Made by a program: the position numbers and the translations under genes. From Escherichia phage vB_EcoM_KAW3E185, in sequence record MK373782.1: a stretch of DNA of 64,000 bases, one strand, 5' to 3'. Shown here in pieces: positions 1 through 64,000 of the stretch. The notes below the pieces were generated by a model. It saw only the letters and a list, made by a program, of their open reading frames with translations, was not told where the DNA came from and made no database searches. How positions within the stretch are numbered: the stretch's first letter is position 1; every line of letters starts with the position of its first letter.

Positions 1-2214
1 TTATTTGGCCGCTTCCACGGCCTTCATGAATTTAACGATTTGAGCGACCTGTTCTTTTGAAAGAGTACCACGTCGTCCCATGTATTCTGACACAATATGA
101 TAATTGGTTTCGAATTCAATAACCATTTTATCATCATTATCGTAAGCATTATCTTTAAGCTTATCGAAAATTTTAGCACACAATTCTAACTTCTTATTCA
201 GGTCTGTATTAGTAGCACCTGCGAATCGATTCCATCCCCAGCGATTATTTACTGTGGAGAGTTTTGCAAAATCTTTACTGATTTCTTTGTTCTTAGAGCT
301 AAAATACTTACTAAGGAAGTTAAGCTCTTCATTACGAGTAATATGGTTTAGATAGGGCTGTGCTCTACGACTTGGTGATACATACTCATCATAATCTACT
401 TTATCGATTAGCGTAATATAGTCATTAATTGATTTTTCGAACAAGCATTCTACTTCACCAAGTTTACGAACTTTCTTAGCAATCTGTGGACGGACTACAG
501 TGAACTCTTTAATATCTGACAAATCAGCAATACGGGTCAAGAAATTAGAGTCATAGTTCAACCAACCTTTATCTGCGTCAAGACATTCAGCATTAGAACG
601 ATTACGAACTATAGCATAACCTTGGATTTCACCAGCTTCACTCGCTGGAATAAAGAGATCTTCCGATACCCAAACATCGTTTTCATTCTTAAAGAACCGA
701 TGAGCACTTGGGGATTTAGGACGAGGCTGCGATGAACGTTCTTTAACTTCAATCCATGGTTTAACTAATGCAAGAATTTCAGAGGTCTTATAAAATTTAA
801 GGCTATCACCAGCGAAAATAACCTTTAATCGTTCCAGAAGTTTCATTGCAACTTCATCTTCCGGGTTAATGAATAATACGCTACTACCCCATCCGGAAGG
901 AACCTTATCAACGAGTGTTGATGCATCGGTGGAAGTCAAAGCATCGTTCAGAGCACGCATCATTGGTACGCGGCCTTTCACATCGTCAATAACGATATCA
1001 ATATGCTTACGACTAATACCTAGCAGGCTATTAATTGAAATAGTTGCAGACGAGCTTCCGCTTTCACGAATACGACGAAGTCGTGGGTCTGAAACGATAT
1101 CATATACAACGCCAAGGTTGCACCATTCGGGTCCCATTTTAAAACGTTTGTACAACTCGGAATAAGTTAGTTGTTCTTTAGAGTATTTCAGTGATTCAAT
1201 ATTAGACCCAGCCTTTTCCATGTATTTACGAGCGGTATAGCCAAGAGAATCAATTTCACGGAACACATGACGTGGGTATTTACAATCAATCCATTTCTTA
1301 GAATCTTCAGCGAACAATTTAGCATCGATTTCTGCAACGCGTTTATGGATATTTGCTACTGTACGTTTATCAAATGACAATGCTTCACGAGACGGGGCTA
1401 CATCTAGTTCACCCATAGGGAATTTAATATAAGCTGTAGTGCATCGCGTCATCATCCATGTTTGTTCTTTAATAACACTTCCGATTGGATATACAATACC
1501 ACCATAAACAGCCATGATATTACCACGTTCACCCCATGGAGCTTCCTTGGCCAAATATACATCGTCAAATTCTGGGAAGTATTTAATATCTTTAACACCA
1601 CGAACTTCTGCAATATCACCTAGAGGACGCATAACATATGCAATTTCGGATGCGAACTTTTCAAAATCTTCCGGGTTAACCGGTACAACTACTTCTACAC
1701 CCGTACGGTCATCAGGGCCCATCTTATCTACAAAGGTTGGCTTAATTTGTGGACCCGTATCATCTTGGTAGATTACGTAACCACGAACTTCACCGTTGTG
1801 ATAAGACGTAAGGTTAAACGTATCGGTATATGCTAGTGGAGCTTTAGAGCCGAGTCCGAATCCACCAATGAAATCATTACTCGATGTTTTAGTTGAAGCA
1901 AAATATGAGTTATAGATTCCTGGCTCTTCGTCATTACCTCGAATGGTGAAATCACTCATACCAGGACCAAAGTCTCGAACTACAAAACGTGGGTCTAAAC
2001 GACCTGGTGCCTGAACAATAAACTTATCAGTGCAACCATTAAGAATTTGCCCATCAATACAGTTTGTGATTAATTCACGTACACAAGCCAATTCTTTGTT
2101 TGTATAAAGGTCATTAGACAAAATCTTATAAACTTTGCTATTGCCTTGAATAGTGAATGCTGTGCTCTTACCGCCTGAACCAATAATCGTTTCTTTAGCC
2201 GTTTCAATAATCAT
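1..2214 (-). CDS. rIIA: rIIA protein (737 aa)
   Basis: Complete ORF whose stop codon is window bases 1-3; size and position directly before the gene 39 block as in T4-type genomes; GSGGKS motif near N-terminus. Confidence 0.8.
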   Translation of the reverse strand: MIIETAKETIIGSGGKSTAFTIQGNSKVYKILSNDLYTNKELACVRELITNCIDGQILNGCTDKFIVQAPGRLDPRFVVRDFGPGMSDFTIRGNDEEPGIYNSYFASTKTSSNDFIGGFGLGSKAPLAYTDTFNLTSYHNGEVRGYVIYQDDTGPQIKPTFVDKMGPDDRTGVEVVVPVNPEDFEKFASEIAYVMRPLGDIAEVRGVKDIKYFPEFDDVYLAKEAPWGERGNIMAVYGGIVYPIGSVIKEQTWMMTRCTTAYIKFPMGELDVAPSREALSFDKRTVANIHKRVAEIDAKLFAEDSKKWIDCKYPRHVFREIDSLGYTARKYMEKAGSNIESLKYSKEQLTYSELYKRFKMGPEWCNLGVVYDIVSDPRLRRIRESGSSSATISINSLLGISRKHIDIVIDDVKGRVPMMRALNDALTSTDASTLVDKVPSGWGSSVLFINPEDEVAMKLLERLKVIFAGDSLKFYKTSEILALVKPWIEVKERSSQPRPKSPSAHRFFKNENDVWVSEDLFIPASEAGEIQGYAIVRNRSNAECLDADKGWLNYDSNFLTRIADLSDIKEFTVVRPQIAKKVRKLGEVECLFEKSINDYITLIDKVDYDEYVSPSRRAQPYLNHITRNEELNFLSKYFSSKNKEISKDFAKLSTVNNRWGWNRFAGATNTDLNKKLELCAKIFDKLKDNAYDNDDKMVIEFETNYHIVSEYMGRRGTLSKEQVAQIVKFMKAVEAAK

Positions 2215-2226
2215 ATTTTTCTCTCA

Positions 2227-2427
2227 TCACAAGTTACGTTTAAAAATTTCTGCCACTTCGAGAAGTTCTTCTTTAGTAGCTGTATCGGTTTGTATTTTAT
2301 ATCGAATTTCTTTAAAGCGTTCTTTAAAGGACTCTGCTGACTCGATATCAAAAAATCTTTGGATAAGCCGGAATTCCCGGAGCACTGCTTTATCAAAAAG
2401 TTCCAAGTCCACGTTATATGTTCTCAT
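2227..2427 (-). CDS. small hypothetical protein (66 aa) at rIIA.1 position
   Basis: ORF 13 nt upstream of rIIA start, same strand; assignment positional only. Confidence 0.5.
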   Translation of the reverse strand: MRTYNVDLELFDKAVLREFRLIQRFFDIESAESFKERFKEIRYKIQTDTATKEELLEVAEIFKRNL

Positions 2428-2452
2428 AATATTCTCTTCAGTATATTCCTAG

Positions 2453-2503
2453 GGCACTATTACTAAAGACCATATAATCTATCATCTTATGTGTAATAGT
2501 GCC
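2453..2503. repeat. inverted repeat, about 11-bp arms (ggcactattac / gtaatagtgcc) with about 29-nt spacer
   Basis: Read directly in the intergenic region between the glycosyltransferase stop and rIIA.1 start; coordinates approximate. Confidence 0.45.
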
Positions 2504-2519
2504 TCAGGCTATTCAGGAT

Positions 2520-3620
2520 TTACGCTGTGAAGATTTTATCCCACATCGCAACAACTGCATCTCGGTTATACTTCTTCCATACTGCTTCAGCACGTTTAAC
2601 TCGAGCTTCGTATGTGTCAGTGAATTCTAATACAGCTTTTGTGTAAAGCGCAACTACTTCTTTCTTAGGAGTAGAGGAATCAATTTCTACACGCACAGTA
2701 TCTGGGTCGTATTCAAATGTCGCATGAGGATAATCCTTAAAAACTAACTGGATTACAGGGACACCTTTAGAGATGGCTTCAATAGAACTATTCTCTACCG
2801 TACCTGTGTCAGGACACGTATTAATAAGTGCTTTAGCTGTTTTAAGGCGTTCCATGATTTCACTGTGTGGAGCATCAATAATAACAGGATATTTAGCCGG
2901 TGGTGCCCATTTGCTTGGACAGTATCCTACACCATTTTCGCCTAGTGCTTTAATCGCTTCAAGAGCAACATCAGTACGACGCATTTTAGTGTCATAACGT
3001 TGTGCACTAATAATCAGATCAGTCGCCGGAAGAACTTCAGGTTTCTCATTCAAACAAATAACCGGATAATCTTCGGTTTCAAACAACGGATTTGCTCGCC
3101 AATAATCATAATCAATTTTGTCAGTCAGACCTGAAGTCATATAACAATATTTGCGTTCAAATTCACGGAAGGCTTTAGTAGGAGCATAACTCTTACCACC
3201 GTTCTTACGAATTTGAATAGTCTGGTCCCAAATTTGAACAATGCCACGAGATACTGGTTCAAATGGTGTTGCCATAAAATTCTTATGAACTTTAGAGAGA
3301 CCTGCGTCTTTAATTGCCTGAACGGTTAGTTTAGTCGGTTCCATAGTAACAACAAAATCGTATTCATGGATGCCGGCTAGTTCAACAATCTTACGAGCCA
3401 TAGTATAACTCATACCTAGACTGAATTTAGTCAGATGACCAACAGGATGATGATTAACCTTCCAATCACCAAATGTGTCATTATCAAAACCGATATAATC
3501 AATATCGGCACCGATGGACACAAGATATTTCAACACATTTAAATGTACTGCTTCAAGACCACCTTGTACACGTTCTGGGTTAAATGGGACTGCACGAGAT
3601 GGGATAAACATAACTTTCAT
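2520..3620 (-). CDS. putative GT-B fold (GT4-like) glycosyltransferase, 366 aa
   Basis: N-terminal MKVMFIPSRAVPF...GGLEAVHLNVLKYL and C-terminal ...TGTVENSSIEAISKGVPVI resemble GT4 donor-binding motifs; occupies the slot where T4 has gene 60/mobA. Confidence 0.5.
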   Translation of the reverse strand: MKVMFIPSRAVPFNPERVQGGLEAVHLNVLKYLVSIGADIDYIGFDNDTFGDWKVNHHPVGHLTKFSLGMSYTMARKIVELAGIHEYDFVVTMEPTKLTVQAIKDAGLSKVHKNFMATPFEPVSRGIVQIWDQTIQIRKNGGKSYAPTKAFREFERKYCYMTSGLTDKIDYDYWRANPLFETEDYPVICLNEKPEVLPATDLIISAQRYDTKMRRTDVALEAIKALGENGVGYCPSKWAPPAKYPVIIDAPHSEIMERLKTAKALINTCPDTGTVENSSIEAISKGVPVIQLVFKDYPHATFEYDPDTVRVEIDSSTPKKEVVALYTKAVLEFTDTYEARVKRAEAVWKKYNRDAVVAMWDKIFTA

Positions 3621-3640
3621 AATTAAGCCTTATTAAAATT

Positions 3641-3664
3641 AAAATGAAGCTCCCGAAGGAGCTT
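3641..3664 (-). terminator. hairpin aagctcc-UUCG-ggagctt followed by U-rich tract on minus transcript
   Basis: Perfect 7-bp stem with UUCG loop overlapping the gene 39 stop codon, followed by cattttaatttt; coordinates approximate. Confidence 0.5.
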
Positions 3665-5480
3665 AGGACATCCATTCTTTACGAAGTTCTGAATCATCAC
3701 CCATCAACATTTCAAAGAGTTCTTTCCAATTTTCAGGAAGTTTAACTACGTCGTACACAGGGTTCTGAATCATTTCACGATATTCTGACTTTTCAAGGGA
3801 GCCTAATCCCTTGATGTATCGAATACTATGCTTAGGCAGTGTATCTTTAACTTCTTCATACTCAGCTACAGTATAAAACCATTTTTGAGCTTTGCCAATT
3901 TGTGCAATAATTACAGGTGTTTTAACAAAGCGAATACGTCCTTGTTCAAACAATTCAGGCCAATTACTAAAGAAAGCAAGCAAAGCCGGATAGATACTTC
4001 CAAGACCGTCATGATCGGCATCAGTCATAATTGCAATATTACGATAGTTCGTATTCTCTGCCTTTTCACCAAGAATAAGACCCGTGATAGCACAGATATC
4101 AAAGAGCTCTTTGTTCTTCATCATATCAGCATATGACATACCCCAGCTATTCATCACCTTACCACGTAATGGGAATCCGCCGTGTAGTTCACGGTCACGA
4201 ACATCAATGAGATAACCAATTGCCGAATCACCTTCTGTTAAAAACAATGTCGTATCTGCATCTTTACCACATTGGTTAGCTTTAATATGCTTATGAACCT
4301 TAGCTTTAGTTGCCTTTTTAGCTGCTTTAGTTTCTGCAGCCTTTTCTGCTGCCAATTTACGAGCTAATGCTGCTTCAACAATAGGCATAATCAAGGCTTC
4401 GTTTTTAAGAAGTGCCTGAGCAATTTTCTTAGCATCTAATTGGATATGATTACGAATATCACCATACGTTGACGTTAAACGTTCTTTAGTCTGAGAATCA
4501 AAACGCATGTTGCTCATGTCTCTAATAAACATCAACATTGTGAGACATTCTTTAACACGAGCTTTAGTGACTTCAATACCCTTATATTTCTTTTTAATAC
4601 CAGGCAAAAGATGTTCACAGATATCATCCATTACACATTCAACATGATGACCACCATTTTTAGTATGGATGTTATTCACATAAGTTAAATGACGGAAGCC
4701 ATCTGGTGATGTTGTGAATGCTATAGAGACTTTATCATTTTCTTGAATGATGTTATCTTCGCCAAATTGTTTAGCAAATCGTTTAAAATTACCATCAACC
4801 TTTTTACCATTAAATGTGAACTTGATATCAGGATAAACGACTGCCAATGTTTGAAGTCTGTCTAAAGTAATATCTAAATAAATTTGAGATAAATTATGCT
4901 CTTCAAATGAAGAGAAATCAGGAGTGAAGATTACTTTAGTGCCTTTACATTTAGATTTCTTAGAAGACCATGATTTGTTTTCCATTCCGTTTGAACAGTT
5001 AACAGTGATTTCATTTTCGCCATCTGACGTGATGCCTGTAAACAACGTAGAGAAGATATTAGTTAAACTACTCCCGACGCCGTTCATACCACCAGTCTTG
5101 CGTTCAGAATCATCACCAAAGTTACCACCAGCCTTTGGAATAGTCCAGGCTGCTACAGGCCCAGGAATTTGTTCACCTGTTTGGTCGGTAACTAAACCTT
5201 GAGGAATACCACGTCCGTTATCTTCCACCGAAACTTGATTATTTTTAATTTGCACATCAATTTTATTTGCAAACTTAAATGATGTACGAATAGATTCATC
5301 AACCGAGTTGTCAATAATCTCATCGATTAATTTAACCAGACCAGGAACATATTCAACTTGTTGATATTTACCAAACAAAAAACGCTCATGTGCTTCTTTA
5401 GCAGAAGAACCAATATACATACCACTACGTTTCTTAATATGTTCTACATCTGACAATACCTTAATTTCATTTTTAATCAT
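3663..5480 (-). CDS. 39: DNA topoisomerase II large (ATPase) subunit, unsplit 605-aa form
   Basis: GHKL ATPase motifs (GLVKLIDEIIDNSVDE, GGMNGVGSS); length equals the fused gp39+gp60 form known from T2/T6-type phages. Confidence 0.9.
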   Translation of the reverse strand: MIKNEIKVLSDVEHIKKRSGMYIGSSAKEAHERFLFGKYQQVEYVPGLVKLIDEIIDNSVDESIRTSFKFANKIDVQIKNNQVSVEDNGRGIPQGLVTDQTGEQIPGPVAAWTIPKAGGNFGDDSERKTGGMNGVGSSLTNIFSTLFTGITSDGENEITVNCSNGMENKSWSSKKSKCKGTKVIFTPDFSSFEEHNLSQIYLDITLDRLQTLAVVYPDIKFTFNGKKVDGNFKRFAKQFGEDNIIQENDKVSIAFTTSPDGFRHLTYVNNIHTKNGGHHVECVMDDICEHLLPGIKKKYKGIEVTKARVKECLTMLMFIRDMSNMRFDSQTKERLTSTYGDIRNHIQLDAKKIAQALLKNEALIMPIVEAALARKLAAEKAAETKAAKKATKAKVHKHIKANQCGKDADTTLFLTEGDSAIGYLIDVRDRELHGGFPLRGKVMNSWGMSYADMMKNKELFDICAITGLILGEKAENTNYRNIAIMTDADHDGLGSIYPALLAFFSNWPELFEQGRIRFVKTPVIIAQIGKAQKWFYTVAEYEEVKDTLPKHSIRYIKGLGSLEKSEYREMIQNPVYDVVKLPENWKELFEMLMGDDSELRKEWMS

Positions 5481-5523
5481 GTTGTCTCCTCGTTATGAAG
5501 GTATTCTATCATCCGAAATCTAA

Positions 5524-5546
5524 AGCAAAAAGGGCCGAAGCCCTTA
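5524..5546 (-). terminator. hairpin gggc-UUCG-gccc followed by U5
   Basis: Stem-loop immediately after the stop of the 140-aa ORF, before gene 39 start; coordinates approximate. Confidence 0.5.
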
Positions 5547-5966
5547 TTTAAATTTAATTTTCTGAAGTGCATCAATTGCAGCCAAACGCCCTTGTTCACT
5601 TTTAACTGTAATGACCACATCACCTGATACGATCACCGAACCATCAACAAATTCTATAGAGCCTTTTTTGAAATCTACGGCTGTATCTGATTCAGGAACT
5701 TCTTCAAAGAATTTAAATTCTGCACCGTAAATTAGAATATCACCTTGCATACTAATGATTGTACGTCCAGGTCCATCGGTTTCAGCGGCAATCATTGAAA
5801 CACCATAACCAATCATCTCTTCTACAATAAAATCTCTTGATAATAAAACTGTATGCAGAGTAGTGTTAAGACGTTTACCAGTCGTATTAAGAATTCTCAA
5901 GAAATTATCTTCCTGTCCTTTAATAATACGATATTTCTTACCAACTTCAAAACCTTTAAAAGCCAT
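5544..5966 (-). CDS. hypothetical protein (140 aa)
   Basis: ORF on gene strand between gene 39 and the zinc-ribbon ORF; no recognisable motif. Confidence 0.5.
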   Translation of the reverse strand: MAFKGFEVGKKYRIIKGQEDNFLRILNTTGKRLNTTLHTVLLSRDFIVEEMIGYGVSMIAAETDGPGRTIISMQGDILIYGAEFKFFEEVPESDTAVDFKKGSIEFVDGSVIVSGDVVITVKSEQGRLAAIDALQKIKFK

Positions 5967-5968
5967 AA

Positions 5969-6148
5969 TTAACCCTTCTTAAGTAAGTCGTAAAAACCAC
6001 CGTTCACATGTTTAGGAGCAGAAACCCGACGAGTAGACAGACGATGACATTCAGGGCAAACATCGTTTTCTCGTTCAGAAATCCTTTTAATTTTTTCATA
6101 TTCATGGCCACAATCTTCAGATTGGCATTTATAGTCGTATAATGGCAT
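5969..6148 (-). CDS. FmdB-like zinc-ribbon protein (59 aa, CxxC...CxxC)
   Basis: Not in ORF track (under 60 aa); hand translation gives MPLYDYKCQSEDCGHEYEKIKRISERENDVCPECHRLSTRRVSAPKHVNGGFYDLLKKG; fills a 180-nt gap. Confidence 0.45.
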   Translation of the reverse strand: MPLYDYKCQSEDCGHEYEKIKRISERENDVCPECHRLSTRRVSAPKHVNGGFYDLLKKG

Positions 6149-6150
6149 TA

Positions 6151-6561
6151 TTATTCCTTAAAATGTGCTTTCAACATTTGATACAAAGACCATGCCTGGT
6201 CGTTATTTTTGATAGTAATCGTCATCACCGGAAATTCAGACAATTCGTCAAGTTCACCAGAATCTTGCTCTTCAGACTCTTGATATGGATTTCCAACTTC
6301 GTCAAAGAACTCTGCTTCATTCGTGGAGAGCCAGATAAAGTTTTCATCAAGGATATCACCGCCTGTTGCGTATCCAACCATGCCAGTAGATGTCACAATT
6401 TTAGTAGGACGCCCAAGATGGTCAACATCTAATACTTTAAATGGTTCCATGCCAAGACGTCGTGCGTAAATCCCATTATCAGTATGGTCTTTAATAAACT
6501 CTTCTTGGGCACGTTTATCTTTAAATTGGTACCATGAGTTAACGCGGAATTTATTAGCCAT
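6151..6561 (-). CDS. hypothetical protein (about 136 aa)
   Basis: Track ORF 6151-6579; start chosen at the ATG (MANKF...) that overlaps the upstream stop in a TAATG arrangement. Confidence 0.5.
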
Positions 6562-6788
6562 TAGTAAGTTTCCTTCCAATAAGTTGTACCGTTTTCAGTG
6601 ATTTCACGGAAGATACCATAGATAGGCATTTCATCACCGAGTTTTTCGTAAACGTAAACCACTTCAGTGTAGCATAAAAATTCAGTCCAGTTTTTCTGTA
6701 CAACAACTAAATCAGGATTAAACAGAACATCTTCAAACTCATCGATGTTTGAATCAGTAGTTACGTTTTTAATGATTTGACGTTTCAT
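6561..6788 (-). CDS. hypothetical protein (about 75 aa)
   Basis: Track ORF 6561-6833; start chosen at Met16 (MKRQ...), which has a GAGGAG Shine-Dalgarno. Confidence 0.45.
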
Positions 6789-6845
6789 AATATTCTCCTC
6801 TTGTTTTGATAGGTCTATAGTATCATAGACCATAGTTGTTGTACA

Positions 6846-7370
6846 TCATTTTAGCAAAATAAAATCAACTTGTTCTGCCAATGAACGTCTAAACATTAAT
6901 TGACAACTTCCGAGGATGAAATCAGGTGCTTCATAGACGGCGATGTAGTATCCTTTAGCTTTCAAGAGTTCAACATCCACCTGGTCATCAAACCATGCAT
7001 AAACCGCGTCAACACTTTCAAATCCAAAATAGAACCCTTGAGCCCAATCTTCACTCAATTCAAATGTGTGCTCAATTCTATAGTATCTTAAGATATTTTG
7101 TTCAAGGAGTTTGTCTTCATTTACTGTAGGACGATTAGGGACATTATAGTTGTCGCCATGATGGTAGAAGTTACCCGAGAGTATTCCATGCTTATCAAGG
7201 AACTCCCATGTTTCTTCAGAGTTGTCGGTGCCTGACCAACCGTATGGTGAGCGAGGTTCTTTATTCCAAGAGGTTTCCCAAATTCTGATGGCTTTACCGT
7301 CTTCGATAGCAATTCCTGGTAATGATTCACGTTGAGTACAAAAACTACGTTCTACGCGGTAAACTATCAT
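6846..7370 (-). CDS. hypothetical protein (174 aa)
   Basis: ORF with GGAG Shine-Dalgarno and upstream early promoter. Confidence 0.5.
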   Translation of the reverse strand: MIVYRVERSFCTQRESLPGIAIEDGKAIRIWETSWNKEPRSPYGWSGTDNSEETWEFLDKHGILSGNFYHHGDNYNVPNRPTVNEDKLLEQNILRYYRIEHTFELSEDWAQGFYFGFESVDAVYAWFDDQVDVELLKAKGYYIAVYEAPDFILGSCQLMFRRSLAEQVDFILLK

Positions 7371-7396
7371 ATTATTCTCCTCTGGTTGATATGGTT

Positions 7397-7425
7397 ATAA
7401 TATCAAAACCGGAGGAGAAGTAAAC
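7397..7425 (-). promoter_or_regulatory. sigma70-type early promoter (-35 GTTTAC, 17-nt spacer, -10 TATTAT)
   Basis: Consensus hexamers read on minus strand upstream of ORF 6846-7370; coordinates approximate. Confidence 0.45.
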
Positions 7426-7429
7426 AACT

Positions 7430-7849
7430 TTATGCAAAAGATGCTGGACAATATTTTTTGATTTGGAACTCAGGAACTACCATGAACTGACCAGCGAAAA
7501 CGATGTTATAAAGCTTAACACCATCTTCAACCCATTGGTCTGAAATAAAACCAGCGACTTGATTCGTTGTCCATGGAGACCCATCAGTTGCGGCAGCAAT
7601 AGTAAATTCATGGTCTTTTACAACTAAAACTGACCTGCACAGTTTCCATTTGAACGCTTTTTCTTCTGGTTCAATGAACTGGCTTGAGACGTAACCAATG
7701 TTACCATTAACATCTCGAACTTTAACTTCGTTACATCCAAAAACCGGATCACTCACAGAAAGAACTTCAACCAACTTCCCGGCAACTTTAGAGCGAGAAG
7801 CAACAGATACATATACGTAATCACCTGTAGAGAGATTTACAATATTCAT
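7430..7849 (-). CDS. hypothetical protein, paralog A of a three-member family (139 aa)
   Basis: Shares N-terminal (ASRSKxAGKLVEV) and C-terminal (GFISDQWVEDGxKLYNIVF) blocks with the next ORF. Confidence 0.55.
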   Translation of the reverse strand: MNIVNLSTGDYVYVSVASRSKVAGKLVEVLSVSDPVFGCNEVKVRDVNGNIGYVSSQFIEPEEKAFKWKLCRSVLVVKDHEFTIAAATDGSPWTTNQVAGFISDQWVEDGVKLYNIVFAGQFMVVPEFQIKKYCPASFA

Positions 7850-7858
7850 AATAATTCC

Positions 7859-8323
7859 TTAAGCTTTACGAGGAGACACATAGCGAGTGATTTCAGATTC
7901 TTTAACAACTCGGAAGTCACCTAAGAATACGATATTGTATAACTTTTCACCATCTTCAACCCATTGGTCGCTAATGAAGCCACACATAGTATCAGTTTTG
8001 CTTGGATAACCATATTCATCGATGAAGTCAAATTCTTTATCAGTCTGGAATTCAACACCTTTACACAAGGCCCATTTGAACTGTGTAGTAGGCTCAACGA
8101 TATCGCTTGAAGCAAAGTGGGCACTTACACGAGTTTCCAAGAATTTAGGACTTACATAGGCGAACTGAGTTTCAGTTTTTCCAGAACTAGGAATGATTCG
8201 AACTTTAACTTCTTTAATACGGCCCATGCCATTAGTACGAAGTCCTACTACTTCAACCAGCTTTCCTGCAGCTTTAGAACGAGACGCTGTCGATACACGC
8301 TTAATTTCACCAATAGTAATCAT
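7859..8323 (-). CDS. hypothetical protein, paralog B (154 aa)
   Basis: See paralog A; same conserved blocks. Confidence 0.55.
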   Translation of the reverse strand: MITIGEIKRVSTASRSKAAGKLVEVVGLRTNGMGRIKEVKVRIIPSSGKTETQFAYVSPKFLETRVSAHFASSDIVEPTTQFKWALCKGVEFQTDKEFDFIDEYGYPSKTDTMCGFISDQWVEDGEKLYNIVFLGDFRVVKESEITRYVSPRKA

Positions 8324-8351
8324 AATTTCTCTCTTTGTTTAAGTTGAATTC

Positions 8352-8381
8352 ATTATACTCCATCCATCCTTGGATGTACAA
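8352..8381 (-). promoter_or_regulatory. early promoter (-10 TATAAT; -35 TTGTAC-like) with ccaaggatgg-type spacer
   Basis: Near-copy of the promoter cassette at 8910, 52881 and 53901; coordinates approximate. Confidence 0.4.
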
Positions 8382-8383
8382 CA

Positions 8384-8878
8384 TTAATTAAGGATATTAA
8401 CCACAGCACTACGCGGAACTACACTAAAATCACCTGCATGAACTACGTTCAGAAGTTCAACACCGTCTTCAATCCACTGATCAGTTGCCCATCCATTTAC
8501 TGGACCAGCGAATGGGCGTCGAATTGAAACATATTTACACAACAAATCAGTAGGCTCAATAGGCTTAATCAGAGTACCGTACATACAAGCGATATCCATA
8601 TCAATACAGATGTCTTTAACGGGTTCTACTTCTTCAATCAACAATTCAAAGTCAGTGCTTGGAAGGGCGGTAGTAGAAATTGTACCGTGTGAATTTTTAA
8701 TTTCTAAGAATAACCAAGGGCCTTCAGCTTGTTTGATGAAGTTAACAATAGTGAAACTATTACCTTGAGTGGCACCTAAAATTTCACAAAACTTTTCATA
8801 AGCTCGCACTGAAGCACCGTACCAGTTGATTTGTTTTTCGTCTTTCAGGATGTAAGTAGCCGTAGTATTGATATTCAT
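8384..8878 (-). CDS. hypothetical protein, paralog C (164 aa; shares only the C-terminal module)
   Basis: C-terminus WATDQWIEDGVELLNVVHAGDFSVVP aligns with the paralog A/B C-termini. Confidence 0.5.
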   Translation of the reverse strand: MNINTTATYILKDEKQINWYGASVRAYEKFCEILGATQGNSFTIVNFIKQAEGPWLFLEIKNSHGTISTTALPSTDFELLIEEVEPVKDICIDMDIACMYGTLIKPIEPTDLLCKYVSIRRPFAGPVNGWATDQWIEDGVELLNVVHAGDFSVVPRSAVVNILN

Positions 8879-8909
8879 AATGTTTTTCCTGTTTGGTTAA
8901 GATAGAAAG

Positions 8910-8939
8910 ATTATACTCCAACCATCCTTGGTTGTAAAC
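8910..8939 (-). promoter_or_regulatory. early promoter (-35 GTTTAC, 18 nt, -10 TATAAT), cassette family A
   Basis: Minus strand reads GTTTACaaccaaggatggttggagTATAAT; coordinates approximate. Confidence 0.5.
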
Positions 8940-8944
8940 AGGTT

Positions 8945-9622
8945 TTATCGCTGTTTTACACTTAACGGGTCAGGATTCTCAGGGACATCTTCAAGGCCAA
9001 GCGCATAACGCTGAGCATATTTTAACATCAAAATATCTTTAGCACAATCATGAATACTATCATGGGCAACGAATCCTTTTAGCGTACCCATCGGTAATGG
9101 ACACATACTTAATCCTCGTGTCAACGAGTAAGCTTCGATTGCCGTACGAATATCGCGTTGAGCCCAGAATTTAACCGGTTCTAATTTATCAGTATCAATA
9201 TCTGGTTCAAGAACACCTTCATCACGATAGAGGTCACGAATCAAATCGACCAAGATCGGGAAGTCAAAGCTCATACCACGGCACCACATCTGTGATTTCC
9301 ATTGGTCAACTTTATTAGCTCGGCAATAGTCTAAAAAGATTTTAATGCCTTCAAGCGTAGTGACATCGTCTTCAGACGGAGCCAGGTTTTTACGCGCTTC
9401 TGCTGACTGTTCTTTCCACCATTTCATAGTGGATTTAGCGAAAACTCGCTTCCCTTTCTGAGAAGCTAAATTAAATTTAATTCGCTTACCTCGTTGAACA
9501 AGTTCTTCAAATGATTCAACAACTTCAGGGTCGGAATTATATGCAATAACCGCAAGGTCAATAACAGCCGCTTTTGATGTATTGCCGAATGTTTCAAAAT
9601 CTATAATAACATCAGTGCTCAT
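8945..9622 (-). CDS. dexA: exonuclease A (DnaQ-like 3'-5' exonuclease), 225 aa
   Basis: N-terminal IIDFETFG DEDD exonuclease motif; position next to dda as in T4. Confidence 0.75.
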   Translation of the reverse strand: MSTDVIIDFETFGNTSKAAVIDLAVIAYNSDPEVVESFEELVQRGKRIKFNLASQKGKRVFAKSTMKWWKEQSAEARKNLAPSEDDVTTLEGIKIFLDYCRANKVDQWKSQMWCRGMSFDFPILVDLIRDLYRDEGVLEPDIDTDKLEPVKFWAQRDIRTAIEAYSLTRGLSMCPLPMGTLKGFVAHDSIHDCAKDILMLKYAQRYALGLEDVPENPDPLSVKQR

Positions 9623-9631
9623 AATTTTCTC

Positions 9632-10945
9632 TCAAATAAAATGGACGTCAAAACGACCACGAGTTGTGCCGACATACAATAACTGTTTAGCTAATTCTGA
9701 ATCGGCATAATGGATACACGGTGTATAAACAAAGGCTGTGTCAACAGACATACCCTGGGCCTTATGGAAGGTTGATACAGGTAGTGCCTTCACCTTAGTG
9801 AACATACGTTTAGCATCCCAGAATTCGCTCCATGGAGCTTTACCGCCTTTATTCCAGAATTTGTATGTTTCTGCGGTCTTAGCCAAAAACAAATTGAATT
9901 TATAAAGCTCTTCTTCAGAAGAAATAACCTTTATATCTTCGCGGATGTATTCTTCATCATCCCCATATGTTTCTACTGTAAGATTCCAGTATCGTATCAT
10001 ATATTCGCCTGAAACACCACGTGCTTTAACGAATGTAGACGTTTCTACAGCATCTCGAATACGAACGAATTGCCCGTTATTGAAAAGCATTTCGGTCATA
10101 TTTTTGCCATCTAGTTTATATGTCTTAGTAAATGGCTCTTGTAGAACAATGACTTCGTCTTTAATAAATGGTTTTTCTGTTTCAAGAAGTTTTCGGCGAA
10201 TAATTGAATTCAACTTGTCCACCGACTTATTTGTGAATGCCATCATTCGATTTTCGAAAAGGTCTTCAGGAGTTTTAACGACATTAAAATAGTTCGTCAT
10301 ATACGATTTAAGGTCTGTATATCCGTGAACACCGTGTCCATCAACTACTTTATCGTAAATCCATTTGCCATTACGAATATCAGTCGCAACATCAATAATT
10401 GGTGCATTGCTACGTTTAACTTCTGTAAGGTTGCATTGCACGAAGTCTTTGTGAGTGAAGAAAGGACTTAGATACGCAGTTGATTCGCCTGGGTCTACCG
10501 GACGAATCTGGCATCGGTCGCCGATGCCAATTACTGTACACCATTTAGGGATACTAGCTAACATTATTTTAAACAGAGAACGGTCGCACATTGACGCTTC
10601 ATCAAATAACAGTACACGACACAAGGCTAAGTCGGGAACCTTTTTCTGTTCAAACAATACGTTTTCTTCGTATGTAGTTGGGTTGATTTTAAGAATGCTA
10701 TGAATAGTCGATGCTTCTTGGCCCGCAAGTTTGCTTAGAACCTTTTTAGCAGCATGTGTAGGGGCTGCTAAAATAATACCTGATTCTCCAGAAGAAATAA
10801 GGGCTTCAACGATGAATCTAGTAAGGGTTGTTTTACCTGTACCAGCGGGCCCGTTAATAGTTACGTGATGTTTCTTTTCTTTAATAGCGTTCATAACAAC
10901 GTTGAAGGCGTTTTTCTGGCCTTCAGTCAAATCATCAAATGTCAT
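9632..10945 (-). CDS. dda: Dda DNA helicase (SF1), 437 aa
   Basis: Walker A GPAGTGKTT; N-terminus MTFDDLTEGQKNAF matches T4 Dda as I recall it. Confidence 0.9.
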   Translation of the reverse strand: MTFDDLTEGQKNAFNVVMNAIKEKKHHVTINGPAGTGKTTLTRFIVEALISSGESGIILAAPTHAAKKVLSKLAGQEASTIHSILKINPTTYEENVLFEQKKVPDLALCRVLLFDEASMCDRSLFKIMLASIPKWCTVIGIGDRCQIRPVDPGESTAYLSPFFTHKDFVQCNLTEVKRSNAPIIDVATDIRNGKWIYDKVVDGHGVHGYTDLKSYMTNYFNVVKTPEDLFENRMMAFTNKSVDKLNSIIRRKLLETEKPFIKDEVIVLQEPFTKTYKLDGKNMTEMLFNNGQFVRIRDAVETSTFVKARGVSGEYMIRYWNLTVETYGDDEEYIREDIKVISSEEELYKFNLFLAKTAETYKFWNKGGKAPWSEFWDAKRMFTKVKALPVSTFHKAQGMSVDTAFVYTPCIHYADSELAKQLLYVGTTRGRFDVHFI

Positions 10946-10969
10946 CGTAAAGTCCCTGCAATTGGAATA

Positions 10970-11308
10970 CTAACAATACGGCCTGTGTCTAGGATTCGTT
11001 GATACAATCTTTGCGTCTCCGCATCTAGCAATACGGCCTGTGTCTAGGATTCGTTGATACAATCTTTGCGTCTCCGCATCTAGTTTAATGTGTTTCATTT
11101 CAAGCTTATTAAACCAGAACTTACGCGGAGTTTCGACCATTCTTAGAACTCCCATTTTTAAATCTGTTTTATACTGTGTTTTCAAAGTATCGAAAACTTT
11201 ATCTGCAATATCCTTTCTAAAAAATACTGCAGGACGATGCTCATCAAGTGGAACCGGGACAGTAAATCCTTCCATATCTCGATAAACTATTGCATATACA
11301 TAAACCAT
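10970..11308 (-). CDS. hypothetical protein (112 aa) with C-terminus altered by a 55-bp tandem duplication
   Basis: ORF upstream of dda; the last 20 codons are read from the second repeat copy in a shifted frame. Confidence 0.45.
   Translation of the reverse strand: MVYVYAIVYRDMEGFTVPVPLDEHRPAVFFRKDIADKVFDTLKTQYKTDLKMGVLRMVETPRKFWFNKLEMKHIKLDAETQRLYQRILDTGRIARCGDAKIVSTNPRHRPYC
10974..11083. repeat. perfect direct tandem repeat, 2 x 55 bp
   Basis: caatacggcctgtgtctaggattcgttgatacaatctttgcgtctccgcatctag occurs twice back to back. Confidence 0.9.
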
Positions 11309-11310
11309 AA

Positions 11311-12057
11311 TTAACCTTTAATCAGTTGGAATAATGATGCGCTAAGTGGTAAGCCACGTTTCAATTTTAATTTACCAATGAAACCAATCTTTTCAAAACG
11401 TTGCAGACCTTGGATAACTTTATCATATGTATCGAAAAGCGATTCAGCGTCAGTTAATTTAGTTTTAGTTTTCCAGTCAGAGCCTTTAAGAAGAACGTTG
11501 AGTTTAGTAAGTTCATGGCCTTCTGCTTGATGTGAGCCATTAATGCGTGCTTTCAAAGCAACAATTCTAAGTTTAGATTCGTTAGATAAAGGTTGATTTT
11601 TCATCATGTTCGCCATATGCTTAACACGATTTTCACGTTTTGCTCGGATTTTTAAAATAGTACCATAAACCTTTTTAATTTGGGCCCATTTCTTCTCGTC
11701 GAGATTAAGTTTCTCTACTTTACAGACAGAAGGATTAGCGATACGTCTTGCAATGGCATCACGTTTCTCAATAAGTTCTTCTAATGTTAAATCAGAACGA
11801 GCCGTGTTATATTTTTTCTTAACTGGGATAACATTACCTTTAATGTAGCCTATATCATTATTAAAACGTTCTAAGGATAATTTCTCACATTCAACAGAGT
11901 TATTAAAAGATTCACCTGAGTAAGCGCAGACCTTTTGATCAAGAATGTTTTTAAGGTAATTAAAGTCTAAGTTAAAATCCTTAGAGCGTCTCTTCGCAGA
12001 AGCTCTGGTGTGGTCAAGACGACGATTGATTTTGTTAATTTTATTATTTGATAACAT
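11311..12057 (-). CDS. hypothetical basic protein (248 aa) at the srd position
   Basis: ORF between the dda-upstream gene and modA; assignment positional only. Confidence 0.45.
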   Translation of the reverse strand: MLSNNKINKINRRLDHTRASAKRRSKDFNLDFNYLKNILDQKVCAYSGESFNNSVECEKLSLERFNNDIGYIKGNVIPVKKKYNTARSDLTLEELIEKRDAIARRIANPSVCKVEKLNLDEKKWAQIKKVYGTILKIRAKRENRVKHMANMMKNQPLSNESKLRIVALKARINGSHQAEGHELTKLNVLLKGSDWKTKTKLTDAESLFDTYDKVIQGLQRFEKIGFIGKLKLKRGLPLSASLFQLIKG

Positions 12058-12209
12058 AATATTTTCCTCTGTCTTACGGACGTTAGGTCATTTAGCTGAT
12101 AAGCTTATAATATCATGCCCTCAGGTAGTGTACACTCTTTTTTCGTAAAATGCTTTAATTTTTTATGTGTTATAATGGTTCTGAGTTCCATCCGGTTATT
12201 CCAATTCAG

Positions 12210-12818
12210 TCAGTAACTGACAATAGACAGATTCCAGATTGTATAACGTCCATCTTGAATAATAGAATCTACACGCAGTGTAGTCCCTATAGGGAGCATA
12301 AATTCACATTCGTCGGATATAAGTCTAGCATTAGACCGTCTTGTCGCTTCAGGGAAAGCTCCATTGAACTCACAAGATGGCGCAGCCAGAATCATGTTAA
12401 GCATATGTTCACGGAAGTTGAAAGCAAATGGTGCATCTTTGATGCAGAACATATTAAATGTTCCGTAAAAATTATACGAAGCAAAGTTACGTGCTACACC
12501 GAACACTGGGCTGAAGCTCATTACTCTGTCAAATTTAATAATACTACCAATGCCTTTATCATCAAGTGTGGCCATAGTTTTCTTAGAGATTCCACGATAC
12601 ATTGTCTCAGGAACAGAAGACGTCCAATTTCTACGAACGATTGAACTTAACTCCTGTTGAATACAGTCTGGCTTGTTTTCCATACACTGCCACAGGACAC
12701 TTTGTTCGTTATCGTTGAATTGACTATCAATTTCATACTGCAATTCATCTTGATATTCAGGGTTTTGAGCACGACGAACCATTTCTTCGATTTCACAGTC
12801 ATTATATGGCATGAACAT
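12210..12818 (-). CDS. modA: ADP-ribosyltransferase, ModA-like
   Basis: Paralog of the next ORF; Arg/Ser-Thr/ExE-type ART features; start chosen at Met6 with GAGGAG Shine-Dalgarno. Confidence 0.6.
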   Translation of the reverse strand: MFMPYNDCEIEEMVRRAQNPEYQDELQYEIDSQFNDNEQSVLWQCMENKPDCIQQELSSIVRRNWTSSVPETMYRGISKKTMATLDDKGIGSIIKFDRVMSFSPVFGVARNFASYNFYGTFNMFCIKDAPFAFNFREHMLNMILAAPSCEFNGAFPEATRRSNARLISDECEFMLPIGTTLRVDSIIQDGRYTIWNLSIVSY

Positions 12819-12847
12819 TTTATTTCTCCTCACGTTTCGATAAAGTA

Positions 12848-12877
12848 ATCATAACACCGTCCGTGGTGGTTGTAAAC
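12848..12877 (-). promoter_or_regulatory. early promoter (-35 GTTTAC, about 18 nt, -10 TATGAT)
   Basis: Hexamers upstream of modA, overlapping the modB stop; coordinates approximate. Confidence 0.4.
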
Positions 12878-13458
12878 TAAAAATTCAACATTTTCAAATG
12901 AATGATTTTGTATAATCGAGATAAAGGGTCATATTCTAAGTCTTCAATTTCCACAATCTCAAATCTAGAGATACCTGAAACCATGTACTCTTGTTCAGAT
13001 TCAATCATATCTAGGACGTCAACACGCTTTTCTTCCATAACATGCTTAGGGTTCTTTCCGGCGAGTACAATGTTAATCATGTTTTGGTAGTAATCAAAAA
13101 TGAATGGAGCATTCCTGAGACTAAGAATAGTGTACGTCTGATATTCCCATCTCCCAGAGAATTGACAAGCTGTACTGAAATCAGTTGTGAACGATGTTAC
13201 TCGTCCAGGAGACCAATGGCATCCAACAGAAAGAAGGGAAAGACGTTCTACTTCTTCTGGAGTTACACCACGGTAGAGTTCTACTGGTACTGTAGAAGTC
13301 ATATGCTTACGAACAAGATGGTCTAATTCATAGTGGAAATCCGGGTCTTCCTTAGAATCGGTGCAAGCCCAGAGAATGTTTTGTTCTTGGCGGGTGAATT
13401 TGCTATCAATCAGATTTGTTAGGTATTCACGTTCTTGAAGTTCAGATTGACATGTCAT
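12877..13458 (-). CDS. modB: ADP-ribosyltransferase, ModB-like
   Basis: LYRG...TSFT...EQEYMV (R-S-ExE ART motifs); start chosen at Met14 with GGAGG Shine-Dalgarno. Confidence 0.6.
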   Translation of the reverse strand: MTCQSELQEREYLTNLIDSKFTRQEQNILWACTDSKEDPDFHYELDHLVRKHMTSTVPVELYRGVTPEEVERLSLLSVGCHWSPGRVTSFTTDFSTACQFSGRWEYQTYTILSLRNAPFIFDYYQNMINIVLAGKNPKHVMEEKRVDVLDMIESEQEYMVSGISRFEIVEIEDLEYDPLSRLYKIIHLKMLNF

Positions 13459-13485
13459 GATAGACCTCCATTTAAAGATAAGCCT

Positions 13486-13514
13486 ATCATAACACAAGAG
13501 GAGGGAATGTAAAC
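13486..13514 (-). promoter_or_regulatory. early promoter (-35 GTTTAC, 17 nt, -10 TATGAT), cassette family B
   Basis: Minus strand reads GTTTACattccctcctcttgtgtTATGAT upstream of modB; coordinates approximate. Confidence 0.45.
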
Positions 13515-13678
13515 TACTTTTTAAGCTTTCCTACTAAAGGTCCATCAGGGCCAGGTTGTTCTAACATGAATAAGGATGCTTTAAAAAGCAATGTCAACCC
13601 TTTCACCATTCGATACCATGTCTCAAAGTCTTTTTCCTTGATTTCTAGTAAGAATTTCTCTTTCAATTTATCTTTCAT
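13514..13678 (-). CDS. small hypothetical protein (54 aa)
   Basis: Not in ORF track; hand translation MKDKLKEKFLLEIKEKDFETWYRMVKGLTLLFKASLFMLEQPGPDGPLVGKLKK; ATG overlaps upstream stop as ATGA. Confidence 0.35.
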   Translation of the reverse strand: MKDKLKEKFLLEIKEKDFETWYRMVKGLTLLFKASLFMLEQPGPDGPLVGKLKK

Positions 13679-13863
13679 TTCCAAGGACTCCATGGTGGAG
13701 GGTCGTCATAATAAGAGGCAAGGTCTTTCAGGGCTTCGACAGGTAAACTAAAGCCGTGTCGTTGTATAATACTATCTAGTTCATCAACAAGTTCACTACG
13801 ATGCACTTTAGGAGCCTCAACTTCAGGCTCGTCAAACATACTCATAAGGTCCATATTATTCAC
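13675..13863 (-). CDS. small acidic hypothetical protein (62 aa)
   Basis: ORF on gene strand, overlaps neighbours by a few nt. Confidence 0.45.
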   Translation of the reverse strand: MNNMDLMSMFDEPEVEAPKVHRSELVDELDSIIQRHGFSLPVEALKDLASYYDDPPPWSPWK

Positions 13864-14320
13864 CGAGATAAAAACTAACAGGTTCAGAGAATGTTTCTAG
13901 CGCTACACCTTTTGTCTTAAAAAATTTCCAAATAGCTCGTTGCAAATGGATTAAATCTGCTAATGATGTAATAAAGTATTTTTTGGCAAAATACTTATGG
14001 TCTCGCGTTTCAAACAAGTCTAAACGCTTTTCAGGATTCACATAAACGGCATTTTCCGTAGATTCATAACCTAAGTCCTTTATGCCTTCTTCAAGACTAA
14101 ACGGAGAATTTTTAGAATGAGTAATAGCTCCAACTCGCTCTACACGAATTTTGTAACCTTTAGGAATCTGCAATTTGCAGAATTCTTCTACGATATATTG
14201 CGGATTATTTAGACTTTTGTTAATGAGAATAGCTATTTCTAGTGGAGTCTTATCTTCCACTGGTATATGTTTAAATGACTTGGCTTCAAGCAAATACATT
14301 TTAAATAGCATAGCATCCAT
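13856..14320 (-). CDS. hypothetical protein (154 aa)
   Basis: ORF on gene strand; ATG at 14320 overlaps upstream TAA. Confidence 0.5.
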   Translation of the reverse strand: MDAMLFKMYLLEAKSFKHIPVEDKTPLEIAILINKSLNNPQYIVEEFCKLQIPKGYKIRVERVGAITHSKNSPFSLEEGIKDLGYESTENAVYVNPEKRLDLFETRDHKYFAKKYFITSLADLIHLQRAIWKFFKTKGVALETFSEPVSFYLGE

Positions 14321-14499
14321 TATAATTTCCTCGATGGTTCACCCATATAAAGTTTTACAATACGTTCGCCTTCATCTTCGACGAGCTTTTCTTCATGTTT
14401 CTGGAATTCTTTAGCCATATTCTCTTCAAGAACATCCAGCCAATCTTCTGGACCGACACCATCGTCCCAGCTTTTAAACCATTTAACTATCTTGTTCAT
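14320..14499 (-). CDS. small hypothetical protein (about 59 aa)
   Basis: Track ORF 14320-14526; start chosen at Met10, which overlaps the upstream stop as ATGA. Confidence 0.4.
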   Translation of the reverse strand: MNKIVKWFKSWDDGVGPEDWLDVLEENMAKEFQKHEEKLVEDEGERIVKLYMGEPSRKL

Positions 14500-14696
14500 T
14501 CGCAGCTCCCTGAGCTTGAACCACAATCAGAATAACTTGACCCAGAATCACCAGGCCAAGACGATACGTATGAATGATTATAACTTGAAGAGCTTGAAGC
14601 ATTAACCTGTTTTGTTTTTGGACGAATAACTTCTTCCATCATTCCGTCACCAATATATTCCCAACTTTTTTCATGTGTATCAGGAATAGGCATCAT
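14496..14696 (-). CDS. small protein with Ser-rich C-terminal tail (about 66 aa)
   Basis: Track ORF 14496-14819; start chosen at Met42 just below the upstream stop; C-terminus ...NASSSSSYNHSYVSSWPGDSGSSYSDCGSSSGSCE. Confidence 0.4.
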   Translation of the reverse strand: MMPIPDTHEKSWEYIGDGMMEEVIRPKTKQVNASSSSSYNHSYVSSWPGDSGSSYSDCGSSSGSCE

Positions 14697-14709
14697 ACCT
14701 TCGCCTGGT

Positions 14710-14937
14710 TTAACAGCAAAAAACTTCTTCAGCATCGTAAGCATTAATTGTTCCTCGAACAAAACGAACACCACCATCATCCCAACGGATTTCGGCATTA
14801 AATTTGACGTCTTCACCATCCATCATGAATGAGTGTACGACTACATCATCGTAATATCCAAGACCGTATTTCAACGAAACTTCTTGAGCAATCAAAGCAC
14901 CTAATGTGTTATTAGGTTTAATCCAACGATTTAACAT
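14710..14937 (-). CDS. hypothetical protein (about 75 aa)
   Basis: Track ORF 14710-15006; start chosen at Met24 with GGAG Shine-Dalgarno below the promoter. Confidence 0.45.
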   Translation of the reverse strand: MLNRWIKPNNTLGALIAQEVSLKYGLGYYDDVVVHSFMMDGEDVKFNAEIRWDDGGVRFVRGTINAYDAEEVFCC

Positions 14938-14965
14938 ATTGTTCTCCTCTTGAGTAAGTAAGAAT

Positions 14966-14995
14966 ATCTTAACACAGTTTTTAGTGGTTGTAAAC
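14966..14995 (-). promoter_or_regulatory. early promoter (-35 GTTTAC, -10 TAAGAT)
   Basis: Hexamers on minus strand upstream of ORF 14710-14937; coordinates approximate. Confidence 0.4.
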
Positions 14996-15001
14996 TGTAG
15001 A

Positions 15002-15030
15002 AACAAAAAAAGGAATCCCGAAGGATTCCT
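15002..15030 (-). terminator. rho-independent terminator after soc (aaggaatcc-UUCG-ggattcctt + U7)
   Basis: Perfect 9-bp stem, UUCG loop, U-run on minus transcript just after the soc stop. Confidence 0.65.
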
Positions 15031-15038
15031 TAAATTAT

Positions 15039-15275
15039 TTAACCACTTACTGGTGTAGGGGTAAACATTGCAGCGTTCTTAGTTTTCCAGTCAGCTGCAT
15101 CAGAAACTACAGTAGAATAAGCTGCCTTTTCTGATGGAAAGATTTGGTAATGAGAATCTGCAATCCGATGTTCGTTTGAATAAATCTCAAACGGCACAGA
15201 AACTTCCATACCTTTAACTTCTTTACCTTCACCAGCAGGATGCGTAAAGGTTTTGATGTTTACATAACCACCCAT
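15039..15275 (-). CDS. soc: small outer capsid protein Soc (78 aa)
   Basis: GYVNIKTF...HYQIFPSEKAAYSTV matches T4 Soc as I recall it; late promoter upstream. Confidence 0.8.
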   Translation of the reverse strand: MGGYVNIKTFTHPAGEGKEVKGMEVSVPFEIYSNEHRIADSHYQIFPSEKAAYSTVVSDAADWKTKNAAMFTPTPVSG

Positions 15276-15277
15276 AA

Positions 15278-15616
15278 TTAACTCCTTTGTTGTTTAATTA
15301 CAGGTGTATTTATAATGAATTTCTTCGGGGCAATAAAATATCCGAATTTAGCTAATATAACAACATCACCGTTAATTATTACCGGAGAATAATCATCTGG
15401 AGTATTAAATTTCCAGTGGAGTCTAGTATTATATCCATCAGAGCCGAATGCTTTATTAGCCGGTCTCCCGGCTTTTTGCCATGCATAAAAATCAAGTTTC
15501 ATTCGCAACCTAATCAACCATATGTAGATGGTCTGATAATTGACTAACATGCTGAAGCTGATTAGACAGGAGCTTACAAATAAGCTCACTGTTATCATTT
15601 TTAAATAGTTGGTCAA
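15278..15616 (-). CDS. hypothetical protein with hydrophobic N-terminus (112 aa)
   Basis: ORF between soc and gene 56; start uncertain. Confidence 0.4.
   Translation of the reverse strand: MTNYLKMITVSLFVSSCLISFSMLVNYQTIYIWLIRLRMKLDFYAWQKAGRPANKAFGSDGYNTRLHWKFNTPDDYSPVIINGDVVILAKFGYFIAPKKFIINTPVIKQQRS
15307..15314 (-). promoter_or_regulatory. T4-type late promoter TATAAATA for soc
   Basis: Exact TATAAATA on minus strand about 30 nt upstream of the soc ATG. Confidence 0.6.
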
Positions 15617-15664
15617 TACGTTTCTTATGAGCTTTCTTAAGCTGACGTTTATTTAAACGAGCCA

Positions 15665-16186
15665 TTAATAACCTCGGTCTTGACGAGCAAAGTTTTCAGC
15701 ATTCTTCAGATAATACAGTTTAAAGATTTCTTCAGCAGAAAGACCCAGACCTTGGAACATGTTCAGAACGAAGTGCAGAATATCAATCATTTCGAATTTA
15801 ATTTCGAGCTGGTCTTCAGGAGACAGTTCATCAATACGACGATTACGATATTCAGCATGTTGTGCTTTCCATGGCTTCCACACAGAGCTGGCAGCTTTTT
15901 CACCGTTGGACATACCACCAAGTGAAGTCAGCAGTTCACGGAATTCATCATCAATATAATCTTTCTGATTACGCAGCCAATCAACAACATCGCCAGCAGT
16001 AGCCAATTCATCAGGATGTTTGTTATGTTCAGGCTTGTCATTTGCCAGACGAACCTGTAAAGATTTCTGCATATCAAGCATTACCTGCAGTGGGTCTTTA
16101 TCTTCGTGAATCAGAGCATTAAAATAAGCTTCTTCTGCTTTATCAACACCAGAAATAAGTTGTGAACATTCGTTAAAGTGTGCCAT
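15665..16186 (-). CDS. 56: dCTP pyrophosphatase (MazG-like), gp56
   Basis: MAHFNEC...DPLQVMLDMQ...LYYLKNAENFARQDRGY matches T4 gp56 as I recall it; start chosen at Met6. Confidence 0.85.
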   Translation of the reverse strand: MAHFNECSQLISGVDKAEEAYFNALIHEDKDPLQVMLDMQKSLQVRLANDKPEHNKHPDELATAGDVVDWLRNQKDYIDDEFRELLTSLGGMSNGEKAASSVWKPWKAQHAEYRNRRIDELSPEDQLEIKFEMIDILHFVLNMFQGLGLSAEEIFKLYYLKNAENFARQDRGY

Positions 16187-16274
16187 TATTTTTCCTTTCA
16201 ATTCAGTATAAGAGAGTTAATTCTAACATTAATTTTATAAAGCGTAATAAATAATAGGTAACTAAGGAGATATT

Positions 16275-16472
16275 ATGTTTAAACTTCCATCGTTAATCAA
16301 CGCTATTAAAGGCAATAAAAAGAAAACTGCTATCGCCGCAATAGTTGTAGGTGGCATTATTTCATGGAACTTCGGGATTGCACCATTGTTAGTTGCCCAT
16401 GGTATTATAGTTCCTTCTGTTCCATTGGATACTGTAGTTGATTTGGCCTTTGCTATTATAGGACTTGTTTAA
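16275..16472 (+). CDS. small two-helix hydrophobic peptide (65 aa), only plus-strand gene candidate
   Basis: AAGGAGA Shine-Dalgarno 4-5 nt before ATG; sits in the 56-61 intergenic region; 3' end overlaps the primase stop. Confidence 0.4.
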   Translation: MFKLPSLINAIKGNKKKTAIAAIVVGGIISWNFGIAPLLVAHGIIVPSVPLDTVVDLAFAIIGLV

Positions 16473-17491
16473 ATCTTCGAATAACGAGATAATCTCATTT
16501 TAGCATGCAACCCACTTGAAATATTCTGTTTCATATATTCTAAAATTTCTTGTGGTGTTGCATTTTCTTTCATTACCATATCATTCACATCCTTTGAACT
16601 CCATGGAGCTCTATCCCAGAACATGACACGTTCGCCTGCATCAACTAATCGCTTCATGCGAGCTATAGTATCCGGATGCCTAGGTTCATTATCCATTACC
16701 CATACCCGACGTTCTTTAAATGGTACCACATCTAAATCTATCGAGCCGCCTGTAATAGCGATTGCATTGGGTATGAATAAACTATCAATAGGGCCTTCCA
16801 TTACCCAGACGTCTCCTTCCTTAACACGTTCAACGCCATAAATTTTTGTTGCAGACTCAAACGCTTTAATAGTGATATATTTCTGAGGAGCATCTTTACG
16901 AAGTGCACGTCCTTGGAATGACTCGGCCTTCCCATCTTTATTAAAAATAGGAATCACTAAACGTGGTTCGGGGATCTCTTTCTTATACGTACCAGGTTGA
17001 ATCTTGTTGACCAATTTGGGCCATTCTAATGTGAACCATAATCTGTTCCATGATTCTTTAGGAATGCATCTAGACTTAACATATTTAACAATAGGATGCT
17101 CTTCAGGCAACTTGTCCAGACGAGAACAAGACGGCAAAGAATTTATAGTCTTTTTCTCCGGTTCTGGTTTATGTTCAGGAACCTTTTCAATCTTTGGTTC
17201 CATTCTAGCTTTTTCTTTACGGACTTCCATTAGATATTCGCGATAAAGCTCTTCATCATACTCTTTTAAGTATCCGGAAATTGTATTGTGGTATTGACAG
17301 TTATAGCAATGTACATTACCAGGAGTACCGCCATAATACCAACCGCGAGCTTTCATTGCATCTGTCTGAGAGTCGCCACAAACTGGACAACGAAACGTTA
17401 ATTTAAATGTGCTTGAATTATTGATTTGTCTAAAACGAGGGAGGTGAGAAAACGCACGATAAGCAAATTCATTATCTATCCATTCAGCCAT
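16469..17491 (-). CDS. 61: DNA primase gp61 (340 aa)
   Basis: N-terminal zinc ribbon CPVCGD...CYNC; size and position as T4 gp61. Confidence 0.85.
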   Translation of the reverse strand: MAEWIDNEFAYRAFSHLPRFRQINNSSTFKLTFRCPVCGDSQTDAMKARGWYYGGTPGNVHCYNCQYHNTISGYLKEYDEELYREYLMEVRKEKARMEPKIEKVPEHKPEPEKKTINSLPSCSRLDKLPEEHPIVKYVKSRCIPKESWNRLWFTLEWPKLVNKIQPGTYKKEIPEPRLVIPIFNKDGKAESFQGRALRKDAPQKYITIKAFESATKIYGVERVKEGDVWVMEGPIDSLFIPNAIAITGGSIDLDVVPFKERRVWVMDNEPRHPDTIARMKRLVDAGERVMFWDRAPWSSKDVNDMVMKENATPQEILEYMKQNISSGLHAKMRLSRYSKI

Positions 17492-17530
17492 AGTATTCTC
17501 CAGAGGCCTTAAATTAATAAGGCCATCTTA

Positions 17531-17998
17531 TCACAACTTATTAATATTTACTTTAATTCGCTTTCTTTTCTTGGAAGGAATTTGTTCGGGACCTTTATTT
17601 ACGACTGCACCTGTAGTTGTTCCTGATGCAATAGCTTGAGGATTGCCGTCTGAATCACCAGCAACCATATCCTCAAATAAAGGGAGTTCTTTAAATATTT
17701 CTTTCTGTTGTTCTTCCGTAATGTTATAGCGTGAAGCTACAGCACTCCAGGCAGACATCATTGAGGCCATTCCATTAAGACCTGGAACAGTGTTCATCAT
17801 TCGCTTCATTGAACGAACTGAAGCATGAAAAGGTGTATAAGCCGCTTTCTCTTCAGGAGTGGAAGGACGTTTAAGAACACTTCCACGTTCATCGATGATT
17901 TTGGCTTCGTATGCTTTCCATTCGGTAAAAGGTTTTTGCATTAGTCGAATAAACTTATATGCGTAAACAGAATCTATTGCAGTGTTAATAATACCCAT
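17531..17998 (-). CDS. hypothetical protein (about 155 aa)
   Basis: Track ORF 17531-18025; start chosen at Met10 with AGGAGG Shine-Dalgarno. Confidence 0.5.
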   Translation of the reverse strand: MGIINTAIDSVYAYKFIRLMQKPFTEWKAYEAKIIDERGSVLKRPSTPEEKAAYTPFHASVRSMKRMMNTVPGLNGMASMMSAWSAVASRYNITEEQQKEIFKELPLFEDMVAGDSDGNPQAIASGTTTGAVVNKGPEQIPSKKRKRIKVNINKL

Positions 17999-18017
17999 AG
18001 GTACCTCCTGAGTATAT

Positions 18018-18215
18018 TTAATCAATTACAAAGATTGCTTTGTCACCATTTATATCTGTGACTTCATATGTAGTGCCTTCATACTGTGGAATATTCCAAA
18101 TTACACCATCATTAGCTTTTACGCTAATATGGCATTGGTGTTTTGAAACAACTTCATAATCTTCAAAACTTGTAAAAACACTAATTTTAGAACCAGTGCA
18201 AATTGCAGTAGTCAT
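18018..18215 (-). CDS. small hypothetical protein (65 aa)
   Basis: ORF on gene strand. Confidence 0.4.
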   Translation of the reverse strand: MTTAICTGSKISVFTSFEDYEVVSKHQCHISVKANDGVIWNIPQYEGTTYEVTDINGDKAIFVID

Positions 18216-18216
18216 T

Positions 18217-18876
18217 TTAACCTCGATTCATAAATGCATTAAATATTTGGTCATCAACAGAAATTTCTAATTCGACTTCAATTGTTTCAGCCTTTTCTTC
18301 AGGTGGTAATTCGTATCCACACACTACAATTTTTTCATCGATATCAAAATATACAGAAGCAATACGATTAATGTTACTTTCAGTTAAGTCTAAATCAACA
18401 TCAACATCTTTTTGGCCTACACTTAGAGGATAACTAATACGGGTTATTTTATTATCTTTAACAAAGAGTCCACCAACATACTCTGTACTACGTTTGAAGT
18501 TTACACGTTTCCGAATTGAAAGATATGATACATCTTTACCGTGAGCTCGGCTCATAGGACATAATGAATAGCTAGAATAAGAGATGTCAAATCCTACACC
18601 TTCAATATGAGCCAACGTGTCATGATTAAACCAATTATAATCATATGCCAAATCCATTATATTGTAATATGTGAAAGGCACAGGATTAACATCATATGTT
18701 GTACCTTTAAAATCTGCCCAGGCAACGATTTCGTTATCTTTAACAATTACAAAAATTACACCAATATGATATCCGTTGTTATTTTCGTTCGGCGTTATAT
18801 TATAACATTGTGCATTAGGAAATTTACCATATTTAAATGGTGCGTTTTTGTGCATATAATAAATCATATTATTCAC
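18217..18876 (-). CDS. hypothetical protein (219 aa)
   Basis: ORF on gene strand; no recognisable motif. Confidence 0.5.
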   Translation of the reverse strand: MNNMIYYMHKNAPFKYGKFPNAQCYNITPNENNNGYHIGVIFVIVKDNEIVAWADFKGTTYDVNPVPFTYYNIMDLAYDYNWFNHDTLAHIEGVGFDISYSSYSLCPMSRAHGKDVSYLSIRKRVNFKRSTEYVGGLFVKDNKITRISYPLSVGQKDVDVDLDLTESNINRIASVYFDIDEKIVVCGYELPPEEKAETIEVELEISVDDQIFNAFMNRG

Positions 18877-19162
18877 CTGTGATTTCGGTTACGATATCTT
18901 TGTTATCGAAATTAGGGTCACAATACAAAACATAGTTGTACTGCATGATACCGCCAGACTTAAGTTGTTCAACAACTTTATTAACCATATTAGGACGGTC
19001 TCGTTTAGTGATGTTCATGATATCAGAGAAGATTTGTTGTTCAACATCTTCTTGATTTGCAGTCATTGACCACTCACAGAGGTCTTTATCATAACCTGCC
19101 GTAACTGGAGCCGGTGCACATGATACTGCAAGTAAGATTGCTGCCAATGATAACTTTTTCAT
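18869..19162 (-). CDS. sp: spackle periplasmic protein (97 aa)
   Basis: Signal peptide; GYDKDLCEWSMTA...SGGIMQYNYVLYCD matches T4 Sp as I recall it. Confidence 0.7.
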   Translation of the reverse strand: MKKLSLAAILLAVSCAPAPVTAGYDKDLCEWSMTANQEDVEQQIFSDIMNITKRDRPNMVNKVVEQLKSGGIMQYNYVLYCDPNFDNKDIVTEITGE

Positions 19163-19225
19163 TTTAACTCCTTAGTTGATTTGATAGGACTACTATACTA
19201 TAGTCCATCTATAATGTAAACAAGT

Positions 19226-19474
19226 TTATTCTTTTTCGCGAATAATAATTACTTGTTGAGGCTGCTGAGCTGATTTCTTTTCGGCAACGATAGACCAAAT
19301 TAAAGTTCCAATCCAACCAACCATCGTCCAGTTAAAGAGTAAAGATACAAAGAAGATTGCTGTTGTGCTTTTTGTGCCACGAATAAGTGCGATTACCCAA
19401 GGCAACATGTAAATGATGATTGAACCAATACCTGCGATTAAAACTGCTACTGAACTAGCTACGAATAATTCCAT
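19226..19474 (-). CDS. small membrane protein (82 aa, two hydrophobic segments)
   Basis: Hydrophobic composition; ORF on gene strand. Confidence 0.45.
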   Translation of the reverse strand: MELFVASSVAVLIAGIGSIIIYMLPWVIALIRGTKSTTAIFFVSLLFNWTMVGWIGTLIWSIVAEKKSAQQPQQVIIIREKE

Positions 19475-19535
19475 GTTAATTTCCTCTTGATTTGTTATGT
19501 TTATAGTATCTTATTTTAACTTTGGTGTAAACCAA

Positions 19536-19904
19536 TTAATTAAATTTGTTTAAACGTTCAATACACTGGACGTAGTTATTCGCGATTTGTTTCTGGGTAG
19601 GCTCTTTACCAGTTGTTTCAACATAGCGAATGAATGCGATTTCAGTAGCCTGTAGACAATGTTCTTTAACGCGTTGTTCTTTTGACAATGCTACGGTATC
19701 AGAGTCACGATAACGTTGAGCATGGGCATCAGCTTGAATCATTCGATTACCTACAGTAACCGGGTCTTCCACTTCAACTTTAGGTTGGTCGTACTGTTTA
19801 ACATTCGGATTGTAAATCAATTGGCCGACGTTATTAGGGATAAAGCCATGGGCACCACATCCGGTTAATCCAAATACCATTGCTAAAGCGATTAATTTTT
19901 TCAT
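19536..19904 (-). CDS. putative lipoprotein (122 aa)
   Basis: Signal peptide with lipobox LTGC. Confidence 0.5.
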   Translation of the reverse strand: MKKLIALAMVFGLTGCGAHGFIPNNVGQLIYNPNVKQYDQPKVEVEDPVTVGNRMIQADAHAQRYRDSDTVALSKEQRVKEHCLQATEIAFIRYVETTGKEPTQKQIANNYVQCIERLNKFN

Positions 19905-19932
19905 TTCAATTTCCTCTGTAGTTGATAGAAAG

Positions 19933-19962
19933 ATAGTAACACAGTATGTGGTGCTTGTAAAC
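19933..19962 (-). promoter_or_regulatory. early promoter (-35 GTTTAC, -10 TACTAT)
   Basis: Hexamers upstream of the lipoprotein ORF; coordinates approximate. Confidence 0.35.
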
Positions 19963-19964
19963 AG

Positions 19965-20177
19965 CTATTTTAAACTTTTTCGAAATTTGCGTTTTTCTTG
20001 ACGAATCTGTCGTTTAGTCGGACGTACAGCAAATTTAACGAAGCCCACTTTGCCGTGTGGAAACTTTTCAGATGCTTCGCAGTCCATCATTAGTTCCCAT
20101 CCTTCCAGAATAAGAGCTTTCCATTGTGTAGTTGATGCAAATTCGTATGTTGACGGTTTAAACACAGTTGAATACAT
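19965..20177 (-). CDS. small protein with basic RPTKRQIR tail (about 70 aa)
   Basis: Track ORF 19965-20216; start chosen at Met14 with GAGGA Shine-Dalgarno; tail motif shared with ORF 50276-50473. Confidence 0.45.
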   Translation of the reverse strand: MYSTVFKPSTYEFASTTQWKALILEGWELMMDCEASEKFPHGKVGFVKFAVRPTKRQIRQEKRKFRKSLK

Positions 20178-20178
20178 A

Positions 20179-20370
20179 TTATCCTCTGAAATCAGCTTCA
20201 AAAACTTTCTCGTCATTAATAAATGCTTTAACTAATGCATTGTTCACTTCAGCAAGTTGTACCGTAACCCACTCGATTTCTTCGCGATCACCTGATAACA
20301 TGATATCTTTAGTGAACATCTCACCGCTTTTAAACCAACCGATAAAAGTAACTTTAGTTAATTTGCTCAT
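20179..20370 (-). CDS. dmd: Dmd-like antitoxin (inhibitor of RnlA/LsoA RNase toxins)
   Basis: KVTFIGWFKSGEMFTKDI...AEVNNALVKAFINDEKV resembles T4 Dmd as I recall it; start chosen at Met8. Confidence 0.65.
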   Translation of the reverse strand: MSKLTKVTFIGWFKSGEMFTKDIMLSGDREEIEWVTVQLAEVNNALVKAFINDEKVFEADFRG

Positions 20371-20684
20371 ATTTCCTCGCAAAATGCCCATTCAGCGTGA
20401 TAAACTGTAGCGCCTTTAGTATCATTCATTTGAACTACATCTACCGGAGAAATTACTCGATAGAGACGTGGTTCACCTCCATAAGAGCGTGCTGCTCGTC
20501 CTGCATAAATCTTTGCTAAACCGATATCTTCAGTAAAGAATACACGATCCAAGTTTTTCTTACGTCCAGTTTCAGACAGAACTCCTGTTTCTTCAGGAGG
20601 ACAAAGCATGTTTTCGATGTTAGCTGAACTACTTGAACCGTGATAAAAAATCTTAAATTCTGCTTTACAATCGATGGTTTTCAT
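20367..20684 (-). CDS. hypothetical protein (105 aa)
   Basis: ORF on gene strand with upstream early promoter. Confidence 0.45.
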   Translation of the reverse strand: MKTIDCKAEFKIFYHGSSSSANIENMLCPPEETGVLSETGRKKNLDRVFFTEDIGLAKIYAGRAARSYGGEPRLYRVISPVDVVQMNDTKGATVYHAEWAFCEEI

Positions 20685-20710
20685 TTTGTTCTCCAGTAGT
20701 TGATAGGTCT

Positions 20711-20739
20711 ATAATAACACAACTACTGGAGAAGTAAAC
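20711..20739 (-). promoter_or_regulatory. early promoter (-35 GTTTAC, 17 nt, -10 TATTAT), cassette family B
   Basis: Minus strand reads GTTTACttctccagtagttgtgtTATTAT; coordinates approximate. Confidence 0.5.
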
Positions 20740-21114
20740 TTAAAAATGTAATTTAGATATATCTGCGTTGATTTCGTTTTGGTTTGCGTCATATGCAATT
20801 AAACGAACCGCTTTAGATGGGTCATTCAATGCATAGAAATGATGGAACATTGCTCGAACGATATCACCATTTACGAGTTCTACCTGGATAGGAGAACCTT
20901 TTTCGAGTTGGAAATGTTCGTAAGCTTTGATGGTTCGTAGATAATCAAGTTTTTGATTTCCAGCTCCAACTATTTGTACGATACGTTTGCCTGTGTTTTC
21001 CATACGAGATACAATAGTTTTAGGAGCAAGAATAACGTAGGTTGCCAGCGGAGAAACTACTTCAACAGTTGTGTTTTCGGTGATTGCAGTAAAAATTGCT
21101 TGAGACATATTCAT
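20740..21114 (-). CDS. hypothetical protein (124 aa)
   Basis: ORF on gene strand. Confidence 0.5.
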   Translation of the reverse strand: MNMSQAIFTAITENTTVEVVSPLATYVILAPKTIVSRMENTGKRIVQIVGAGNQKLDYLRTIKAYEHFQLEKGSPIQVELVNGDIVRAMFHHFYALNDPSKAVRLIAYDANQNEINADISKLHF

Positions 21115-21143
21115 AATGTTTTCCTCTTTGTTGGTGTAAATAC

Positions 21144-21173
21144 ATCATATCATGCCTAGAGGAAGATGTAAAC
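21144..21173 (-). promoter_or_regulatory. early promoter (-35 GTTTAC, 18 nt, -10 TATGAT)
   Basis: Hexamers upstream of ORF 20740-21114; coordinates approximate. Confidence 0.4.
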
Positions 21174-21177
21174 CCCG

Positions 21178-21199
21178 AAAGGAGACCGAAGTCTCCTTT
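21178..21199 (-). terminator. hairpin aaaggagac-UUCG-gtctccttt after gene 41
   Basis: 9-bp stem with UUCG loop directly after the gene 41 stop; weak U-tract, so could be a stability element rather than a terminator. Confidence 0.45.
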
Positions 21200-21202
21200 T
21201 TA

Positions 21203-22645
21203 TTAAAATTTTAACTCGTTGGCTAAGCTATCTAGGTCAGCACGTGTTGCTTTGGCTTTACCTACGCGTTCCGTGCGATTCACCTCTGCCTGACGCATCT
21301 GAGCACCTGCGTTTTCATTTACTGTGTTAGGTGTGTTCATGCCTTCTTGCTCAATCTCAATCCATTTCTGGTTGCCTTTACGTACACCCATCAGGAATTT
21401 ATTCCACTTATTCTTATCACCATATCGTGATTTGATTTGTTTGATAAGTTGTTGTTCAGCTTGTGCAAGTTCTTCGGTTTCAATTACAGCCAACATGAAA
21501 TCTGCCGTTGCTGGTAAACCTGCTGATTCTGCGATATCACTCATGTTCATGTCTGAAGCATCCCATGCTGCACGCCCTACTTGAGCTGCAGTCCATAGAA
21601 CTGTTTCAGATTCTACTGCTAATGCACGAAGTTCTTCTGCGATAGCTTTAACTAATGTGTAGCTATTTTCAGTGTAAACTCTGATACGACACGACCCACA
21701 AATACCTAAGTAATCAACCATGATTACAGATGGCACAAAGTTCTTCTTAAGTTTTAACTCATTAAGCAATGCACGGAATGTATTAGCATTAGCTCCGCCA
21801 GTAGGATACTGTTTAACTACTAAACGTCCTAATGTTGTTTTTGAACGCCATTTTTCCATCTTGGCTTTATATTCAGCATAAGATACGTTACCATCATCGA
21901 TATCATCGAGTGATACGTCAAGCATGTTTGCATCTATACGCTTAGCACAAACTTCTTCAGCCATTTCCATGGAAATATAAAGAACATTATGACCTGTTTG
22001 AAGATAATCTGCAGCAAGTGAACAAAGACCTAAAGATTTACCAACGTTAACACCGGCCATTAAAACATTCAGTGTACCTGTTTCTGCACCGCCTTTGGTG
22101 ATTTTATTCAAAATGTTTAATTTGAACGGGACCTTACGTGCTTTATTTAGATAAGAAAGCCAGCGTGCTTCGTAGTCTTCCATCCAGTCATGTCCAACAT
22201 AACTATCGAACGAAATTGAAAGTGCTTGACGCATAATATCAGGAATAGCTCCTACGTCAGGCATTTTCTTGTTACGTTGTTCTGGAGGTAGTTCAGCATT
22301 AGACTGAATCTCAATGATTTTGGATGTAGCATTATACATCGCTTTTTGCTGGACATATTTCTCAGTTTCTTTAACCAACCATTCGTGGTCTTCAGGAGTA
22401 TCAGCCAATTTTTCAATTAGGTCTGAAGTTCCTTTATATTCGGCTTCAGTTAAAGAACTGTTATCTAAAGCCACCTTTAACGCATTGATAGATGGCATTG
22501 CATTATATTCGTTAACGTGGCTCTTTATAATTTTAAAGACATTTTTTGCCGGTCCACGCTCAAAATACTCAGAATCCATATAAGGCCAGACCTTAGAAAA
22601 ATAAGCCTGGTCATATACTAGATGAGACAAAATAATTTCTACCAC
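21203..22645 (-). CDS. 41: replicative DNA helicase gp41 (DnaB-like), 480 aa
   Basis: N-terminus MVEIILSHLVYDQAYFSKVWPYMDSEYFE and Walker A GVNVGKS match T4 gp41 as I recall it. Confidence 0.9.
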   Translation of the reverse strand: MVEIILSHLVYDQAYFSKVWPYMDSEYFERGPAKNVFKIIKSHVNEYNAMPSINALKVALDNSSLTEAEYKGTSDLIEKLADTPEDHEWLVKETEKYVQQKAMYNATSKIIEIQSNAELPPEQRNKKMPDVGAIPDIMRQALSISFDSYVGHDWMEDYEARWLSYLNKARKVPFKLNILNKITKGGAETGTLNVLMAGVNVGKSLGLCSLAADYLQTGHNVLYISMEMAEEVCAKRIDANMLDVSLDDIDDGNVSYAEYKAKMEKWRSKTTLGRLVVKQYPTGGANANTFRALLNELKLKKNFVPSVIMVDYLGICGSCRIRVYTENSYTLVKAIAEELRALAVESETVLWTAAQVGRAAWDASDMNMSDIAESAGLPATADFMLAVIETEELAQAEQQLIKQIKSRYGDKNKWNKFLMGVRKGNQKWIEIEQEGMNTPNTVNENAGAQMRQAEVNRTERVGKAKATRADLDSLANELKF

Positions 22646-22654
22646 GATAACTCC

Positions 22655-23017
22655 TTAAAAGAATTTAAATTTTTTCTTGGTTCGTTCATTAAAAGCTTGT
22701 TGTACTTGCATTGTAACACATTTTTCAACATGTGGTGCAAGTTCTGCTTTTCTGTCCTGGTCAAGAACTGCAAAGTCCATTACGATTTTACCATCAACCC
22801 AGTCTAGTTTTGTAATATAGACTATATGATGGGAACCGTCTTCAAGTGTAATCAGAATCTCTTGAATGACATTTTCCATTGCTGAACGGACAATTTTAAG
22901 AGATTCATTAAACACTCGTTCTTTGCGAATGTCCTCCCCTTCCGAAGAAGGGGATTCATCAACGATTTCTAGATTTAAATCATCGAGATTATTCATCGAA
23001 ATCTTCCATTTCGTCAA
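22655..23017 (-). CDS. 40: gp40-position protein (120 aa)
   Basis: Position between 41 and uvsX and size as T4 gp40; no motif evidence. Confidence 0.5.
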   Translation of the reverse strand: MTKWKISMNNLDDLNLEIVDESPSSEGEDIRKERVFNESLKIVRSAMENVIQEILITLEDGSHHIVYITKLDWVDGKIVMDFAVLDQDRKAELAPHVEKCVTMQVQQAFNERTKKKFKFF

Positions 23018-24161
23018 GGTCGTTTTCTATATCTGCTGCAGACGGAGCATCAGAAGTTTTAACCGGAACTTTAGTTGTTGCTTTGCAATTAATAAGGTCG
23101 TTAACAGCGTCATCAACTTCTTTAATAGAAGAGATAGCACCTAGTTTATATTTAGTTTCAATTGCATCTCGGAAAGGTTTGTGTTTAAACAACGGACCCC
23201 AGAATTCTACACAATCAGTAGCTTTAGCACGCCACGATTTCTCTTCACGAATCATTTCACCTGTTTCTTCGTCAAGGAATTCACGAGCATACCAACCAGC
23301 TTTAGGCTTAACAACAAATCCAATTTCAGTTGCCATTTCTAACAAGCCACTGAATGGGTCGATACCACCATCAAAATTAACTGTGATTGGGAAAGTAGAT
23401 TTCTCTTTAACTGTACGAGATTTTTCTGCTTTCAGTGTGAAATCGTACCCAGTCAATTCTGTACCTTCTTTAACCTGACGTTTAGAGATAAAAAATACAG
23501 TGTTAGCAGAATAAAGAATACCTGTACCACCACCCATAATCTCTTTAGGATACAATCCGCCAATTTCCATTGCGGTATGGTTGATTGCAACACACGGAAT
23601 ATCTTTAATAGTCAGATACGGTGTCACAATACGGAAAAGAGATTTAAGTGCTTTAGCACGAGACATATCACCTACAACTTTCTCGTTCAACGCATCTTCG
23701 GTTTCTTTCTTAGATGCAGTATTACCGATTGAATCGATAAAGATAATAACTTTATCACCGCGTTCAATAGCGTCAAGCTGATTAGTCATATCAACTTTAA
23801 GTTGTTCGACAGATTGAATCGGAGTATGAACTACACGGTCTAAATCAACACCCATCGAACGGAAGTAAGATTCTGAAGCACCGAATTCTGAGTCATAAAA
23901 CAAACAAATTGCATCTTTATATTTCTTCATATATGCTGCAACCATGGTCAGCCCAAACAATGTTTTAAAGTGTTTAGAAGGAGCAGCAAAAATAGTTAAG
24001 CCTGATTGCAACCCGGCATTCAGTGCACCACCTAGTGCAATATTCAACATCGGAATACGAGTAGGGACTTCATCACGATTATTAAACAGCTTAGACTTAG
24101 TCAAGTCTGCAGTCATTTTAGAAGTAGAAGCTTTAATCAGACGAGATTTTAAATCAGACAT
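22989..24161 (-). CDS. uvsX: UvsX recombinase (RecA-like), 390 aa
   Basis: N-terminus MSDLKSRLIKASTSK and RecA core motifs match T4 UvsX as I recall it. Confidence 0.9.
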   Translation of the reverse strand: MSDLKSRLIKASTSKMTADLTKSKLFNNRDEVPTRIPMLNIALGGALNAGLQSGLTIFAAPSKHFKTLFGLTMVAAYMKKYKDAICLFYDSEFGASESYFRSMGVDLDRVVHTPIQSVEQLKVDMTNQLDAIERGDKVIIFIDSIGNTASKKETEDALNEKVVGDMSRAKALKSLFRIVTPYLTIKDIPCVAINHTAMEIGGLYPKEIMGGGTGILYSANTVFFISKRQVKEGTELTGYDFTLKAEKSRTVKEKSTFPITVNFDGGIDPFSGLLEMATEIGFVVKPKAGWYAREFLDEETGEMIREEKSWRAKATDCVEFWGPLFKHKPFRDAIETKYKLGAISSIKEVDDAVNDLINCKATTKVPVKTSDAPSAADIENDLDEMEDFDE

Positions 24162-24259
24162 TGTATTTTTCCATAGGCATCATTATATTTTACTCATGTT
24201 TAAAAGATAAGATGATTATATACTAAGGGTTATACAGCATTTAAAACTTTAAATGGCTC

Positions 24260-24808
24260 TTAACGAGCCCATTTGATAATTTCTGTAATCAAATAATTAC
24301 GTTCGCTTGCATTAAATCCTATAACTTTGTTAGCACCATCATGATTAAGTAATTGATACGTTTGGATTTTGTTATGAATTGCAAACTCTTCAAAATGTGA
24401 AATGACTGTATTAAAACCGAATGAAGACAAAGTAATAAGGTCGTCTTCAAAACTTTCAGTCATTTCGTTACGTGTTAAAATAATTGTGAACACATCATGG
24501 TTTTGGCAAAGACGAATATAATCCTGTTCATAAACGTCAAGAACCGAGTCCGCATCTTGTCGAATACGTCCATAAACCCAGTTACTAATATATCCACGGT
24601 CTAACAGATAAATCTTAGTAGGGTCTAAATAATTCAACATCGTTTCGAAACAACCAACTTCATTTCGAGACTTAACATCGAAACGTCCATCAACTGTTCG
24701 TTTAGGGAAATCAATCTTTACATATCTTTCACTAATTTCCATTATGTCATTAATGAAAGTTGTTTTACCAGCATTATCCGGGCCATCTACTAAAATAATT
24801 TTAGCCAT
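24260..24808 (-). CDS. P-loop nucleoside/nucleotide kinase-like protein (182 aa)
   Basis: Walker A GPDNAGKTT and LLDRGY motif typical of dNK/TMPK-family kinases; sits in the T4 beta-gt slot. Confidence 0.5.
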   Translation of the reverse strand: MAKIILVDGPDNAGKTTFINDIMEISERYVKIDFPKRTVDGRFDVKSRNEVGCFETMLNYLDPTKIYLLDRGYISNWVYGRIRQDADSVLDVYEQDYIRLCQNHDVFTIILTRNEMTESFEDDLITLSSFGFNTVISHFEEFAIHNKIQTYQLLNHDGANKVIGFNASERNYLITEIIKWAR

Positions 24809-24809
24809 T

Positions 24810-25709
24810 TTATTCCTCGATTACGACATCTTCATATTTAGGTATATTATACGGTGAAGAAATTAAAGCATTAAAATAGATGAACTCACCAAGACCTGGA
24901 TGAAATACTTCTTCAGGATTTTCGAAATATTGAATCTTCGGACGTCCTTTAAGAATTTGATAGTACTCAGTTTTAGTTGGTTTAAAAATTCGAATTAGCG
25001 CTTCTTCAGGATACTTATTTCTGTCAAAGCTATTATTTGGATCGGTTATATAAAGCGGTTGACCTAATTGAATTGCGCATTCAACAACTTGTTCAAAACG
25101 ATAGCATGGGTCACTAATTCGAAATGGATGAAAAATACCATCTAGATGAATAGGAGCCAAATCACCTACAAGACGCTGCATGATGGAAGGACGTATAACT
25201 TTCTGCGTTACGATAATCTTATTACCATCTGCACCAGCGTTAACCAGCACTTCTTTTTGACGTTCATTCAACACAGTAGTTTGAAGTGAACGATTAACCG
25301 ACAACATATCGGTTTTTAAGAATTCGTCAATATAAAAACGTGGTTTATTAGGGTCTGCAGTGATATTGAAATTGAATTCCACATCAAAAGCGCCGTCATA
25401 TCCAGTGATATCTGTGATTAGAAAATCACAATCATAATAAGCAATTAATGAATCAACCACAAATTCATTTTCAGACCAGAAATATTTACGAGTGTTATAC
25501 GCGTTATCTTTATACCATAATGGAACAAACTTAAATTCTGGAAAAAGACGTTCGCATTCTTTAATATCAGATGCATTACGTGGATATGTAATCACATCAC
25601 CCGGATTAGCACGGTGCAAATGAAGTTGGAAGTTGCCATCCTTAAGGATAGCATACTGTCCAGTTTCATAAGACCTCATACTCAAGATAGGTACGCGGAA
25701 AATAGCCAT
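24810..25709 (-). CDS. hypothetical protein (299 aa), candidate DNA-modification enzyme
   Basis: Occupies the beta-gt position between uvsX and 42; stop overlaps the gene 42 start; no recognisable motif. Confidence 0.5.
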   Translation of the reverse strand: MAIFRVPILSMRSYETGQYAILKDGNFQLHLHRANPGDVITYPRNASDIKECERLFPEFKFVPLWYKDNAYNTRKYFWSENEFVVDSLIAYYDCDFLITDITGYDGAFDVEFNFNITADPNKPRFYIDEFLKTDMLSVNRSLQTTVLNERQKEVLVNAGADGNKIIVTQKVIRPSIMQRLVGDLAPIHLDGIFHPFRISDPCYRFEQVVECAIQLGQPLYITDPNNSFDRNKYPEEALIRIFKPTKTEYYQILKGRPKIQYFENPEEVFHPGLGEFIYFNALISSPYNIPKYEDVVIEE

Positions 25710-26425
25710 TAGTCAAGGAATCCTTTAACATAATCAAAATCACGTTCAAACACATGGGCACTTACCATGGTATGAGTATAATCACCAACTTCTACACCGC
25801 ATTCGTTAGCGATATAATGAAGTAATTTTCCTTGGAGATAAAAATCCAACTGCATAACAACAGCGCAGTTCTGAGAACGCATATGACAGTGGGTATAAAG
25901 CTTACCATCACGGATATAATAAGTCACTGAGTCAGTACATGGATATTCAAGCGTTTCGTCTGAATCAAGCAAAGCCTGATCAGAACTTTCTAGAATTTGG
26001 AACACAACTCTTCGAGAGTTAGGCTTCTCTTTAAGTTCTTTTAGAAGAGCTGGTAATTGGGCCGCAATGCGAGGACCATAGAAAGTGTTGAAGTTCGCCG
26101 GCAAAACATCTGATTTTGGTTTAGAAATAAATTTAGCGACACTAGGATATGCCTTAAACGCTTCTTCTGCGTTGGTACCACCAGAAATCATAAACTTCCA
26201 GAAGTCTTCGGCGTATTCATAAGAGATGCGGTTAATACGCGGGTCGGTCATTTTGAATGATGATGGAGTGTCAACAACTACTGTCATAGACCCAATTTCA
26301 TTACAACGTCCAATACGAGAATCAGTTACGAATTCCGGGTTTTCTAAAATTTCACGATTGACTGCTTTAAATGCGGTTTGAAAATCTGCGGCTTTGATAT
26401 ATTTCATTGTGTTATGTTTTCCCAT
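25709..26425 (-). CDS. 42: ThyA-family deoxypyrimidylate hydroxymethylase (gp42-like, divergent), 238 aa
   Basis: ThyA-fold motifs PNSRR..., YPCTDSVTYYIRDGKL...HMRSQNCAVV, HVFERDF; gene 42 position and size. Confidence 0.7.
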   Translation of the reverse strand: MGKHNTMKYIKAADFQTAFKAVNREILENPEFVTDSRIGRCNEIGSMTVVVDTPSSFKMTDPRINRISYEYAEDFWKFMISGGTNAEEAFKAYPSVAKFISKPKSDVLPANFNTFYGPRIAAQLPALLKELKEKPNSRRVVFQILESSDQALLDSDETLEYPCTDSVTYYIRDGKLYTHCHMRSQNCAVVMQLDFYLQGKLLHYIANECGVEVGDYTHTMVSAHVFERDFDYVKGFLD

Positions 26426-26467
26426 GTTTACCTCAATACAATTTATTATATACTCAATTCGTAAAGC

Positions 26468-26707
26468 TTATTTGAATTTCTTGACAATGTTGATATAACG
26501 TAAAGCTTCAGCACCGATACTTCCAAGAACACTATGAAGAAATGCATCAGCGTAGTATTCCAATTGAACAGGTTCTTTAATCACTTTAGCCGCTTTAGTT
26601 TCAAACAGGCCCATCAGGGCCCTTTTAAGAATTTGTTCGTTAGTGTTCAGTTTCATAGTCAAAATCTCTTCATTAAGTTGGTGGTTAAAAGTTTTTCTAG
26701 AAATCAT
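26468..26707 (-). CDS. small hypothetical protein (79 aa)
   Basis: ORF on gene strand, overlaps next gene by 4 nt. Confidence 0.45.
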   Translation of the reverse strand: MISRKTFNHQLNEEILTMKLNTNEQILKRALMGLFETKAAKVIKEPVQLEYYADAFLHSVLGSIGAEALRYINIVKKFK

Positions 26708-27876
26708 TCCGGGTACCTCAAAGCGTCATCAGAGTTAGTTATATCAATAATAGATATAGAGTTTTCTGCTAACCCGTTTTTAGATAATTGACGTTTATAA
26801 TATCTTTCACAATATGTACACGTCGTCCCGCAGATTTCATTAGCACAATCGAAATCTGGATGTCTGAACCACCTTTTTTCTAAAAAGCCATCTAACAAAG
26901 AGGTTTCAATATTTACTGTATGTGAAAACTCAGTTTCGTTTTCAAGAGTGAAAATAGTCTCTAAAGGCTTCCACAGTTCTAACAAATTACCTTCAAACTT
27001 TTCAGAAGCGTATGCTTCAAGAACTTTCAAAATGTAGTCTGTGCTACCTGTACGTCCTGAAACTTTGAATTGAGTGATACCAATATCATTATAAAGTTTC
27101 AAATCTTGAGGACGAACAAAACGAGTTCTCAACCAGTTAAATGGGTCTGTATCACGAGCTTTAATACAGTGCTGCATAGGATATCCGTTTAAGGATTTAG
27201 CATCATCAGCTGTAACATCAGTACTATGGAAAATATAGCAAGAGTCACGATAGCTACAATGTGTTGTATACCCTTTACCAGCATTAGAACAGAACTCATT
27301 TACAAGAACTTCAAATATTATATTGTTCTTATTGCAAAACTCTGCTGCACGCTTCAGGAAAGAAACTGAACGGTTCTTATGAATTCCGCAACAGACCTTT
27401 TTGATGTTATATTGGTCATGCAAGTATTTGATTTGAGTTACAGCATCGACATGTAGAATTGTTGAAACTTCAATCTCAATATCTTTATTGACTTCACGAA
27501 CAATTTCCATAACAACAGGGTTAGCGATAGTAATACGCCATACGCCTATTGACCAAAGATACTGAACATAATCCTGAATAGCTTTCTTCTTCCACTCAAC
27601 TAGTTCTCTTTTTGAACCAGGATTTATCGTGTTGAGTGTATAGTTAAAGCAAATACCTAATTCGTTACAACGTTTAACGTAGTCTTCTAACATTTTTTTG
27701 TCAACGTCAGGAAGCCTAAAATCAGGTCTGGCTGCTACAAAAGCCATTTCTCTTGTAGAGCCGTATACTTCATTTATCAAGCTATTAGGATAAGTTTTAT
27801 TGAGCTCTACGATTTTATCAAGAAGAGCTAAATCAAAATTCGTTCCGATTTTAAAAGTATTCATTTTTTTTTGCAT
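26704..27876 (-). CDS. Cys-rich enzyme-like protein of unknown function (390 aa)
   Basis: Clustered Cys (CSYRDSC, CANEICGTTCTYC); part of the cassette between genes 42 and 43. Confidence 0.5.
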   Translation of the reverse strand: MQKKMNTFKIGTNFDLALLDKIVELNKTYPNSLINEVYGSTREMAFVAARPDFRLPDVDKKMLEDYVKRCNELGICFNYTLNTINPGSKRELVEWKKKAIQDYVQYLWSIGVWRITIANPVVMEIVREVNKDIEIEVSTILHVDAVTQIKYLHDQYNIKKVCCGIHKNRSVSFLKRAAEFCNKNNIIFEVLVNEFCSNAGKGYTTHCSYRDSCYIFHSTDVTADDAKSLNGYPMQHCIKARDTDPFNWLRTRFVRPQDLKLYNDIGITQFKVSGRTGSTDYILKVLEAYASEKFEGNLLELWKPLETIFTLENETEFSHTVNIETSLLDGFLEKRWFRHPDFDCANEICGTTCTYCERYYKRQLSKNGLAENSISIIDITNSDDALRYPE

Positions 27877-27922
27877 CTCACGTTAATTGATGCGATGGTT
27901 TTTGCAGGTCTTACTTAAATTA

Positions 27923-28324
27923 TTATAGATTCGGTTTATATGATTTAAATGTTTCGAATTCGCCTTTATTCATAAGAGCTTTGAATTCGTCAGGACGCAT
28001 AGCTTTGTCGTCGATAATCCAATCATATACTGGTTTATGTGTTAGCAAATTATGGTACTTCAAGCCAATGTTTGCCAAGTTCTGAATCAGACTTGGGAGA
28101 ATGTCAATTGCTATACGACCAGGACCTACTGACTTCATACCACGAGCAGTGTAAAGCGTTATGGTATGCCCTGCATCATACAGGGCATTAATGGCAGACA
28201 CCATTTCGACGTCTGGTTTGAAGTTCACGTAATCACGATTGTTATTCCATTCCGTGATGCAATCATCGACATCAAAACAAAGATTAAGCATGTTTTCTAC
28301 ACGGTGCATTAGATTCGTTCCCAT
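27923..28324 (-). CDS. small DxD-motif protein, possibly HAD-like phosphatase (133 aa)
   Basis: N-terminal LCFDVDDCIT resembles HAD motif I; assignment tentative because the protein is short for a HAD core. Confidence 0.35.
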   Translation of the reverse strand: MGTNLMHRVENMLNLCFDVDDCITEWNNNRDYVNFKPDVEMVSAINALYDAGHTITLYTARGMKSVGPGRIAIDILPSLIQNLANIGLKYHNLLTHKPVYDWIIDDKAMRPDEFKALMNKGEFETFKSYKPNL

Positions 28325-29994
28325 TGATGAGTGATATCGCCACCGATTGGACGATAAGAAACACCAGTTTCTTTATCAGTTAGTACCCATTTACCAGGAT
28401 TTTTTGTAATCAGAGTAGCCGTTACAGGTTCTGCTACGTCATAACTAATAGAGCCGTCCTGAAGTACACGGCCCATGTTACGTAATTGCTTAGTCAGAAG
28501 TTCCATACCTTTATAATATGCGGCTACCGCTTTAAGTGGATTATTCTTGAAATAACCACCTAATGCAATCCAGATAATTGCCACTGCCAAATGATGATAC
28601 TCGTTAAACGAACTCATCTTTCCATATTTGTAAACTAATGGATTGATGTTAATAGTCACATTACAAGTTGTTTCATCAATAGTAAACTGTCCCCAGGTCG
28701 GATTAGCATTGAATTCATCATAACCTGAAACAGCGTAAAGCACTTTAGCTTCATCATACAATTTTGGCCCGTAAATCTTGGTTTCGCCAAAATATCCACG
28801 AGGGTCGATAAACTTGACTTCGCCGTTATCAGTAATCATAGTATTACTGAAGTTCGGGTCGCCATGAATAACAGAGTACTGTCCCTGAGAACGGTTATGA
28901 TAACGAATAAGGTGTTCTAAAGCTTGTTTCAGCATTGGCTTCAGACGTCCAATCTTAGTGTAGTTCACATGTGTGATTTTACCAAATGAATCAATCAATG
29001 GTTGAATGCTTTCACAACGATCAATAACTTTCGTATAGAATTCTTTAGTGAAATCACGACGAACAGTTTCAGGACTTACAAAATAAGTGTCTGTGCTGAA
29101 TTTCAGTGCATCTAAAATTGCATCAACAATTTGTGGACGAGCAAGACTTGATTTGGATTTAATATATTCAAATGCCGGCTTACCTTTAATGCGTTCCATT
29201 TCAAAGTTATTTTCATTAACAGAAACTAACTGAGGAACTGAATCCGATTTCACTTTAAGATACCATGAAATCTCATCTTTCTGAAGAGCTCGACCCTGTT
29301 CGGTTAATGCGAATTTAGTTACAGTTTCTTCACCAATTTCAACTGCATTAAAACTACGATTAAGTTCACGAACTTCATGAGCCTTTTCAAGTTTAGGCAT
29401 ATCACCTAAATCAATTAGATTCATAAGCTCTGATTTATTGAATGCGCTGCCGTAAAGGAATTCTACGAAATCACGTCCTTTGCAGTATTCATGAATTTCC
29501 TCATCAGTAGAACCCATGTAGAATTCCCAGTCTTTGAACTGGTAAATTCCCACAACATTACCGCCTGTTTCACCTACATTAGTGATATTTTCACCATCGA
29601 AATTATACCGACATTCATCACCCTTAACATAGATTGCGTTAACATTCCAAGACCATGAACCAAAATCGGGAATAATATCACACCAGTTAACAATTACGTT
29701 ATGGCCGTCTAAATCTTTGTGTAATTTAGCAAGAGCATAAGCAGAACCGTATGCTTCATCAACTGTACGAATAGTCACATTGAACCCTTCTTGCTCACAA
29801 TAAGCTCGAACAGTTTCAGCAAATTTTGAATGAACTACTACGATAATTTCATCTGCGCCAAGGTCAGAATAAATTGTATACAAATTGCTCAGAATAGTGT
29901 CTTGTTTATAGTTAACAAGCACCTTAGGAATATGATGCGTTATTGGATATAAACGAGTTGCCAGTCCAGCACCAAGAATAACAGCTTTTTTCAT
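28309..29994 (-). CDS. bifunctional sugar-1-phosphate nucleotidylyltransferase / APH-fold sugar kinase (561 aa)
   Basis: N-terminal KKAVILGAGLATRLYPIT...PKVL nucleotidyltransferase signature; C-terminal HGDPNFSN...FIDPRG kinase motifs. Confidence 0.6.
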   Translation of the reverse strand: MKKAVILGAGLATRLYPITHHIPKVLVNYKQDTILSNLYTIYSDLGADEIIVVVHSKFAETVRAYCEQEGFNVTIRTVDEAYGSAYALAKLHKDLDGHNVIVNWCDIIPDFGSWSWNVNAIYVKGDECRYNFDGENITNVGETGGNVVGIYQFKDWEFYMGSTDEEIHEYCKGRDFVEFLYGSAFNKSELMNLIDLGDMPKLEKAHEVRELNRSFNAVEIGEETVTKFALTEQGRALQKDEISWYLKVKSDSVPQLVSVNENNFEMERIKGKPAFEYIKSKSSLARPQIVDAILDALKFSTDTYFVSPETVRRDFTKEFYTKVIDRCESIQPLIDSFGKITHVNYTKIGRLKPMLKQALEHLIRYHNRSQGQYSVIHGDPNFSNTMITDNGEVKFIDPRGYFGETKIYGPKLYDEAKVLYAVSGYDEFNANPTWGQFTIDETTCNVTININPLVYKYGKMSSFNEYHHLAVAIIWIALGGYFKNNPLKAVAAYYKGMELLTKQLRNMGRVLQDGSISYDVAEPVTATLITKNPGKWVLTDKETGVSYRPIGGDITHQWERI

Positions 29995-30035
29995 GTTGAA
30001 GTCCTCATTGGTAAGTAGGAGTATTGTACACTATT

Positions 30036-30179
30036 CTAGTTAAAGCATTCATACTTTGCTTGTAGTCCAATCATAATCCATCCAATTACAAGTGTTGGAA
30101 TCATTACCGGAGCCGTTAAGCTCCAGTAGATAGTCATGACAAGCATCAATAGTAAAAGTCCTATTGTTATTGCTTTCAT
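30036..30179 (-). CDS. small hydrophobic protein (47 aa)
   Basis: Not in ORF track; hand translation MKAITIGLLLLMLVMTIYWSLTAPVMIPTLVIGWIMIGLQAKYECFN; ATG overlaps the SIS gene stop as ATGA. Confidence 0.35.
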   Translation of the reverse strand: MKAITIGLLLLMLVMTIYWSLTAPVMIPTLVIGWIMIGLQAKYECFN

Positions 30180-30811
30180 TGTTCGCCTCGTAACATGGCA
30201 CCTAGTGCACCGCCTGGATGGAACTTAAGGAAGTCATTAGAGGTAAATCCACGTTCAGACGAAAGGTTGATAGCAAACGTATCGATAAGCGCTAACAACA
30301 ATGTAGTGGACATAGTCGGAGCCAGAGAATTCTCATCAACCTCTACCGCGATGCCGGTGCAGAACGTATAATCAAAAAGAGCTTCGTATTCTTGTGGAAT
30401 GTCAGGGTTACAATGTAACAGAATCTGTTTAACCTGAGGACGAATCATACGAAGATGTTTAGCAACACCTATCATTTCTTCAGTCTTACCAGAACGACTG
30501 ATGTGGACTAATACATCATTAGGTGCAATAAATCCTGCGTCACCATGAGAATAATGCCCGGTATTCAAATACATGCTAGGAATACCTAGTGAAGCAAAAG
30601 TCTCGGAAGCTTTAGTTGCGATATTAGCATTCTTACCAACACCTGTAATAATTACCCGGCTTTCATAATTACTAAGTCCAGGGCGTCGAAGAGTTTCTAG
30701 AATAGCATTATAACGAGCAGGGTTTTGACTAATTACTTTAGCCATAGTGGCAAGAGATGAAGCTTGTTTTACGATTGCGTCAATAGCGATAGTGATTGGT
30801 GTAGTTTTCAT
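30176..30811 (-). CDS. SIS-domain sugar-phosphate isomerase, KdsD-like (arabinose-5-phosphate isomerase-like), 211 aa
   Basis: ITGVGKNANIATK...HGDAGF...HISRSGKTEE...FHPGGALG parallel KdsD/GutQ SIS motifs; no CBS domains. Confidence 0.65.
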   Translation of the reverse strand: MKTTPITIAIDAIVKQASSLATMAKVISQNPARYNAILETLRRPGLSNYESRVIITGVGKNANIATKASETFASLGIPSMYLNTGHYSHGDAGFIAPNDVLVHISRSGKTEEMIGVAKHLRMIRPQVKQILLHCNPDIPQEYEALFDYTFCTGIAVEVDENSLAPTMSTTLLLALIDTFAINLSSERGFTSNDFLKFHPGGALGAMLRGEQ

Positions 30812-30851
30812 ATTTCTCTCATTTAATTAGTTGGCCGTCCTTGGCATTATA

Positions 30852-33563
30852 TCAAAAATCAAACATATCGAACAGAGATGCTTTCTTCTCGTAATCGAGT
30901 TTAGCTGCTGATGTGAATCCTTCAAGTGGTTTAATAAATGTCTTCTCAAGGAGAACAGTGTAGTCCATCCAATGAAGTACATCGTCTTTAATTAAATCTG
31001 TGATTTCAGTACCAGAAGGCCATGCGATACATTTATCACCGAATGGGTTTCCTTCACGTAAAGGCAGAACATATACTTTTTCACCTTCTACAACTTGTGG
31101 TGCATCAATATTACCTTTGATAGCTCGGTTATATGTCAGAATTCCACGAATATGGAACGGACATTTAGGACCAGGGAATCCACCTACGTCATATTTAGCA
31201 ATGTTATTCGCAGAAGATACCGACGCGATGCTAATATAATTCAATTGACGGAATTCTTTTTCAAACTCTTTAAAATATTCTTGTAATGATTCTTCACCTT
31301 CTTGAAGCATACGACGAATACATTCTTTAAGAGCTTTCTGTACTGCTTTAGGAGTCGAAGATTTCTGAGTCTCTAGACCCATGATTTTGAGTTTAGGCTC
31401 AGCGTAACGAGTACCTTCCATATCCCACACGTTTAATGCATAACGTTTCTTACCAGTCCAAAATCCGCCAATACCTTTAGAACCAAGCGGAGGCCCAGCG
31501 ATAGCTTCTCGGTCCATGAACATTAAGTGTTGTTTATTGTTCATGTATTCACACATTTCACGGAAACCTCTATCAATAGCAGGTTCCATACGTTCACGAG
31601 CGAACTTATCTAAGAAGTCTACCCAATGGTTGGTATCACGGAATTTAGATTCACCAACCTTATCGATAATTTTATCAGCAGATACGTAAATAGAGTCTGT
31701 ATCACCATAAAGAACGAAAGCTTCACCTTCTGTACCACAAACTTCATTCAGGTATTCATTAACTTTACGTTCAATCCACTGTAAAGCCATTTGCCCGAAT
31801 GTTGTGATTGCAGTAGCATTACGCAAATCATAATAACGGAACCAAACGTTTCCAAGTGCACCATAAAGTGAGTTGATAAGCAATTTACGGTTAATTTGGG
31901 CAGTCATACCTGCAACTTCAGTACGTTGAGCTCTAAACAACATTTCATTAAGAGATTTAGCAGACAACTTTTTAATCTTTTCTTTAATCTCGTCAGTGAA
32001 GTCAAAACGATAATCAACATCTAATGGTTCGTCAACAGAAAGATTAGGATTATGCAATGCCTCTTTAATTATTTCACCATTACGTTGAGCTGCAAGCATA
32101 TAACCTTTATGTTCTTTACGTTGATTAAAGACCTTAGTGATTTCAGTTGGAACTACACCATCACGGTCTTTATAATACATCATGCCGTTAGGAGAACAAC
32201 TGTACACATCTGAAGGACGTTCAGCGATTGCGTTAATATAATCATGCAATGGAGCTACTTTAAACGTTCCTGCTATTGTTTCCGGGCTAATATTCACTTG
32301 GCGAATAATACTTGGATACAGAGATGTAAGGTCGAAACTCATTACATATTTGTATCGATTTGGAATAGGTTCCTTAACAAAAGCGCCAGGATAAGGTTGA
32401 ACCGGGTGAGAACGACCTTGTGGAATCACCTTGTTTTGTTCTTTAAGGCTATTAAAAATAATAGCATCCCAAGTTTTAATTGGACTGAACACAGATTGAA
32501 TCTGAATTTTAGCATAATAACCCATGTCCAAACTCAAGTTGATGAACTGACGCTTAGCATCAATTTGCAATACACGATACACGTCGATAATGTTATAAGA
32601 AATATATCGTTGGTGATTGCTTTCACGAAGCTTAGAAATAGGGCCGTCATATTTCAGTTTACCAACGTTCAATTCAAATTCTGAAATGTAATCCAGAGAA
32701 TACGACGGTTGGTTCGTGAAAGAGAACTTTTTGTAAAGGTCAATGTAATCAAGAACAGAGATACCGAACAATGTAATGATTTCACGAGAACCATACATGT
32801 TTTCGATAACTTTAACACGAGTTTTACGATGTGGTGATAAACGTTTCGCAGTAGATTCGCCAAAAATATTCTTGATTCGGTTATACACATATGGAATATC
32901 AAATGACTCAACGTTCCATCCAGTCAAAATGACAGGAGTTTTCTGTTGCCAGAAGTTGAGATATTCCATCAACAATTCTTTTTCGTTATCGAACGGCATA
33001 TAAATGATTTTATCGATAATTTCGGATGGAACTTCATCACCACCTTGTTCTTGAAGCTTAGCCGCAATTTCGATAGACCATTCTTCTACATTACCATATG
33101 GAGAATTCAATAGATCAAATACGTAGAACCTGTCGTCAATTGAGTCATAATGGGTGATAGCATCAATCGGATGTTTTGCTTGTGACGGCTCAGGGAACCC
33201 ATCCGGAGATGTTACTTCGATGTCGAAGTTAGCCACACGAATTTTTGTATGGTCGTATTTGATTTCATAGTTATAAGTGTCAGACAAATACGCCAATTTG
33301 AAATCGTCCATGCCAAGTGCTTCAAGTCCGATATCTTCCATGCGTTTAATCCATTGGGAGGCATCACGCATATTAGCGAACAACTTACGAGTACACGGCT
33401 TACCGTAGATATCGAAATATTTCGTAGCCTGACTTTCTGGACAATGAGCAAACAGTGATGGTTTATATTCTACTTCACGAGTACGTTCACGGCCATTAGA
33501 ATCGATGTAACGTTCAAAAATTGAATCACCAATCTGTTCAACCGTTAAGTAAAATTCTTTCAT
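30852..33563 (-). CDS. 43: DNA polymerase gp43 (family B), 903 aa
   Basis: N-terminus MKEFYLTVEQIGDSIFERYIDSNGRERTREVEYKPSLFAHCPESQ matches RB69 gp43 as I recall it; exo and pol motifs present. Confidence 0.95.
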   Translation of the reverse strand: MKEFYLTVEQIGDSIFERYIDSNGRERTREVEYKPSLFAHCPESQATKYFDIYGKPCTRKLFANMRDASQWIKRMEDIGLEALGMDDFKLAYLSDTYNYEIKYDHTKIRVANFDIEVTSPDGFPEPSQAKHPIDAITHYDSIDDRFYVFDLLNSPYGNVEEWSIEIAAKLQEQGGDEVPSEIIDKIIYMPFDNEKELLMEYLNFWQQKTPVILTGWNVESFDIPYVYNRIKNIFGESTAKRLSPHRKTRVKVIENMYGSREIITLFGISVLDYIDLYKKFSFTNQPSYSLDYISEFELNVGKLKYDGPISKLRESNHQRYISYNIIDVYRVLQIDAKRQFINLSLDMGYYAKIQIQSVFSPIKTWDAIIFNSLKEQNKVIPQGRSHPVQPYPGAFVKEPIPNRYKYVMSFDLTSLYPSIIRQVNISPETIAGTFKVAPLHDYINAIAERPSDVYSCSPNGMMYYKDRDGVVPTEITKVFNQRKEHKGYMLAAQRNGEIIKEALHNPNLSVDEPLDVDYRFDFTDEIKEKIKKLSAKSLNEMLFRAQRTEVAGMTAQINRKLLINSLYGALGNVWFRYYDLRNATAITTFGQMALQWIERKVNEYLNEVCGTEGEAFVLYGDTDSIYVSADKIIDKVGESKFRDTNHWVDFLDKFARERMEPAIDRGFREMCEYMNNKQHLMFMDREAIAGPPLGSKGIGGFWTGKKRYALNVWDMEGTRYAEPKLKIMGLETQKSSTPKAVQKALKECIRRMLQEGEESLQEYFKEFEKEFRQLNYISIASVSSANNIAKYDVGGFPGPKCPFHIRGILTYNRAIKGNIDAPQVVEGEKVYVLPLREGNPFGDKCIAWPSGTEITDLIKDDVLHWMDYTVLLEKTFIKPLEGFTSAAKLDYEKKASLFDMFDF

Positions 33564-33591
33564 TTAATTTCCTTTAGACGAGTTATTGTCT
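33564..33591 (-). promoter_or_regulatory. gene 43 translational operator: hairpin AGAC-AAUAACUC-GUCU next to Shine-Dalgarno AAGGAAA
   Basis: Hairpin with AAUAACUC loop directly 5' of the gene 43 RBS, as described for T4/RB69 gp43 autoregulation. Confidence 0.55.
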
Positions 33592-33622
33592 TTTGTTTGT
33601 TGATGAACTTATTATACTCCAA

Positions 33623-33640
33623 ATGGGACCGAAGTCCCAT
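33623..33640 (-). other. RNA hairpin atgggac-UUCG-gtcccat after regA
   Basis: Perfect 7-bp stem with UUCG loop a few nt after the regA stop; coordinates approximate. Confidence 0.45.
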
Positions 33641-33644
33641 TGCT

Positions 33645-34013
33645 TTAATTACCAATTGTATATTTTGCTTTCAAAGTCCAGTCATCTTTCTGTTTAAAAG
33701 AGATAACACGGAAGTTATTAGTCAGGCCAAACAGATCTTCACGAGCAGAGTCTTCAATAACAATCAATCCCCAGTCTTCAAGCAACTGGGCAATCGAATC
33801 ACGTCGCTGATAGTCTTCACCGTTAATATCAACCTGACGTCCATCCATACGCAACATTTCTTTAAAGTGGACGATGTAGTATTTACCTTGCTTTTGGAGG
33901 ATATGACAGGACTGATAAAGAACTTTATCCTTGTTATTAGCGATGCCCATACGGGTCAAAGTCTCTTTGACTTTCAGAAAATCTTCGGGGTTCTTCAATT
34001 TAATTTCAATCAT
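33645..34013 (-). CDS. regA: translational repressor RegA
   Basis: MIEIKLKNPEDFLKVKETLTRMGIANNKDKVLYQSCHIL matches T4 RegA as I recall it; start chosen at Met4. Confidence 0.85.
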   Translation of the reverse strand: MIEIKLKNPEDFLKVKETLTRMGIANNKDKVLYQSCHILQKQGKYYIVHFKEMLRMDGRQVDINGEDYQRRDSIAQLLEDWGLIVIEDSAREDLFGLTNNFRVISFKQKDDWTLKAKYTIGN

Positions 34014-34015
34014 TT

Positions 34016-34579
34016 TTACCATTCCAATGCTAATTTTTTAAATTGTTTTTGTTCTTTTACATTTTTTGTAACTTCTTTGAGAAACTCATCAGTGACCATG
34101 GCCTTCAGTTCTTTAAGGACTATTGGCAACTTGTTATTTTTTTCAAGGAGCCGCTTATACTCGGTAGCATCATTCATGTTGATTGTGTAACGTTTCATCA
34201 ACAGTTTGATAACTAGTAACTCTGAAGTGTCTTCGACTAGTTTAGCCCATTTAGAGAATCGACGACCACGTGGAATTGCCGCCATCATATAGTTGAAGTG
34301 CGCTTCATCACTTAATTCAGAACCGACTAAGTTCATCATGTAAACAGCTGGCATACATTCCGGGAACTGGGATAATGAGTTCTCAACCATAAATTTTGAG
34401 TAGTCGACCTGAGCAATTGACATAGATTTCTTTTCATTAATAGCATTAATGATTTTAAAGAATTCATTCTCAGGTTTTTCTTTAAACATGTCAGCACATT
34501 TTTGAATCGCATCAGCGTCATTAGACTTCCATGCAATTTGGTGCTCGTTAAGTTGGACGTCATCATCAAATAAGTTCAT
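34016..34579 (-). CDS. 62: clamp loader small subunit gp62 (187 aa)
   Basis: Position between regA and 44; size as T4 gp62. Confidence 0.75.
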
Positions 34580-34580
34580 A

Positions 34581-35543
34581 TTATTTCCAAGACAGTTCGC
34601 AGGTCAGTTGAAGAAGCATATACATAACATGTAATTCAATATTACTTGCTAATCCATGAAACTTATTATTTTCGCCTGCAATTTCATAAAGCGAAATAAT
34701 ACTTTTACCTGGCGCAACTTTGTCATAACACTCAGAAACTAATTTATCGATGAACCATGAATAATCTGCGGCATATTTTGGAGCTAATGCACGAAGCTGT
34801 TTGATATCTTTGTTCTTCATTGCTTCGATAACATCATCTACCGTGCCACGATCATTGGTTACAATCGACAAAATACCTGCATCAAGAACACCTTTAGACG
34901 AGTACTGGTCTAATTGACCAATTGTACGTCGAAAGTCTGGGAAGTTCTTTTTAACCAGAGCTGCAACAACTTTCATATCAGCGATTTCGATATTTTCGTT
35001 CTTACAGATTTCAACCATGCGATGAATCATTTTCTTCATCATTGAGATTTTATCTTCTTCGGTTGGACGTCCGAATTCGATAACTCGACAACGACTACGT
35101 AACGGTTCGATAATTCCATCGATGTTGTTGGCAGTAATAATAATAGAACAGTTACTAGAGAATTCTTCCATGAATGTACGAAGGTGACGTTGTGATTCAG
35201 CGAGGCCACTACGGTCAAATTCATCAATAACAATAACTTTAGGCTTGCCTTCCATTGAGACTGAACGAGCGAATGCAGTTAATGGACCACGCACAAAATC
35301 AATCTTACAATCAGAACCGTTGACGAACATCATTTCGGCATTGATATCATTACATAATGCTTTTGCTACGGTTGTTTTACCGGTACCAGGAGATGGAGAG
35401 TGTAAAATAATATGAGGAAGTTTTCCTTTAGATACTAAAGACTTGAATGTTTCATGGTCATACGCAGGCAGAATACATTCGTCAATGGAAGAAGGACGAT
35501 ATTTCTGTTCTAGAATGTGTTCTTTGGAATTGATAGTAATCAT
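34581..35543 (-). CDS. 44: clamp loader ATPase subunit gp44 (320 aa)
   Basis: AAA+ motifs [10 protein letters not shown] and VIVIDEFDR; position. Confidence 0.85.
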
Positions 35544-35568
35544 GTAATTTTCCTCATTATCATTAAAC

Positions 35569-35586
35569 TGGAGGATTTCTCCTCCA
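35569..35586 (-). other. RNA hairpin tggagga-GAAA-tcctcca between genes 45 and 44
   Basis: 7-bp stem with GNRA loop on minus transcript in the 45-44 intergenic region; coordinates approximate. Confidence 0.4.
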
Positions 35587-35618
35587 TAATCGTATCACAA
35601 TAAACGTAAAGCTTTGAC

Positions 35619-36305
35619 TTAGAAGTCGTGAGTAGAATCGGCTTCCATCGCAATAACATAACTTACTTGAGAGCTTTCAAACTTGGCTGCAACTTTATCA
35701 CCAGCTCCCCACAACATTACTTTATAGTTACCTGGCTGGATTTTCATATTAGCCATATTGATTACGAAGTTAAAGTTGTTAGAACCATCATAATCGGTAA
35801 GAGTCAAAGAATACTTAGGACGAGTTAGTCCGGAATCTTCAACTTTATTATAGCCATTGATAACAATTTTACCATCTTTATTTGTAATAGCAATTGTATC
35901 AATCTGAAGACCACGTGAAACTCGAAGCAATTGTTGAAGGTCTTCAGCTTTAATTTCAGTAATCACAGAAGCCACTGGGAATTGAATTGGCTTATTAGGA
36001 AAAACAATGGTGCTCTTGTCGGCAGCAGGCCAATAAACTGTGGAACGTGTATCTGCAATTTTAATATTGCCATCAGTATGCATTGAAATTTCGGCATCAT
36101 CAGACACTAGACTCAAAATGCTTAAGAAGCTATTCAAATCATAAAGTGCTACGTCAAAATCAATTTCATCAGAGATATTTGCTTCCGCATAAGTGGTGCC
36201 ATTAACTGCACGAGTCATAATAAATTTACCTTGACTCAGCAGAATGCCAGAGTTAATAGAGGCAAAGTTTTTCAGAATAGCGATAGTATCTTTAGACAGT
36301 TTCAT
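35619..36305 (-). CDS. 45: sliding clamp gp45 (228 aa)
   Basis: MKLSKDTIAILKNFASINSGI...EADSTHDF matches T4 gp45 as I recall it; start chosen at Met6. Confidence 0.85.
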   Translation of the reverse strand: MKLSKDTIAILKNFASINSGILLSQGKFIMTRAVNGTTYAEANISDEIDFDVALYDLNSFLSILSLVSDDAEISMHTDGNIKIADTRSTVYWPAADKSTIVFPNKPIQFPVASVITEIKAEDLQQLLRVSRGLQIDTIAITNKDGKIVINGYNKVEDSGLTRPKYSLTLTDYDGSNNFNFVINMANMKIQPGNYKVMLWGAGDKVAAKFESSQVSYVIAMEADSTHDF

Positions 36306-36347
36306 TTTATTTCCTTTCAAGACAATTCAAAGTTTATAACAAATTTA

Positions 36348-36764
36348 TTATGCAGCAACCATCTGCTTTTTAATAGCTTCAGGCAGTGATTCAATATATT
36401 CTGGAATTTTAGAAGCAACAATTTCGCCAGCTGCAATTAGTTGTTCGTCGGCATCAACACAGTAAAAATCTTCAAGGCGTTCAGAACCGTCTTTATCAAG
36501 AACGATTTTAGCACCTGCTTCGATAGAATCTTTATAGTGCTTACGCATCAAATGAATCCACATATCAGACACATCGTTATCAATAAAACCATAAATCATA
36601 AAACGAGTTTCTTGTGGCAAAGATTGGAGTTTTTTAGCACTTGCGTCATCACAATGCAGGACCCATGCTTTACGAACACGATTATGGTTATGCGGGTTAG
36701 CGTCAGTACGGATAGAAGTAACTTTCAGATCAGCAGCGGTAAAACCTTTAGCAGTAGTAAACAT
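36348..36764 (-). CDS. hypothetical protein (138 aa) at the rpbA position
   Basis: Positional only. Confidence 0.45.
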   Translation of the reverse strand: MFTTAKGFTAADLKVTSIRTDANPHNHNRVRKAWVLHCDDASAKKLQSLPQETRFMIYGFIDNDVSDMWIHLMRKHYKDSIEAGAKIVLDKDGSERLEDFYCVDADEQLIAAGEIVASKIPEYIESLPEAIKKQMVAA

Positions 36765-36776
36765 ATTATTTCTCTC

Positions 36777-36977
36777 TTATTCGTAGAAGTCGGTAACTGT
36801 CCATGCGGAATTGCGATTAGACATTATTTTATTATACTCATCTTTAAAAGCAGATTTGAGCATTTGTTCAGTGACAATATGTTCTTCACCTGAAAACGTA
36901 TTGGTCAAAACATATTTTTTAATTTCAGGGACAACGAGAAGATGTTGTCCAGTTGAATACTCCATGTTGTTCTCCAT
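36777..36977 (-). CDS. small hypothetical protein (66 aa)
   Basis: ORF on gene strand between the clamp gene and gene 46. Confidence 0.4.
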   Translation of the reverse strand: MENNMEYSTGQHLLVVPEIKKYVLTNTFSGEEHIVTEQMLKSAFKDEYNKIMSNRNSAWTVTDFYE

Positions 36978-37019
36978 TTAATTTGATGTGGTCATTATAA
37001 CCACATCGTGTTAAAGCGT

Positions 37020-38708
37020 TTATGAAACAGTCATTACCGTAAATCGTCCAACTTTGCTCATTTGAAGATGTTGTCCATAAGCTTGTGGGTCATGGTCTCT
37101 GTGACTAATTATAAACACGTTTGCATCGGTTAGAGAGTTAAGAATTGTTGAAATGGCTTTAATACCTTCGGAATCAGTCGCGGAATCCATGACTTCGTCC
37201 ATAATTAATGTATTGATTCTAACACCAGAGACCTTTTCAGCAATATCTCGCCATGTAAACAACAATGCGATATCGATACGTGCCTTTTCACCTTGACTAA
37301 ATGAAGCATAACTGAACTCTTCACGACCGCGTGATTTTATAGATTCATTGAATTCTTCGTCAATAGAAAACACGTAATCAGCTTCCATGATTTTAAGATA
37401 ATGGTTAATCTGCTTGTTGAACAGAGGCACATATTTTTTAATGATAGCACCTTTAATACCAGAATCTTTTAACATATCTGTGATAATACCACGATGGTAT
37501 TTTTCAAGAACGATATCTGATTTTGTTTTAATGATTTTATCAAGTTCTTTTTGAAGCAAAGCTATCTCATCGGCATGGTCGATAAATTCTGCTGAGGCTT
37601 GCTCTATTGCAGCTTTAACTTTCTTAGCTTTATCAATAGTGGCAATCATTGCTTGTTTCTTGGTACGAATATCAGATGCAAGGTCCTGTTTAGTCTTAAC
37701 ATTAGCTCTATATTCATCAACTAGGACACTCAGATTATCTCTGTGACAGGTAAGTTGCTCGAATGAGTGATTACATTCATGAAGCTTATCGGTAATCTTA
37801 GAGACAATAGGGTCACCCTGGTGCAATTGTGATGCACAAGTAGGACATGTGCCACCGTCATGATACATCTTAATAACTTTGTTATATGAGTCGATTTTAG
37901 ATTTAATCAAGAATGCTTCTTGTCCTATCTTGTTGAATGCCTCAGTAGGGTCTTCATCAAGAACGATATTAAGTAGTCGCTCATTAGCTTCTTCGATTTC
38001 TGCTTTTAATGAACGAGCTTCTTTGGCTAGGTCGTCATACATATTCTGTAGACGCGCTACATTATCACCAGATAATTTCTTTTGACGTTCGATATTCTCA
38101 TTATAAATCTTAATTTGTTGGATAACACCATCTTTCTTGGCATCGAGAACTTGTCCCTGGGAATTAAGTTCTCGAACTTGAGACTTATTGATTTTATCCA
38201 TTTCAGCGAGTGTGCCGACTTCTAAAAGGTCTTCGACAAGTTTTCTACGAGCAGGGGTGCTAAGAGCCATGAAAGGGGTATACCCTGCCGTCCCAAGCAC
38301 AACGATCTGTTTAAAAGACGCGTATGACATTCCGATGCTACGTTCAAATTCTTCTTGGAAGTCACGACTGCTGGCAGATTCATCGAGACGAACACCGTCA
38401 ACGGAGATTTCGAAAATATTGGGCTTTTGGCCGCGTCTAATGAAGTATTTTTTATCATCGAATTCCATCCAAAGCTCAACTAAGAGCTCTTTCTTGTTCG
38501 TGCTATTAATGATTTGTCCTTTCTTAACATCACGAAATGGTTTACCGAAAAGTCCGAAAGTAATGGCTTCTAACATCGTAGATTTACCACCGCCATTTTT
38601 ACCAGTGATTAATGTCTTTTGGACTTTATCTAATTGGATATCAATAGGATTCCCACCTACCGACATGATGTTTTGATAACGAACACGATTTAATTTAAAT
38701 GATTTCAT
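37020..38708 (-). CDS. 46: recombination nuclease subunit gp46 (Rad50/SbcC-like ATPase), 562 aa
   Basis: Walker A GKNGGGKST, long coiled-coil middle, zinc hook CPTC, C-terminal ABC signature region. Confidence 0.85.
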   Translation of the reverse strand: MKSFKLNRVRYQNIMSVGGNPIDIQLDKVQKTLITGKNGGGKSTMLEAITFGLFGKPFRDVKKGQIINSTNKKELLVELWMEFDDKKYFIRRGQKPNIFEISVDGVRLDESASSRDFQEEFERSIGMSYASFKQIVVLGTAGYTPFMALSTPARRKLVEDLLEVGTLAEMDKINKSQVRELNSQGQVLDAKKDGVIQQIKIYNENIERQKKLSGDNVARLQNMYDDLAKEARSLKAEIEEANERLLNIVLDEDPTEAFNKIGQEAFLIKSKIDSYNKVIKMYHDGGTCPTCASQLHQGDPIVSKITDKLHECNHSFEQLTCHRDNLSVLVDEYRANVKTKQDLASDIRTKKQAMIATIDKAKKVKAAIEQASAEFIDHADEIALLQKELDKIIKTKSDIVLEKYHRGIITDMLKDSGIKGAIIKKYVPLFNKQINHYLKIMEADYVFSIDEEFNESIKSRGREEFSYASFSQGEKARIDIALLFTWRDIAEKVSGVRINTLIMDEVMDSATDSEGIKAISTILNSLTDANVFIISHRDHDPQAYGQHLQMSKVGRFTVMTVS

Positions 38709-38953
38709 ATGTATTCTCTTCGAATGAAGTCCTCTACATATTTTAACATGTCATCTCTATCAGCAAAATATTCATCTAGTTCCGCATACATAACAACACC
38801 TGGTGCATACTCGCAAGTAACATACATTGTTCCAAAGAAACGAGGAGTTGATTCCTCGTAATTCTCAGTCCATTCAACGATGCCAATATAACCGTCACCA
38901 ATACTAAATTCATGACGATGGATTTCATAATCAGTCTTCGTCATTATACGCAT
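38705..38953 (-). CDS. small hypothetical protein (about 82 aa)
   Basis: Track ORF 38705-38959; first listed Met is probably a non-ATG codon, start chosen at Met3. Confidence 0.4.
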   Translation of the reverse strand: MRIMTKTDYEIHRHEFSIGDGYIGIVEWTENYEESTPRFFGTMYVTCEYAPGVVMYAELDEYFADRDDMLKYVEDFIRREYI

Positions 38954-39188
38954 CCTCAATACACGCTTCAGCCATTTTAAGAATAGAGCCGGGAGTATCG
39001 TTGTCCATTATATTAAAGCTAAATTCAATAGCCCAGTCGGTGCAGACATGAACTGCTTTAACTTCATTGCCTTCAACGCGTAATGGCTCAATCCAATACT
39101 TGATAGTGTTCTCGAATCCATCATCGTCTTTAACGTCCATTTCAACTTCAAGTCCAAGCCCAGCATTATTAAATTCATCTAAAGTCAT
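38931..39188 (-). CDS. small acidic hypothetical protein (85 aa)
   Basis: ORF on gene strand. Confidence 0.4.
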   Translation of the reverse strand: MTLDEFNNAGLGLEVEMDVKDDDGFENTIKYWIEPLRVEGNEVKAVHVCTDWAIEFSFNIMDNDTPGSILKMAEACIEDAYNDED

Positions 39189-40204
39189 TGTGTTGCCTCA
39201 ATATAAAGTTCGTTGGAATATTTGACCAGCGCTTCTCTGTCTTCGTCTGAGATATCTGGAATCGCGTCAATATATTCTTTAATGATATCTTGAAGTGATT
39301 TAATCTCGATTTCCTGGTCATCATCAGATTCAACACTGTTATCAACTTTAGAAACCATACGAAGAGAGTGAACTACTTTTTCAAGTTCAGATTCAAACTT
39401 AGTCAACTCTGAATCAATTTCTGATACTATAACACGTACGGCTAGATTAGTATAATCAGAATAATTGATTTTGCCTTTAAACGGATAAGTGATTCGTCGA
39501 TGCCATGTTGTTTCATTAGGAATAAATTCCATACGTTCAACATCAGTGTCAAATACCCAGAATCCGCGCGGGTCGTTCTCATCGCCTGCAGTAAGGGTCC
39601 ATGGTGTCCCAATATATTTGACGTTAGCAGCTTCAGAGATTGTGTGGAAGTGGCCGGACCAGACTTGTTTATAGGTCTTTAAGAAATCAGGTTCAAGCCC
39701 ATGAGACTTCATTCCTTTATAGAAATAAAAGCCATTCAGTTCCCAGTGCCCAACACAATACGCTGCGGAAGAAGTCTTGATGTGCTCTAAGATTTCACCT
39801 GTATTTTCTTCACACATCCATGGAACGATATCAATCAGACATCCGTCAAAATCTACAGTAGTTGGATGTTCGTAAATAGTAAAGTTTTCAAATTGAGTTA
39901 ACAATTCAGAAACAGTGTTAGGTGTTATTGTATTCTTAAACGCCATGTCATGGTTTCCTATCGTGACATGAACGTGAATGCCTGCTTTAGAAATCATATC
40001 AACGATTTCACGATTGAATTCCATTGTACGATGTGTTATTGCTTTACGGACGTCAAACCAATCACCATACTGAATCCAAGTTTTAATCCCGTGTTTCTTA
40101 GAGTATTCAATTGCTTGACGAATACCATCACGTTGAATATCTTGAACCCATGGGTCGTCTTGTTTGACTCCGATATGGAAGTCGCCTAAGTGCAAAATTT
40201 TCAT
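39185..40204 (-). CDS. 47: recombination nuclease subunit gp47 (Mre11/SbcD-like phosphoesterase), 339 aa
   Basis: Calcineurin-like phosphoesterase motifs (LHLGDFH, GDWFD, GNHD, GHxH). Confidence 0.85.
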   Translation of the reverse strand: MKILHLGDFHIGVKQDDPWVQDIQRDGIRQAIEYSKKHGIKTWIQYGDWFDVRKAITHRTMEFNREIVDMISKAGIHVHVTIGNHDMAFKNTITPNTVSELLTQFENFTIYEHPTTVDFDGCLIDIVPWMCEENTGEILEHIKTSSAAYCVGHWELNGFYFYKGMKSHGLEPDFLKTYKQVWSGHFHTISEAANVKYIGTPWTLTAGDENDPRGFWVFDTDVERMEFIPNETTWHRRITYPFKGKINYSDYTNLAVRVIVSEIDSELTKFESELEKVVHSLRMVSKVDNSVESDDDQEIEIKSLQDIIKEYIDAIPDISDEDREALVKYSNELYIEATQ

Positions 40205-40250
40205 ATTATTTCCTCATTAGTTAATTCATTTTATCATCCGTTTATAAAGC

Positions 40251-40275
40251 AAAAAAGGAACTCCGAAGAGTTCCT
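40251..40275 (-). terminator. terminator hairpin aggaactc-UUCG-gagttcct + U5
   Basis: 8-bp stem, UUCG loop, U-run on minus transcript; coordinates approximate. Confidence 0.55.
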
Positions 40276-40447
40276 ATCCACATAGTACACCGTACAGAGG
40301 CTCATTTGAACTTTTAAATCGAATGGGCTTGTATGTAATAGTTCCTTCGGCTTTAGCTTTATCATAAGACTCTTTAAAACGTCTCATTCTTTCTGCTTTG
40401 CCTTTACGGATTTTATCGAAATTTTCAGAAGTCGGGATGTTCGTCAT
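40274..40447 (-). CDS. small basic hypothetical protein (57 aa)
   Basis: Not in ORF track; hand translation MTNIPTSENFDKIRKGKAERMRRFKESYDKAKAEGTITYKPIRFKSSNEPLYGVLCG. Confidence 0.3.
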   Translation of the reverse strand: MTNIPTSENFDKIRKGKAERMRRFKESYDKAKAEGTITYKPIRFKSSNEPLYGVLCG

Positions 40448-40486
40448 GCATAAGCACCTCTCAGAAAATGCCTAAATCAATTTCTC

Positions 40487-40693
40487 TCATCGTTTCCACC
40501 ATTTCTTAACTTGAAATGAATCGACCCACACGAGTTGTTTTGGGTCTGCCTTTACAATAGGCGGACAAATTTCTGTAATAGAACCGTCGTGATATTCCTT
40601 TTCAGAAATTTTAACACAAAGAGGACCTCCCAATTTAAGGGTGAACCCTGCGTTCAGCTTCAGACGTTTAAACTTTGTTTGAACTAGCGCCAT
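40487..40693 (-). CDS. small hypothetical protein (about 68 aa)
   Basis: Track ORF 40487-40708; start chosen at Met6. Confidence 0.4.
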   Translation of the reverse strand: MALVQTKFKRLKLNAGFTLKLGGPLCVKISEKEYHDGSITEICPPIVKADPKQLVWVDSFQVKKWWKR

Positions 40694-40991
40694 TAATGAT
40701 GTCCTCAATAGCCTGACGAGTAGTAACCCACTGGATTTTAATTAACTTGTCATTATATGGTTGTCGTAGAATATCCCGAGATTTCTTAATAGCATATTCG
40801 TAAGCTTCGAAGTTGTTTTGAATTGCTGCTTCTTGAGCATGAGCATAAAGGCGGTTTAGTTCAAAACGATTCTTTTTAAGAATCTTTTCGGATTTTTTAC
40901 GTGCTTCAGCTTCATTTTTCTTTTGGATTTCTTGTAGCATTTTAGCTACTGCATCTTCTGTTTCTTTATTTTCAATAATCTCGGTAGTCAT
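40668..40991 (-). CDS. hypothetical protein (107 aa)
   Basis: ORF on gene strand. Confidence 0.45.
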   Translation of the reverse strand: MTTEIIENKETEDAVAKMLQEIQKKNEAEARKKSEKILKKNRFELNRLYAHAQEAAIQNNFEAYEYAIKKSRDILRQPYNDKLIKIQWVTTRQAIEDIINGASSNKV

Positions 40992-40992
40992 A

Positions 40993-41202
40993 TTATCTCA
41001 TTAAATTAAAATAAAAACGTCCATCCTCTTCAATACAGAACTCATACTCAACCGGAGTCCCATTTATCGAAAATGACACGTCATGTGGGTTCAAAGGGTC
41101 GATGTCAAAATTAATTTTAAATTCACGACCCAACAGTTTTACTAAATAAGGGATTGCTTCGTCAAAAGGTTCTTCTAAGTAGTTAGAGATGTCAATTGTC
41201 AT
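40993..41202 (-). CDS. small hypothetical protein (about 69 aa)
   Basis: Track ORF 40993-41286 overlaps gene 55; start chosen at an internal Met, uncertain. Confidence 0.3.
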
Positions 41203-41749
41203 CCTCATATAAAAAATCCAAACTAGGCGAATCGCTAACAACTTCCTTCTTTTCAGCCCCAGGAGCTTTATAAGCGGATTCTTCATAATGCGTCATTTTA
41301 TCGTAGATGTCTTGAATAAACGTTTCATCTACCAACGCTACCATATCATCGTCATGACTGTCGTAGACATTATGAACGAAGTAACTATATTTCTTTGCAA
41401 CTTCCTTACGTTCTTTTTTGATACGTTGGACAAAAGCATTAAAACAAGCTCGAGTTATGTATGCATGTGGGTTATTGTACTTAGTTTCGTCGAAATTATG
41501 AAGTCCCTTAATAGAGGCTTCAATCCCATCTGCAATCATCTCCTGCTTCCAAGACTGGGTATATCCTGAAAAGTTGAAACGTTTAGACAGGCCTTCGGCA
41601 ATAAGCATAATTGCTAAACCGATGGTATCATTCTGACGAATAATTTTGTTTGGGTCTTTATTATTTAAGAGCTCCTTTTTCCACTCGATTATAGCGGCGA
41701 GAAGCTCTTTATTATTCACATAGTTATTTTTAGGTTTTTGTTCAGTCAT
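41192..41749 (-). CDS. 55: late-transcription sigma factor gp55
   Basis: [21 protein letters not shown]...[36 protein letters not shown] matches T4 gp55 as I recall it; start chosen at Met7. Confidence 0.85.
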
Positions 41750-41770
41750 AAGTACCTCTTGGCTCAATTC

Positions 41771-41804
41771 ATAGGTCTATTATATCATAATATTTAGAGA
41801 CCTA
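41771..41804. repeat. inverted repeat ataggtct ... agacctat (8-bp arms, about 18-nt AT-rich spacer)
   Basis: Read directly just upstream of the gene 55 start; coordinates approximate. Confidence 0.4.
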
Positions 41805-41821
41805 TCTTAAAGCACGAGATA

Positions 41822-42091
41822 CTATCGGAGCAAACAATAAGCCTGAAACACCTTTTTCATTAAACGTTTGAACTCATAGATATCGATATAAAGCTCAGTA
41901 AGACCGGCGTTATAAAGAAAATCTAAAAAGTTCTCATGCGTTTCGTTATAGTCGCCTTCATTTAATTGAGATACATGAGTTTCCCAAAAACCAACACCTT
42001 TAACGAATGGAAAATACGTGACTTTCATGTATTCGTCAACATAAAATTCGCCCAGATTTTCTTCAGTTATACTGATTCGAGTTAATTTCAT
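41822..42091 (-). CDS. hypothetical protein (89 aa)
   Basis: ORF on gene strand, translationally coupled chain. Confidence 0.45.
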   Translation of the reverse strand: MKLTRISITEENLGEFYVDEYMKVTYFPFVKGVGFWETHVSQLNEGDYNETHENFLDFLYNAGLTELYIDIYEFKRLMKKVFQAYCLLR

Positions 42092-42315
42092 TCTAGTTCC
42101 TTTGCTGCTTCAAGAGCAGCATCCAGTGAATCAAATTGGTCAACGAAATCAATATTCAACGCATCGTCAGCCGTAGCATATAACCACCATTGTTTGAATT
42201 CGTATTCTAGGATAAATCCGGGCCCTTCAATCTGAGGAAGACCTAGGCTATTTGTACCAACTTCGTAACCAGCTAGACGCAGATCATTAATCAAAGTTTC
42301 TGTTAATACGCTCAT
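42088..42315 (-). CDS. hypothetical acidic protein (75 aa)
   Basis: ORF on gene strand. Confidence 0.45.
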   Translation of the reverse strand: MSVLTETLINDLRLAGYEVGTNSLGLPQIEGPGFILEYEFKQWWLYATADDALNIDFVDQFDSLDAALEAAKELE

Positions 42316-42644
42316 TTTACCGCCTTAACAATTTTTAAGTCAACGAATTTTTTCTTACGTTGATTTTTCATACGACGGATAGTCTTTTCAGAGATTTCAT
42401 GTTTCTGATAAGCTTTAGATTCAACACCAAATGCAGCAACGTCAAATTCAGAAAGAATATATTGTACTAGAATTTCACGAATAGAATTACGTCCAATTTT
42501 CTGGTCGTGTTTTTGCATGATTTCATAAAGACGGAATTCCAACGCATCAAGAACTTGAGGAGTAACAATATTGCCAGATTCCAGAAGAGCAACAACTTTA
42601 TCGAAAGCGAAAGAATTAACTACGTTTTTGATTTTAGTAGACAT
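42312..42644 (-). CDS. hypothetical protein (about 110 aa)
   Basis: Track ORF 42312-42674; start chosen at Met11 with GAGGAAA Shine-Dalgarno. Confidence 0.45.
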   Translation of the reverse strand: MSTKIKNVVNSFAFDKVVALLESGNIVTPQVLDALEFRLYEIMQKHDQKIGRNSIREILVQYILSEFDVAAFGVESKAYQKHEISEKTIRRMKNQRKKKFVDLKIVKAVK

Positions 42645-42710
42645 ATTATTTTCCTCGGTTATTTTATTATCCAACGAGAGAATTATACTCTGCTCTCAAG
42701 AGTTTGTATA

Positions 42711-42950
42711 CTATTTTTTAAGCATGAAAAGCAAGTAATTTGTATCGCGTGGAGTAATATCAACACCCATATCAAAGATGCCTTTATAGATTGGGTATTT
42801 GTTTTCGGTTGTATCGAAGCTGAAACTATTTCCATCACAACTAACAGTAATAGCATCTGTTAAAATGTCATACTCAATCCTAACAATTGAATCCCCAATT
42901 TTAACGTCGAGGTGTTTTTTGAATTTGATAAAATCTAATTCTTGGGCCAT
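42711..42950 (-). CDS. hypothetical protein (79 aa)
   Basis: ORF on gene strand. Confidence 0.45.
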   Translation of the reverse strand: MAQELDFIKFKKHLDVKIGDSIVRIEYDILTDAITVSCDGNSFSFDTTENKYPIYKGIFDMGVDITPRDTNYLLFMLKK

Positions 42951-43013
42951 GATATTTTCCTCATTTTAAGACGATAGGAAGATAATAACATGTCTTCCTA
43001 TCGTTGTACATTA

Positions 43014-43214
43014 TTAACCGAACTTTTTAGCGCCTTTCCAGCCTTCGTACATAACTGCACAAGTCAGTAGTACAGCGTGCTGGCATTCTTTGTATTTGTA
43101 AATCCAGAACCAGCGTAAGAAGTCTTCATCCTCAACGCCGTTGAGTTTCATATTGGCAAAGAATTCGGCACGTTCTTCACGAAGCTTTTGCGATAACATA
43201 GATTCAGGATTCAT
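43014..43214 (-). CDS. small hypothetical protein (66 aa)
   Basis: ORF on gene strand. Confidence 0.4.
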   Translation of the reverse strand: MNPESMLSQKLREERAEFFANMKLNGVEDEDFLRWFWIYKYKECQHAVLLTCAVMYEGWKGAKKFG

Positions 43215-43345
43215 TTTGTGTTCCAGGCCCCATTTTCATCGATGAACTTAATCCAGTCATTTACAGACCATTTAGTTGTATCACCCTTTGGATTAACATT
43301 TAAAGTATATAATCCCTGCTTAAAAAGCATTCGTTTGATATTCAT
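43211..43345 (-). CDS. small hypothetical protein (about 44 aa)
   Basis: Track ORF 43211-43438 overlaps its neighbour; start chosen at Met32 with GAGGA Shine-Dalgarno; uncertain. Confidence 0.3.
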   Translation of the reverse strand: MNIKRMLFKQGLYTLNVNPKGDTTKWSVNDWIKFIDENGAWNTK

Positions 43346-43352
43346 AATTTCC

Positions 43353-43646
43353 TCAACTGTAACGATAACATTCGTTAGCTTTACGTTTGGCTTCAGTATG
43401 AGAAGTATTATAATCATACTCTTCTTTACTGTAAACATCTTTTTTCAACTTACGAACTTCTTTGCGGAGTTGTCGATTCATTTCATTCTTGACTTCAGAA
43501 TCAACGCCTTTCATACGTTTCCATTTATCTGAGCGGAAGATGTTTTCAACCATGTCTTTGTGGCTAACACCGTCAGGAGCTTTACGCTTACCAAAATAGT
43601 CGTAATCGCGAACTTTCAAATCTTTACGACGATACGTTTTACCCAT
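43353..43646 (-). CDS. basic hypothetical protein (about 97 aa)
   Basis: Track ORF 43353-43673; start chosen at Met10 with GAGGT Shine-Dalgarno. Confidence 0.4.
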   Translation of the reverse strand: MGKTYRRKDLKVRDYDYFGKRKAPDGVSHKDMVENIFRSDKWKRMKGVDSEVKNEMNRQLRKEVRKLKKDVYSKEEYDYNTSHTEAKRKANECYRYS

Positions 43647-43653
43647 AAGTACC

Positions 43654-43902
43654 TCAGAGGTTGATTGATACAACGCGTTTGATAAAATTCACTTCACTTA
43701 CTGAAAGGTCTTTAAGACCGATTGATTCTAAACGCTGAGTAAGCGTCAACATCGGGATATAATCCCAATGAGTTTTAGTTGCTTGATAAGTACGAACTCC
43801 ATTAGCAATTTCAACGTTCAAATCGGAAATGGTAATGAATATCGGACGCTCGTCATTAACTTTAAGGGTTAGAACAACTTTCTTTGAATCTAAACTAATC
43901 AT
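43654..43902 (-). CDS. hypothetical protein (82 aa)
   Basis: ORF on gene strand. Confidence 0.45.
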   Translation of the reverse strand: MISLDSKKVVLTLKVNDERPIFITISDLNVEIANGVRTYQATKTHWDYIPMLTLTQRLESIGLKDLSVSEVNFIKRVVSINL

Positions 43903-44081
43903 GACTTAATTTCCTTCGCAATTGAACAGAAGATACCACGGTCACAAAGCATTTCACCAATTTCTGGATATTTGATTGAATGGTACCAAACATCCAGGCT
44001 TGAAACTCTGGTTATCTGTACTGCATTACCGTTGACAGAATAGTACTGGTCAACCTTAATTTCTTTATCTTCAATTGTCAT
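43899..44081 (-). CDS. small hypothetical protein (about 60 aa)
   Basis: Track ORF 43899-44243; start chosen at Met55 with GAGGAAA Shine-Dalgarno below the promoter. Confidence 0.4.
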   Translation of the reverse strand: MTIEDKEIKVDQYYSVNGNAVQITRVSSLDVWYHSIKYPEIGEMLCDRGIFCSIAKEIKS

Positions 44082-44109
44082 TTTATTTTCCTCTATAGTA
44101 GATGGTTTA

Positions 44110-44138
44110 ATCTTAACACATTTATTGAGGATGTAAAC
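44110..44138 (-). promoter_or_regulatory. early promoter (-35 GTTTAC, 17 nt, -10 TAAGAT)
   Basis: Hexamers on minus strand; coordinates approximate. Confidence 0.4.
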
Positions 44139-44247
44139 TGTTTTATGAAAATATTTTTTGATTTGAGAGGGGCACAAGGAGATAGTGAAGTGAAGATTCC
44201 AATGGATTATATTAGAAATGAGATAAAGAAGACCAGGCGGCACCTGG

Positions 44248-44700
44248 TCAATCTTCTATGATATCAGAGTCATATCCTAATGAAATCAAGGACTTTTTAA
44301 ACTCTGCAATATTCTTTTGTTTCTTATCATTTAAAAATATGACAGGATAACGAATATTAAGTGAAGTGAATCCTGCACGTTTAGCAAGAGATACGATTAA
44401 AGGACGGTCATATTCAATCTTACCATTATTAGTGAGGACTTTATAAAATGTATAAGGAGCATTGAGCTCCTTTAAAAGTTTTGTAACAGTATAACATCCT
44501 GGACAACGTCCAACTTCTTCAGGGATGCCATAAATTTCAATCTTGTTCTTTAAGTTCGAGTTTTGTTCCACGAGAAATAATTCCTTGGTAAGCCCAATAA
44601 GGAGGATTAACAGAATCCTCACCAGAGTTTTCTTCAGGAAAATAAACCTGGATAACGAAGCCGGATTCATCAAAGGTAAAATAAACCGTAGGCAATTCAC
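44248..44700 (-). CDS. glutaredoxin/NrdH-like redoxin (CPGC active site); true start probably internal
   Basis: EIYGIPEEVGRCPGCYTV thioredoxin-fold motif; 5' third of the track ORF overlaps the upstream gene and has no in-frame ATG near the expected start. Confidence 0.45.
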   Translation of the reverse strand: MNCLRFILPLMNPASLSRFIFLKKTLVRILLILLIGLTKELFLVEQNSNLKNKIEIYGIPEEVGRCPGCYTVTKLLKELNAPYTFYKVLTNNGKIEYDRPLIVSLAKRAGFTSLNIRYPVIFLNDKKQKNIAEFKKSLISLGYDSDIIED

Positions 44701-44854
44701 CTAACAATTCGGCACGAGCATTAATTTCTTCTAGATCTCGTTCACGTCCAGCCCAAAAACTAGGATTTAGATTACATTCGTAAAAATAATAGTCATTACC
44801 GAACATATCAAAACCCTTCCAACTCTCTACCACATACCGCTCAAAACTAATCAT
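44537..44854 (-). CDS. hypothetical protein (105 aa)
   Basis: ORF on gene strand. Confidence 0.45.
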   Translation of the reverse strand: MISFERYVVESWKGFDMFGNDYYFYECNLNPSFWAGRERDLEEINARAELLGELPTVYFTFDESGFVIQVYFPEENSGEDSVNPPYWAYQGIISRGTKLELKEQD

Positions 44855-44856
44855 AA

Positions 44857-45072
44857 TTAAGCCTTTTTATCAAGAACAGAATTCAGTTTATTAGTAATTT
44901 TGTCCAAACGTTCATTGAATTCGCTGGAGGATAAACCCTTTTCTGGAGAAATTAAACTAATCACGAAAAATACACCAGTAAAAGGAATAAGAAAAATAGC
45001 TCCAACTGCCATAAACAGAAAGAATGTTACAGTTGTAAGAAAATCAGCTAAACCTTTACGAAATTTATACAT
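44857..45072 (-). CDS. small membrane protein (71 aa)
   Basis: Hydrophobic segments FFLFMAVGAIFLIPFTGVFFVISLI. Confidence 0.45.
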   Translation of the reverse strand: MYKFRKGLADFLTTVTFFLFMAVGAIFLIPFTGVFFVISLISPEKGLSSSEFNERLDKITNKLNSVLDKKA

Positions 45073-45084
45073 TTACATTTACCT

Positions 45085-45198
45085 TTAATTGATTAACCAA
45101 GCATTGATAATCATTAAACTATATTGCGAATAAAATTCTGGACCAAAACGAAAAATCATATCATTTATAGTATCCATAATGTAATTCAATTTAATCAT
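45085..45198 (-). CDS. small hypothetical protein (about 37 aa)
   Basis: Track ORF 45085-45309 overlaps nrdG; start chosen at the Met overlapping the nrdG stop; uncertain. Confidence 0.25.
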   Translation of the reverse strand: MIKLNYIMDTINDMIFRFGPEFYSQYSLMIINAWLIN

Positions 45199-45661
45199 GT
45201 TTCCACACCCCATCGGTATTTGACCAAAGTCGCTGATTATCTGATCCTCGCCACAGCTTTTTAGTCGGAAGATTTTTCTCATACTTCCCATCAATAATAA
45301 CATCAACATATTTAAGCATTTCTAGTTGTTTAATATCTTCAAACTTATATCCTGTCCACAACCAAATGCTTTTATTGGGATAAAGATTTTTTACTGTTTG
45401 AGCAATGCGATGAATAACATCTCGGTTATCAGGATAGAGAGGGTCTCCTCCGGTTATAGTTAATCCTTCTATATAATCATTATTCAAACATTCAATCAAT
45501 TGTTCTAGTGTCTCTCCAGTGAATGGAATACCATTTCTAGCATTCCATGTTGATTTATTATAACACCCTTCACATTTATGCAAACAACCTGTAACGAAAA
45601 GAACGACCCTGCATCCAGGGCCATTCACAAAGCAGCACGGGTATATTCTGTCATAATTCAT
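45191..45661 (-). CDS. nrdG: anaerobic ribonucleotide reductase activating protein NrdG (radical SAM)
   Basis: CxxxCxxC cluster motif CLHKCEGC; start chosen at Met8 because the first listed codon is not ATG. Confidence 0.8.
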   Translation of the reverse strand: MNYDRIYPCCFVNGPGCRVVLFVTGCLHKCEGCYNKSTWNARNGIPFTGETLEQLIECLNNDYIEGLTITGGDPLYPDNRDVIHRIAQTVKNLYPNKSIWLWTGYKFEDIKQLEMLKYVDVIIDGKYEKNLPTKKLWRGSDNQRLWSNTDGVWKHD

Positions 45662-46488
45662 AATAATATCCAATTTTTCCAAGCTTCATCAGTAGAATTA
45701 CAGCGTTTTAGTATAAGATGTCTAGAAACTTTTATGGCATTTGAGCACTTTTTAATTGAATCATACTTAATACCGTCAACTGAAACGGTTTTGCTAGTTG
45801 GAGAAATTTTTCCATACATTGGATTTTTTGAACCAACTTGAAGTCCTTTTAAAGCTTTTGAAAGCTTTTGTCTAGATTCCAATGACATGGGAGAATTCTT
45901 TTTACCTTCAATAATTCGCTTGCGATGAAGTTCGCGTTCTTCTTCACTCAAAGAATTGTAATATTTTTTAACACCGTTTGATATAGATAATTTATCTTTC
46001 TCAGACCGCTCTCCAGCTAATTTACTTCTAACATCTTTTCGCTTCATAGCTATGCTTACGGCTTTATTTAAATTTGCTTGATGCTCTGGCGTACGTTTAT
46101 ATTTCTTTAAAGCACGTGAAATAGCTATTTTAGTTTCTTCTGTTCTCTTTTTACCTTTATTTGCTAAACTATTTTTGCGGCGATGTTCAAGTGTCTGTTC
46201 ATAGGCAGTTCCACCTTTTCCACCAGGTTTAATATTATATGTATTTTCTTTTAGACAATACTCTTCGGTTACGAGTTCAGCTTCTTTATCATACATTTGC
46301 TTTTCATTATCAAAAACATATAAAATTTCTTTATAAAAATTTTTTCTACCATATTTTAATAAAGCAGCACGAATCAATGTTCCTGATCCCATATAACCGT
46401 CATTTATGTTATCGGTGCTATGCGCACCGATATATTCCTTTGAATTAATTATATTTGTTATTTTATAAATTATATAATACCTATGCAT
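45658..46488 (-). CDS. free-standing GIY-YIG homing endonuclease (Seg/Mob-like), 276 aa
   Basis: N-terminal YIIYKITN...KEYIGAHS GIY-YIG motif; repeated basic helix (NUMOD-like) modules; stop overlaps the nrdG start. Confidence 0.7.
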   Translation of the reverse strand: MHRYYIIYKITNIINSKEYIGAHSTDNINDGYMGSGTLIRAALLKYGRKNFYKEILYVFDNEKQMYDKEAELVTEEYCLKENTYNIKPGGKGGTAYEQTLEHRRKNSLANKGKKRTEETKIAISRALKKYKRTPEHQANLNKAVSIAMKRKDVRSKLAGERSEKDKLSISNGVKKYYNSLSEEERELHRKRIIEGKKNSPMSLESRQKLSKALKGLQVGSKNPMYGKISPTSKTVSVDGIKYDSIKKCSNAIKVSRHLILKRCNSTDEAWKNWILL

Positions 46489-47760
46489 GTTTTACTCGTT
46501 TTACCATTTCTTTCATTTTACCTAAATTCCATGGGACAACGCTAGGAGTTCCAAGATATCCGCATGTTCTTCTTATGGTATTCATCTTTTTAGGATCAGT
46601 TTCTCCACAAATAGAACAAACAAATCCGTTTTCAGTAGGAGTCATTTCATGGGTACTTCCACATGTAAAACATTTATCCACTGGCATATTAACACCAAAA
46701 TAATCTAAATGTTGTGCAGCATAATCCCAGACGGCCTCAAGCCCCTTTAAATTGTTTTTCATATCTGGAAGTTCAACATAAGAAATGTGACCGCCTGTCG
46801 CAATGAAATGATATGGGGCTTCGCGAGAAATCTTTTCAAACGGAGTGATATTTTCTTCTACTGAAACATGGAAACTGTTAGTGTACCATCCTTTATCGGT
46901 AACATCTTTTACACTTCCATATTTTTCAGTATCAAGTTTACAGAAGCGATAGCAAAGGTTTTCAGCAGGAGTAGAATACAAGCTAAAAGCAAAACCGGTT
47001 CTTTCGGTCCACTGCTTAAGACGAGCATTCATTTTAGTTAAAATTTCTTGTCCAATATCACGACCGACAAGAATATTCAATTCGTGAATACCGATGTATC
47101 CTAGGGACACTGAACTTCTACCGTTTTTAAATAACTCAATTATATCATCATCAGGTTTAAGACGGACCCCAAATGCACCTTCTTGGTAAAGAATAGGAGC
47201 AACAGTAGCTTTAACTCCTTTTAAGGAACTAATTCTACACATCAAGGCTTCAAAGCACAGATCCATTCGTTCATTAAATAACTCAACAAATTTCTGTTCA
47301 TTGAACTGTGTTCCAATATAAGAATCTAACGCGATGCGAGGAAGATTCAGTGTTACAACGCCAAGATTATTACGTCCATCAAGAATTTCATTACCAGTCG
47401 AATCTTTCCATACACTCAAGAAACTACGGCAGCCCATTGGAGAAACAGGAACTGAAGAACCGGTAATAGCTTTATTATTCTTAACCGAAATAATGTCAGG
47501 ATACATTCTTTTGCTTGCACATTCTAACGCAAGTTGTTTAATATCATAGTTCGGATCATCTTTATAAAGATTAACACCTTCTTCAACAAACATAACAAGT
47601 TTAGGAAAAATAGGAGTTATTCCATCACGACCAAGACCTTTAATGCGGTTTTTAAGAATTGCCTTCTGAATCATTCGTTCAGTCCAGTCAGTTCCCGTAC
47701 CAAATGTAATTGTTACAAAAGGCGTTTGTCCGTTTGAACTAAAGAGAGTATTTACTTCAT
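46481..47760 (-). CDS. nrdD: anaerobic ribonucleoside-triphosphate reductase NrdD, exon 2
   Basis: C-terminal glycyl-radical motif RRTCGYLG and Cys cluster CFTCGS...CSICG; exon boundary placed so that the spliced product is 605 aa. Confidence 0.8.
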
Positions 47761-48805
47761 CATTATATTCAGCATGAGTCGCAAATTCATGCTCGTTTAT
47801 ATGAAACAACAAAATTTGGATAGTCCATAGATATGCAACGTTCTTTTATAGTGCTAGGATGAAAATTTAGCGCTTTAGCTGCTTCTATATAAGACGTATA
47901 CTTAATACCGTCAACAACCACATATTCAGGAACTTTATGAATAGTAGTCTTAATACTCAAAACAAGAGGATGAGTTTCGACTTCACTTTCAGTGCAATTT
48001 AAATATTCCGCTGCTTTTTTAAAACTTCTAAAAGTTTTATTTTTAAGCTTTATCGATACTTGTTTTTTACTTTTTCGACTATTGATATTATTTTGCACAT
48101 GTTCCTTAGATCTTCCGTTTTTAGCATAATATTCAGCTACAGAAGATTTTATATTGTTTTTATGAGATTCGGATAACACTTTACCCTTATGAGCATCTCT
48201 TAATTTTTGAATATGTTCTTCAGTATCCGGATGCTTATAAAACTTTTTACCGCCTATGGATTTATTTAAACATTTTTTGCTATAAAAATATTTACGTATG
48301 ACCTCTTCTTCATGTTTTAATGCATCTTTATAACTATCAAATGTTTTTAAAATTATCCATTTAGTAGGTGTATCAGTTTTTAAGCGTTCATTTATATACT
48401 TAGATGACGTTGTGTAAGTTTTCCAGTTTGTGGGCTTATTTTTAATTGTTCTAAATTTTTTATAACCGATATAAATGTCGCCATTAGAAAACTTAACTAA
48501 GTATGTAAATGCGTCTTTATCTTTTATTTTAGTACAACGTCTTTTTATCCATTTCATTGTTTCACCTCGTATTCATAAGATAATCTTATTTATACAAGAT
48601 GACTGCTGCATGTCGCCATGCAGATTAGACTATATCTTCATCTTTCGATGCCGGCCGTTTCGAATAGCATTAGCTTCTATTCTACACCGCTACATTCATC
48701 ACGGTTAGTCGTTAGGCATTTAGTTCAAAAGAACATTTAGCACGGGATTGTCTACTAGAGAGGTTCCCCGTTTAGACCGGTTTTACATGAGCCTGAATTA
48801 AATTA
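47761..48805 (-). mobile_element. group I intron in nrdD (about 1045 nt) carrying a homing-endonuclease ORF
   Basis: nrdD reading frame is interrupted; exon 1 ends in U and the intron ends in G; GC-rich conserved core CUAAACGGGGAACCUCUCUAGUAGACAAUCCCGUGCUAAAU; splicing restores ...AFQAYE-YEVNTLF... Confidence 0.65.
47787..48557 (-). CDS. intron-encoded GIY-YIG homing endonuclease (I-TevII-like), 256 aa
   Basis: FTYLVKFSNGDIYIGYKKF GIY-YIG motif; located entirely within the nrdD intron. Confidence 0.7.
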   Translation of the reverse strand: MKWIKRRCTKIKDKDAFTYLVKFSNGDIYIGYKKFRTIKNKPTNWKTYTTSSKYINERLKTDTPTKWIILKTFDSYKDALKHEEEVIRKYFYSKKCLNKSIGGKKFYKHPDTEEHIQKLRDAHKGKVLSESHKNNIKSSVAEYYAKNGRSKEHVQNNINSRKSKKQVSIKLKNKTFRSFKKAAEYLNCTESEVETHPLVLSIKTTIHKVPEYVVVDGIKYTSYIEAAKALNFHPSTIKERCISMDYPNFVVSYKRA

Positions 48806-49343
48806 ACTCATACGCCTGGAATGCGTCATAGACATCTTTTTCTGTTTTAGATTGAGCATAATTCAACGCATCAGCGATTTGCCATTTTTCTGCATCCTCA
48901 ATATGTTTTGCATAGGTGCGTTTAACATAAGGAGAAAGTACTTTATCTACATTAGCAAAAGTCGTTCCGCCGTATTGATGGGAAGCAACTTGTGCAGTAA
49001 TTTGTGCCATAATTGCAGTAGCAACACCAATAGATTTAGGCGTTTCAATTTGAGCATTGCCTAATTTAAATCCATTCTCAAGCATCCCCTTTAAATCGAC
49101 TAAACAGCAATTGGTAAACGGAAGAGCAGGAGAATAATCAATATCATGCATGTGAATGATTCCGCGTTCATGCGCATTCATAATAAAAGACGGGACCATA
49201 TTTTTGGCAATGTGTTTAGACACAATACCAGCCATAAGGTCCCGTTGAGTTGGAAAAACACGAGAATCTTTATTAGCATTCTCGTTCAAAAGATCTTTAT
49301 TAGTTTTATAAATTAATCCTTCAATTTCTTTTTCAATTTTCAT
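48806..49343 (-). CDS. nrdD: anaerobic ribonucleoside-triphosphate reductase NrdD, exon 1
   Basis: N-terminal NrdD sequence MKIEKEIEGLIYKTNKDLL...; the track ORF runs 3 codons into the intron before a stop. Confidence 0.8.
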
Positions 49344-49813
49344 TTTAAACTCTTTCTAAGCTGCTTTTTGAATGAAGCTATTAATTGTGTTTTAGTATCG
49401 GATTCATTATATTCAAATCCTCTTTGAAGCATCTCGGACATCATTTCCTCTTTACCTAGTCTTGAGAACTCTTTAGTTTTGTCTGGAACAAAATTAGGAT
49501 GGATATTATTATCAGAATAATCTTGTTTCAAATAAGCAAGAAGAGATTCAAGCCATTCGAGGTAATCAACGTTTTGACCTTTAAGACCAGAACGGTTGAA
49601 CTTATGCTTCATTTGACCTTCTGCTGTGTTGCACAGATTACAGAGTAACCCACGAACTCTACCGGCTTTTGGCCCGTTTAATTCGTGGTCGTGGTCAAGA
49701 TGGTTACCTTGAACATCAGGGTCTAATTCACGGTGGCAAATAGGACACTTACCGTTCTGTGCATCATAAAATTTTTGTTTTTCTTCTTTATATTTTGCGC
49801 CTGATAATAACAT
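49340..49813 (-). CDS. 49: endonuclease VII (Holliday junction resolvase) gp49, 157 aa
   Basis: Zinc-binding CPICHRE...HLDHDHELNG...CNLCN matches T4 endo VII as I recall it. Confidence 0.9.
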   Translation of the reverse strand: MLLSGAKYKEEKQKFYDAQNGKCPICHRELDPDVQGNHLDHDHELNGPKAGRVRGLLCNLCNTAEGQMKHKFNRSGLKGQNVDYLEWLESLLAYLKQDYSDNNIHPNFVPDKTKEFSRLGKEEMMSEMLQRGFEYNESDTKTQLIASFKKQLRKSLK

Positions 49814-49848
49814 GATAAACCCTTACCTTAAATAGATAAGGGTATTTA

Positions 49849-50274
49849 TTAACTTAAACGTCTTTCTAAATATTCAATGTATTCTGCGGCTGCTTGCATC
49901 AGGTTACCTTCATAGCCGTCGTTATTTTCTTGTCCGGCTAATTTAGCTAATGCATAAGAAATTCGTTCACCTTCGAATTCGCCAAGTTTACTACCTAGCA
50001 CATCCGCAATATCAGCCGAATCAATTTCTTCGAGTTCATCTATTGAATGTGATTCCCAGAAGCACCAAAGAGAAGTATCACGGTCATAGATGCAAAGTTT
50101 CTCACCAGTGTTCAACATCACTTCAATAATGCCATGGTCGCCATAACCATCTTCGGTCGTAGTACCAATTACCTTGATGATTGTTCCTTTCTTTAATTCA
50201 GGAAACTTGACTTGTAGTTCTTCATCTTCTTTAACAATCTTGAACCATTTACCACGTGTGTCAGAAATATTCAT
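49849..50274 (-). CDS. hypothetical acidic protein (141 aa) at the pin position
   Basis: Positional only. Confidence 0.4.
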   Translation of the reverse strand: MNISDTRGKWFKIVKEDEELQVKFPELKKGTIIKVIGTTTEDGYGDHGIIEVMLNTGEKLCIYDRDTSLWCFWESHSIDELEEIDSADIADVLGSKLGEFEGERISYALAKLAGQENNDGYEGNLMQAAAEYIEYLERRLS

Positions 50275-50275
50275 A

Positions 50276-50473
50276 TCAATATCCTCTATAAAAGTTGCGA
50301 TGCGTGCGTTTCGCTTTGCGAAGCTGACGTTTAGTTGGTCGAACCGTAAATGGTCGTCCGGAGAAAAAATTTGGTTCAGTTTTAATCAACACATACCAAT
50401 CGTGTTCGCCACTTTTTAATAAACGGTATAACAATTTAACTTGCATAATAATCTCTTCCCATTTCCAAATCAA
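50276..50473 (-). CDS. small protein with basic RPTKRQLR tail (65 aa)
   Basis: Tail motif FTVRPTKRQLRKAKR shared with ORF 19965-20177. Confidence 0.45.
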   Translation of the reverse strand: MIWKWEEIIMQVKLLYRLLKSGEHDWYVLIKTEPNFFSGRPFTVRPTKRQLRKAKRTHRNFYRGY

Positions 50474-50574
50474 TCATATCGTTTACTGTAGGTTCATCAT
50501 AACACGTTTCTTCGTCGTTGTAAACTGTTTCGACGTCTGGCTCGACAGTTTCCCATCGAGCCGAATACCATGGC

Positions 50575-50931
50575 TTAACCCCGGAGTTTATTGAGCTCTT
50601 CATAATCAATCCAGGATTCTAGCCCTGACGGCAGGTCACATTCAATGTTCCACAGAAGCTCTTCAATGGCTTGCAGGCGATTATATTCTTCAACGGTAAT
50701 GGTAACCATTGGTGCAACCGGTTCTGCCTTTTTAACCATCATGTCGTTCATCAGGACGTAAAGGTCATCACGAACGACAGTGTCGTTCCAACCCCATGAT
50801 TTGGCTTCGTAAGCTAATGATGAAGGGAGCACATTTAAAACTTCAATAATAGTTGGAGCATCAGGACCAAGTTCATTGGCACAAACTTCGTATACATCTT
50901 GGAAATCTTTAAGATTTAATGAATATGTCAT
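50575..50931 (-). CDS. hypothetical protein (118 aa)
   Basis: ORF on gene strand; stop overlaps the nrdC start region. Confidence 0.45.
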   Translation of the reverse strand: MTYSLNLKDFQDVYEVCANELGPDAPTIIEVLNVLPSSLAYEAKSWGWNDTVVRDDLYVLMNDMMVKKAEPVAPMVTITVEEYNRLQAIEELLWNIECDLPSGLESWIDYEELNKLRG

Positions 50932-51191
50932 TTAAAATATTCTCGCAGTTGGTCAAATCCACCAATATGACTTCCATCAGGAGCAAATACCTGAGGCATA
51001 GTCAATCCAACTTGTGATTCACGTCCTAGTTTATTCAGAAGCTCGTCAATTTTTTCTTCATCAAATACACCTTTCTCTGGCATCACGTTAATGAATTCGA
51101 ACGGCTGTTTCTTAACAGTCAGCAATCGTTTCGCATTATCACAATAAATGCATTTATGAATAGTAGAGTCATACCCGTACACTTTAAACAT
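50928..51191 (-). CDS. nrdC: thioredoxin NrdC
   Basis: MFKVYGYDSTIHKCIYCDNAKRLL (CxYC active site) matches T4 NrdC as I recall it; start chosen at Met7. Confidence 0.85.
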   Translation of the reverse strand: MFKVYGYDSTIHKCIYCDNAKRLLTVKKQPFEFINVMPEKGVFDEEKIDELLNKLGRESQVGLTMPQVFAPDGSHIGGFDQLREYFK

Positions 51192-51597
51192 TATTTTTCC
51201 TTTCATCAATTAAATATGCAATGCCAAATACAATACATGTAATAAAACCTGTGATACAGATAGAAACCAACAACACTGTACCAAAGAACCAAATCAAGTT
51301 ATCTTTAGTAGTTTGTTTGATATCCATCTCACGAATTTCTATAGCTATCGTATCACCTTTATTCAGAAGCGTATAAAACGATGGCGATACACGCCTGTCA
51401 AAAACTCGTCCTTGCTCATCTTTATAGACTGCAATAAATTCTAATTTAGAATATTTTCCTGTAGATTGACCTGAGATTAGCTCTACTACCTCCACAGGAA
51501 TTACTTTAGTTTCCATGTAAGTATTTTGGCTGTTCCAAATGAATGGAATAATAGCAAAAACTAAAGCTGCGATAAAACAACGAAGGCTATATCTCAT
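51184..51597 (-). CDS. membrane protein (137 aa, N- and C-terminal hydrophobic helices)
   Basis: Hydrophobic segments at both ends. Confidence 0.45.
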   Translation of the reverse strand: MRYSLRCFIAALVFAIIPFIWNSQNTYMETKVIPVEVVELISGQSTGKYSKLEFIAVYKDEQGRVFDRRVSPSFYTLLNKGDTIAIEIREMDIKQTTKDNLIWFFGTVLLVSICITGFITCIVFGIAYLIDERKNNV

Positions 51598-51902
51598 TAT
51601 AATGTTCTCTCAAATTTGTGGAAGCATTTACGGCATTTCAATTTCAAGTTATCAGTGGTCCAGTTAACCAGTTGGACTTGGATAGTTCCACATTCCGGGC
51701 ATGGATGTTTTGCTGCCGATTTGGCAGCATTTTCACGTCGTTCAACCATTTTCATTATTTCGTTCCATGCCGGAGGAACGAACTCTTCTTCACCGTGGAT
51801 TTTATCTCGCTGAACAAATTCAATCTTTGAACTATCGTCAATAAACTTAACCAAGCGGTGATTAGTGCTCATATCAATATCCTCTAAAAGGCGTAGTTTC
51901 AT
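51597..51902 (-). CDS. zinc-ribbon protein (101 aa)
   Basis: CPECG...CRKC motif pair. Confidence 0.45.
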   Translation of the reverse strand: MKLRLLEDIDMSTNHRLVKFIDDSSKIEFVQRDKIHGEEEFVPPAWNEIMKMVERRENAAKSAAKHPCPECGTIQVQLVNWTTDNLKLKCRKCFHKFERTL

Positions 51903-52852
51903 TATAACACCTCAATGGCATTTCGTAAACCATCCGCTTTCGCATTCAGAGCTTTTAACGATTTAGTTTGTTCTGCAATCTGGGCTTCGACTTCTTTCAG
52001 ACGAGATTTGAGATATTCGCGTTCTTCTCTTAAGTTATCAACTTTTTCTGCTTTAGGCTCTTTAATAGACTTAGGCTTATACTCGTTAGGGTTCTTCAAC
52101 TTAATTTGAATGCGAGAACTGTATAACATTGAACCATTATCTTCGGTTTCATCATACATTTCTACCACGTCCATGATTCTTAACATCATGCGAAGTTTAT
52201 AAGACAGCGAACGAATGGTTTTATTGTGCTTCTTAATTTCTTCAACTTTCATGGTGCCGAGATTACGTGAGTAATAATAAGGAACCTGAATATCAATTGA
52301 TAATGATGCGGTACCATTACCGGTTGGTTTGAACACTGCAGTAACCCAATCTTTAGCATGAACTGTATTTGTACGATCATCGCCGCCTGTGAATAATTTA
52401 CGAGAATGTTTAAAAAGCATATTCACTTGGTTATTGAATTCACAAGCAAATTTATCAGCAAATTTAGTTTCAGGAATGGTAGTTAACCAATCAGCCAAAT
52501 GAGTCTTTTTAACATCATTAACAATAGTGAATTCAACCAAATCGGTTTTAGATGTCACAGATTTAATAAAGCTCGGCTTCATAAAGTTTTTAATGTTATC
52601 GCGAGCTACAGTAGAAGATAATAAACGAGAACGTTTGAACCATTGAAGCAGTGTCCCTAATGAATGAGAATATGCATTTTGAGTATCTTTACAGATATGA
52701 TTTTCTTGGCCTATGTATGTACCAAAATCTCGAAGAATACCACTTACTACATCTCGGTGTGGAACATCAAATCCTAGTACACCAGAAGCACGTTGGGCAT
52801 GAACGTTAGCGATAAGACCTGCAAAGTATTCAATGTAATGTGAACGTGTCAT
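51902..52852 (-). CDS. hypothetical protein with C-terminal coiled coil (316 aa)
   Basis: Heptad-like C-terminus; own early promoter. Confidence 0.5.
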   Translation of the reverse strand: MTRSHYIEYFAGLIANVHAQRASGVLGFDVPHRDVVSGILRDFGTYIGQENHICKDTQNAYSHSLGTLLQWFKRSRLLSSTVARDNIKNFMKPSFIKSVTSKTDLVEFTIVNDVKKTHLADWLTTIPETKFADKFACEFNNQVNMLFKHSRKLFTGGDDRTNTVHAKDWVTAVFKPTGNGTASLSIDIQVPYYYSRNLGTMKVEEIKKHNKTIRSLSYKLRMMLRIMDVVEMYDETEDNGSMLYSSRIQIKLKNPNEYKPKSIKEPKAEKVDNLREEREYLKSRLKEVEAQIAEQTKSLKALNAKADGLRNAIEVL

Positions 52853-52880
52853 AATATTTTCCTCTCGTTAAGATAAATTC

Positions 52881-52910
52881 ATTATACTCCAACCATCCTT
52901 GGTTGTAAAC
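52881..52910 (-). promoter_or_regulatory. early promoter (-35 GTTTAC, 18 nt, -10 TATAAT), cassette family A
   Basis: Same 30-bp cassette as at 8910-8939; coordinates approximate. Confidence 0.5.
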
Positions 52911-52914
52911 TGAT

Positions 52915-53874
52915 TTATGATTTTAACGCATTCATTGCGTTAAAAAGTTTAGAATACTGCAACTGGAGATTCGTTACAACACTTTGAGCATCACGAAGCT
53001 TAGCTTGTGCTTTGTCAAGTTCAACAGACAGTTGGTCCATAGTGGCCTTGATTTGATTGTAATGGTAATCTTCGGCCGGAAGAAGGTCATTAGAAACATT
53101 TAGTTTTACTGCAGACAGTTTGCACACATTTGGCAAACCTTTAAACATTGATTTACCCGAAGTAGAATAAGCACTTAGGACTTCGGCCTGTTCAATTGGG
53201 GTCCCAGTAAGCGATGCTTCAAACAATGCATTTTCCTTTTTAAGATTTTGATAGTATTCAGAGTCTTTGTGCCACCATGGCGCAGGAACCTTTTTACCAA
53301 TAGATACACGAGCCTGGATAGCGATATTGCCCTTATTCTTGATAGGGTCGATAATATTAAGCTCACGAGAATAAATTGCTTTAATCTGGTGAATATTATC
53401 ACCTAACACTTCCAACGCTTGGTGGAATACACGAGCAACGTTATCATTCTTAGGTTTATACGTAAGAGTGAACTCGTTCTCACTGATAACCATGATTTCC
53501 AACTTATCGTAAGTATATTTCAAATGTTTCATGTTAATTGCTTGAGGACGAATACGAGAAGCAATGGCCATCAGATTGTTAAGGTTATTCCGGAACTGCT
53601 TAGCGAAATATTGTCCTTCACCGCCAATACAAAAATTACGAAGTTTCTGTTTGGCCAATAAACGGCTGAACTCGCCATTTTTAATGAACTCTTTAACGGG
53701 TGTGTTAGTAACGCATTCAAATTGAGTAAACTTACGAGAATTAATCCCATAATACGAACAGATTTCCTCAATCTCTTCAGGAGTCTTTACAGGCATACGG
53801 ATAGGATTAGGTCCTGGAGTATATGCGTTCGAGGTAAATTCTTTGATAAGTTCTCTACGTGTAATAAAAGCCAT
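52915..53874 (-). CDS. hypothetical protein with C-terminal coiled coil (319 aa)
   Basis: Heptad-like C-terminus; own early promoter. Confidence 0.5.
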   Translation of the reverse strand: MAFITRRELIKEFTSNAYTPGPNPIRMPVKTPEEIEEICSYYGINSRKFTQFECVTNTPVKEFIKNGEFSRLLAKQKLRNFCIGGEGQYFAKQFRNNLNNLMAIASRIRPQAINMKHLKYTYDKLEIMVISENEFTLTYKPKNDNVARVFHQALEVLGDNIHQIKAIYSRELNIIDPIKNKGNIAIQARVSIGKKVPAPWWHKDSEYYQNLKKENALFEASLTGTPIEQAEVLSAYSTSGKSMFKGLPNVCKLSAVKLNVSNDLLPAEDYHYNQIKATMDQLSVELDKAQAKLRDAQSVVTNLQLQYSKLFNAMNALKS

Positions 53875-53900
53875 TTTATATTCCTCATGTTGAAAAATTT

Positions 53901-53930
53901 ATTATACTCCAACCATCCTTGGTTGTACAT
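53901..53930 (-). promoter_or_regulatory. early promoter (-10 TATAAT; -35 GTACA-like), cassette family A
   Basis: Near-copy of the 8910/52881 cassette; coordinates approximate. Confidence 0.45.
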
Positions 53931-54925
53931 CATTCCTTAAGAAGTTTTACTACTTGAATAAGATTAGCTCGTTCTGTTTTATTTTTACCGTTTAAGCCTG
54001 CTAATCGTGAGATTTCATCGTCAGTCTGTTGAATAGTTACATTAAGTTCGTTAATCAAAGCTTCAAAGTATTTGATTTGCTCAGCATGTTTTGATTCAAA
54101 TTTCTGAACCGGAATAACGTCTTGGTTCAGTTCATCAATAAGGTCTTTAAGAGCATCTTCTTGGTTGATATCATATTCAACTTCTTTTATTTCTTCAACG
54201 AGCTCGTCTTTATATCTAACGTCTTTTAGTCCTGGAGCTGGTCCTGAAATCTCTTCTTTAAGAGTACAAACATACCCAATACGGTATCCAACGCCGTCTC
54301 GCTTGATATCAACTTCGTCGATAAATCCACAATGTTTAAGTCCAGAGCCGATTATGTCAAAATATCCTTGACGTCGTCCTTCAAACGTTACACGAACTAC
54401 TAAGACGGTTTTGCCACCGACCTTTTGAAGCTCACATTTATAAAAGTTTGTTGAACCTGAATAACATGGATGAGTTTTAAAGTTCATCTGACGATCTAGG
54501 CCCATTTGTAAACGTGCTGTTACGGCCATAAAACGTGTTTGGTTCTCGTTAAGATGAGCAACAATCCATTTCAAAGGCATTTTACCCTGTTCACGGCCGA
54601 ACAAATCAGTACGTCCTAGATTACGCAGGATGTTGTTAGAGTTAATCATCGACAGAACGTTAAGTTTATTCAGCGCGCTGAAGATTCCATCAGCCATTGA
54701 TTTTCCATAACCTTTACACGCTTTAATAAGTGCTCGCGGCAGATTAGTATAGATTTCAGACGGCATATGAAAATCAAATTTACTAACCAGTAATTGATGA
54801 ACTTGGATAGCAATTTGTTCATAATTAAGTGCTCTGCGATCGTTATGGTCTTTAAACCACACTTTAATCTGTGAAGCACATAAACCGTTAATTTCATGTT
54901 TTACCGCATCAGATGTAATGCTCAT
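53930..54925 (-). CDS. hypothetical protein with C-terminal coiled coil (331 aa)
   Basis: Heptad-like C-terminus. Confidence 0.5.
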   Translation of the reverse strand: MSITSDAVKHEINGLCASQIKVWFKDHNDRRALNYEQIAIQVHQLLVSKFDFHMPSEIYTNLPRALIKACKGYGKSMADGIFSALNKLNVLSMINSNNILRNLGRTDLFGREQGKMPLKWIVAHLNENQTRFMAVTARLQMGLDRQMNFKTHPCYSGSTNFYKCELQKVGGKTVLVVRVTFEGRRQGYFDIIGSGLKHCGFIDEVDIKRDGVGYRIGYVCTLKEEISGPAPGLKDVRYKDELVEEIKEVEYDINQEDALKDLIDELNQDVIPVQKFESKHAEQIKYFEALINELNVTIQQTDDEISRLAGLNGKNKTERANLIQVVKLLKE

Positions 54926-54987
54926 AACTATTTCCTCAGATTGAATTGGAACTCAAAACCATTATAACCCGTCCTTGGGTAAAGCGT

Positions 54988-55515
54988 TTATGCGTGAACC
55001 GTCTTTAAACGTTCTTCAAATTTCCGAAGAGTACTAATACGTTCTGCTTTCTGTTTTGTATAGTTTGCAATACGTTCTGAAGTGAGAGCGTATCGTTCGT
55101 TTACTGATTCTTTCATGAAGTCAGGGATTTCACGAGAAGCTTTAATTTCATCAAACTTATCGAGTACTGCCTGGTCTTCAGCGATTAAATTTTCGTACAT
55201 CTCGATATCTTTCTTGATAAACTCGATATCTTCCTGGGTTACTTTGGATAAACGAGATGCTTTATCCTTTTTGTACTGCTCGTTAGTTTCACGAGACCAG
55301 AATAATGTACGTTTTTTGTTAGTGTTTTTGTAGACTTCCACAATTCCAACTGAATCGATGATAACAATCCAATTCCAGCGAGATTTGAAAATCTGACCTC
55401 CGTCCACGGTAATCTCGTTACCATAAGCAACGTCATTAAAGAACTTGCTTTGTGCTTCAGATTTAAATTTACCGTCGTTATAATTTACCAGGTTGAAAAT
55501 ATCTTTAGCGTTCAT
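54988..55515 (-). CDS. hypothetical protein with C-terminal coiled coil (175 aa)
   Basis: ORF with upstream early promoter. Confidence 0.5.
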   Translation of the reverse strand: MNAKDIFNLVNYNDGKFKSEAQSKFFNDVAYGNEITVDGGQIFKSRWNWIVIIDSVGIVEVYKNTNKKRTLFWSRETNEQYKKDKASRLSKVTQEDIEFIKKDIEMYENLIAEDQAVLDKFDEIKASREIPDFMKESVNERYALTSERIANYTKQKAERISTLRKFEERLKTVHA

Positions 55516-55542
55516 GTTTTACCTCCAGTAGTTGATAGGTCT

Positions 55543-55571
55543 ATAATAACATAACCATAGACCTTGTAAAC
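55543..55571 (-). promoter_or_regulatory. early promoter (-35 GTTTAC, 17 nt, -10 TATTAT), cassette family B
   Basis: Hexamers followed by AGACCTATCAACTACTGGAGG leader; coordinates approximate. Confidence 0.5.
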
Positions 55572-55573
55572 AA

Positions 55574-55861
55574 CTAAAAGAAACTTTTTTCGGTATTTTT
55601 TCCACTGAACCAAACAGACTTCGGGATTTTTTGTAATTTTTCAGATTTAAGTTTCTCTTCCTGTTCTTTCTTATATACACCCTTGTCGTACTGGAGCACC
55701 TCTATGGCATTCTTTTGCAAACGATCTAAGGTAATTAAGGCTTTAGTTTTTCCTTTCAAGGAAGAGTCCTGGCGAACCTCCTCGCTATATTGCATTGTAG
55801 AACTAACCATACGATGAGCATACAGTTCTACTGCGGCTTTAATTTTTTGCATAAAATCCAT
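55574..55861 (-). CDS. hypothetical protein (95 aa)
   Basis: ORF on gene strand with AGAGGA Shine-Dalgarno. Confidence 0.45.
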   Translation of the reverse strand: MDFMQKIKAAVELYAHRMVSSTMQYSEEVRQDSSLKGKTKALITLDRLQKNAIEVLQYDKGVYKKEQEEKLKSEKLQKIPKSVWFSGKNTEKSFF

Positions 55862-55962
55862 AACATATCCTCTTTGATTTGTACATCATTATTTTTAAAT
55901 ATTTCTATGCCCTCAGTAGGTTCCTGGTGTCCTTCTTTGAGGTAAGCCATATGATTATTCAT
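55828..55962 (-). CDS. small hypothetical protein (about 44 aa), doubtful
   Basis: Track ORF 55828-56037 overlaps both neighbours; start chosen at an internal Met. Confidence 0.25.
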   Translation of the reverse strand: MNNHMAYLKEGHQEPTEGIEIFKNNDVQIKEDMLWILCKKLKPQ

Positions 55963-56000
55963 CTTTATAGCTTTTGTTACCTCAGAACTTCCTATAAAGC

Positions 56001-56468
56001 TTATTTCAGTAAAGTAACTTCCGAGATTTCTTCCCAACCATCTTTATCAGTTGAAATAAAATCTGCTACATAAAGAGCCGTACGTAATGATACATTGCGA
56101 AGACGAGATACGTTAGCCTTCATCCAGGACAATGCTTTATACGTTTCTGCATCAGTCAGACCACGTTTCTGCATCATGTCAGTAGATAATATTACATCTT
56201 CAACTCGAACCATAATCTCTTCATTAGAGTGTACTCCAAGGTCGAGATACACTGAACGAGATACTAAAGCTTGAAGGTGTGGAGCAAGTTTAGAACCGCG
56301 TTCTAACTCTTTATCGATATCAACGTTTGTAATGAAAACGATAGTACCTTCAAACTCAAATTCTTTATCAATACCCTTATCCTCGAGATAAGATGACGCA
56401 GTGCTCCAACAAACTTTGCGTTTATCGCCGGTATCTAATGCTGCTTTAAGAAGGTTCAAGATGTCCAT
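56001..56468 (-). CDS. AAA+-like ATPase C-terminal fragment (155 aa); gene possibly frameshifted
   Basis: Sensor-1-like TIVFITNVD and Arg-finger-like LVSRSVYL; in-frame upstream codons continue ...LLIDDVDVFSD (Walker B-like) with no start codon. Confidence 0.4.
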   Translation of the reverse strand: MDILNLLKAALDTGDKRKVCWSTASSYLEDKGIDKEFEFEGTIVFITNVDIDKELERGSKLAPHLQALVSRSVYLDLGVHSNEEIMVRVEDVILSTDMMQKRGLTDAETYKALSWMKANVSRLRNVSLRTALYVADFISTDKDGWEEISEVTLLK

Positions 56469-56694
56469 ATCTGAGAATACGTCAACGTCGTCGATTAAGA
56501 GAACGCTGTCTGCATCACGGTTGAGCCAAAGTTGTTCGTAAAGGCCAATACCGGAGATTTTACCATACTCGCTTCAATAAGATTCACTATGCCGTTTACC
56601 ATGTTATAGGTAAACATCGGATAATTGTATTGTACTACAACATAAGCGATAAGCAAAAGTTTCATTTTGTTCTCCGTTCGTTTTGATAGGACTA

Positions 56695-56723
56695 CTATAA
56701 TATAGTCCTACCAAGATGTAAAC
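56695..56723 (-). promoter_or_regulatory. early promoter (-35 GTTTAC) with GGACTA...TAGTCC near-palindrome
   Basis: Upstream of the 56-codon ORF starting about 56663; coordinates approximate. Confidence 0.35.
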
Positions 56724-56956
56724 TACCGATTGTGTTTTAAATGTTGATAAAGTTCTTCAACTTGTTTAGGGTCCAAAACAATTAAGTCATTTTCTTGACG
56801 AAGATAAATCCATCCCTTATCCCCAGGGCCATTTTTACAAAACATCACCACCATATCATCATCTTCAGCGCTTTCAGGTAAAAGTTCAAGTACACCGTCT
56901 TCAGATTTTCCAGTATAATCGTAAAGCATAATGTCCTCACATAATCTCGTTAACAT
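56723..56956 (-). CDS. hypothetical acidic protein (77 aa)
   Basis: ORF on gene strand. Confidence 0.45.
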   Translation of the reverse strand: MLTRLCEDIMLYDYTGKSEDGVLELLPESAEDDDMVVMFCKNGPGDKGWIYLRQENDLIVLDPKQVEELYQHLKHNR

Positions 56957-57116
56957 ACATTTGCAATTCGGTGTGGGCTTCGGCCATCTTTTTCATAGCT
57001 CTGTTAATGTCGATGTCTCCATCTTCGCAACCATGAGCATTTTCCCAATCGGATACCGCATTAGCGTACTCTTCAATCAAAAACATCAACTTAGAAATCT
57101 TTTCTTTACGTGACAT
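56937..57116 (-). CDS. small hypothetical protein (about 59 aa)
   Basis: Track ORF 56937-57185; start chosen at Met24 with GAGGAG Shine-Dalgarno below the promoter. Confidence 0.4.
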   Translation of the reverse strand: MSRKEKISKLMFLIEEYANAVSDWENAHGCEDGDIDINRAMKKMAEAHTELQMYVNEIM

Positions 57117-57143
57117 AACGTTCTCCTCTAGTAAGTAAGGTTT

Positions 57144-57172
57144 ACTATAACACAACCTGAGGAGAAGTAAAC
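57144..57172 (-). promoter_or_regulatory. early promoter (-35 GTTTAC, 17 nt, -10 TATAGT), cassette family B
   Basis: Minus strand reads GTTTACttctcctcaggttgtgtTATAGT; coordinates approximate. Confidence 0.45.
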
Positions 57173-57187
57173 TGATAGATGCCAAAA

Positions 57188-57211
57188 AGCCCCAACCTTT
57201 CGGAAGGGGCT
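57188..57211 (-). terminator. terminator hairpin (agcccc..ggggct stem, GAAA loop) + U5
   Basis: Stem-loop followed by UUUUU on minus transcript after ORF 57218-57520; coordinates approximate. Confidence 0.5.
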
Positions 57212-57217
57212 AGTAAA

Positions 57218-57520
57218 TTAGATAGATGTAGGCTCTAATTTTATTTTCATGAACTCGGCAAATTGTCTGGCAGTTTTTATGCCTTGTTCATGACATTCAA
57301 ATGCATCATCACAGGGACTATTTTTGTAATGCTTTGCCATATACTTATAGAATTTTTCAGAATTCTCGACATTTTGAATTTCAAACAAAGTATATACGTT
57401 TTTAATCCCTGATTCCATAAAGTTATCAAAATATGGGTCGATATGTGCAGTACCAACGATAGGAGTTGTTGCTGCAAAAAACCCCAGCATCGCTATGACA
57501 GCTATCGCTCTTAAGGCCAT
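57218..57520 (-). CDS. secreted/periplasmic protein with signal peptide (100 aa)
   Basis: N-terminal MALRAIAVIAMLGFFAATTPIVGTA signal-like sequence. Confidence 0.5.
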   Translation of the reverse strand: MALRAIAVIAMLGFFAATTPIVGTAHIDPYFDNFMESGIKNVYTLFEIQNVENSEKFYKYMAKHYKNSPCDDAFECHEQGIKTARQFAEFMKIKLEPTSI

Positions 57521-57532
57521 ATAGGCCTCCTG

Positions 57533-57745
57533 TTAATTTTGGCCAGTATTTATTTTTCGCCTTTGGACGGCCTTAACATCTGCGAGGTATTTTTCCAGCT
57601 TGCGCTTGCGTGTATAATCAGCTTTAGAACCAGTTTGACGGATATCCTCGTTTAAATGAGAAATAGAATGTCCTAATTCTCTTCGGATTTCATCCAATTG
57701 GGTTACAGTAAGATTACGAAGTTGTCTTTCGTTTAATTGCTGCAT
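57533..57745 (-). CDS. small basic protein (70 aa)
   Basis: ORF with late promoter upstream. Confidence 0.45.
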
Positions 57746-57769
57746 ATATACCTCTTGGTTAGATATTAG

Positions 57770-57777
57770 TATTTATA
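57770..57777 (-). promoter_or_regulatory. T4-type late promoter TATAAATA
   Basis: Exact TATAAATA on minus strand overlapping the tk stop, about 25 nt upstream of ORF 57533-57745. Confidence 0.5.
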
Positions 57778-58354
57778 ACAACCCTGTCAAATCATTCCAA
57801 TGCTTCCGGCATAATGACACGTATCTATCGGTATCACCAATTTCAATTTGACTGCCATCTGTAATTGGAAGTCCGTCTTCCGTGACTCTAGCTACCATTG
57901 TGGCCTTTTTACCACAATGACAGACACCTTTAAGTTCAACAAGCTTATCGGCAATAGCCATTAATGCTTGAGAACCTTCAAATAGATTACCTTTAAAATC
58001 TGTTCGTAGTCCATATGCCATTACCGGCACATTGTACACGTCAACAATACGACTAAGTTGATACACCTTTTCAGTAGTTAAGAACTGAGCTTCGTCAACA
58101 AATACGCAGTGAATATCCTTTTGTGCTGCAGCCCATTTATAAAATTCAAAGATATCCATGTCTTTTGTAATTATATTGGCGTCCTGACGAATACCAATAC
58201 GAGAGACTATTTCACCTTTTGAATCGCGAGTATCAATAGCCGGTTTAAGAACTAATACACCCATGCCACGTTCTTTATAGTTATGTGCGGCAGTAAGTAA
58301 TGAAGCAGACTTACCAGCGTTCATAGCGGCATAGGTAAAAATTAAACTAGCCAT
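57773..58354 (-). CDS. tk: thymidine kinase (193 aa)
   Basis: Walker A YAAMNAGKS, zinc ribbon CHCG...CRKH; matches T4 Tk as I recall it. Confidence 0.9.
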   Translation of the reverse strand: MASLIFTYAAMNAGKSASLLTAAHNYKERGMGVLVLKPAIDTRDSKGEIVSRIGIRQDANIITKDMDIFEFYKWAAAQKDIHCVFVDEAQFLTTEKVYQLSRIVDVYNVPVMAYGLRTDFKGNLFEGSQALMAIADKLVELKGVCHCGKKATMVARVTEDGLPITDGSQIEIGDTDRYVSLCRKHWNDLTGLL

Positions 58355-58363
58355 AAGAGTCCC

Positions 58364-58546
58364 TTATAGTGAATTCACGTAGTCAATGAGTTCTTGTTCT
58401 TTCCTGTCAAATGATTCCAACAATGCTTGATATTCTTCGTCCGTCAAAGGAGCATATTCATCATACGCATTGGTGGCTGCTTGCTCATCCAATAGGTCAT
58501 GGATAAGTTCGAACAGTTTAGCTTTCTCTTCTTTAGTTAATTTCAT
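58364..58546 (-). CDS. small acidic hypothetical protein (60 aa)
   Basis: ORF on gene strand. Confidence 0.4.
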   Translation of the reverse strand: MKLTKEEKAKLFELIHDLLDEQAATNAYDEYAPLTDEEYQALLESFDRKEQELIDYVNSL

Positions 58547-58770
58547 TTAGGTTCACCTTCTTTAACGAAATCTGGGTAAGGGTAAAATCCTGAGTAAAAC
58601 CCTTCACCTTTATGATTGCTACAACCTTTGTTCGAACAGTAACACCAATAATCAAAATCACAAGCCATTTCGTCATTGCATAAAGCAAAAACTACAGGCC
58701 ATTCGCATTTTTCGCATTTAGCACCTGTAAGAATTTTTGTTTGACTCATAGCCATGTCACCTTTAAGCAA
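58543..58770 (-). CDS. small Cys-rich protein (75 aa)
   Basis: CEKCEW...CSNKGCSNHKGEG. Confidence 0.45.
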   Translation of the reverse strand: MLKGDMAMSQTKILTGAKCEKCEWPVVFALCNDEMACDFDYWCYCSNKGCSNHKGEGFYSGFYPYPDFVKEGEPK

Positions 58771-58973
58771 TATTCTTCTACATGTTGTTTACGGCCTTTC
58801 TTATCAATAAAGGTATATTCAACGAATGTTCCGATGTAGTCTTTATCTACATCATGTGGACTATTAATTGGACATTTGGTACGGCAAATGCGTTCCCATT
58901 GACGAATAATTACTGCCTTATTCTTTGGGTCATATGGATGTGGATAATGTATATTCATAATAACGGTTCCCAA
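58746..58973 (-). CDS. hypothetical protein (75 aa)
   Basis: ORF on gene strand. Confidence 0.4.
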   Translation of the reverse strand: MGTVIMNIHYPHPYDPKNKAVIIRQWERICRTKCPINSPHDVDKDYIGTFVEYTFIDKKGRKQHVEEYCLKVTWL

Positions 58974-59452
58974 TCAACAATCACAATTTCTAGTTTAGTA
59001 GAATACGTATCTAAAATCTCTTCGATGACATCCCAGTTTCCACCACCAATACCTGCACCAATTCTTGGCATATAAATTACAGGCTTTATTATCTTATTCT
59101 TTCCGAATTCATTTAATTCTATTATACAATTCATTAAAGCAGAGTACTCAAAATTAGGTCCCGGCTCAAACTGTGTATAAAGATTAAAGCAATAAGCTTT
59201 ATGGGTCTTAAAATATTTTTCATAAACCGAATAAGTCCCGAGTTTAGACTCGTCTCCGAATTCGGTTTGAAGTTTATCGGCTTCCAGAATTTTTGGATAA
59301 GCCTTTGCTAATTGGCCTGCTACACCGGCGCCCATTGTATGAAAACAATTACACCCATGAGCAATATTATTACCTTTAGAAAACAGGGCGACAATATCGC
59401 CCTTGATATAGTTTTTAATCACTTGCTGCAAGTCCTCTATTATAAGAGTCAA
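58955..59452 (-). CDS. macro-domain protein (ADP-ribose binding/processing), 165 aa
   Basis: NIAHGCNCFHTMGAGVAGQL and IGAGIGGGNW glycine-rich motifs typical of macro domains. Confidence 0.55.
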   Translation of the reverse strand: MTLIIEDLQQVIKNYIKGDIVALFSKGNNIAHGCNCFHTMGAGVAGQLAKAYPKILEADKLQTEFGDESKLGTYSVYEKYFKTHKAYCFNLYTQFEPGPNFEYSALMNCIIELNEFGKNKIIKPVIYMPRIGAGIGGGNWDVIEEILDTYSTKLEIVIVDWEPLL

Positions 59453-59762
59453 CTAGACGGTCCACCATAGAATTGCATGCTGCCTTATCTTTAGGTTCCG
59501 CCACCGAGCATTCTAATATTTGCCATTTTTTATAGTATCTTTTAATTAAGGTAGACGCCTTGAACCTACTAGACGCCCCGTCTTTTTCTCCGTCTTTATA
59601 CGCATATAACAATTTTTGTGAAAAATCTACTTTACACTCTTGACTTTTACCACAGTAATCAGACGCCGTTCTGTTTGTATACTCCGTTACATCAGTATAT
59701 GTAGTATTAGCAAGAGCGTTAAATGAAACCAAGCCAACTATTAAAGCCAACATTTTGGTCAT
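59415..59762 (-). CDS. secreted Cys-containing protein with signal peptide (115 aa)
   Basis: N-terminal MTKMLALIVGLVSFNALA signal-like sequence. Confidence 0.45.
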   Translation of the reverse strand: MTKMLALIVGLVSFNALANTTYTDVTEYTNRTASDYCGKSQECKVDFSQKLLYAYKDGEKDGASSRFKASTLIKRYYKKWQILECSVAEPKDKAACNSMVDRLVDSYNRGLAASD

Positions 59763-60301
59763 TCTTTTATTTCCAGTAGTTTATTTGATTTAAGGTAATT
59801 AGCCTTTTCTAGGACTTCAGAAGCATATTTACTTCCGGCACTTGTCTTCCATCCCGCATTATATGAGGATATAGCTTTTCTTATATCCCCGTTATGTATA
59901 TTTAACCAATAAGAAAATTCGATATAAGCCCATCTGGCTGAATTAGACCGCTTAGATAGCATTTTCTTAATTTGGGCATCAGTCATATTATAACCAAGCT
60001 GGTTAATTCTTGCCCTCATTGTCGGTAGATAATTTTGGAACATTCCATACGCATGGTGACCTTTCTTATCTTTAAGATTAATACCGGCAGATGATTCCTG
60101 CCATAGTATTGCGGCCATTATGTATCCAAGTCCTTTCTTATGCATATTTTCATGCGTTTTAAATTTTCCATCCTTAGAAAACTGTTCCCCAAACTGATAA
60201 GCATAATTCAAGTTATCGAGTTGGACATTACTAAAAGTATGCTCGGAGCTATGTGCTGATAACGAAAGAGCAAATAGACCAGCGAGTAGTGCTTTTCTCA
60301 T
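59759..60301 (-). CDS. secreted lytic transglycosylase-like protein (SLT domain), 180 aa
   Basis: Signal peptide; WQESS, AYGMFQ and SYNAGW motifs typical of SLT/goose-lysozyme fold. Confidence 0.55.
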   Translation of the reverse strand: MRKALLAGLFALSLSAHSSEHTFSNVQLDNLNYAYQFGEQFSKDGKFKTHENMHKKGLGYIMAAILWQESSAGINLKDKKGHHAYGMFQNYLPTMRARINQLGYNMTDAQIKKMLSKRSNSARWAYIEFSYWLNIHNGDIRKAISSYNAGWKTSAGSKYASEVLEKANYLKSNKLLEIKE

Positions 60302-60309
60302 GTTTACCT

Positions 60310-60768
60310 CTAGATTTTAATCACTGCTTTAGAAGCTTTTCCTGGTAGTCGTTTACTGTTAATAATAGCCATTCTGCATTGAAGAGTCTTCATTTTGAAT
60401 GCTGGATTTTCGCGACAAACTGTAAGTCCTAACCAAAGATTTCCGTCAGTTATTTCTAAACGGCCTGGGCGATATTCGACACCTTCGACAAAATCTTCAT
60501 CAACATCTGGACGGGCCGGCATTGATAAAAATTCTGCAACTTCTTTAACATGATTTTTTACTTTATGAAATAATTCAAAAACGTAATTCTCATCTATTTC
60601 TCTCTGGATGGCACGATCTAAGAGATGTTGAGAATACTTGATATGAAAGCCTGGTAGTCCAAGAGACTTTGCAGCATCTTTTATACCGGCATTTATTTTG
60701 CGGAACTCCGTTTCAAAGATTCGACGGAGTTTATTACGGCGGATAAAAACGTCTGAATTGATAGTCAT
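60310..60768 (-). CDS. regB: RegB endoribonuclease (152 aa)
   Basis: MTINSDVFIRRNKLRR...YSQHLLDRAIQREIDE...GRLEITDGNLWLG matches T4 RegB as I recall it. Confidence 0.85.
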   Translation of the reverse strand: MTINSDVFIRRNKLRRIFETEFRKINAGIKDAAKSLGLPGFHIKYSQHLLDRAIQREIDENYVFELFHKVKNHVKEVAEFLSMPARPDVDEDFVEGVEYRPGRLEITDGNLWLGLTVCRENPAFKMKTLQCRMAIINSKRLPGKASKAVIKI

Positions 60769-60796
60769 TTTGATTTCTCCTCTAGTTGACAGGTCT

Positions 60797-60825
60797 ATAG
60801 TAACACAACTAGAGGAGAAGTAAAC
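60797..60825 (-). promoter_or_regulatory. early promoter (-35 GTTTAC, 17 nt, -10 TACTAT), cassette family B
   Basis: Minus strand reads GTTTACttctcctctagttgtgtTACTAT upstream of regB; coordinates approximate. Confidence 0.5.
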
Positions 60826-60829
60826 TACT

Positions 60830-61045
60830 TTATTGATAAAATGGAGTTAAAGCCCAAGATTCTTTAGATACCATATTGGCGAAATGCCTCATCTCTTCGA
60901 TTTGGCGTCGACGCTGGTCAGCATAGTCTTCTTCGCCTTCTTCCTTACAATCTTCAAGGTCTTCTTCAAGATACTTTAAGTATTCACTACAAATTTTGTT
61001 GACCTTTTCTTGAAAGTCCAATAACCCAGTAATAGTAGAAGCCAT
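60830..61045 (-). CDS. small acidic hypothetical protein (71 aa)
   Basis: ORF on gene strand. Confidence 0.4.
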   Translation of the reverse strand: MASTITGLLDFQEKVNKICSEYLKYLEEDLEDCKEEGEEDYADQRRRQIEEMRHFANMVSKESWALTPFYQ

Positions 61046-61311
61046 TAGTATTTTTCCTCAGGTCGAAATACTGCACGACACGCCCACATGCTGGCTTCTT
61101 TTAGATGTTGCTTAGCATACTTAAGAGCCTGCACTGCATCCATATCTTCTTTGGTTTGTTGCTCTGTTTCATTTTCTTTCAAGATATATGCTTCTTCAAT
61201 CAGAGCATCAAACAACAATCCAAGACGGACTTCTGCATCTTTAATAGCGTTCACTTTACCGATTTTATCATCGGTATGCGGCTTGTAGCCTTTGATGTCT
61301 TCAATCGACAT
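61045..61311 (-). CDS. hypothetical protein (about 88 aa)
   Basis: Track ORF 61045-61479; start chosen at Met57 with GAGGAAA Shine-Dalgarno. Confidence 0.4.
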   Translation of the reverse strand: MSIEDIKGYKPHTDDKIGKVNAIKDAEVRLGLLFDALIEEAYILKENETEQQTKEDMDAVQALKYAKQHLKEASMWACRAVFRPEEKY

Positions 61312-61525
61312 AAGGAATTTCCTCATCAGTGGCAAGGTCATATTCGACCAATTGGATAGGCTCATTAATACCATATCCACGTACAGTGATATCAGTTGTC
61401 GGATAGTTTCCGGTAATATCACCCATTCTAAATGCTTCAGTGAATGATTGCTCGCCTGAGCAACTAAACCAGGCGGCAAAACATTTTAAAACATCTTCAG
61501 ACCCTTCTATAATCAATTTAGCCAT
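61301..61525 (-). CDS. hypothetical protein (74 aa)
   Basis: ORF on gene strand; ATG overlaps the upstream stop. Confidence 0.45.
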   Translation of the reverse strand: MAKLIIEGSEDVLKCFAAWFSCSGEQSFTEAFRMGDITGNYPTTDITVRGYGINEPIQLVEYDLATDEEIPYVD

Positions 61526-61887
61526 TATAGACTCTCAGTAAAGGTGCGAGCGATAACGTCGCGCTGCTGTTCCGGAGTCAGGGAGTTAAAGCGAACTGCA
61601 TAACCAGATACACGGATGGTCAGCTGCGGATATTTTTCTGGATGCTTAACTGCATCTTCTAGAGTTTCACGACGCAGAACGTTAACGTTCAGATGTTGAC
61701 CACCTTCAATTTTAACTTTAGGGTAATGTTCAATTTCAATTTCACGGGCATGCAAACCGTAGAAAATTTCCGGGTCTACAATAGCGTCTTCTTTAAAAGT
61801 CTTAGAGACAATAATCCGGGCTTGAGTACCGTCTTCAAAATAAATAGTGCCTTTGTGTGTGCCTTCAAGAATTTGATATGCTTTCAT
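61525..61887 (-). CDS. GrcA/YfiD-like autonomous glycyl-radical cofactor protein (120 aa)
   Basis: C-terminal ...[59 protein letters not shown], i.e. the PFL-type glycyl radical motif RVSGYAV. Confidence 0.8.
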
Positions 61888-61893
61888 ATAACC

Positions 61894-62202
61894 TCAATTA
61901 GAAAATAAATTTATCCAAGTTTTTTCTTTAATCAAAAATGGGTCGGAATTAAACGCCATTAAACTTTGAGTGATTAATCCCTTAAATGGCCCGTCAATAA
62001 ATTCCATTTTGAAATGTGGAATACTAGTCATCAACCGTGCATTAGGAGCAGTACAAAGAACCTGCTGCCCTGCGAACGGGCCTTTAGTCAAACGGTATCG
62101 TTTAGGTTTAAAATGGTAAATCTCGTAATTTTCTACAAGGGCCCTTTTATTGCATACTGGGCTGTTATAACAATATTCAAAAACTTCAATAGTGGTCATC
62201 AT
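61894..62202 (-). CDS. hypothetical protein (102 aa)
   Basis: ORF on gene strand. Confidence 0.45.
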   Translation of the reverse strand: MMTTIEVFEYCYNSPVCNKRALVENYEIYHFKPKRYRLTKGPFAGQQVLCTAPNARLMTSIPHFKMEFIDGPFKGLITQSLMAFNSDPFLIKEKTWINLFSN

Positions 62203-62738
62203 TGCATTCCAATCACAAAAAATTGAGGACGAGCATTACCGCCGATGCAATATTTGCTTTTGCAACAGTGTTGGACTGTTTTAATATGTACATTGTAAAT
62301 CTTATCCATATCAGGAGCTTTAATAGGCTCGTCAATTATATACAGAATACGAGAAAGCGTTAATCCACGGAATTTAGAACCTTCATTGCCAATAAAACTA
62401 CGAACAGAATCAGTAAATAAACGGAATCGAATATCGTCGCTAGAATAACGAGAAAATTCTTTTTCAATGTTGCCAGCAGAAATTTTAGCATAAGCTGAAG
62501 TATTAGAAAGAACAATAACCGTTCCACCATCATACAGCCAATTAGCAGCAAAGTTAGTCACAGCAATTGATTTACCTGATTGTCGGCCGCCGTCTAAACG
62601 AAGTGTACAGTACTGCTTGAGTACGTCTTCAAATGGTGGGACATAACCGTTCTTACAAATTTCTTCTACTCTAGCATCAGAATGGTGTGTAAAAGCATTC
62701 ATCAGGGATAGATAAGGTCCAGTTAAAAATGTTCTCAT
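62199..62738 (-). CDS. P-loop NTPase-like protein (about 179 aa)
   Basis: Walker A GGRQSGKS and Walker B-like ILYIIDEP; start chosen at Met13. Confidence 0.45.
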   Translation of the reverse strand: MRTFLTGPYLSLMNAFTHHSDARVEEICKNGYVPPFEDVLKQYCTLRLDGGRQSGKSIAVTNFAANWLYDGGTVIVLSNTSAYAKISAGNIEKEFSRYSSDDIRFRLFTDSVRSFIGNEGSKFRGLTLSRILYIIDEPIKAPDMDKIYNVHIKTVQHCCKSKYCIGGNARPQFFVIGMQ

Positions 62739-62914
62739 ATTATTTCTCTTAAGGTTTGGGCCATTCCGTGGCACATGTTAGGTCCTTCGACTCGCTATGT
62801 AAACCCATTACCGCATTGCGCTCGACCTTATTACAGGTTGGAAAAGGTACATCACTCAGAGGACTCGACGTTCATAAGGAGAGGTTGCGTTTCCCTTTAT
62901 TAGACAGGAATTAT

Positions 62915-63175
62915 TTAAGCTTTACCACCAGAAACAATTCCAAAGTTATCAAAATCGTATTCAATATCATCAACATCCACTTTAGGTCCCGCTACGATGT
63001 ATGCGATTTCGCGGCGCTTTGCATAGGTATTGATTTCTTTACCGTCACCACCTAAGAAAGAATATCCATTACGTTTTAATGAGCCAAAGTCTTCAGCATC
63101 ACCTGCGAATGCTTTAACTTTAAATTTAGGGCCTTTAACGACTGCTTCTGTGATAAATTCTTGATACGTTTTCAT
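62915..63175 (-). CDS. internal (capsid-injected) protein with N-terminal capsid targeting sequence
   Basis: MKTYQEFITEA is the T4 internal-protein targeting/protease-site motif; start chosen at Met5. Confidence 0.6.
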   Translation of the reverse strand: MKTYQEFITEAVVKGPKFKVKAFAGDAEDFGSLKRNGYSFLGGDGKEINTYAKRREIAYIVAGPKVDVDDIEYDFDNFGIVSGGKA

Positions 63176-63190
63176 TTTTATGTCCATTAG

Positions 63191-63604
63191 TTAGTAAATT
63201 GATTTGCCATAATATTTGTACCAAGACGGCCGTTGAGCAATTTTTTCATCTAAGCGTGCTTGACTTATCGCAATGGACGCTTCGGACGGGTCATAATTAT
63301 TACGAAATTCGGCAGGGATGTCGGAAATATCCTGGACTGTCGTGTCCTTGATTTTGAAACCACGTTTCAAGCATTCAGCGATTAGCTCGATTTGACGTAA
63401 ACGTAAAAATTCGAGTTTGTCGTAAAAGAATGTTACGTGACCTGTGCCTAAGATAAATGTTGGAGAGATTTTAAAATCCTTTACACGTTTACCGTTTTGA
63501 ACATGTTTACGGACTGCACCAAATACGCGTGGTAATTCACGATACTCAGCCATAAGATGTTGGTCGGCCAGTTCAGAAACAAGTGTTAAATTGATACGAG
63601 TCAT
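63191..63604 (-). CDS. denV: endonuclease V (pyrimidine dimer DNA glycosylase) DenV
   Basis: [35 protein letters not shown] matches T4 DenV as I recall it; start chosen at Met5 with GGAGGA Shine-Dalgarno. Confidence 0.9.
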
Positions 63605-63631
63605 AATTTCCTCCAAGTAGTTGATGAATGT

Positions 63632-63661
63632 ATAGTATCAAAGTCCTTGGAGGAAGTAAAC
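63632..63661 (-). promoter_or_regulatory. early promoter (-35 GTTTAC, 18 nt, -10 TACTAT) upstream of denV
   Basis: Hexamers on minus strand; coordinates approximate. Confidence 0.4.
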
Positions 63662-63662
63662 A

Positions 63663-63944
63663 CTATTTTTCTGAAGCGCCTGAAATATATTTTTCAAGAC
63701 GTTGTTTCATTAGCGAGCCGTTCTTAGCGATTTCTTCCGGTTTATCGCACATACGTAACAAGGCTTCAAGCTTAGCGATATCGCTGGTACGTTCAAATTT
63801 GCGAGTATCTATCTTACTAGCAAGTTCAGAAATACGTGCTAATAGACTTTCGGCTTCAACCAAAGCTGCACCTAGCTTAGTTGCAAATGTGTCAGTAGCT
63901 TCGTTAAGAATAGATTCTGATAAAAATTCACTATATGTTTTCAT
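63663..63944 (-). CDS. internal-protein-like protein with capsid targeting sequence (about 93 aa)
   Basis: MKTYSEFLSE targeting-sequence-like N-terminus; start chosen at Met6. Confidence 0.5.
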   Translation of the reverse strand: MKTYSEFLSESILNEATDTFATKLGAALVEAESLLARISELASKIDTRKFERTSDIAKLEALLRMCDKPEEIAKNGSLMKQRLEKYISGASEK

Positions 63945-64000
63945 ATATACGCTTTCCAAGTTCCTGTTTTAAATGTTGAGATTACGCGTTTCGCGCGATT

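What the first reader, a model, noticed from the sequence alone, without database searches (positions are those of the whole stretch)
2520..3620. Stand-alone GT-B glycosyltransferase between rIIA.1 and gene 39, far from the sugar cassette
A 366-aa ORF with GT4-like N- and C-terminal motifs sits where T4 carries gene 60 and mobA. No alpha-gt or beta-gt homologue is present elsewhere in the window, so this is the best candidate for the DNA hydroxymethylcytosine glycosyl (arabinosyl) transferase. It is flanked by an inverted repeat on one side and a terminator on the other, consistent with a self-contained inserted module.
Basis: partly seen in the sequence, partly recalled or inferred. Interest (0 to 1): 0.75.

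Follow-up and report, generated by a model that had tools for sequence, protein, structure and literature searches.

The report
Known phage DNA arabinose-adding enzyme gene
This gene is real and encodes a sugar-transferring enzyme, but it is the already described RB69 ORF003c, which most likely adds the second arabinose to the phage's sugar-coated cytosines, while a different enzyme elsewhere in the window adds the first.

Summary
The ORF at 2520-3620 (minus strand, 366 aa) is real. It lies between rIIA.1 and the fused topoisomerase gene 39. It is 361/366 identical to RB69 ORF003c, which has the same coordinates in RB69. It is 98% identical to the phage HY126 glycosyltransferase solved with UDP (PDB 9IQZ/9IR0). 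The GT-B call and the flanking hairpins are confirmed.

- The window holds a second GT-B protein (24810-25709). It lies directly downstream of the thymidylate-synthase homologue, where T4 carries beta-gt.
- That cassette enzyme occurs in every arabinosylating lineage examined (348 phage records). The 366-aa family occurs only in Mosigvirus (one copy), Acinetobacter phages (two copies) and one Tegunavirus record.
- Copy number follows reported chain length: none in Thanatos (mono), one in RB69, NP, Bas46 and Bas47 (di), two in DLP3 (tri).
- The base is 5-hydroxycytosine, not hydroxymethylcytosine. The window's ThyA homologue carries the published D169N signature.
- The gene sits at T4's 54-bp rIIA.1-60 spacer, not where gene 60 and mobA lie. 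Nothing marks it as a mobile insertion.

The best reading is a UDP-arabinofuranose-dependent, chain-extending DNA arabinosyltransferase. Already known; low interest.

The parts
2520..3620 (-). 366-aa GT-B glycosyltransferase gene (the RB69 ORF003c/gp3 gene); proposed second, chain-extending DNA arabinofuranosyltransferase
   Evidence: ORF. 361/366 identical to RB69 ORF003c at the same coordinates. PHROG 8302, E 1.7e-221. 98% identical to PDB 9IQZ/9IR0, the HY126 glycosyltransferase with UDP. 42% and 40% identical to DLP3 gp77 and gp76.
3628..3632 (-). Shine-Dalgarno-like TAAGG, 7 nt upstream of the ATG
   Evidence: Direct reading of the minus-strand sequence.
3647..3664 (-). Terminator-like hairpin (7-bp stem, UUCG loop, U-rich tail) overlapping the gene 39 stop codon, about 25 nt upstream of the transferase start
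   Evidence: The fold is -10.5 kcal/mol with z -1.2, so it is not exceptional. JS98 has a hairpin of different sequence at the same position after its gene 39.
2448..2508 (-). Long stem-loop (16-nt arms, 29-nt loop with an inner hairpin) between the transferase stop and the rIIA.1 start; no U-tract; function unknown
   Evidence: I1. (-28.5 kcal/mol, z -5.3). Nearly invariant in RB69, Bas46 and JK45, with no compensatory changes.
5503..5527 (-). MotA-box-type middle-promoter-like site upstream of gene 39; the nearest candidate promoter from which the transferase could be co-transcribed by read-through
   Evidence: 14 such sites in the window against 1.9 expected. No promoter-like site lies between the hairpin and the ATG. 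Co-transcription is inferred.
24810..25709 (-). Partner gene: 299-aa cassette GT-B protein (the gene split as RB69 ORF046c/047c); proposed first arabinosyltransferase, acting on 5-hydroxycytosine
   Evidence: AF2 pLDDT 94.5. Foldseek hits to GT-B proteins: UDP-GlcNAc 2-epimerases, MshA and 9ir0_A. Present in 348 phage records across many genera. 1-nt overlap with the ThyA homologue.
25709..26425 (-). Partner gene: ThyA-family 5-hydroxy-dCMP synthase homologue, which makes the acceptor base
   Evidence: Pfam Thymidylat_synt. 99% identical to RB69 gp48. N at the E. coli ThyA D169 position. Signature and activity from PMC13326640.
28309..29994 (-). Partner gene: bifunctional nucleotidyltransferase/kinase (the gene split as RB69 ORF052c/053c), proposed UDP-arabinofuranose synthesis
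   Evidence: Pfam NTP_transferase plus weak kinase-family hits. Role taken from PMC13326640.
30176..30811 (-). Partner gene: SIS-domain arabinose-5-phosphate isomerase homologue (RB69 ORF055c)
   Evidence: Pfam SIS. Synteny with RB69. Role taken from PMC13326640.

Best explanation
The gene encodes a UDP-binding GT-B glycosyltransferase that acts on phage DNA as the second, chain-extending arabinofuranosyltransferase.

Proposed sequence of events:
1. The ThyA homologue (25709-26425) makes 5-hydroxy-dCMP, which replaces dCMP in phage DNA.
2. The cassette GT-B enzyme (24810-25709) attaches the first alpha-D-arabinofuranose to O5 of the base.
3. The 366-aa enzyme transfers a second D-arabinofuranose from UDP-arabinofuranose, made by the cassette enzymes, to O3 of the first sugar. 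The product is beta-D-Araf-(1->3)-alpha-D-Araf-5-hydroxy-deoxycytidine.

The thicker sugar coat is expected to widen protection against DNA-targeting host defences.

Shown, in papers or here: the di-arabinosyl structure in RB69; UDP bound to a 98%-identical protein; arabinose transfer to already arabinosylated DNA by the 40-42%-identical DLP3 pair; and the gene distribution.

Inferred: that this particular enzyme performs step two, and that it is transcribed with gene 39.
For: - Identity: 99% to RB69 ORF003c and 98% to the HY126 glycosyltransferase crystallised with UDP.
- Homologue activity: DLP3 gp77 and gp76 are 42% and 40% identical over the full length. Together they add a third arabinose to RB69 DNA from UDP-Araf in vitro (PMC13326640).
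- Distribution: the cassette GT occurs in 348 records, including Dhakavirus and Klebsiella, Serratia, Yersinia, Proteus, Shewanella and Acinetobacter phages. The 366-aa family occurs in 211 records: Mosigvirus with one copy, Acinetobacter phages with two, and one Tegunavirus record.
- Copy number follows reported chain length. Thanatos has none and is mono-arabinosylated (PMC13326640). RB69, NP, Bas46 and Bas47 have one and carry mono- plus di-arabinose. DLP3 has two and is tri-arabinosylated.
- Position: the cassette GT overlaps the ThyA homologue by 1 nt and sits where T4 has beta-gt next to gene 42. This fits its role as the base-proximal enzyme.
- Family size: only 16 hits at E<=1e-3 among 1.84 billion representatives for the 366-aa family, against more than 138 clusters for the cassette GT. 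This fits an accessory add-on.
- Literature: PMC13326640 (Table 1) and PMC13390438 make the same assignment.
Against: - No experiment that I could read assigns step two to this protein. PMC13326640 states it as a hypothesis.
- In that paper the individual DLP3 enzymes were inactive on 5hoC-DNA, so the first step is not demonstrated either.
- The DLP3 homologues worked only as a pair. A single-copy enzyme may therefore behave differently or need a partner.
- He et al. 2026 (HY126) and Mahler et al. 2025 (Aat genes, Bas46 deletion) were not available and may assign the roles differently.
- My own AF2 model of the protein is poor (pLDDT 60). The fold evidence rests mainly on the PDB entry titles and sequence identity.
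- The co-occurrence argument is correlative and rests on few phages with measured chain lengths.
Confidence: 0.75

Rival explanations
1. First reader's reading (also Thomas et al. 2018): this is the base-proximal transferase, which attaches arabinose directly to the modified cytosine. The cassette GT-B protein then does something else.
For: It was the original proposal for RB69 ORF003c (PMC6024577), and Bas46 annotates the gene 'putative hmC-arabinosyltransferase'. It is a UDP-binding GT-B. The first step has not been reconstituted with the cassette enzyme.
Against: Arabinosylating phages such as Thanatos-1, Serratia LC53, JS98 and the Klebsiella and Yersinia phages have the cassette GT but no homologue of this protein at tblastn E<=1e-3. 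It therefore cannot be the universal first enzyme. The base is 5hoC, not hmC. The cassette GT is translationally linked to the base-making enzyme.
Confidence: 0.1
2. The protein is an obligate partner rather than an independent step-two enzyme. It would work only in complex with the cassette transferase or another phage protein, and the complex would carry out both transfers.
For: DLP3 gp76 and gp77 were active only together, and no single enzyme was active alone (PMC13326640). The PDB example chain for this sequence is labelled H (9iqz_H), which hints at several copies in the crystal.
Against: Mosigvirus has only one member of this family, so the DLP3-type paralogue pair cannot form. The gene is 21 kb from the cassette and is not translationally coupled to any pathway gene. 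There is no interaction evidence.
Confidence: 0.1
3. The enzyme glycosylates something other than DNA, for example a host envelope glycan or a protein, and is unrelated to DNA modification.
For: The closest folds are lipid, LPS and small-molecule GT4 enzymes: PimA, WaaG, BshA.
Against: The family is found only in phages that also carry the 5hoC arabinosylation cassette. In Acinetobacter phages it sits inside that cassette. Those homologues act on DNA in vitro.
Confidence: 0.03

Closest known systems
RB69 ORF003c / gp3 (NP_861693)
   Same: Same gene: 361/366 identical, same coordinates 2520-3620, same neighbours.
   Different: Five substitutions only. Its published role changed from 'the ara-hmC transferase' (2018) to 'beta-arabinosyltransferase 2' acting on arabinosyl-5hoC (2026).
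Phage HY126 glycosyltransferase, PDB 9IQZ (apo) and 9IR0 (with UDP)
   Same: 97.5-98% identical over the full length. Solved GT-B structure with a bound UDP.
   Different: A few substitutions. The associated paper (He et al., Nat Chem Biol 2026) could not be read, so its assigned activity is unknown to me.
Acinetobacter phage DLP3 gp77 and gp76
   Same: Full-length homologues at 42% and 40% identity, with the same conserved motifs. Shown to add arabinofuranose from UDP-Araf to already arabinosylated DNA.
   Different: They are two paralogues, 58% identical to each other. They lie inside the cassette next to the kinase and the first GT. They act only as a pair and make the third, 1->5 linkage. 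Here there is a single copy 21 kb from the cassette, proposed to make the second, 1->3 linkage.
T4 alpha-gt (GT72) and beta-gt (GT63) DNA glucosyltransferases
   Same: Works like them: a GT-B enzyme using a UDP-sugar to glycosylate modified cytosines in phage DNA.
   Different: No detectable profile similarity to beta-gt; alpha-gt was not compared here, and similarity to it is reported only at HHpred level in PMC6024577. The sugar is arabinofuranose, not glucose. The base is 5hoC, not hmC. The likely acceptor is a sugar hydroxyl, not the base. beta-gt's genomic position is held by the other GT.
T2/T6 beta-glucosyl-HMC-alpha-glucosyltransferase (second-sugar enzyme that makes gentiobiosyl-hmC)
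   Same: Functional analogy from established T-even biology: a second transferase extends a sugar already attached to DNA and is present only in some phages.
   Different: Different sugar, linkage and base. Homology was not tested here.
Bacterial GT4 GT-B enzymes (PimA, BshA, WaaG, MshA)
   Same: Best structural matches after the HY126 entries. Shared N-terminal GG-x-E motif, an Arg/Lys pair after the first C-domain strand, and the E-A-x3-G-x-P-V helix.
   Different: 12-14% identity. No Pfam GT4-type hit for any family member. The motif is E276-x4-E281 rather than the canonical E-x7-E. The acceptor is DNA-linked sugar.

Membership tests
RB69 ORF003c / PHROG 8302 family (accessory DNA arabinosyltransferases of 5hoC-arabinosylating Straboviridae) | Full-length sequence homology to RB69 ORF003c | tested here: met
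   99% identity. PHROG 8302, E 1.7e-221, residues 1-366 of 366.
RB69 ORF003c / PHROG 8302 family (accessory DNA arabinosyltransferases of 5hoC-arabinosylating Straboviridae) | GT-B fold with a UDP-binding site | tested here: met
   98% identical to PDB 9IR0, 'phage HY126 glycosyltransferase with UDP'. My own AF2 model is weak (pLDDT 60) but hits GT-B enzymes.
RB69 ORF003c / PHROG 8302 family (accessory DNA arabinosyltransferases of 5hoC-arabinosylating Straboviridae) | Co-occurrence with the 5hoC arabinosylation cassette (5hodCMP synthase, first GT, UDP-Ara genes) | tested here: met
   The cassette lies at 24260-30811 in the window. The D169N signature is present. All lineages holding the family also hold the cassette GT.
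RB69 ORF003c / PHROG 8302 family (accessory DNA arabinosyltransferases of 5hoC-arabinosylating Straboviridae) | Transfer of arabinofuranose from UDP-Araf to arabinosylated DNA | not testable with these tools
   Shown only for the DLP3 gp76+gp77 pair (PMC13326640).
CAZy GT4 / Pfam Glycos_transf_1 and Glyco_transf_4 | Significant match to the family sequence models | tested here: not met
   No Pfam family at E<=10 for the protein or for any of its five homologues.
CAZy GT4 / Pfam Glycos_transf_1 and Glyco_transf_4 | GT-B fold closest to GT4 structures | tested here: met
   After the HY126 entries, Foldseek ranks PimA, BshA, LmbT and WaaG at E 3e-7 to 1e-5. The model quality is low, so this is supportive only.
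CAZy GT4 / Pfam Glycos_transf_1 and Glyco_transf_4 | Canonical E-x7-E motif in the C-terminal domain | tested here: not met
   The family-invariant glutamates are E276 and E281 (E-x4-E). The position 8 residues before E281 is G273. The motif was placed by reading, not by structural superposition.
CAZy GT4 / Pfam Glycos_transf_1 and Glyco_transf_4 | Retaining mechanism | not testable with these tools
   The proposed product is a beta linkage. The anomeric configuration of the natural donor is not known to me.
T4-type hmC DNA glucosyltransferases (alpha-gt, beta-gt) | Sequence homology to alpha-gt or beta-gt | tested here: not met
   hhalign of the family profile against T4 beta-gt gives probability 0.2%. 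alpha-gt was not tested here; only HHpred-level similarity is reported in PMC6024577.
T4-type hmC DNA glucosyltransferases (alpha-gt, beta-gt) | Acceptor is 5-hydroxymethylcytosine in DNA | tested here: not met
   The window's ThyA homologue is 99% identical to RB69 gp48 (5hodCMP synthase) and has N at the D169 position, unlike T4 gp42. RB69 DNA carries 5hoC.
Self-contained mobile or inserted gene module | Own promoter, flanking direct repeats or target duplication, mobility gene, or foreign composition | tested here: not met
   No minus-strand promoter-like site between the hairpin and the ATG. Only short chance-level direct repeats. GC 39.5% against 37% for the window, and GC3 0.267, equal to gene 39. 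No endonuclease ORF.

The most novel reading that the evidence does not exclude
RB69 DNA carries an alpha-linked first and a beta-linked second arabinofuranose (PMC13326640), and the genome encodes one UDP-arabinose pathway. If both transferases use the same donor, one of the two GT-B enzymes must retain and the other invert the anomeric configuration. The least conventional reading still open is that this GT4-like enzyme is the inverting one. It has E-x4-E in place of E-x7-E. It would then be a retaining-family scaffold converted to inversion and to a DNA-borne sugar acceptor. In that reading it also acts as a portable 'chain-length upgrade' gene that moved out of the cassette, where Acinetobacter phages keep it, into the variable rIIA-39 spacer.
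Probability: 0.25. Interest if true: 0.4.

Novelty: already known. Interest (0 to 1): 0.15.

Why it matters
The number of sugars on phage cytosines affects which restriction enzymes, CRISPR systems and DNA glycosylases can attack the DNA. An accessory chain-extending transferase is therefore a determinant of host range and of how easily the phage can be engineered. This gene has already been identified, annotated and crystallised, and placed in the pathway by others. The useful output here is a corrected annotation for this window: second transferase, 5-hydroxycytosine, and a first transferase at 24810-25709.

Tried and rejected
- Pfam scans of the protein and its five homologues found nothing.
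- Profile-profile comparisons gave no signal: the 366-aa family against the cassette GT family, and both against T4 beta-gt. BLASTP between the two window transferases gave no signal either.
- The AF2 model of the target, built from a 6-sequence alignment, was poor (pLDDT 60, N-terminal half mostly below 50). I therefore relied on the 98%-identical PDB entries.
- He et al. 2026 (Nat Chem Biol, HY126) and Mahler et al. 2025 (Cell Host Microbe) are not held. Searches for PDB codes, Afh gene names and ara-hC terms gave only noise or citing papers.
- I tried to locate the single Tegunavirus record with a diverged homologue by querying with three remote representatives. It was never listed.
- Python BLAST against the JS98 and T4 loci failed because those loci were not exported to /data. 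I used protein comparison and DNA alignment instead.
- I considered whether the hairpins delimit a mobile insertion and rejected it (see membership test).
- I considered whether the 2448-2508 stem-loop is an intrinsic terminator. There is no U-tract, so I left its function open.

Full report
**What is there**

The window begins like the genome of a Mosigvirus (an RB69-like T-even phage).
- rIIA lies at 1-2214, rIIA.1 at 2227-2427, a 366-aa ORF at 2520-3620, and a 605-aa fused topoisomerase II large-subunit gene at 3663-5480. All are on the minus strand.
- RB69 itself has ORF003c at exactly 2520-3620. The two proteins are 361/366 identical.
- 163 phage records carry this stretch at 90% nucleotide identity or more.
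- One of them, Bas46, already annotates the gene 'putative hmC-arabinosyltransferase'.

The ORF is clearly a real gene.
- It has a TAAGG ribosome-binding site 7 nt before the ATG.
- It matches PHROG 8302 end to end.
- It is conserved at 95% amino-acid identity or more in about 155 phage records.

**Fold**

- No Pfam model matches the protein or its homologues.
- A profile of the family matches one solved protein at E 5e-196: PDB 9IQZ/9IR0. Foldseek lists these entries as 'phage HY126 glycosyltransferase' and '...with UDP', at 98% identity.
- My AF2 model is weak (pLDDT 60). After those entries it still hits GT4-type GT-B enzymes such as PimA, BshA, LmbT and WaaG.
- The glutamates are spaced E-x4-E, not the canonical E-x7-E.

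The observation 'GT-B, GT4-like' therefore holds.

**Flanks**

- The inverted repeat at 2448-2508 is real and folds strongly. It has no U-tract, and among close relatives it shows no compensatory changes.
- The hairpin at 3664-3647 matches the terminator pattern and overlaps the gene 39 stop codon. It is not energetically exceptional.
- That hairpin leaves only about 25 nt before the ATG, and there is no promoter-like site in between. The gene probably depends on read-through from gene 39, which has a MotA-box-type site at 5503-5527. This is an inference.
- Base composition matches the neighbours, and there are no meaningful flanking direct repeats.
- JS98 (Dhakavirus) carries two unrelated small ORFs at the same site, also separated by hairpins.
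- T4 has only a 54-bp spacer here. T4 gp60 corresponds to residues 493-605 of the window's gene 39.

The site is a variable spacer. The gene is not 'where T4 has gene 60 and mobA', and nothing marks it as a self-contained insertion.

**A second transferase in the window**

- The sugar cassette lies between uvsX (22989-24161) and DNA polymerase (30852-33563).
- Within it, the 299-aa ORF at 24810-25709 has no Pfam hit. It models at pLDDT 94.5 and matches GT-B proteins: UDP-GlcNAc 2-epimerases, MshA, and also 9ir0_A.
- It overlaps the ThyA homologue by one base.
- It occupies the position that beta-gt holds next to gene 42 in T4.
- In RB69's reference sequence this gene is split into ORF046c and ORF047c. 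PMC13326640 attributes the split to a sequencing error.

**Which enzyme does which step**

| Phage or lineage | Cassette GT (299 aa) | Copies of the 366-aa family | Reported arabinose chain |
|---|---|---|---|
| Shewanella phage Thanatos | present | 0 | mono (PMC13326640) |
| RB69, NP, Bas46, Bas47 (Mosigvirus) | present | 1 | mono plus di |
| Acinetobacter phage DLP3 | present | 2 | tri |

- tblastn finds the cassette GT in 348 phage records. These span Mosigvirus and Dhakavirus and phages of Klebsiella, Edwardsiella, Enterobacter, Yersinia, Pectobacterium, Serratia, Proteus, Providencia, Shewanella and Acinetobacter.
- The 366-aa family is found in only 211 records: Mosigvirus-type phages with one copy, 55 Acinetobacter phages with two copies, and one Tegunavirus record.
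- In DLP3 the two copies (gp77 and gp76) sit inside the cassette. They are 42% and 40% identical to the window protein.
- Together, gp76 and gp77 add a third arabinose from UDP-Araf to RB69 DNA in vitro (PMC13326640).

This fits a chain-extending role. PMC13326640 (Table 1: 'beta-arabinosyltransferase 2') and PMC13390438 propose the same, as a hypothesis.

**The base**

- RB69 DNA carries beta-D-Araf-(1->3)-alpha-D-Araf linked by an ether to 5-hydroxy-deoxycytidine. The earlier 'ara-hmC' assignment is described as erroneous.
- The window's ThyA homologue is 99% identical to RB69 gp48. It has N at the position of E. coli ThyA D169, the published signature of 5hodCMP synthases. T4 gp42 has D there.
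Its local motif agrees with the residue numbers given in PMC13326640.

**Verdict**

The finding is a correct sighting of a known gene, with an outdated functional label.
- I give about 0.75 to the step-two arabinofuranosyltransferase role.
- I give about 0.1 to the first-step role and about 0.1 to an obligate-partner variant.
- A non-DNA acceptor is very unlikely.

Novelty: already known. Interest: low.

Noticed in passing
window 24810-25709 (-): The cassette GT-B gene is an intact 299-aa ORF here, whereas the RB69 reference record splits it into ORF046c and ORF047c. Likewise the 561-aa nucleotidyltransferase/kinase gene (28309-29994) is intact here but split in RB69 (ORF052c/053c).
   Followed up: partly
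window 25709-26425 (-): The ThyA-family gene carries Asn at the E. coli ThyA D169 position (RSQN, against RSCD in ThyA and RSND in T4 gp42). That is the published signature of 5-hydroxy-dCMP synthases. Its stop overlaps the start of the downstream GT by 1 nt, which suggests translational coupling.
   Followed up: partly
window, 14 sites, e.g. 5503-5527, 24846-24870, 30023-30047, 40228-40251 (mostly minus strand): The T4 MotA-box middle-promoter pattern TGCTTYA-N11-13-TANNNT occurs 14 times against 1.9 expected from shuffles. Sites lie just upstream of gene 39 and inside or upstream of cassette genes.
   Followed up: no
L005 (Shigella phage JK45, MK962757.1 2520-4123): JK45 has a 503-bp tandem duplication comprising the last 411 nt of the transferase gene plus the 92-bp downstream spacer with its stem-loop. 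The result is a full gene followed by a 136-aa C-terminal fragment ORF. It could be real or an assembly artefact. The record is also labelled Tequatrovirus despite its Mosigvirus-like content.
   Followed up: partly
Escherichia phage LH01, PP434429.1 2523-3619 (hit H67): The transferase matches in two pieces over 1097 nt instead of 1098 and is annotated as two hypothetical proteins. This is an apparent 1-nt frameshift. If real, the phage would be a natural knockout for testing chain length.
   Followed up: no
L002 (JS98, NC_010105.1 2437-3024): The 588-bp 'gap' between rIIA.1 and gene 39 in JS98 holds two unannotated minus-strand ORFs (107 aa at 2423-2746, 53 aa at 2821-2982). Both have RBS-like sequences, and a strong terminator-like hairpin (GGGCC-GCAA-GGCCC-TTTT) lies between them.
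   Followed up: no
window 2448-2508 (-): The long stem-loop immediately upstream of rIIA.1 is much more stable than shuffled controls (z -5.3) but is not a canonical terminator. Its role (mRNA processing or stability, or control of rIIA.1 translation) is unexplained.
   Followed up: partly

What the first reader, a model, noticed from the sequence alone, without database searches (positions are those of the whole stretch)
7430..8878. Three tandem paralogs sharing a C-terminal module, each with its own promoter
ORFs at 7430-7849, 7859-8323 and 8384-8878 all end with a conserved block of about 35 aa (xxDQW[VI]EDGxxLxN[IV]V..G.F.VV). The first two also share an N-terminal ASRSKxAGKLVEV block; the third has an unrelated N-terminal domain. 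At least two have a dedicated early promoter. A diversifying family with a constant module and variable partner domain is the pattern often seen for host-takeover or anti-defence effectors.
Basis: seen in the sequence. Interest (0 to 1): 0.55.

Follow-up and report, generated by a model that had tools for sequence, protein, structure and literature searches.

The report
Known T4 motB/motB.1 gene cluster
The three neighbouring genes are this phage's versions of the known T4 early genes motB (two copies) and motB.1, whose shared tail and differing heads have been published, so the finding is real but ordinary; checking it showed that the T4 and RB69 reference genomes carry a broken motB.1.

The parts
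7859..8323 (-). w154, the MotB orthologue (154 aa): basic KOW/SH3-like N-terminal domain, disordered linker, and the shared C-terminal barrel
   Evidence: Pfam PF17613 9e-40 covering profile positions 2-157 of 162; phrog_1671 1e-65; 48% identity to T4 MotB; annotated motB in RB69 and moha; AF2 pLDDT 84
7430..7849 (-). w139, a second MotB copy seen in Mosigvirus-type records (139 aa); its N-terminal domain has lost the basic charge
   Evidence: PF17613 4e-22; phrog_1671 4e-51; 43% identity to w154 and 38% to T4 MotB; RB69p010 'similar to T4 MotB'; N-terminal domain pI 4.9 against 10.4 in w154
8384..8878 (-). w164, full-length MotB.1 (164 aa): acidic N-terminal barrel with a helix, linker carrying a short DMDIACMY..KP motif, and the shared C-terminal barrel
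   Evidence: phrog_2333 8e-81; PF17613 6e-8 on residues 84-159 only; 36% identity to T4 MotB.1 over 134 aa; AF2 pLDDT 79.5
8387..8566 (-). shared C-terminal module of w164 (aa 105-164)
   Evidence: alignment A6; invariant D-Q-W-x-E-D-G, L, N, V, G, F, VV
7862..8086 (-). shared C-terminal module of w154 (aa 80-154)
   Evidence: AF2 pLDDT above 90 across this domain
7433..7657 (-). shared C-terminal module of w139 (aa 65-139)
8135..8323 (-). KOW-like N-terminal domain of w154 (aa 1-63), net charge +7
   Evidence: the published KOW assignment for T4 MotB residues 6-45
7664..7849 (-). KOW-like N-terminal domain of w139 (aa 1-62), net charge -2
8627..8878 (-). MotB.1-type N-terminal domain of w164 (aa 1-84)
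   Evidence: strands plus helix 26-37; homologous to the T4 MotB.1 N-terminal domain that Kim et al. 2025 call LSm-like
8910..8938 (-). early-type promoter of w164 (TTTACA-17-TATAAT), with a 6-bp hairpin in the spacer
8352..8380 (-). early-type promoter of w154, probably also serving w139 (TGTACA-17-TATAAT); same cassette with a compensatory change in the spacer hairpin
8561..8602 (-). short linear motif DMDIACMYGTLIKP in the low-confidence linker of w164
   Evidence: the same motif sits at other positions in other family members

Best explanation
The three ORFs are the Mosigvirus (RB69-type) versions of the T4 early genes motB (w154), a second motB copy (w139) and full-length motB.1 (w164). 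All belong to Pfam family PF17613. Each is a small protein made of two beta-barrels: a variable N-terminal barrel joined by a flexible linker to a constant C-terminal barrel of about 55-75 aa carrying the invariant DQWxEDG...N.V..G.F.VV motif. Expression (inferred from sequence): sigma-70 early promoters sit in front of motB.1 and motB, and w139 is read from the motB transcript. Function (shown for T4 MotB in the literature, inferred here by orthology for w154): an abundant early protein that binds DNA without sequence specificity, alters H-NS/StpA-DNA complexes and modestly raises burst size. My added inference concerns the division of labour. The basic KOW-like N-terminal domain of canonical MotB is the likelier non-specific DNA binder. 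The shared C-terminal module is acidic and Tudor-like (an SH3-type barrel), so it is more likely a common interaction or oligomerisation module than an OB-fold DNA binder. On that view w139 (N-terminal domain no longer basic) and w164 (acidic throughout) use the same module with different N-terminal activities. Identity and family membership are near certain. The division of labour between the domains is an inference, which I put at about 0.4.
Confidence: 0.75

Rival explanations
1. All three proteins are non-specific DNA-binding, nucleoid-associated-type proteins, and the shared C-terminal module is the DNA-binding domain (an OB-fold), as the published HHpred analysis allowed.
Confidence: 0.2
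2. The cluster is a set of anti-defence or counter-silencing effectors, with the variable N-terminal domains tracking different host targets.
For: The genes are early, lie in a non-essential plastic region, evolve faster than their neighbours, show modular domain swapping and vary in copy number. MotB alters H-NS-dependent repression. Knock-outs show little or no phenotype on laboratory strains: the T4 motB amber mutant has a 2-fold lower burst and T4 motB.1 mutants show no detectable change, as is typical of accessory genes.
Against: There is no direct evidence. dN/dS of 0.15-0.23 shows purifying and not arms-race selection. The raised dS suggests recombinational allele exchange instead. [quoted passage not shown]
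Confidence: 0.12
3. MotB.1 (w164) acts on RNA through its LSm-like N-terminal domain and is functionally unrelated to MotB, the shared module being only a structural scaffold.
For: The T4 MotB.1 N-terminal domain is predicted to have an LSm-like fold related to GoF and Frd.2. w164 is acidic and so unlike a non-specific DNA binder. A goF-like neighbour (5544-5966) weakly hits the N-terminal part of the phrog_2333 profile (E = 0.004).
Against: T4 MotB.1 had no effect in the RNA reporter assay, although that protein was probably the truncated 119-aa form. An acidic protein is also a poor general RNA binder. BLASTP detects no similarity between w164 and the goF homologue.
Confidence: 0.15
4. The similarity among the three ORFs is chance or a composition artefact, and the ORFs are not real genes.
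For: None found.
Against: z = 15-45 against shuffles. Hundreds of homologues are annotated in phage genomes. Purifying selection acts on them. The AF2 models are confident.
Confidence: 0.01

Closest known systems
T4 MotB (gene motB, Pfam PF17613; Patterson-West et al. 2018 and 2021)
   Same: w154 is the positional and sequence orthologue: 48% identity, the same two-domain layout, a basic N-terminal domain, an early promoter, and a position between cef and dexA. w139 is a second copy of the same architecture.
   Different: The Mosigvirus lineage carries two copies. The w139 N-terminal domain has lost its basic charge (5 K+R against 12 in w154). The w154 C-terminal module is acidic (-4), whereas that of T4 MotB is about neutral (+1). 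Gene order differs from T4, with the motB.2 homologue on the cef side.
T4 MotB.1 (gene motB.1, phrog_2333; Kim et al. 2025, 'LSm-like fold' family with GoF and Frd.2)
   Same: w164 aligns with T4 MotB.1 over the whole N-terminal domain and the start of the C-terminal module (36% identity) and lies upstream of motB.
   Different: w164 is full length at 164 aa. The T4 reference product (119 aa, 13.8 kDa) is cut off inside the shared module by a 1-nt insertion peculiar to the reference record. w164 also has a linker insert of about 20 aa with the DMDIACMY..KP motif, which T4-type MotB.1 lacks.
RB69 motB cluster (RB69p010-p013)
   Same: Same genes in the same order, at 87-92% protein identity. This arrangement (two motB, one motB.1) is explicitly listed in the 2021 paper.
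   Different: The RB69 reference splits motB.1 into 132 aa plus a 29-aa ORF because of two single-T insertions. The window's gene is intact.
Tudor / chromo / PWWP / KOW small beta-barrels (SH3-like fold)
   Different: Sequence identity is only 9-20%. No aromatic-cage function is implied. This is a fold resemblance only, from predicted models.
PeSL promoter-terminator cassettes of T4-like phages (Arbiol et al. 2010; Comeau et al. 2014)
   Same: A near-identical early-promoter cassette with a stem-loop is repeated in front of accessory genes in plastic regions. Its promoter matches the reported TTTACW-N17-TAYWAT type.
   Different: Here the 6-bp hairpin lies inside the promoter spacer. Terminator activity and a role in shuffling were not tested.

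Membership tests
MotB family (Pfam PF17613) | Profile match above Pfam's gathering score (25 bits) | tested here: met
   79.2, 136.6 and 33.1 bits for w139, w154 and w164
MotB proper (T4 MotB, phrog_1671) | Full-length two-domain match: KOW-like N-terminal domain with the SRSKxAGK block plus the C-terminal domain | tested here: met
   w154 matches profile positions 2-157 of 162. w139 and w154 both match phrog_1671 end to end. w164 does not: only its C-terminal part matches.
MotB proper (T4 MotB) | Position between cef and dexA in the early region, transcribed on the same strand | tested here: met
   The order within the cluster differs from T4.
MotB proper (T4 MotB) | Tight non-specific DNA binding, toxicity in E. 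coli, co-purification with H-NS and StpA | not testable with these tools
   Known only for T4 MotB. The charge profile is compatible for w154 (pI 8.5, N-terminal domain +7), but not obviously for w139 (pI 5.4) or w164 (pI 4.6).
MotB.1 (T4 motB.1, phrog_2333) | MotB.1-type N-terminal domain followed by the MotB-type C-terminal core | tested here: met
   w164: phrog_2333 8e-81 over residues 1-164; 36% identity to T4 MotB.1 over 134 aa; 45-50% identity at 98-99% coverage to the 143-167-aa Tequatrovirus-type forms
LSm-like fold family (GoF / MotB.1 / Frd.2; Kim et al. 2025) | N-terminal bent five-stranded antiparallel sheet similar to GoF and Frd.2 | tested here: inconclusive
OB-fold (published HHpred proposal for the shared C-terminal domain) | Five-stranded barrel with a helix between strands 3 and 4, and structural neighbours that are OB-fold proteins | tested here: not met
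PeSL cassettes | Conserved early promoter combined with a stem-loop, repeated in plastic regions | tested here: inconclusive
   Four copies of the 22-nt block against 0 expected. The hairpin folds at -6.9 and -7.3 kcal/mol, z -2.9 and -2.3. It lies inside the promoter spacer. Terminator function is untested.
Anti-defence effector | Demonstrated or homology-supported inhibition of a defence system | not tested
   The tools include no anti-defence library, and the papers read contain no evidence for it.

The most novel reading that the evidence does not exclude
The constant acidic, Tudor-like C-terminal barrel may not be a DNA-binding OB-fold. It could instead be a shared docking or oligomerisation module, for example for H-NS/StpA or for hetero-oligomers among the MotB paralogues, that delivers different N-terminal activities to one target. 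On this reading the function of MotB.1 has been missed so far, because the T4 reference frameshift led the published tests to use a protein lacking most of this module.
Probability: 0.3. Interest if true: 0.5.

Novelty: already known. Interest (0 to 1): 0.2.

Why it matters
As a discovery it matters little, because the family, its shared C-terminal domain and the RB69-type gene set are already published. Two by-products are useful to T4 biologists. First, the T4 reference records (NC_000866.4 and AF158101.6, and with them UniProt P39415) carry a 1-nt insertion that truncates MotB.1 from 143 to 119 aa inside the conserved module. The eleven other T4 records listed, phage T4T and more than 100 related phages lack it. 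The only functional study of MotB.1 had its expression plasmids made by gene synthesis, gives T4 coordinates from NC_000866.4 and reports a 13.8-kDa product, so its negative results may not apply to the real protein. The published '29-aa peptide' category in RB69 is the same kind of artefact. Second, the charge and fold analysis suggests which domain of MotB to test for DNA binding and which for partner binding.

Tried and rejected
- w174 (6846-7370, MotB.2 homologue) as a fourth family member: rejected, since z is 0.3-1.6 against shuffles and it has no Pfam hit.
- Further copies of the module or of the linker motif elsewhere in the window: none found.
- Positive (diversifying) selection: rejected, dN/dS 0.15-0.23.
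- Known RNA families in 5000-11500: only a sub-threshold Y_RNA hit (28 bits against a gathering score of 38) inside the w164 coding sequence, taken as chance.
- Solved structures by sequence: none found, using single sequences and profiles.
- Sequence link between w164 and the window's goF homologue: BLASTP finds nothing.
- Programmed frameshifting as the explanation of the T4 motB.1 break: rejected, because the extra G is absent from all other T4 records.
- Reading Son et al. 2021 (NAR, MotB compaction of DNA): not held in the library, so it is cited only by its title in a reference list.
- First clustering of N-terminal domains by BLAST: it merged everything because the cut left shared sequence, so I inspected an alignment instead.

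Full report
**What is there**

The window is the left end of a T4-type genome of the genus Mosigvirus. The stretch 5400-11000 is 98% identical to Escherichia phage vB_EcoM_MM02 and 97-98% identical to APCEc01, moha and mar005P1. Phage moha is classified as Mosigvirus mar005p1. All genes in this stretch lie on the minus strand. In ascending coordinates they are:

| Coordinates | Gene |
|---|---|
| 5544-5966 and 6151-6579 | two goF-like genes |
| 5969-6148 | zinc-ribbon gene |
| 6561-6833 | cef |
| 6846-7370 | w174, homologue of T4 motB.2 |
| 7430-7849 | w139 |
| 7859-8323 | w154 |
| 8384-8878 | w164 |
| 8945-9622 | dexA |
| 9632-10945 | dda |

**Checking the observation**

- Against 2000 shuffles, local alignment scores give z = 44 (w139-w154), 15 (w139-w164) and 16 (w154-w164). 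No shuffle reached the observed score. The last 40 residues alone give z = 19-28.
- The N-terminal parts of w139 and w154 are related (z = 15). The N-terminus of w164 is unrelated by sequence to either (z about 0).
- A six-frame scan and tblastn find exactly three copies of the module in the 64-kb window.
- The two best promoter matches in the region are TTTACA-17-TATAAT at 8938-8910, upstream of w164, and TGTACA-17-TATAAT at 8380-8352, upstream of w154.
- w139 starts 9 bp after the w154 stop codon, with a Shine-Dalgarno-like AAGGA overlapping that stop, and no promoter-like site precedes it. So 'at least two promoters' is right, and 'each with its own promoter' is not.

**What the genes are**

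- All three proteins pass the gathering score of Pfam PF17613 (motB).
- w154 matches the profile end to end and is 48% identical to T4 MotB.
- w139 has the same architecture. It is 43% identical to w154 and 38% to T4 MotB.
- w164 matches PF17613 only over its C-terminal part. It matches phrog_2333 end to end and is 36% identical to T4 MotB.1 over 134 residues.
- T4 has motB, motB.1 and motB.2 between cef and dexA. RB69 has the same four genes as the window, in the same order.

This has been published. Patterson-West et al. 2021 (PMC7827196) sorted 102 phage homologues into four groups: MotB proper, two groups that keep the C-terminal domain but have other N-terminal domains (one containing T4 MotB.1), and a single 29-aa RB69 peptide. 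They stated that MotB and MotB.1 share a conserved C-terminal domain with different N-terminal domains, and that RB69 has two motB copies, one motB.1 and that 29-aa peptide. Kim et al. 2025 (PMC12152347) described the MotB.1 N-terminal domain as an LSm-like barrel related to GoF and Frd.2.

**How wide and how modular the family is**

A profile of the three C-terminal modules, run against 1.84 billion representative proteins, found only 29 clusters. Three long repeat proteins give weak, short matches. The rest are small proteins (43-251 aa) with the module at or near the C-terminus. The word-indexed searches found 188 and 120 clusters at 90% identity. All listed hits carry PF17613, and nearly all that have a source name come from T4-like phages of enterobacteria.

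Architectures vary:

- a KOW-type N-terminus (MotB);
- a MotB.1-type N-terminus (143-169 aa);
- a 177-183-aa class;
- a 241-252-aa class with an extra or duplicated N-terminal domain;
- chimeras with a MotB-type N-terminus and a MotB.1-type C-terminal core (P0055, P0059, P0245).

A short motif, D[MF]D[IV]xx[MT]Y...KP, lies in the linker of w164. In other members it sits at the N-terminus or elsewhere in the linker. The 'constant module, variable partner' description is therefore accurate.

**Rate of evolution**

- Against RB69, the three genes are 87-92% identical at protein level, where the flanking genes are 96-100%.
- Against T4, the motB-cluster proteins are 38-49% identical, where the flanking genes are 68-79%.
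- dN/dS between the window and RB69 is 0.20 (w139), 0.15 (w154) and 0.23 (first 129 codons of w164). For dexA and dda it is about 0.02.
- This is looser purifying selection, not positive selection.
- dS is also raised for w139 and w154 (0.36-0.38, against 0.07-0.16 for the flanking dexA, dda and motB.2). That pattern is better explained by allele exchange with a more distant lineage.

**Structure**

The AlphaFold2 models are confident. The w154 model has mean pLDDT 84, with beta domains at residues 1-62 and 80-154 and a disordered linker at 66-79. The w164 model has mean pLDDT 79.5, with an N-terminal domain at 1-83 containing one helix and a C-terminal barrel at 116-161.

**Charge**

| Protein | N-terminal domain | Shared module | Whole protein |
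|---|---|---|---|
| w154 | pI 10.4, net +7 | pI 4.7, net -4 | pI 8.5 |
| w139 | pI 4.9, net -2 | pI 6.9, net 0 | pI 5.4 |
| w164 | pI 4.8, net -4 | pI 4.7, net -3 | pI 4.6, net -9 |

Over 251 family members, the conserved core averages -2.2 to -3.3, the first 60 residues of canonical MotB average +4.7, and the w139-like class averages -0.4.

**Most likely mechanism**

The following is shown for T4 MotB:

- it binds modified and unmodified DNA without sequence specificity;
- it co-purifies with H-NS and StpA;
- it doubles burst size;
- it changes the H-NS footprint on DNA;
- when overexpressed, it raises expression of 75 host genes, about a third of them H-NS-regulated.

It is also cited as compacting the nucleoid. 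I could not read that primary paper.

By orthology, I infer that w154 does the same. From charge and fold, I infer that the basic N-terminal domain carries the non-specific DNA binding, and that the constant acidic barrel is a shared interaction or oligomerisation module. On that view w139 and w164 couple the same module to non-basic N-terminal domains and so probably do something other than coat DNA. This last step is inference only.

**Side finding 1: the T4 reference motB.1 is frameshifted**

- In NC_000866.4 the gene ends ...TDQWIGRWR*. The next frame reads EDGVELLNVVHAGEYSVVPRSAVVAILN*, which is the missing module.
- T4 has ATTGGAAGATGG where the intact allele has ATTGAAGATGG.
- A 46-nt query that can seed only on the frameshifted allele hits just AF158101.6 and NC_000866.4.
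- The intact allele hits 119 records. Among those listed are eleven other T4 records and T4T. T4T annotates a 143-aa MotB.1.
- UniProt P39415 is also the 119-aa form.
- Neither paper that mentions motB.1 notes a frameshift or truncation.
- The 2025 study had its motB.1 expression plasmids made by gene synthesis, gives T4 coordinates from NC_000866.4 and reports a 13.8-kDa product. The protein it tested therefore probably lacked most of the shared module. This is my inference.

**Side finding 2: the RB69 reference shows the same kind of defect**

Two single-T insertions relative to the window split motB.1 into 132 aa plus the '29-aa peptide'. The split allele is found only in AY303349.1 and NC_004928.1, while 99 records have the intact allele.

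**Side finding 3: the promoter cassette**

- The 22-nt block CCAAGGATGG[T/A]TGGAGTATAAT occurs four times in the window where 0 are expected. The copies lie upstream of w164, of w154, and of the ORFs at 51902-52852 and 52915-53874.
- The spacer forms a 6-bp hairpin. It reads CAACCA/TGGTTG in three copies and CATCCA/TGGATG upstream of w154, which is one compensatory double change. Folding energies are -6.9 and -7.3 kcal/mol.
- This recalls the PeSL promoter-terminator cassettes reported to mediate gene shuffling in T4-like phages. I did not test function.
- Because the cassette is phage-wide, the similar promoters of w154 and w164 are not evidence that gene and promoter were duplicated together.

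**Verdict**

Novelty: already known. Interest is low. The reference-sequence errors and the fold and charge refinement are the only additions.

Noticed in passing
L002 2760-2800 (NC_000866.4 about 7291-7320); corresponds to window 8462-8482: T4 reference motB.1 has one extra G (ATTGGAAGATGG) that truncates the protein at 119 aa inside the conserved module. The next frame encodes the missing 28 residues. The allele occurs only in AF158101.6 and NC_000866.4, while the eleven other T4 records listed, T4T and more than 100 related phages are intact. UniProt P39415 and the published MotB.1 experiments appear to use the truncated form.
   Followed up: yes
L003 2977-3473 (NC_004928.1 8376-8872); corresponds to window 8384-8878: The RB69 reference has two single-T insertions relative to the window. 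They split motB.1 into a 132-aa ORF and the 29-aa ORF that the 2021 paper lists as a separate 'Category 3 peptide'. The split allele is found only in the RB69 reference records, and 99 other records are intact.
   Followed up: yes
window 8352-8380, 8910-8938, 52881-52909, 53901-53929 (minus strand): A near-identical early-promoter cassette (TTTACAACCAAGGATGGTTGGAGTATAAT) occurs four times. Its spacer forms a 6-bp hairpin, and the copy upstream of w154 keeps the hairpin through a compensatory double change. It resembles published PeSL cassettes, but the hairpin lies inside the promoter.
   Followed up: partly
window 51902-54925 (minus strand): Three adjacent ORFs of similar size (316, 319 and 331 aa; phrog_1435, phrog_2351 and phrog_2257, all of unknown function), possibly another tandem paralogue set; I did not compare them with each other. 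The first two are preceded by the same promoter cassette as motB and motB.1.
   Followed up: partly
window 8561-8602 (w164 residues 93-106); P0036, P0043, P0055, P0248, P0251, P0259: A short motif D[MF]D[IV]xx[MT]Y...KP lies in the disordered linker of w164. In other family members it appears at the N-terminus or elsewhere in the linker, and T4-type MotB.1 lacks it. It looks like a portable short linear motif of unknown partner.
   Followed up: partly
P0055, P0059, P0245, P0092, P0258 (database proteins): Natural domain shuffling within the family. There are chimeras with a MotB-type N-terminus and a MotB.1-type C-terminal core, a protein with a duplicated MotB.1-type N-terminal domain, and a 43-aa fusion of the MotB.2 start to the MotB.1 end that looks like a deletion product.
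   Followed up: partly
window 6846-7370 compared with L002 3162-3662: Gene order differs from T4. The motB.2 homologue (w174, 34% identity in BLAST) lies next to cef in this phage and in RB69, but next to dexA in T4. It has its own weaker promoter-like site at 7424-7397.
   Followed up: partly
window 7430-8323 compared with L003: Synonymous divergence from RB69 is two to five times higher in w139 and w154 (dS 0.36-0.38) than in the flanking dexA, dda and motB.2 (0.07-0.16). This suggests that this segment was exchanged by recombination with a more distant relative.
   Followed up: partly
window 5544-5966 and 6151-6579: Two goF-like paralogues (both phrog_622) flank a zinc-ribbon gene. The first also gives a weak hit (E = 0.004) to the N-terminal part of the MotB.1 profile phrog_2333, in line with the published GoF/MotB.1 fold relationship.
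   Followed up: no

What the first reader, a model, noticed from the sequence alone, without database searches (positions are those of the whole stretch)
10974..11083. Perfect 55-bp tandem duplication that frameshifts the gene immediately upstream of dda
A 55-bp unit occurs twice in perfect tandem inside the 3' end of ORF 10970-11308. Because 55 is not a multiple of 3, the second copy is read in another frame and the ORF ends at a TAG 24 nt before dda. If one copy is removed, the reading frame instead runs to a TGA that overlaps the dda ATG (ATGA), the normal coupling arrangement in this genome. The duplication therefore looks derived: a recent mutation, a hot spot, or an assembly artefact. 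It changes the C-terminus of the upstream protein and may uncouple dda translation.
Basis: seen in the sequence. Interest (0 to 1): 0.7.

Follow-up and report, generated by a model that had tools for sequence, protein, structure and literature searches.

The report
Untrimmed 55-bp assembly overlap in dda.1
The perfect 55-bp tandem duplication is really in the sequence and does frameshift the small gene upstream of the dda helicase, but it is most likely an untrimmed assembler overlap (k-mer size 55) left in when a circular phage contig was re-opened at the conventional start, so it is probably not biology.

Summary
Window 10974-11028 and 11029-11083 are identical, and this is the only tandem repeat in the 64 kb. 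It shifts the frame of the dda.1 homologue (Pfam PF25693, minus strand, 10970-11308), so the ORF stops at a TAG 24 nt before the dda ATG. Deleting one copy restores a 103-aa protein whose TGA overlaps the dda ATG (ATGA).

The window is an RB69-like T4-type coliphage (Mosigvirus). Every relative examined has one copy:
- the 60 listed of 326 matching phage records
- 11 loci read at the site, taken from contigs encoding the identical Dda
- the closest relative, phage moha

The novel junction occurs in none of 50,697 phage records.

I judge it an assembly artefact (about 0.85) for four reasons:
- The length is exactly 55, the terminal overlap SPAdes leaves on circular contigs. A paper on phages that include this genus describes trimming it.
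- The record opens exactly at the rIIA stop codon, so it was re-oriented after assembly. That moves the old contig ends inside the sequence.
- The two copies are identical.
- There is no microhomology at the borders.

A real, very recent duplication in the sequenced stock (about 0.13) cannot be excluded without reads. A recurrent hot spot is not supported. Interest is low.

The parts
10974..11028 (.). Copy 1 of the 55-bp unit. Under the artefact reading, these are the last 55 bases of the original contig.
   Evidence: Identical to 11029-11083; TRF period 55.
11029..11083 (.). Copy 2 of the 55-bp unit. Under the artefact reading, these are the first 55 bases of the original contig. The novel junction lies between 11028 and 11029.
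   Evidence: The junction 40-mer 11009-11048 is absent from 50,697 phage records and from metagenome contigs.
10970..11308 (-). Frameshifted dda.1 homologue (112 aa as written). Residues 1-93 are normal. Residues 94-112 are an out-of-frame reading of the second copy. Stop codon TAG at 10972-10970.
   Evidence: ORF list; translation; Pfam PF25693 Phage_Y01A, E=1.6e-23; phrog_1079.
10942..10973 (-). The normal 3' end of dda.1 (codons for ...SIPIAGTLR plus TGA at 10944-10942). It is out of frame in the window as written, and in frame once one copy is removed.
   Evidence: The same sequence and frame occur in G53, RB69, moha and L003-L010, L012, L015-L017.
9632..10945 (-). dda helicase gene (437 aa). 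Its ATG at 10945-10943 forms ATGA with the normal dda.1 stop. An AGGGA Shine-Dalgarno-like motif lies 7 nt upstream of the ATG.
1..3 (-). Stop codon of rIIA. The window (and hence the record) opens exactly here, which is the convention for T4/RB69-type records and shows the sequence was re-oriented after assembly.
   Evidence: The window's first 30 nt equal the start of moha's rIIA CDS locus. Window base 1 aligns to record base 1 of JK36, MM02, WFL6982, WFK and G53.

Best explanation
The duplication is an assembly or finishing artefact, not a feature of the phage DNA. The phage is a circularly permuted, headful-packaging T4-type virus (Mosigvirus, RB69-like), so a de Bruijn-graph assembler returns its genome as one 'circular' contig. 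The first k bases of such a contig repeat at its end. With SPAdes at a largest k of 55, that overlap is exactly 55 bp. The contig was then re-opened at the conventional start, the rIIA stop codon. The old ends were joined without trimming one overlap copy, or two graph-adjacent contigs overlapping by k were butt-joined. Either way a perfect 55-bp tandem duplication results, at an arbitrary place. Here it fell in the 3' end of dda.1 and creates an apparent frameshift. The true genome almost certainly has one copy: a 103-aa Dda.1 whose TGA overlaps the dda ATG. Shown here: the duplication itself, its uniqueness, the re-orientation of the record, and the absence of border microhomology. Inferred: the assembler and its k value.
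For: 1. The length is exactly 55 and the copies are identical. [quoted passage not shown] From my own knowledge, 21,33,55 is the SPAdes default k series for shorter reads.
2. The record was re-oriented, which is the precondition for a terminal overlap to end up inside the sequence. Window base 1 is the complement of the rIIA stop codon and aligns to base 1 of five other Mosigvirus records. PMC8785237 recommends this re-opening and warns users to check contigs for duplicated regions.
3. The duplication is unique. All 60 listed relatives of 326 matching records span 596 nt instead of 651. The junction 40-mer is in 0 of 50,697 phage records. Of the 13 contigs with the identical Dda protein, the 10 places shown include 9 that reach the site, and all 9 have one copy (8 with a complete 103-aa gene overlapping dda by 4 nt); the tenth ends inside the unit. 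Three metagenome contigs are also single-copy.
4. Compared with the closest relative moha (98.2% identity), the window is gap-free from 1 to 11028, and the 55-bp insertion is the only indel longer than 2 nt in 25 kb.
5. A synonymous SNP shared only with moha (window 10990) is present in both copies (11045), so the copies have not diverged at all.
6. There is no microhomology at the borders. Periodicity is exactly 110 nt, as expected for a k-mer overlap. No hairpin or inverted repeat in the unit would promote slippage.
7. The single-copy frame is the conserved one. The restored protein is identical to G53's. In a spread sample of the 737 records with a homologue, all 26 rows above 75% identity align over residues 1-103 in one 309-nt piece.
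Against: No reads, assembly metadata or source accession are available, so the assembler and its k value are inferred, not known. The exact source genome is not in any searchable collection. The 112-aa product and this rIIA are 'not on record', and no phage record matches at 100%. A real duplication would also be perfect, unique and derived. It would be tolerated, because dda.1 loses only its last 10 residues. The match of 55 to a default k-mer could be a coincidence.
Confidence: 0.85

Rival explanations
1. The duplication is real and very recent, present in the sequenced phage stock. A replication template switch or an illegitimate recombination event duplicated 55 bp in the 3' end of dda.1. 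The last 10 residues of Dda.1 are replaced by 19 out-of-frame residues. Ribosomes terminate 24 nt upstream of the dda ATG instead of on it.
For: The sequence as given contains it. The change would be tolerable. Pfam and PHROG scores barely drop: 85.8 to 83.5 bits and 116 to 109.6 bits. dda keeps its own AGGGA motif, and the predicted structure and accessibility at its start are about the same with one or two copies (unpaired probability of the Shine-Dalgarno region 0.48 vs 0.54). Identical copies that both carry the moha-type SNP fit a very young event. From my own knowledge, T4-type phages do generate duplication frameshifts.
Against: Nothing biological predicts a length of exactly 55, whereas it is the documented SPAdes overlap. 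There are no short direct repeats at the endpoints (0 nt) and no hairpin in the unit. The duplication is absent from every relative and independent contig examined. It disrupts a frame conserved in 737 records. By inference, a 55-bp perfect tandem repeat should also be lost readily in a phage with highly active recombination unless selection maintains it.
Confidence: 0.13
2. The site is a recurrent mutational hot spot or a natural length polymorphism, with both one-copy and two-copy alleles circulating among Mosigvirus phages.
For: Only that the duplication exists here. The unit has a weak internal period-26 self-similarity (56% matches).
Against: The junction 40-mer is in 0 of 50,697 phage records, although 326 of them carry the locus. 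It is absent from IMG/VR and from metagenome contigs, but those two sets hold very few close relatives. Every locus read at the site is single-copy.
Confidence: 0.01

Closest known systems
SPAdes k-mer terminal overlap on circular contigs (~55 bp in PMC12509680; 127 bp in PMC5923482)
   Same: It is an exact duplicate whose length equals a default SPAdes k (55). It occurs in a circularly permuted T4-type phage genome that was re-opened at a conventional start. It has no counterpart in relatives.
   Different: In the published descriptions the two copies sit at the two ends of the contig and are trimmed. Here they lie side by side inside the record, which requires the extra, inferred step of rotation or joining without trimming. 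The assembler used is unknown.
Spontaneous duplication frameshifts in T4-type phages (Streisinger-type slippage or illegitimate recombination between short direct repeats; from my own knowledge)
   Same: It is a tandem duplication whose length is not a multiple of three, producing a frameshift in a non-essential early/middle gene.
   Different: Those events are normally bounded by short direct repeats or fall in repetitive runs. Here the border microhomology is 0 nt, and the size matches an assembler parameter.
T4 dda.1-dda operon (Dda.1 = Y01A, Pfam PF25693)
   Same: The gene order dexA - dda - dda.1 - srd - modA - modB is as in RB69 and T4. The ORF matches PF25693. In T4, dda.1, dda, dexA.2 and dexA.1 are reported as one polycistronic, partly NAD-capped transcript, and Dda.1 is uncharacterised (bioRxiv 10.1101/2024.04.04.588121).
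   Different: As written, the window's dda.1 has a frameshifted tail and has lost the ATGA overlap with dda that all relatives have.

Membership tests
Untrimmed assembler k-mer overlap (artefact) | The two copies are exactly identical | tested here: met
   55/55 identical.
Untrimmed assembler k-mer overlap (artefact) | The length equals the assembler's largest k | tested here: inconclusive
   The length is 55. That matches the ~55-bp SPAdes terminal repeats reported in PMC12509680 and, from my own knowledge, the default k series 21,33,55. The assembler and k actually used for this record are unknown.
Untrimmed assembler k-mer overlap (artefact) | The record was re-oriented or joined after assembly, so that the contig ends lie inside it | tested here: met
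   The window opens exactly at the rIIA stop codon and aligns to base 1 of five other Mosigvirus records.
Untrimmed assembler k-mer overlap (artefact) | Absent from related genomes, with collinear flanks | tested here: met
Untrimmed assembler k-mer overlap (artefact) | No reads support the copy-copy junction | not testable with these tools
   No read data are available and the source accession was not identified.
Slippage or microhomology-mediated tandem duplication (real mutation) | Short direct repeats or microhomology at the duplication endpoints | tested here: not met
   Perfect periodicity is exactly 110 nt. There are mismatches at 10973 vs 11028 and at 11084 vs 11029.
Slippage or microhomology-mediated tandem duplication (real mutation) | The junction is present in the physical DNA (reads or PCR) | not testable with these tools
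   This needs reads or PCR from the stock.
Mutational hot spot or polymorphism | Independent recurrence of the two-copy allele | tested here: not met
   0 of 50,697 phage records. None of the fetched loci that cover the site has it.
Pfam PF25693 Phage_Y01A (T4 Dda.1) | Score above the Pfam gathering threshold (27 bits) | tested here: met
   83.5 bits as written and 85.8 bits restored. phrog_1079 E=1.8e-31 as written and 1.9e-33 restored.

The most novel reading that the evidence does not exclude
The duplication is real in the phage stock. It would be a spontaneous 55-bp tandem duplication without endpoint homology. It would give Dda.1 a new 19-residue tail and move upstream termination from the dda ATG to 24 nt before it. 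That would offer a natural test of whether ATGA coupling matters for Dda helicase expression on the dda.1-dda polycistronic mRNA.
Probability: 0.13. Interest if true: 0.2.

Novelty: not a real feature. Interest (0 to 1): 0.06.

Why it matters
The main value is quality control. If the record is deposited as is, dda.1 will be annotated with a false C-terminus, or as a pseudogene, and the genome will be 55 bp too long. The case also gives the scan a simple rule. A perfect tandem duplication of exactly 55, 77, 99 or 127 bp, unique to a record that has been re-opened at a conventional start, should first be suspected as an untrimmed SPAdes overlap. If the duplication were real it would be a minor strain-specific mutation in an uncharacterised accessory gene, with at most a small effect on dda translation.

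Tried and rejected
- **Finding the source genome or an independent assembly of its reads.** The 112-aa product and the window's rIIA are not on record, and no phage record is identical. The assembly method could therefore not be read.
- **IMG/VR junction search.** The result was negative. A control showed that even the single-copy unit is absent there, so this search is uninformative.
- **Metagenome junction search.** The result was negative. The control found only 3 contigs with the single-copy boundary, so it is weakly informative.
- **A structural cause for slippage.** There is no inverted repeat within the unit. The only pair found lies at 11079-11118, mostly outside it. The TRF period-26 row has only 56% matches and I treat it as noise.
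- **Loss of a coupling-dependent RNA structure at the dda start.** The predicted local hairpin and the accessibility of the Shine-Dalgarno region are essentially the same with one or two copies. I rejected this as a major effect.
- **The SNP at 10990/11045 as part of a complex mutational event.** It is inherited and shared with moha, so I rejected this.
- **A Logan contig (L011) that ends 7 nt inside the unit.** The position fits neither the k=31 branch point expected for a real duplication nor the SNP position, so I treat it as coincidental fragmentation of a metagenome assembly.

Full report
**Observation.** The window carries, on its minus strand, the T4/RB69 early-gene block dexA (8945-9622), dda (9632-10945), a dda.1 homologue (10970-11308), srd (11311-12057) and modA/modB-like genes. 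Inside the 3' end of the dda.1 homologue, 10974-11028 and 11029-11083 are identical 55-mers in direct tandem. Tandem Repeats Finder gives period 55, 2.1 copies, score 221. It is the only tandem array in the 64-kb window and the only exact long direct repeat there. The periodicity is exactly 110 nt, because the bases just outside the pair do not continue the repeat: 10973 A vs 11028 G, and 11084 T vs 11029 C.

As written, the ORF encodes 112 aa. Residues 1-93 are normal, residues 94-112 (ARCGDAKIVSTNPRHRPYC) are an out-of-frame reading of the second copy, and the TAG stop lies at 10972-10970, 24 nt before the dda ATG at 10945-10943. Deleting one copy gives 103 aa ending ...RIVSIPIAGTLR, with a TGA at 10944-10942 that overlaps the dda ATG as ATGA.

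**Organism and gene.** Megablast places the window in the genus Mosigvirus (RB69-like, Straboviridae). The first 25 kb match 141 records over at least 80% of their length, and the closest is Escherichia phage moha (MN850590, 98.2%). The ORF belongs to Pfam PF25693 'Bacteriophage T4-like Y01A protein' and to phrog_1079, of unknown function. RB69 annotates it as dda.1. In T4, dda.1, dda, dexA.2 and dexA.1 are reported to form one polycistronic, partly NAD-capped transcript, and Dda.1 itself is uncharacterised (bioRxiv 10.1101/2024.04.04.588121).

**Relatives.**
- A 651-nt query across the locus matches 326 phage records. All 60 listed cover the whole query in two pieces spanning 596 = 651-55 nt, so they have a single copy.
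- Alignments with G53, RB69 and moha show a clean 55-nt gap and otherwise near-identity.
- A 40-mer centred on the copy-copy junction (11009-11048) cannot seed on single-copy sequence. It matches none of 50,697 phage records.
- Thirteen contigs from ENA, NCBI and Logan assemblies encode a Dda protein identical to the window's, and 10 places were shown. Nine reach the site and have one copy, eight of them with a complete 103-aa PF25693 gene overlapping dda by 4 nt. The tenth (L011) ends inside the unit.
- The junction is also absent from IMG/VR and from metagenome contigs. Controls show these sets hold almost no close relatives: none in IMG/VR, and three single-copy contigs in the metagenomes.
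- The restored protein is identical to that of G53 and of WFL6982.
- tblastn finds a homologue in 737 records. In a spread sample, all 26 rows above 75% identity (Mosigvirus and Tequatrovirus) align over residues 1-103 in one 309-nt piece.

The single-copy, ATGA-coupled form is therefore the conserved state, and the duplication is derived and unique to this sequence.

**How young it is.** The unit contains a synonymous SNP (window 10990 T, where most relatives have C). In the phage collection only moha shares it, and moha is single-copy. One metagenome contig, L015, also carries it and is single-copy. Both copies in the window carry it (10990 and 11045). The duplication is therefore younger than the split from moha-like phages, and the copies show no divergence. 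Against moha, the window is gap-free from 1 to 11028, and the 55-bp insertion is the only indel longer than 2 nt in 25 kb.

**Why an artefact is the best explanation.** Four independent features point the same way.
1. The length is exactly 55. SPAdes leaves the largest k-mer as a direct repeat at the two ends of a contig that closes on itself. [quoted passage not shown] From my own knowledge, 21,33,55 is the SPAdes default k series for shorter reads.
2. The record was re-oriented after assembly. T4-type phages are circularly permuted and have no fixed ends. Yet window base 1 is precisely the complement of the rIIA stop codon and aligns to base 1 of JK36, MM02, WFL6982, WFK and G53. The Phage Annotation Guide recommends this re-opening and warns users to check contigs for duplicated regions (PMC8785237). 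Rotating a contig without trimming its k-mer overlap turns the terminal repeat into an internal perfect tandem duplication at an arbitrary site.
3. There is no microhomology at the borders and no hairpin in the unit. A k-mer overlap predicts exactly this. Slippage or illegitimate recombination usually does not.
4. The duplication breaks a reading frame that is otherwise conserved without exception.

My rough weighting is as follows. A biological duplication has perhaps a 1% chance of being exactly 55 nt long, whereas 55 is one of three or four values an untrimmed SPAdes overlap can take. I therefore put the artefact at about 0.85. The remainder reflects that I could not see reads or assembly metadata.

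**The rival: a real recent mutation (about 0.13).** It cannot be excluded from sequence alone, because a fresh duplication would also be perfect and unique. If it is real, its effect would be modest:
- Only the last 10 of 103 residues are replaced, and the family scores hardly change.
- dda retains an AGGGA Shine-Dalgarno-like motif 7 nt upstream of its ATG.
- The predicted RNA hairpin and the accessibility around the dda start are the same with one or two copies.
- Upstream ribosomes would still terminate only 24 nt away.

A recurrent hot spot or standing polymorphism is not supported (0 of 50,697 records; about 0.01).

**Comparison with known things and novelty.** The feature matches the documented SPAdes terminal-overlap artefact in size and exactness. 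It differs only in lying inside the record, which the demonstrated re-orientation explains. It resembles classical T4 duplication frameshifts in outcome but lacks their endpoint repeats. I classify it as 'not a real feature'. Interest is low, and the value lies in flagging a record error and a reusable screening rule.

**What would settle it.** Any of these would decide the matter: the assembly metadata; read mapping across 11028|11029; PCR across 10900-11150 (251 bp with the duplication, 196 bp without); or inspection of the original contig ends.

Noticed in passing
window 7375-7443, 20689-20757, 55521-55589, 57142-57186, 60775-60843 (families D1/D3); 6805-6846, 19180-19221, 56682-56723 (D4): These are dispersed, imperfect intergenic repeats (62-86% identity). 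Read on the minus strand, they contain GTTTAC, about 17 nt, then a TATAAT-like hexamer, flanked by short inverted repeats (e.g. TTCTCCTC...GAGGAGAA). They look like T4-type early promoters embedded in stem-loops, similar to the 'promoter-early stem-loop' cassettes described for T4-type phages (from my own knowledge). Seen only.
   Followed up: no
window 8320-8378, 8878-8936, 52849-52907, 53869-53927, 33598-33622 (families D2/D7): A conserved motif of about 26-59 nt (...TTATACTCCAACCATCCTTGGTTGTA on the + strand) recurs immediately upstream of several minus-strand gene starts, including the tandem motB-family paralogues. It contains a small hairpin (AACC...GGTT) next to a GGAG Shine-Dalgarno motif. 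It may be a shared 5'-UTR or translation-initiation element.
   Followed up: no
window 10990 and 11045: A synonymous C->T SNP (Leu codon CTG->CTA in dda.1) is shared, among 50,697 phage records, only with phage moha (MN850590). One metagenome contig (L015) also has it. This supports moha as the nearest known lineage.
   Followed up: yes
window 12085, 12823-12846, 15005: Apart from the duplication, the only length differences from moha in the first 25 kb are five 1-2-nt indels. They fall in or next to intergenic regions: between srd and modA, around the modA start, and upstream of soc.
   Followed up: partly
L011 (Logan SRR18652150_22617), locus bases 1-36: A short metagenome contig encoding the identical Dda ends 35 nt upstream of the dda ATG, which is 7 nt inside the 55-bp unit. 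The position fits neither a k=31 branch at a real duplication nor the SNP position. I treated it as coincidental fragmentation.
   Followed up: partly
L002 (RB69 AY303349) 1643-1921: The RB69 reference annotates dda.1 from an internal start (93 aa). Newer Mosigvirus records and the window's ORF use the upstream ATG (103 aa), which the PF25693 and phrog_1079 profiles cover from residue 1-4. The old RB69 start is probably too short.
   Followed up: partly
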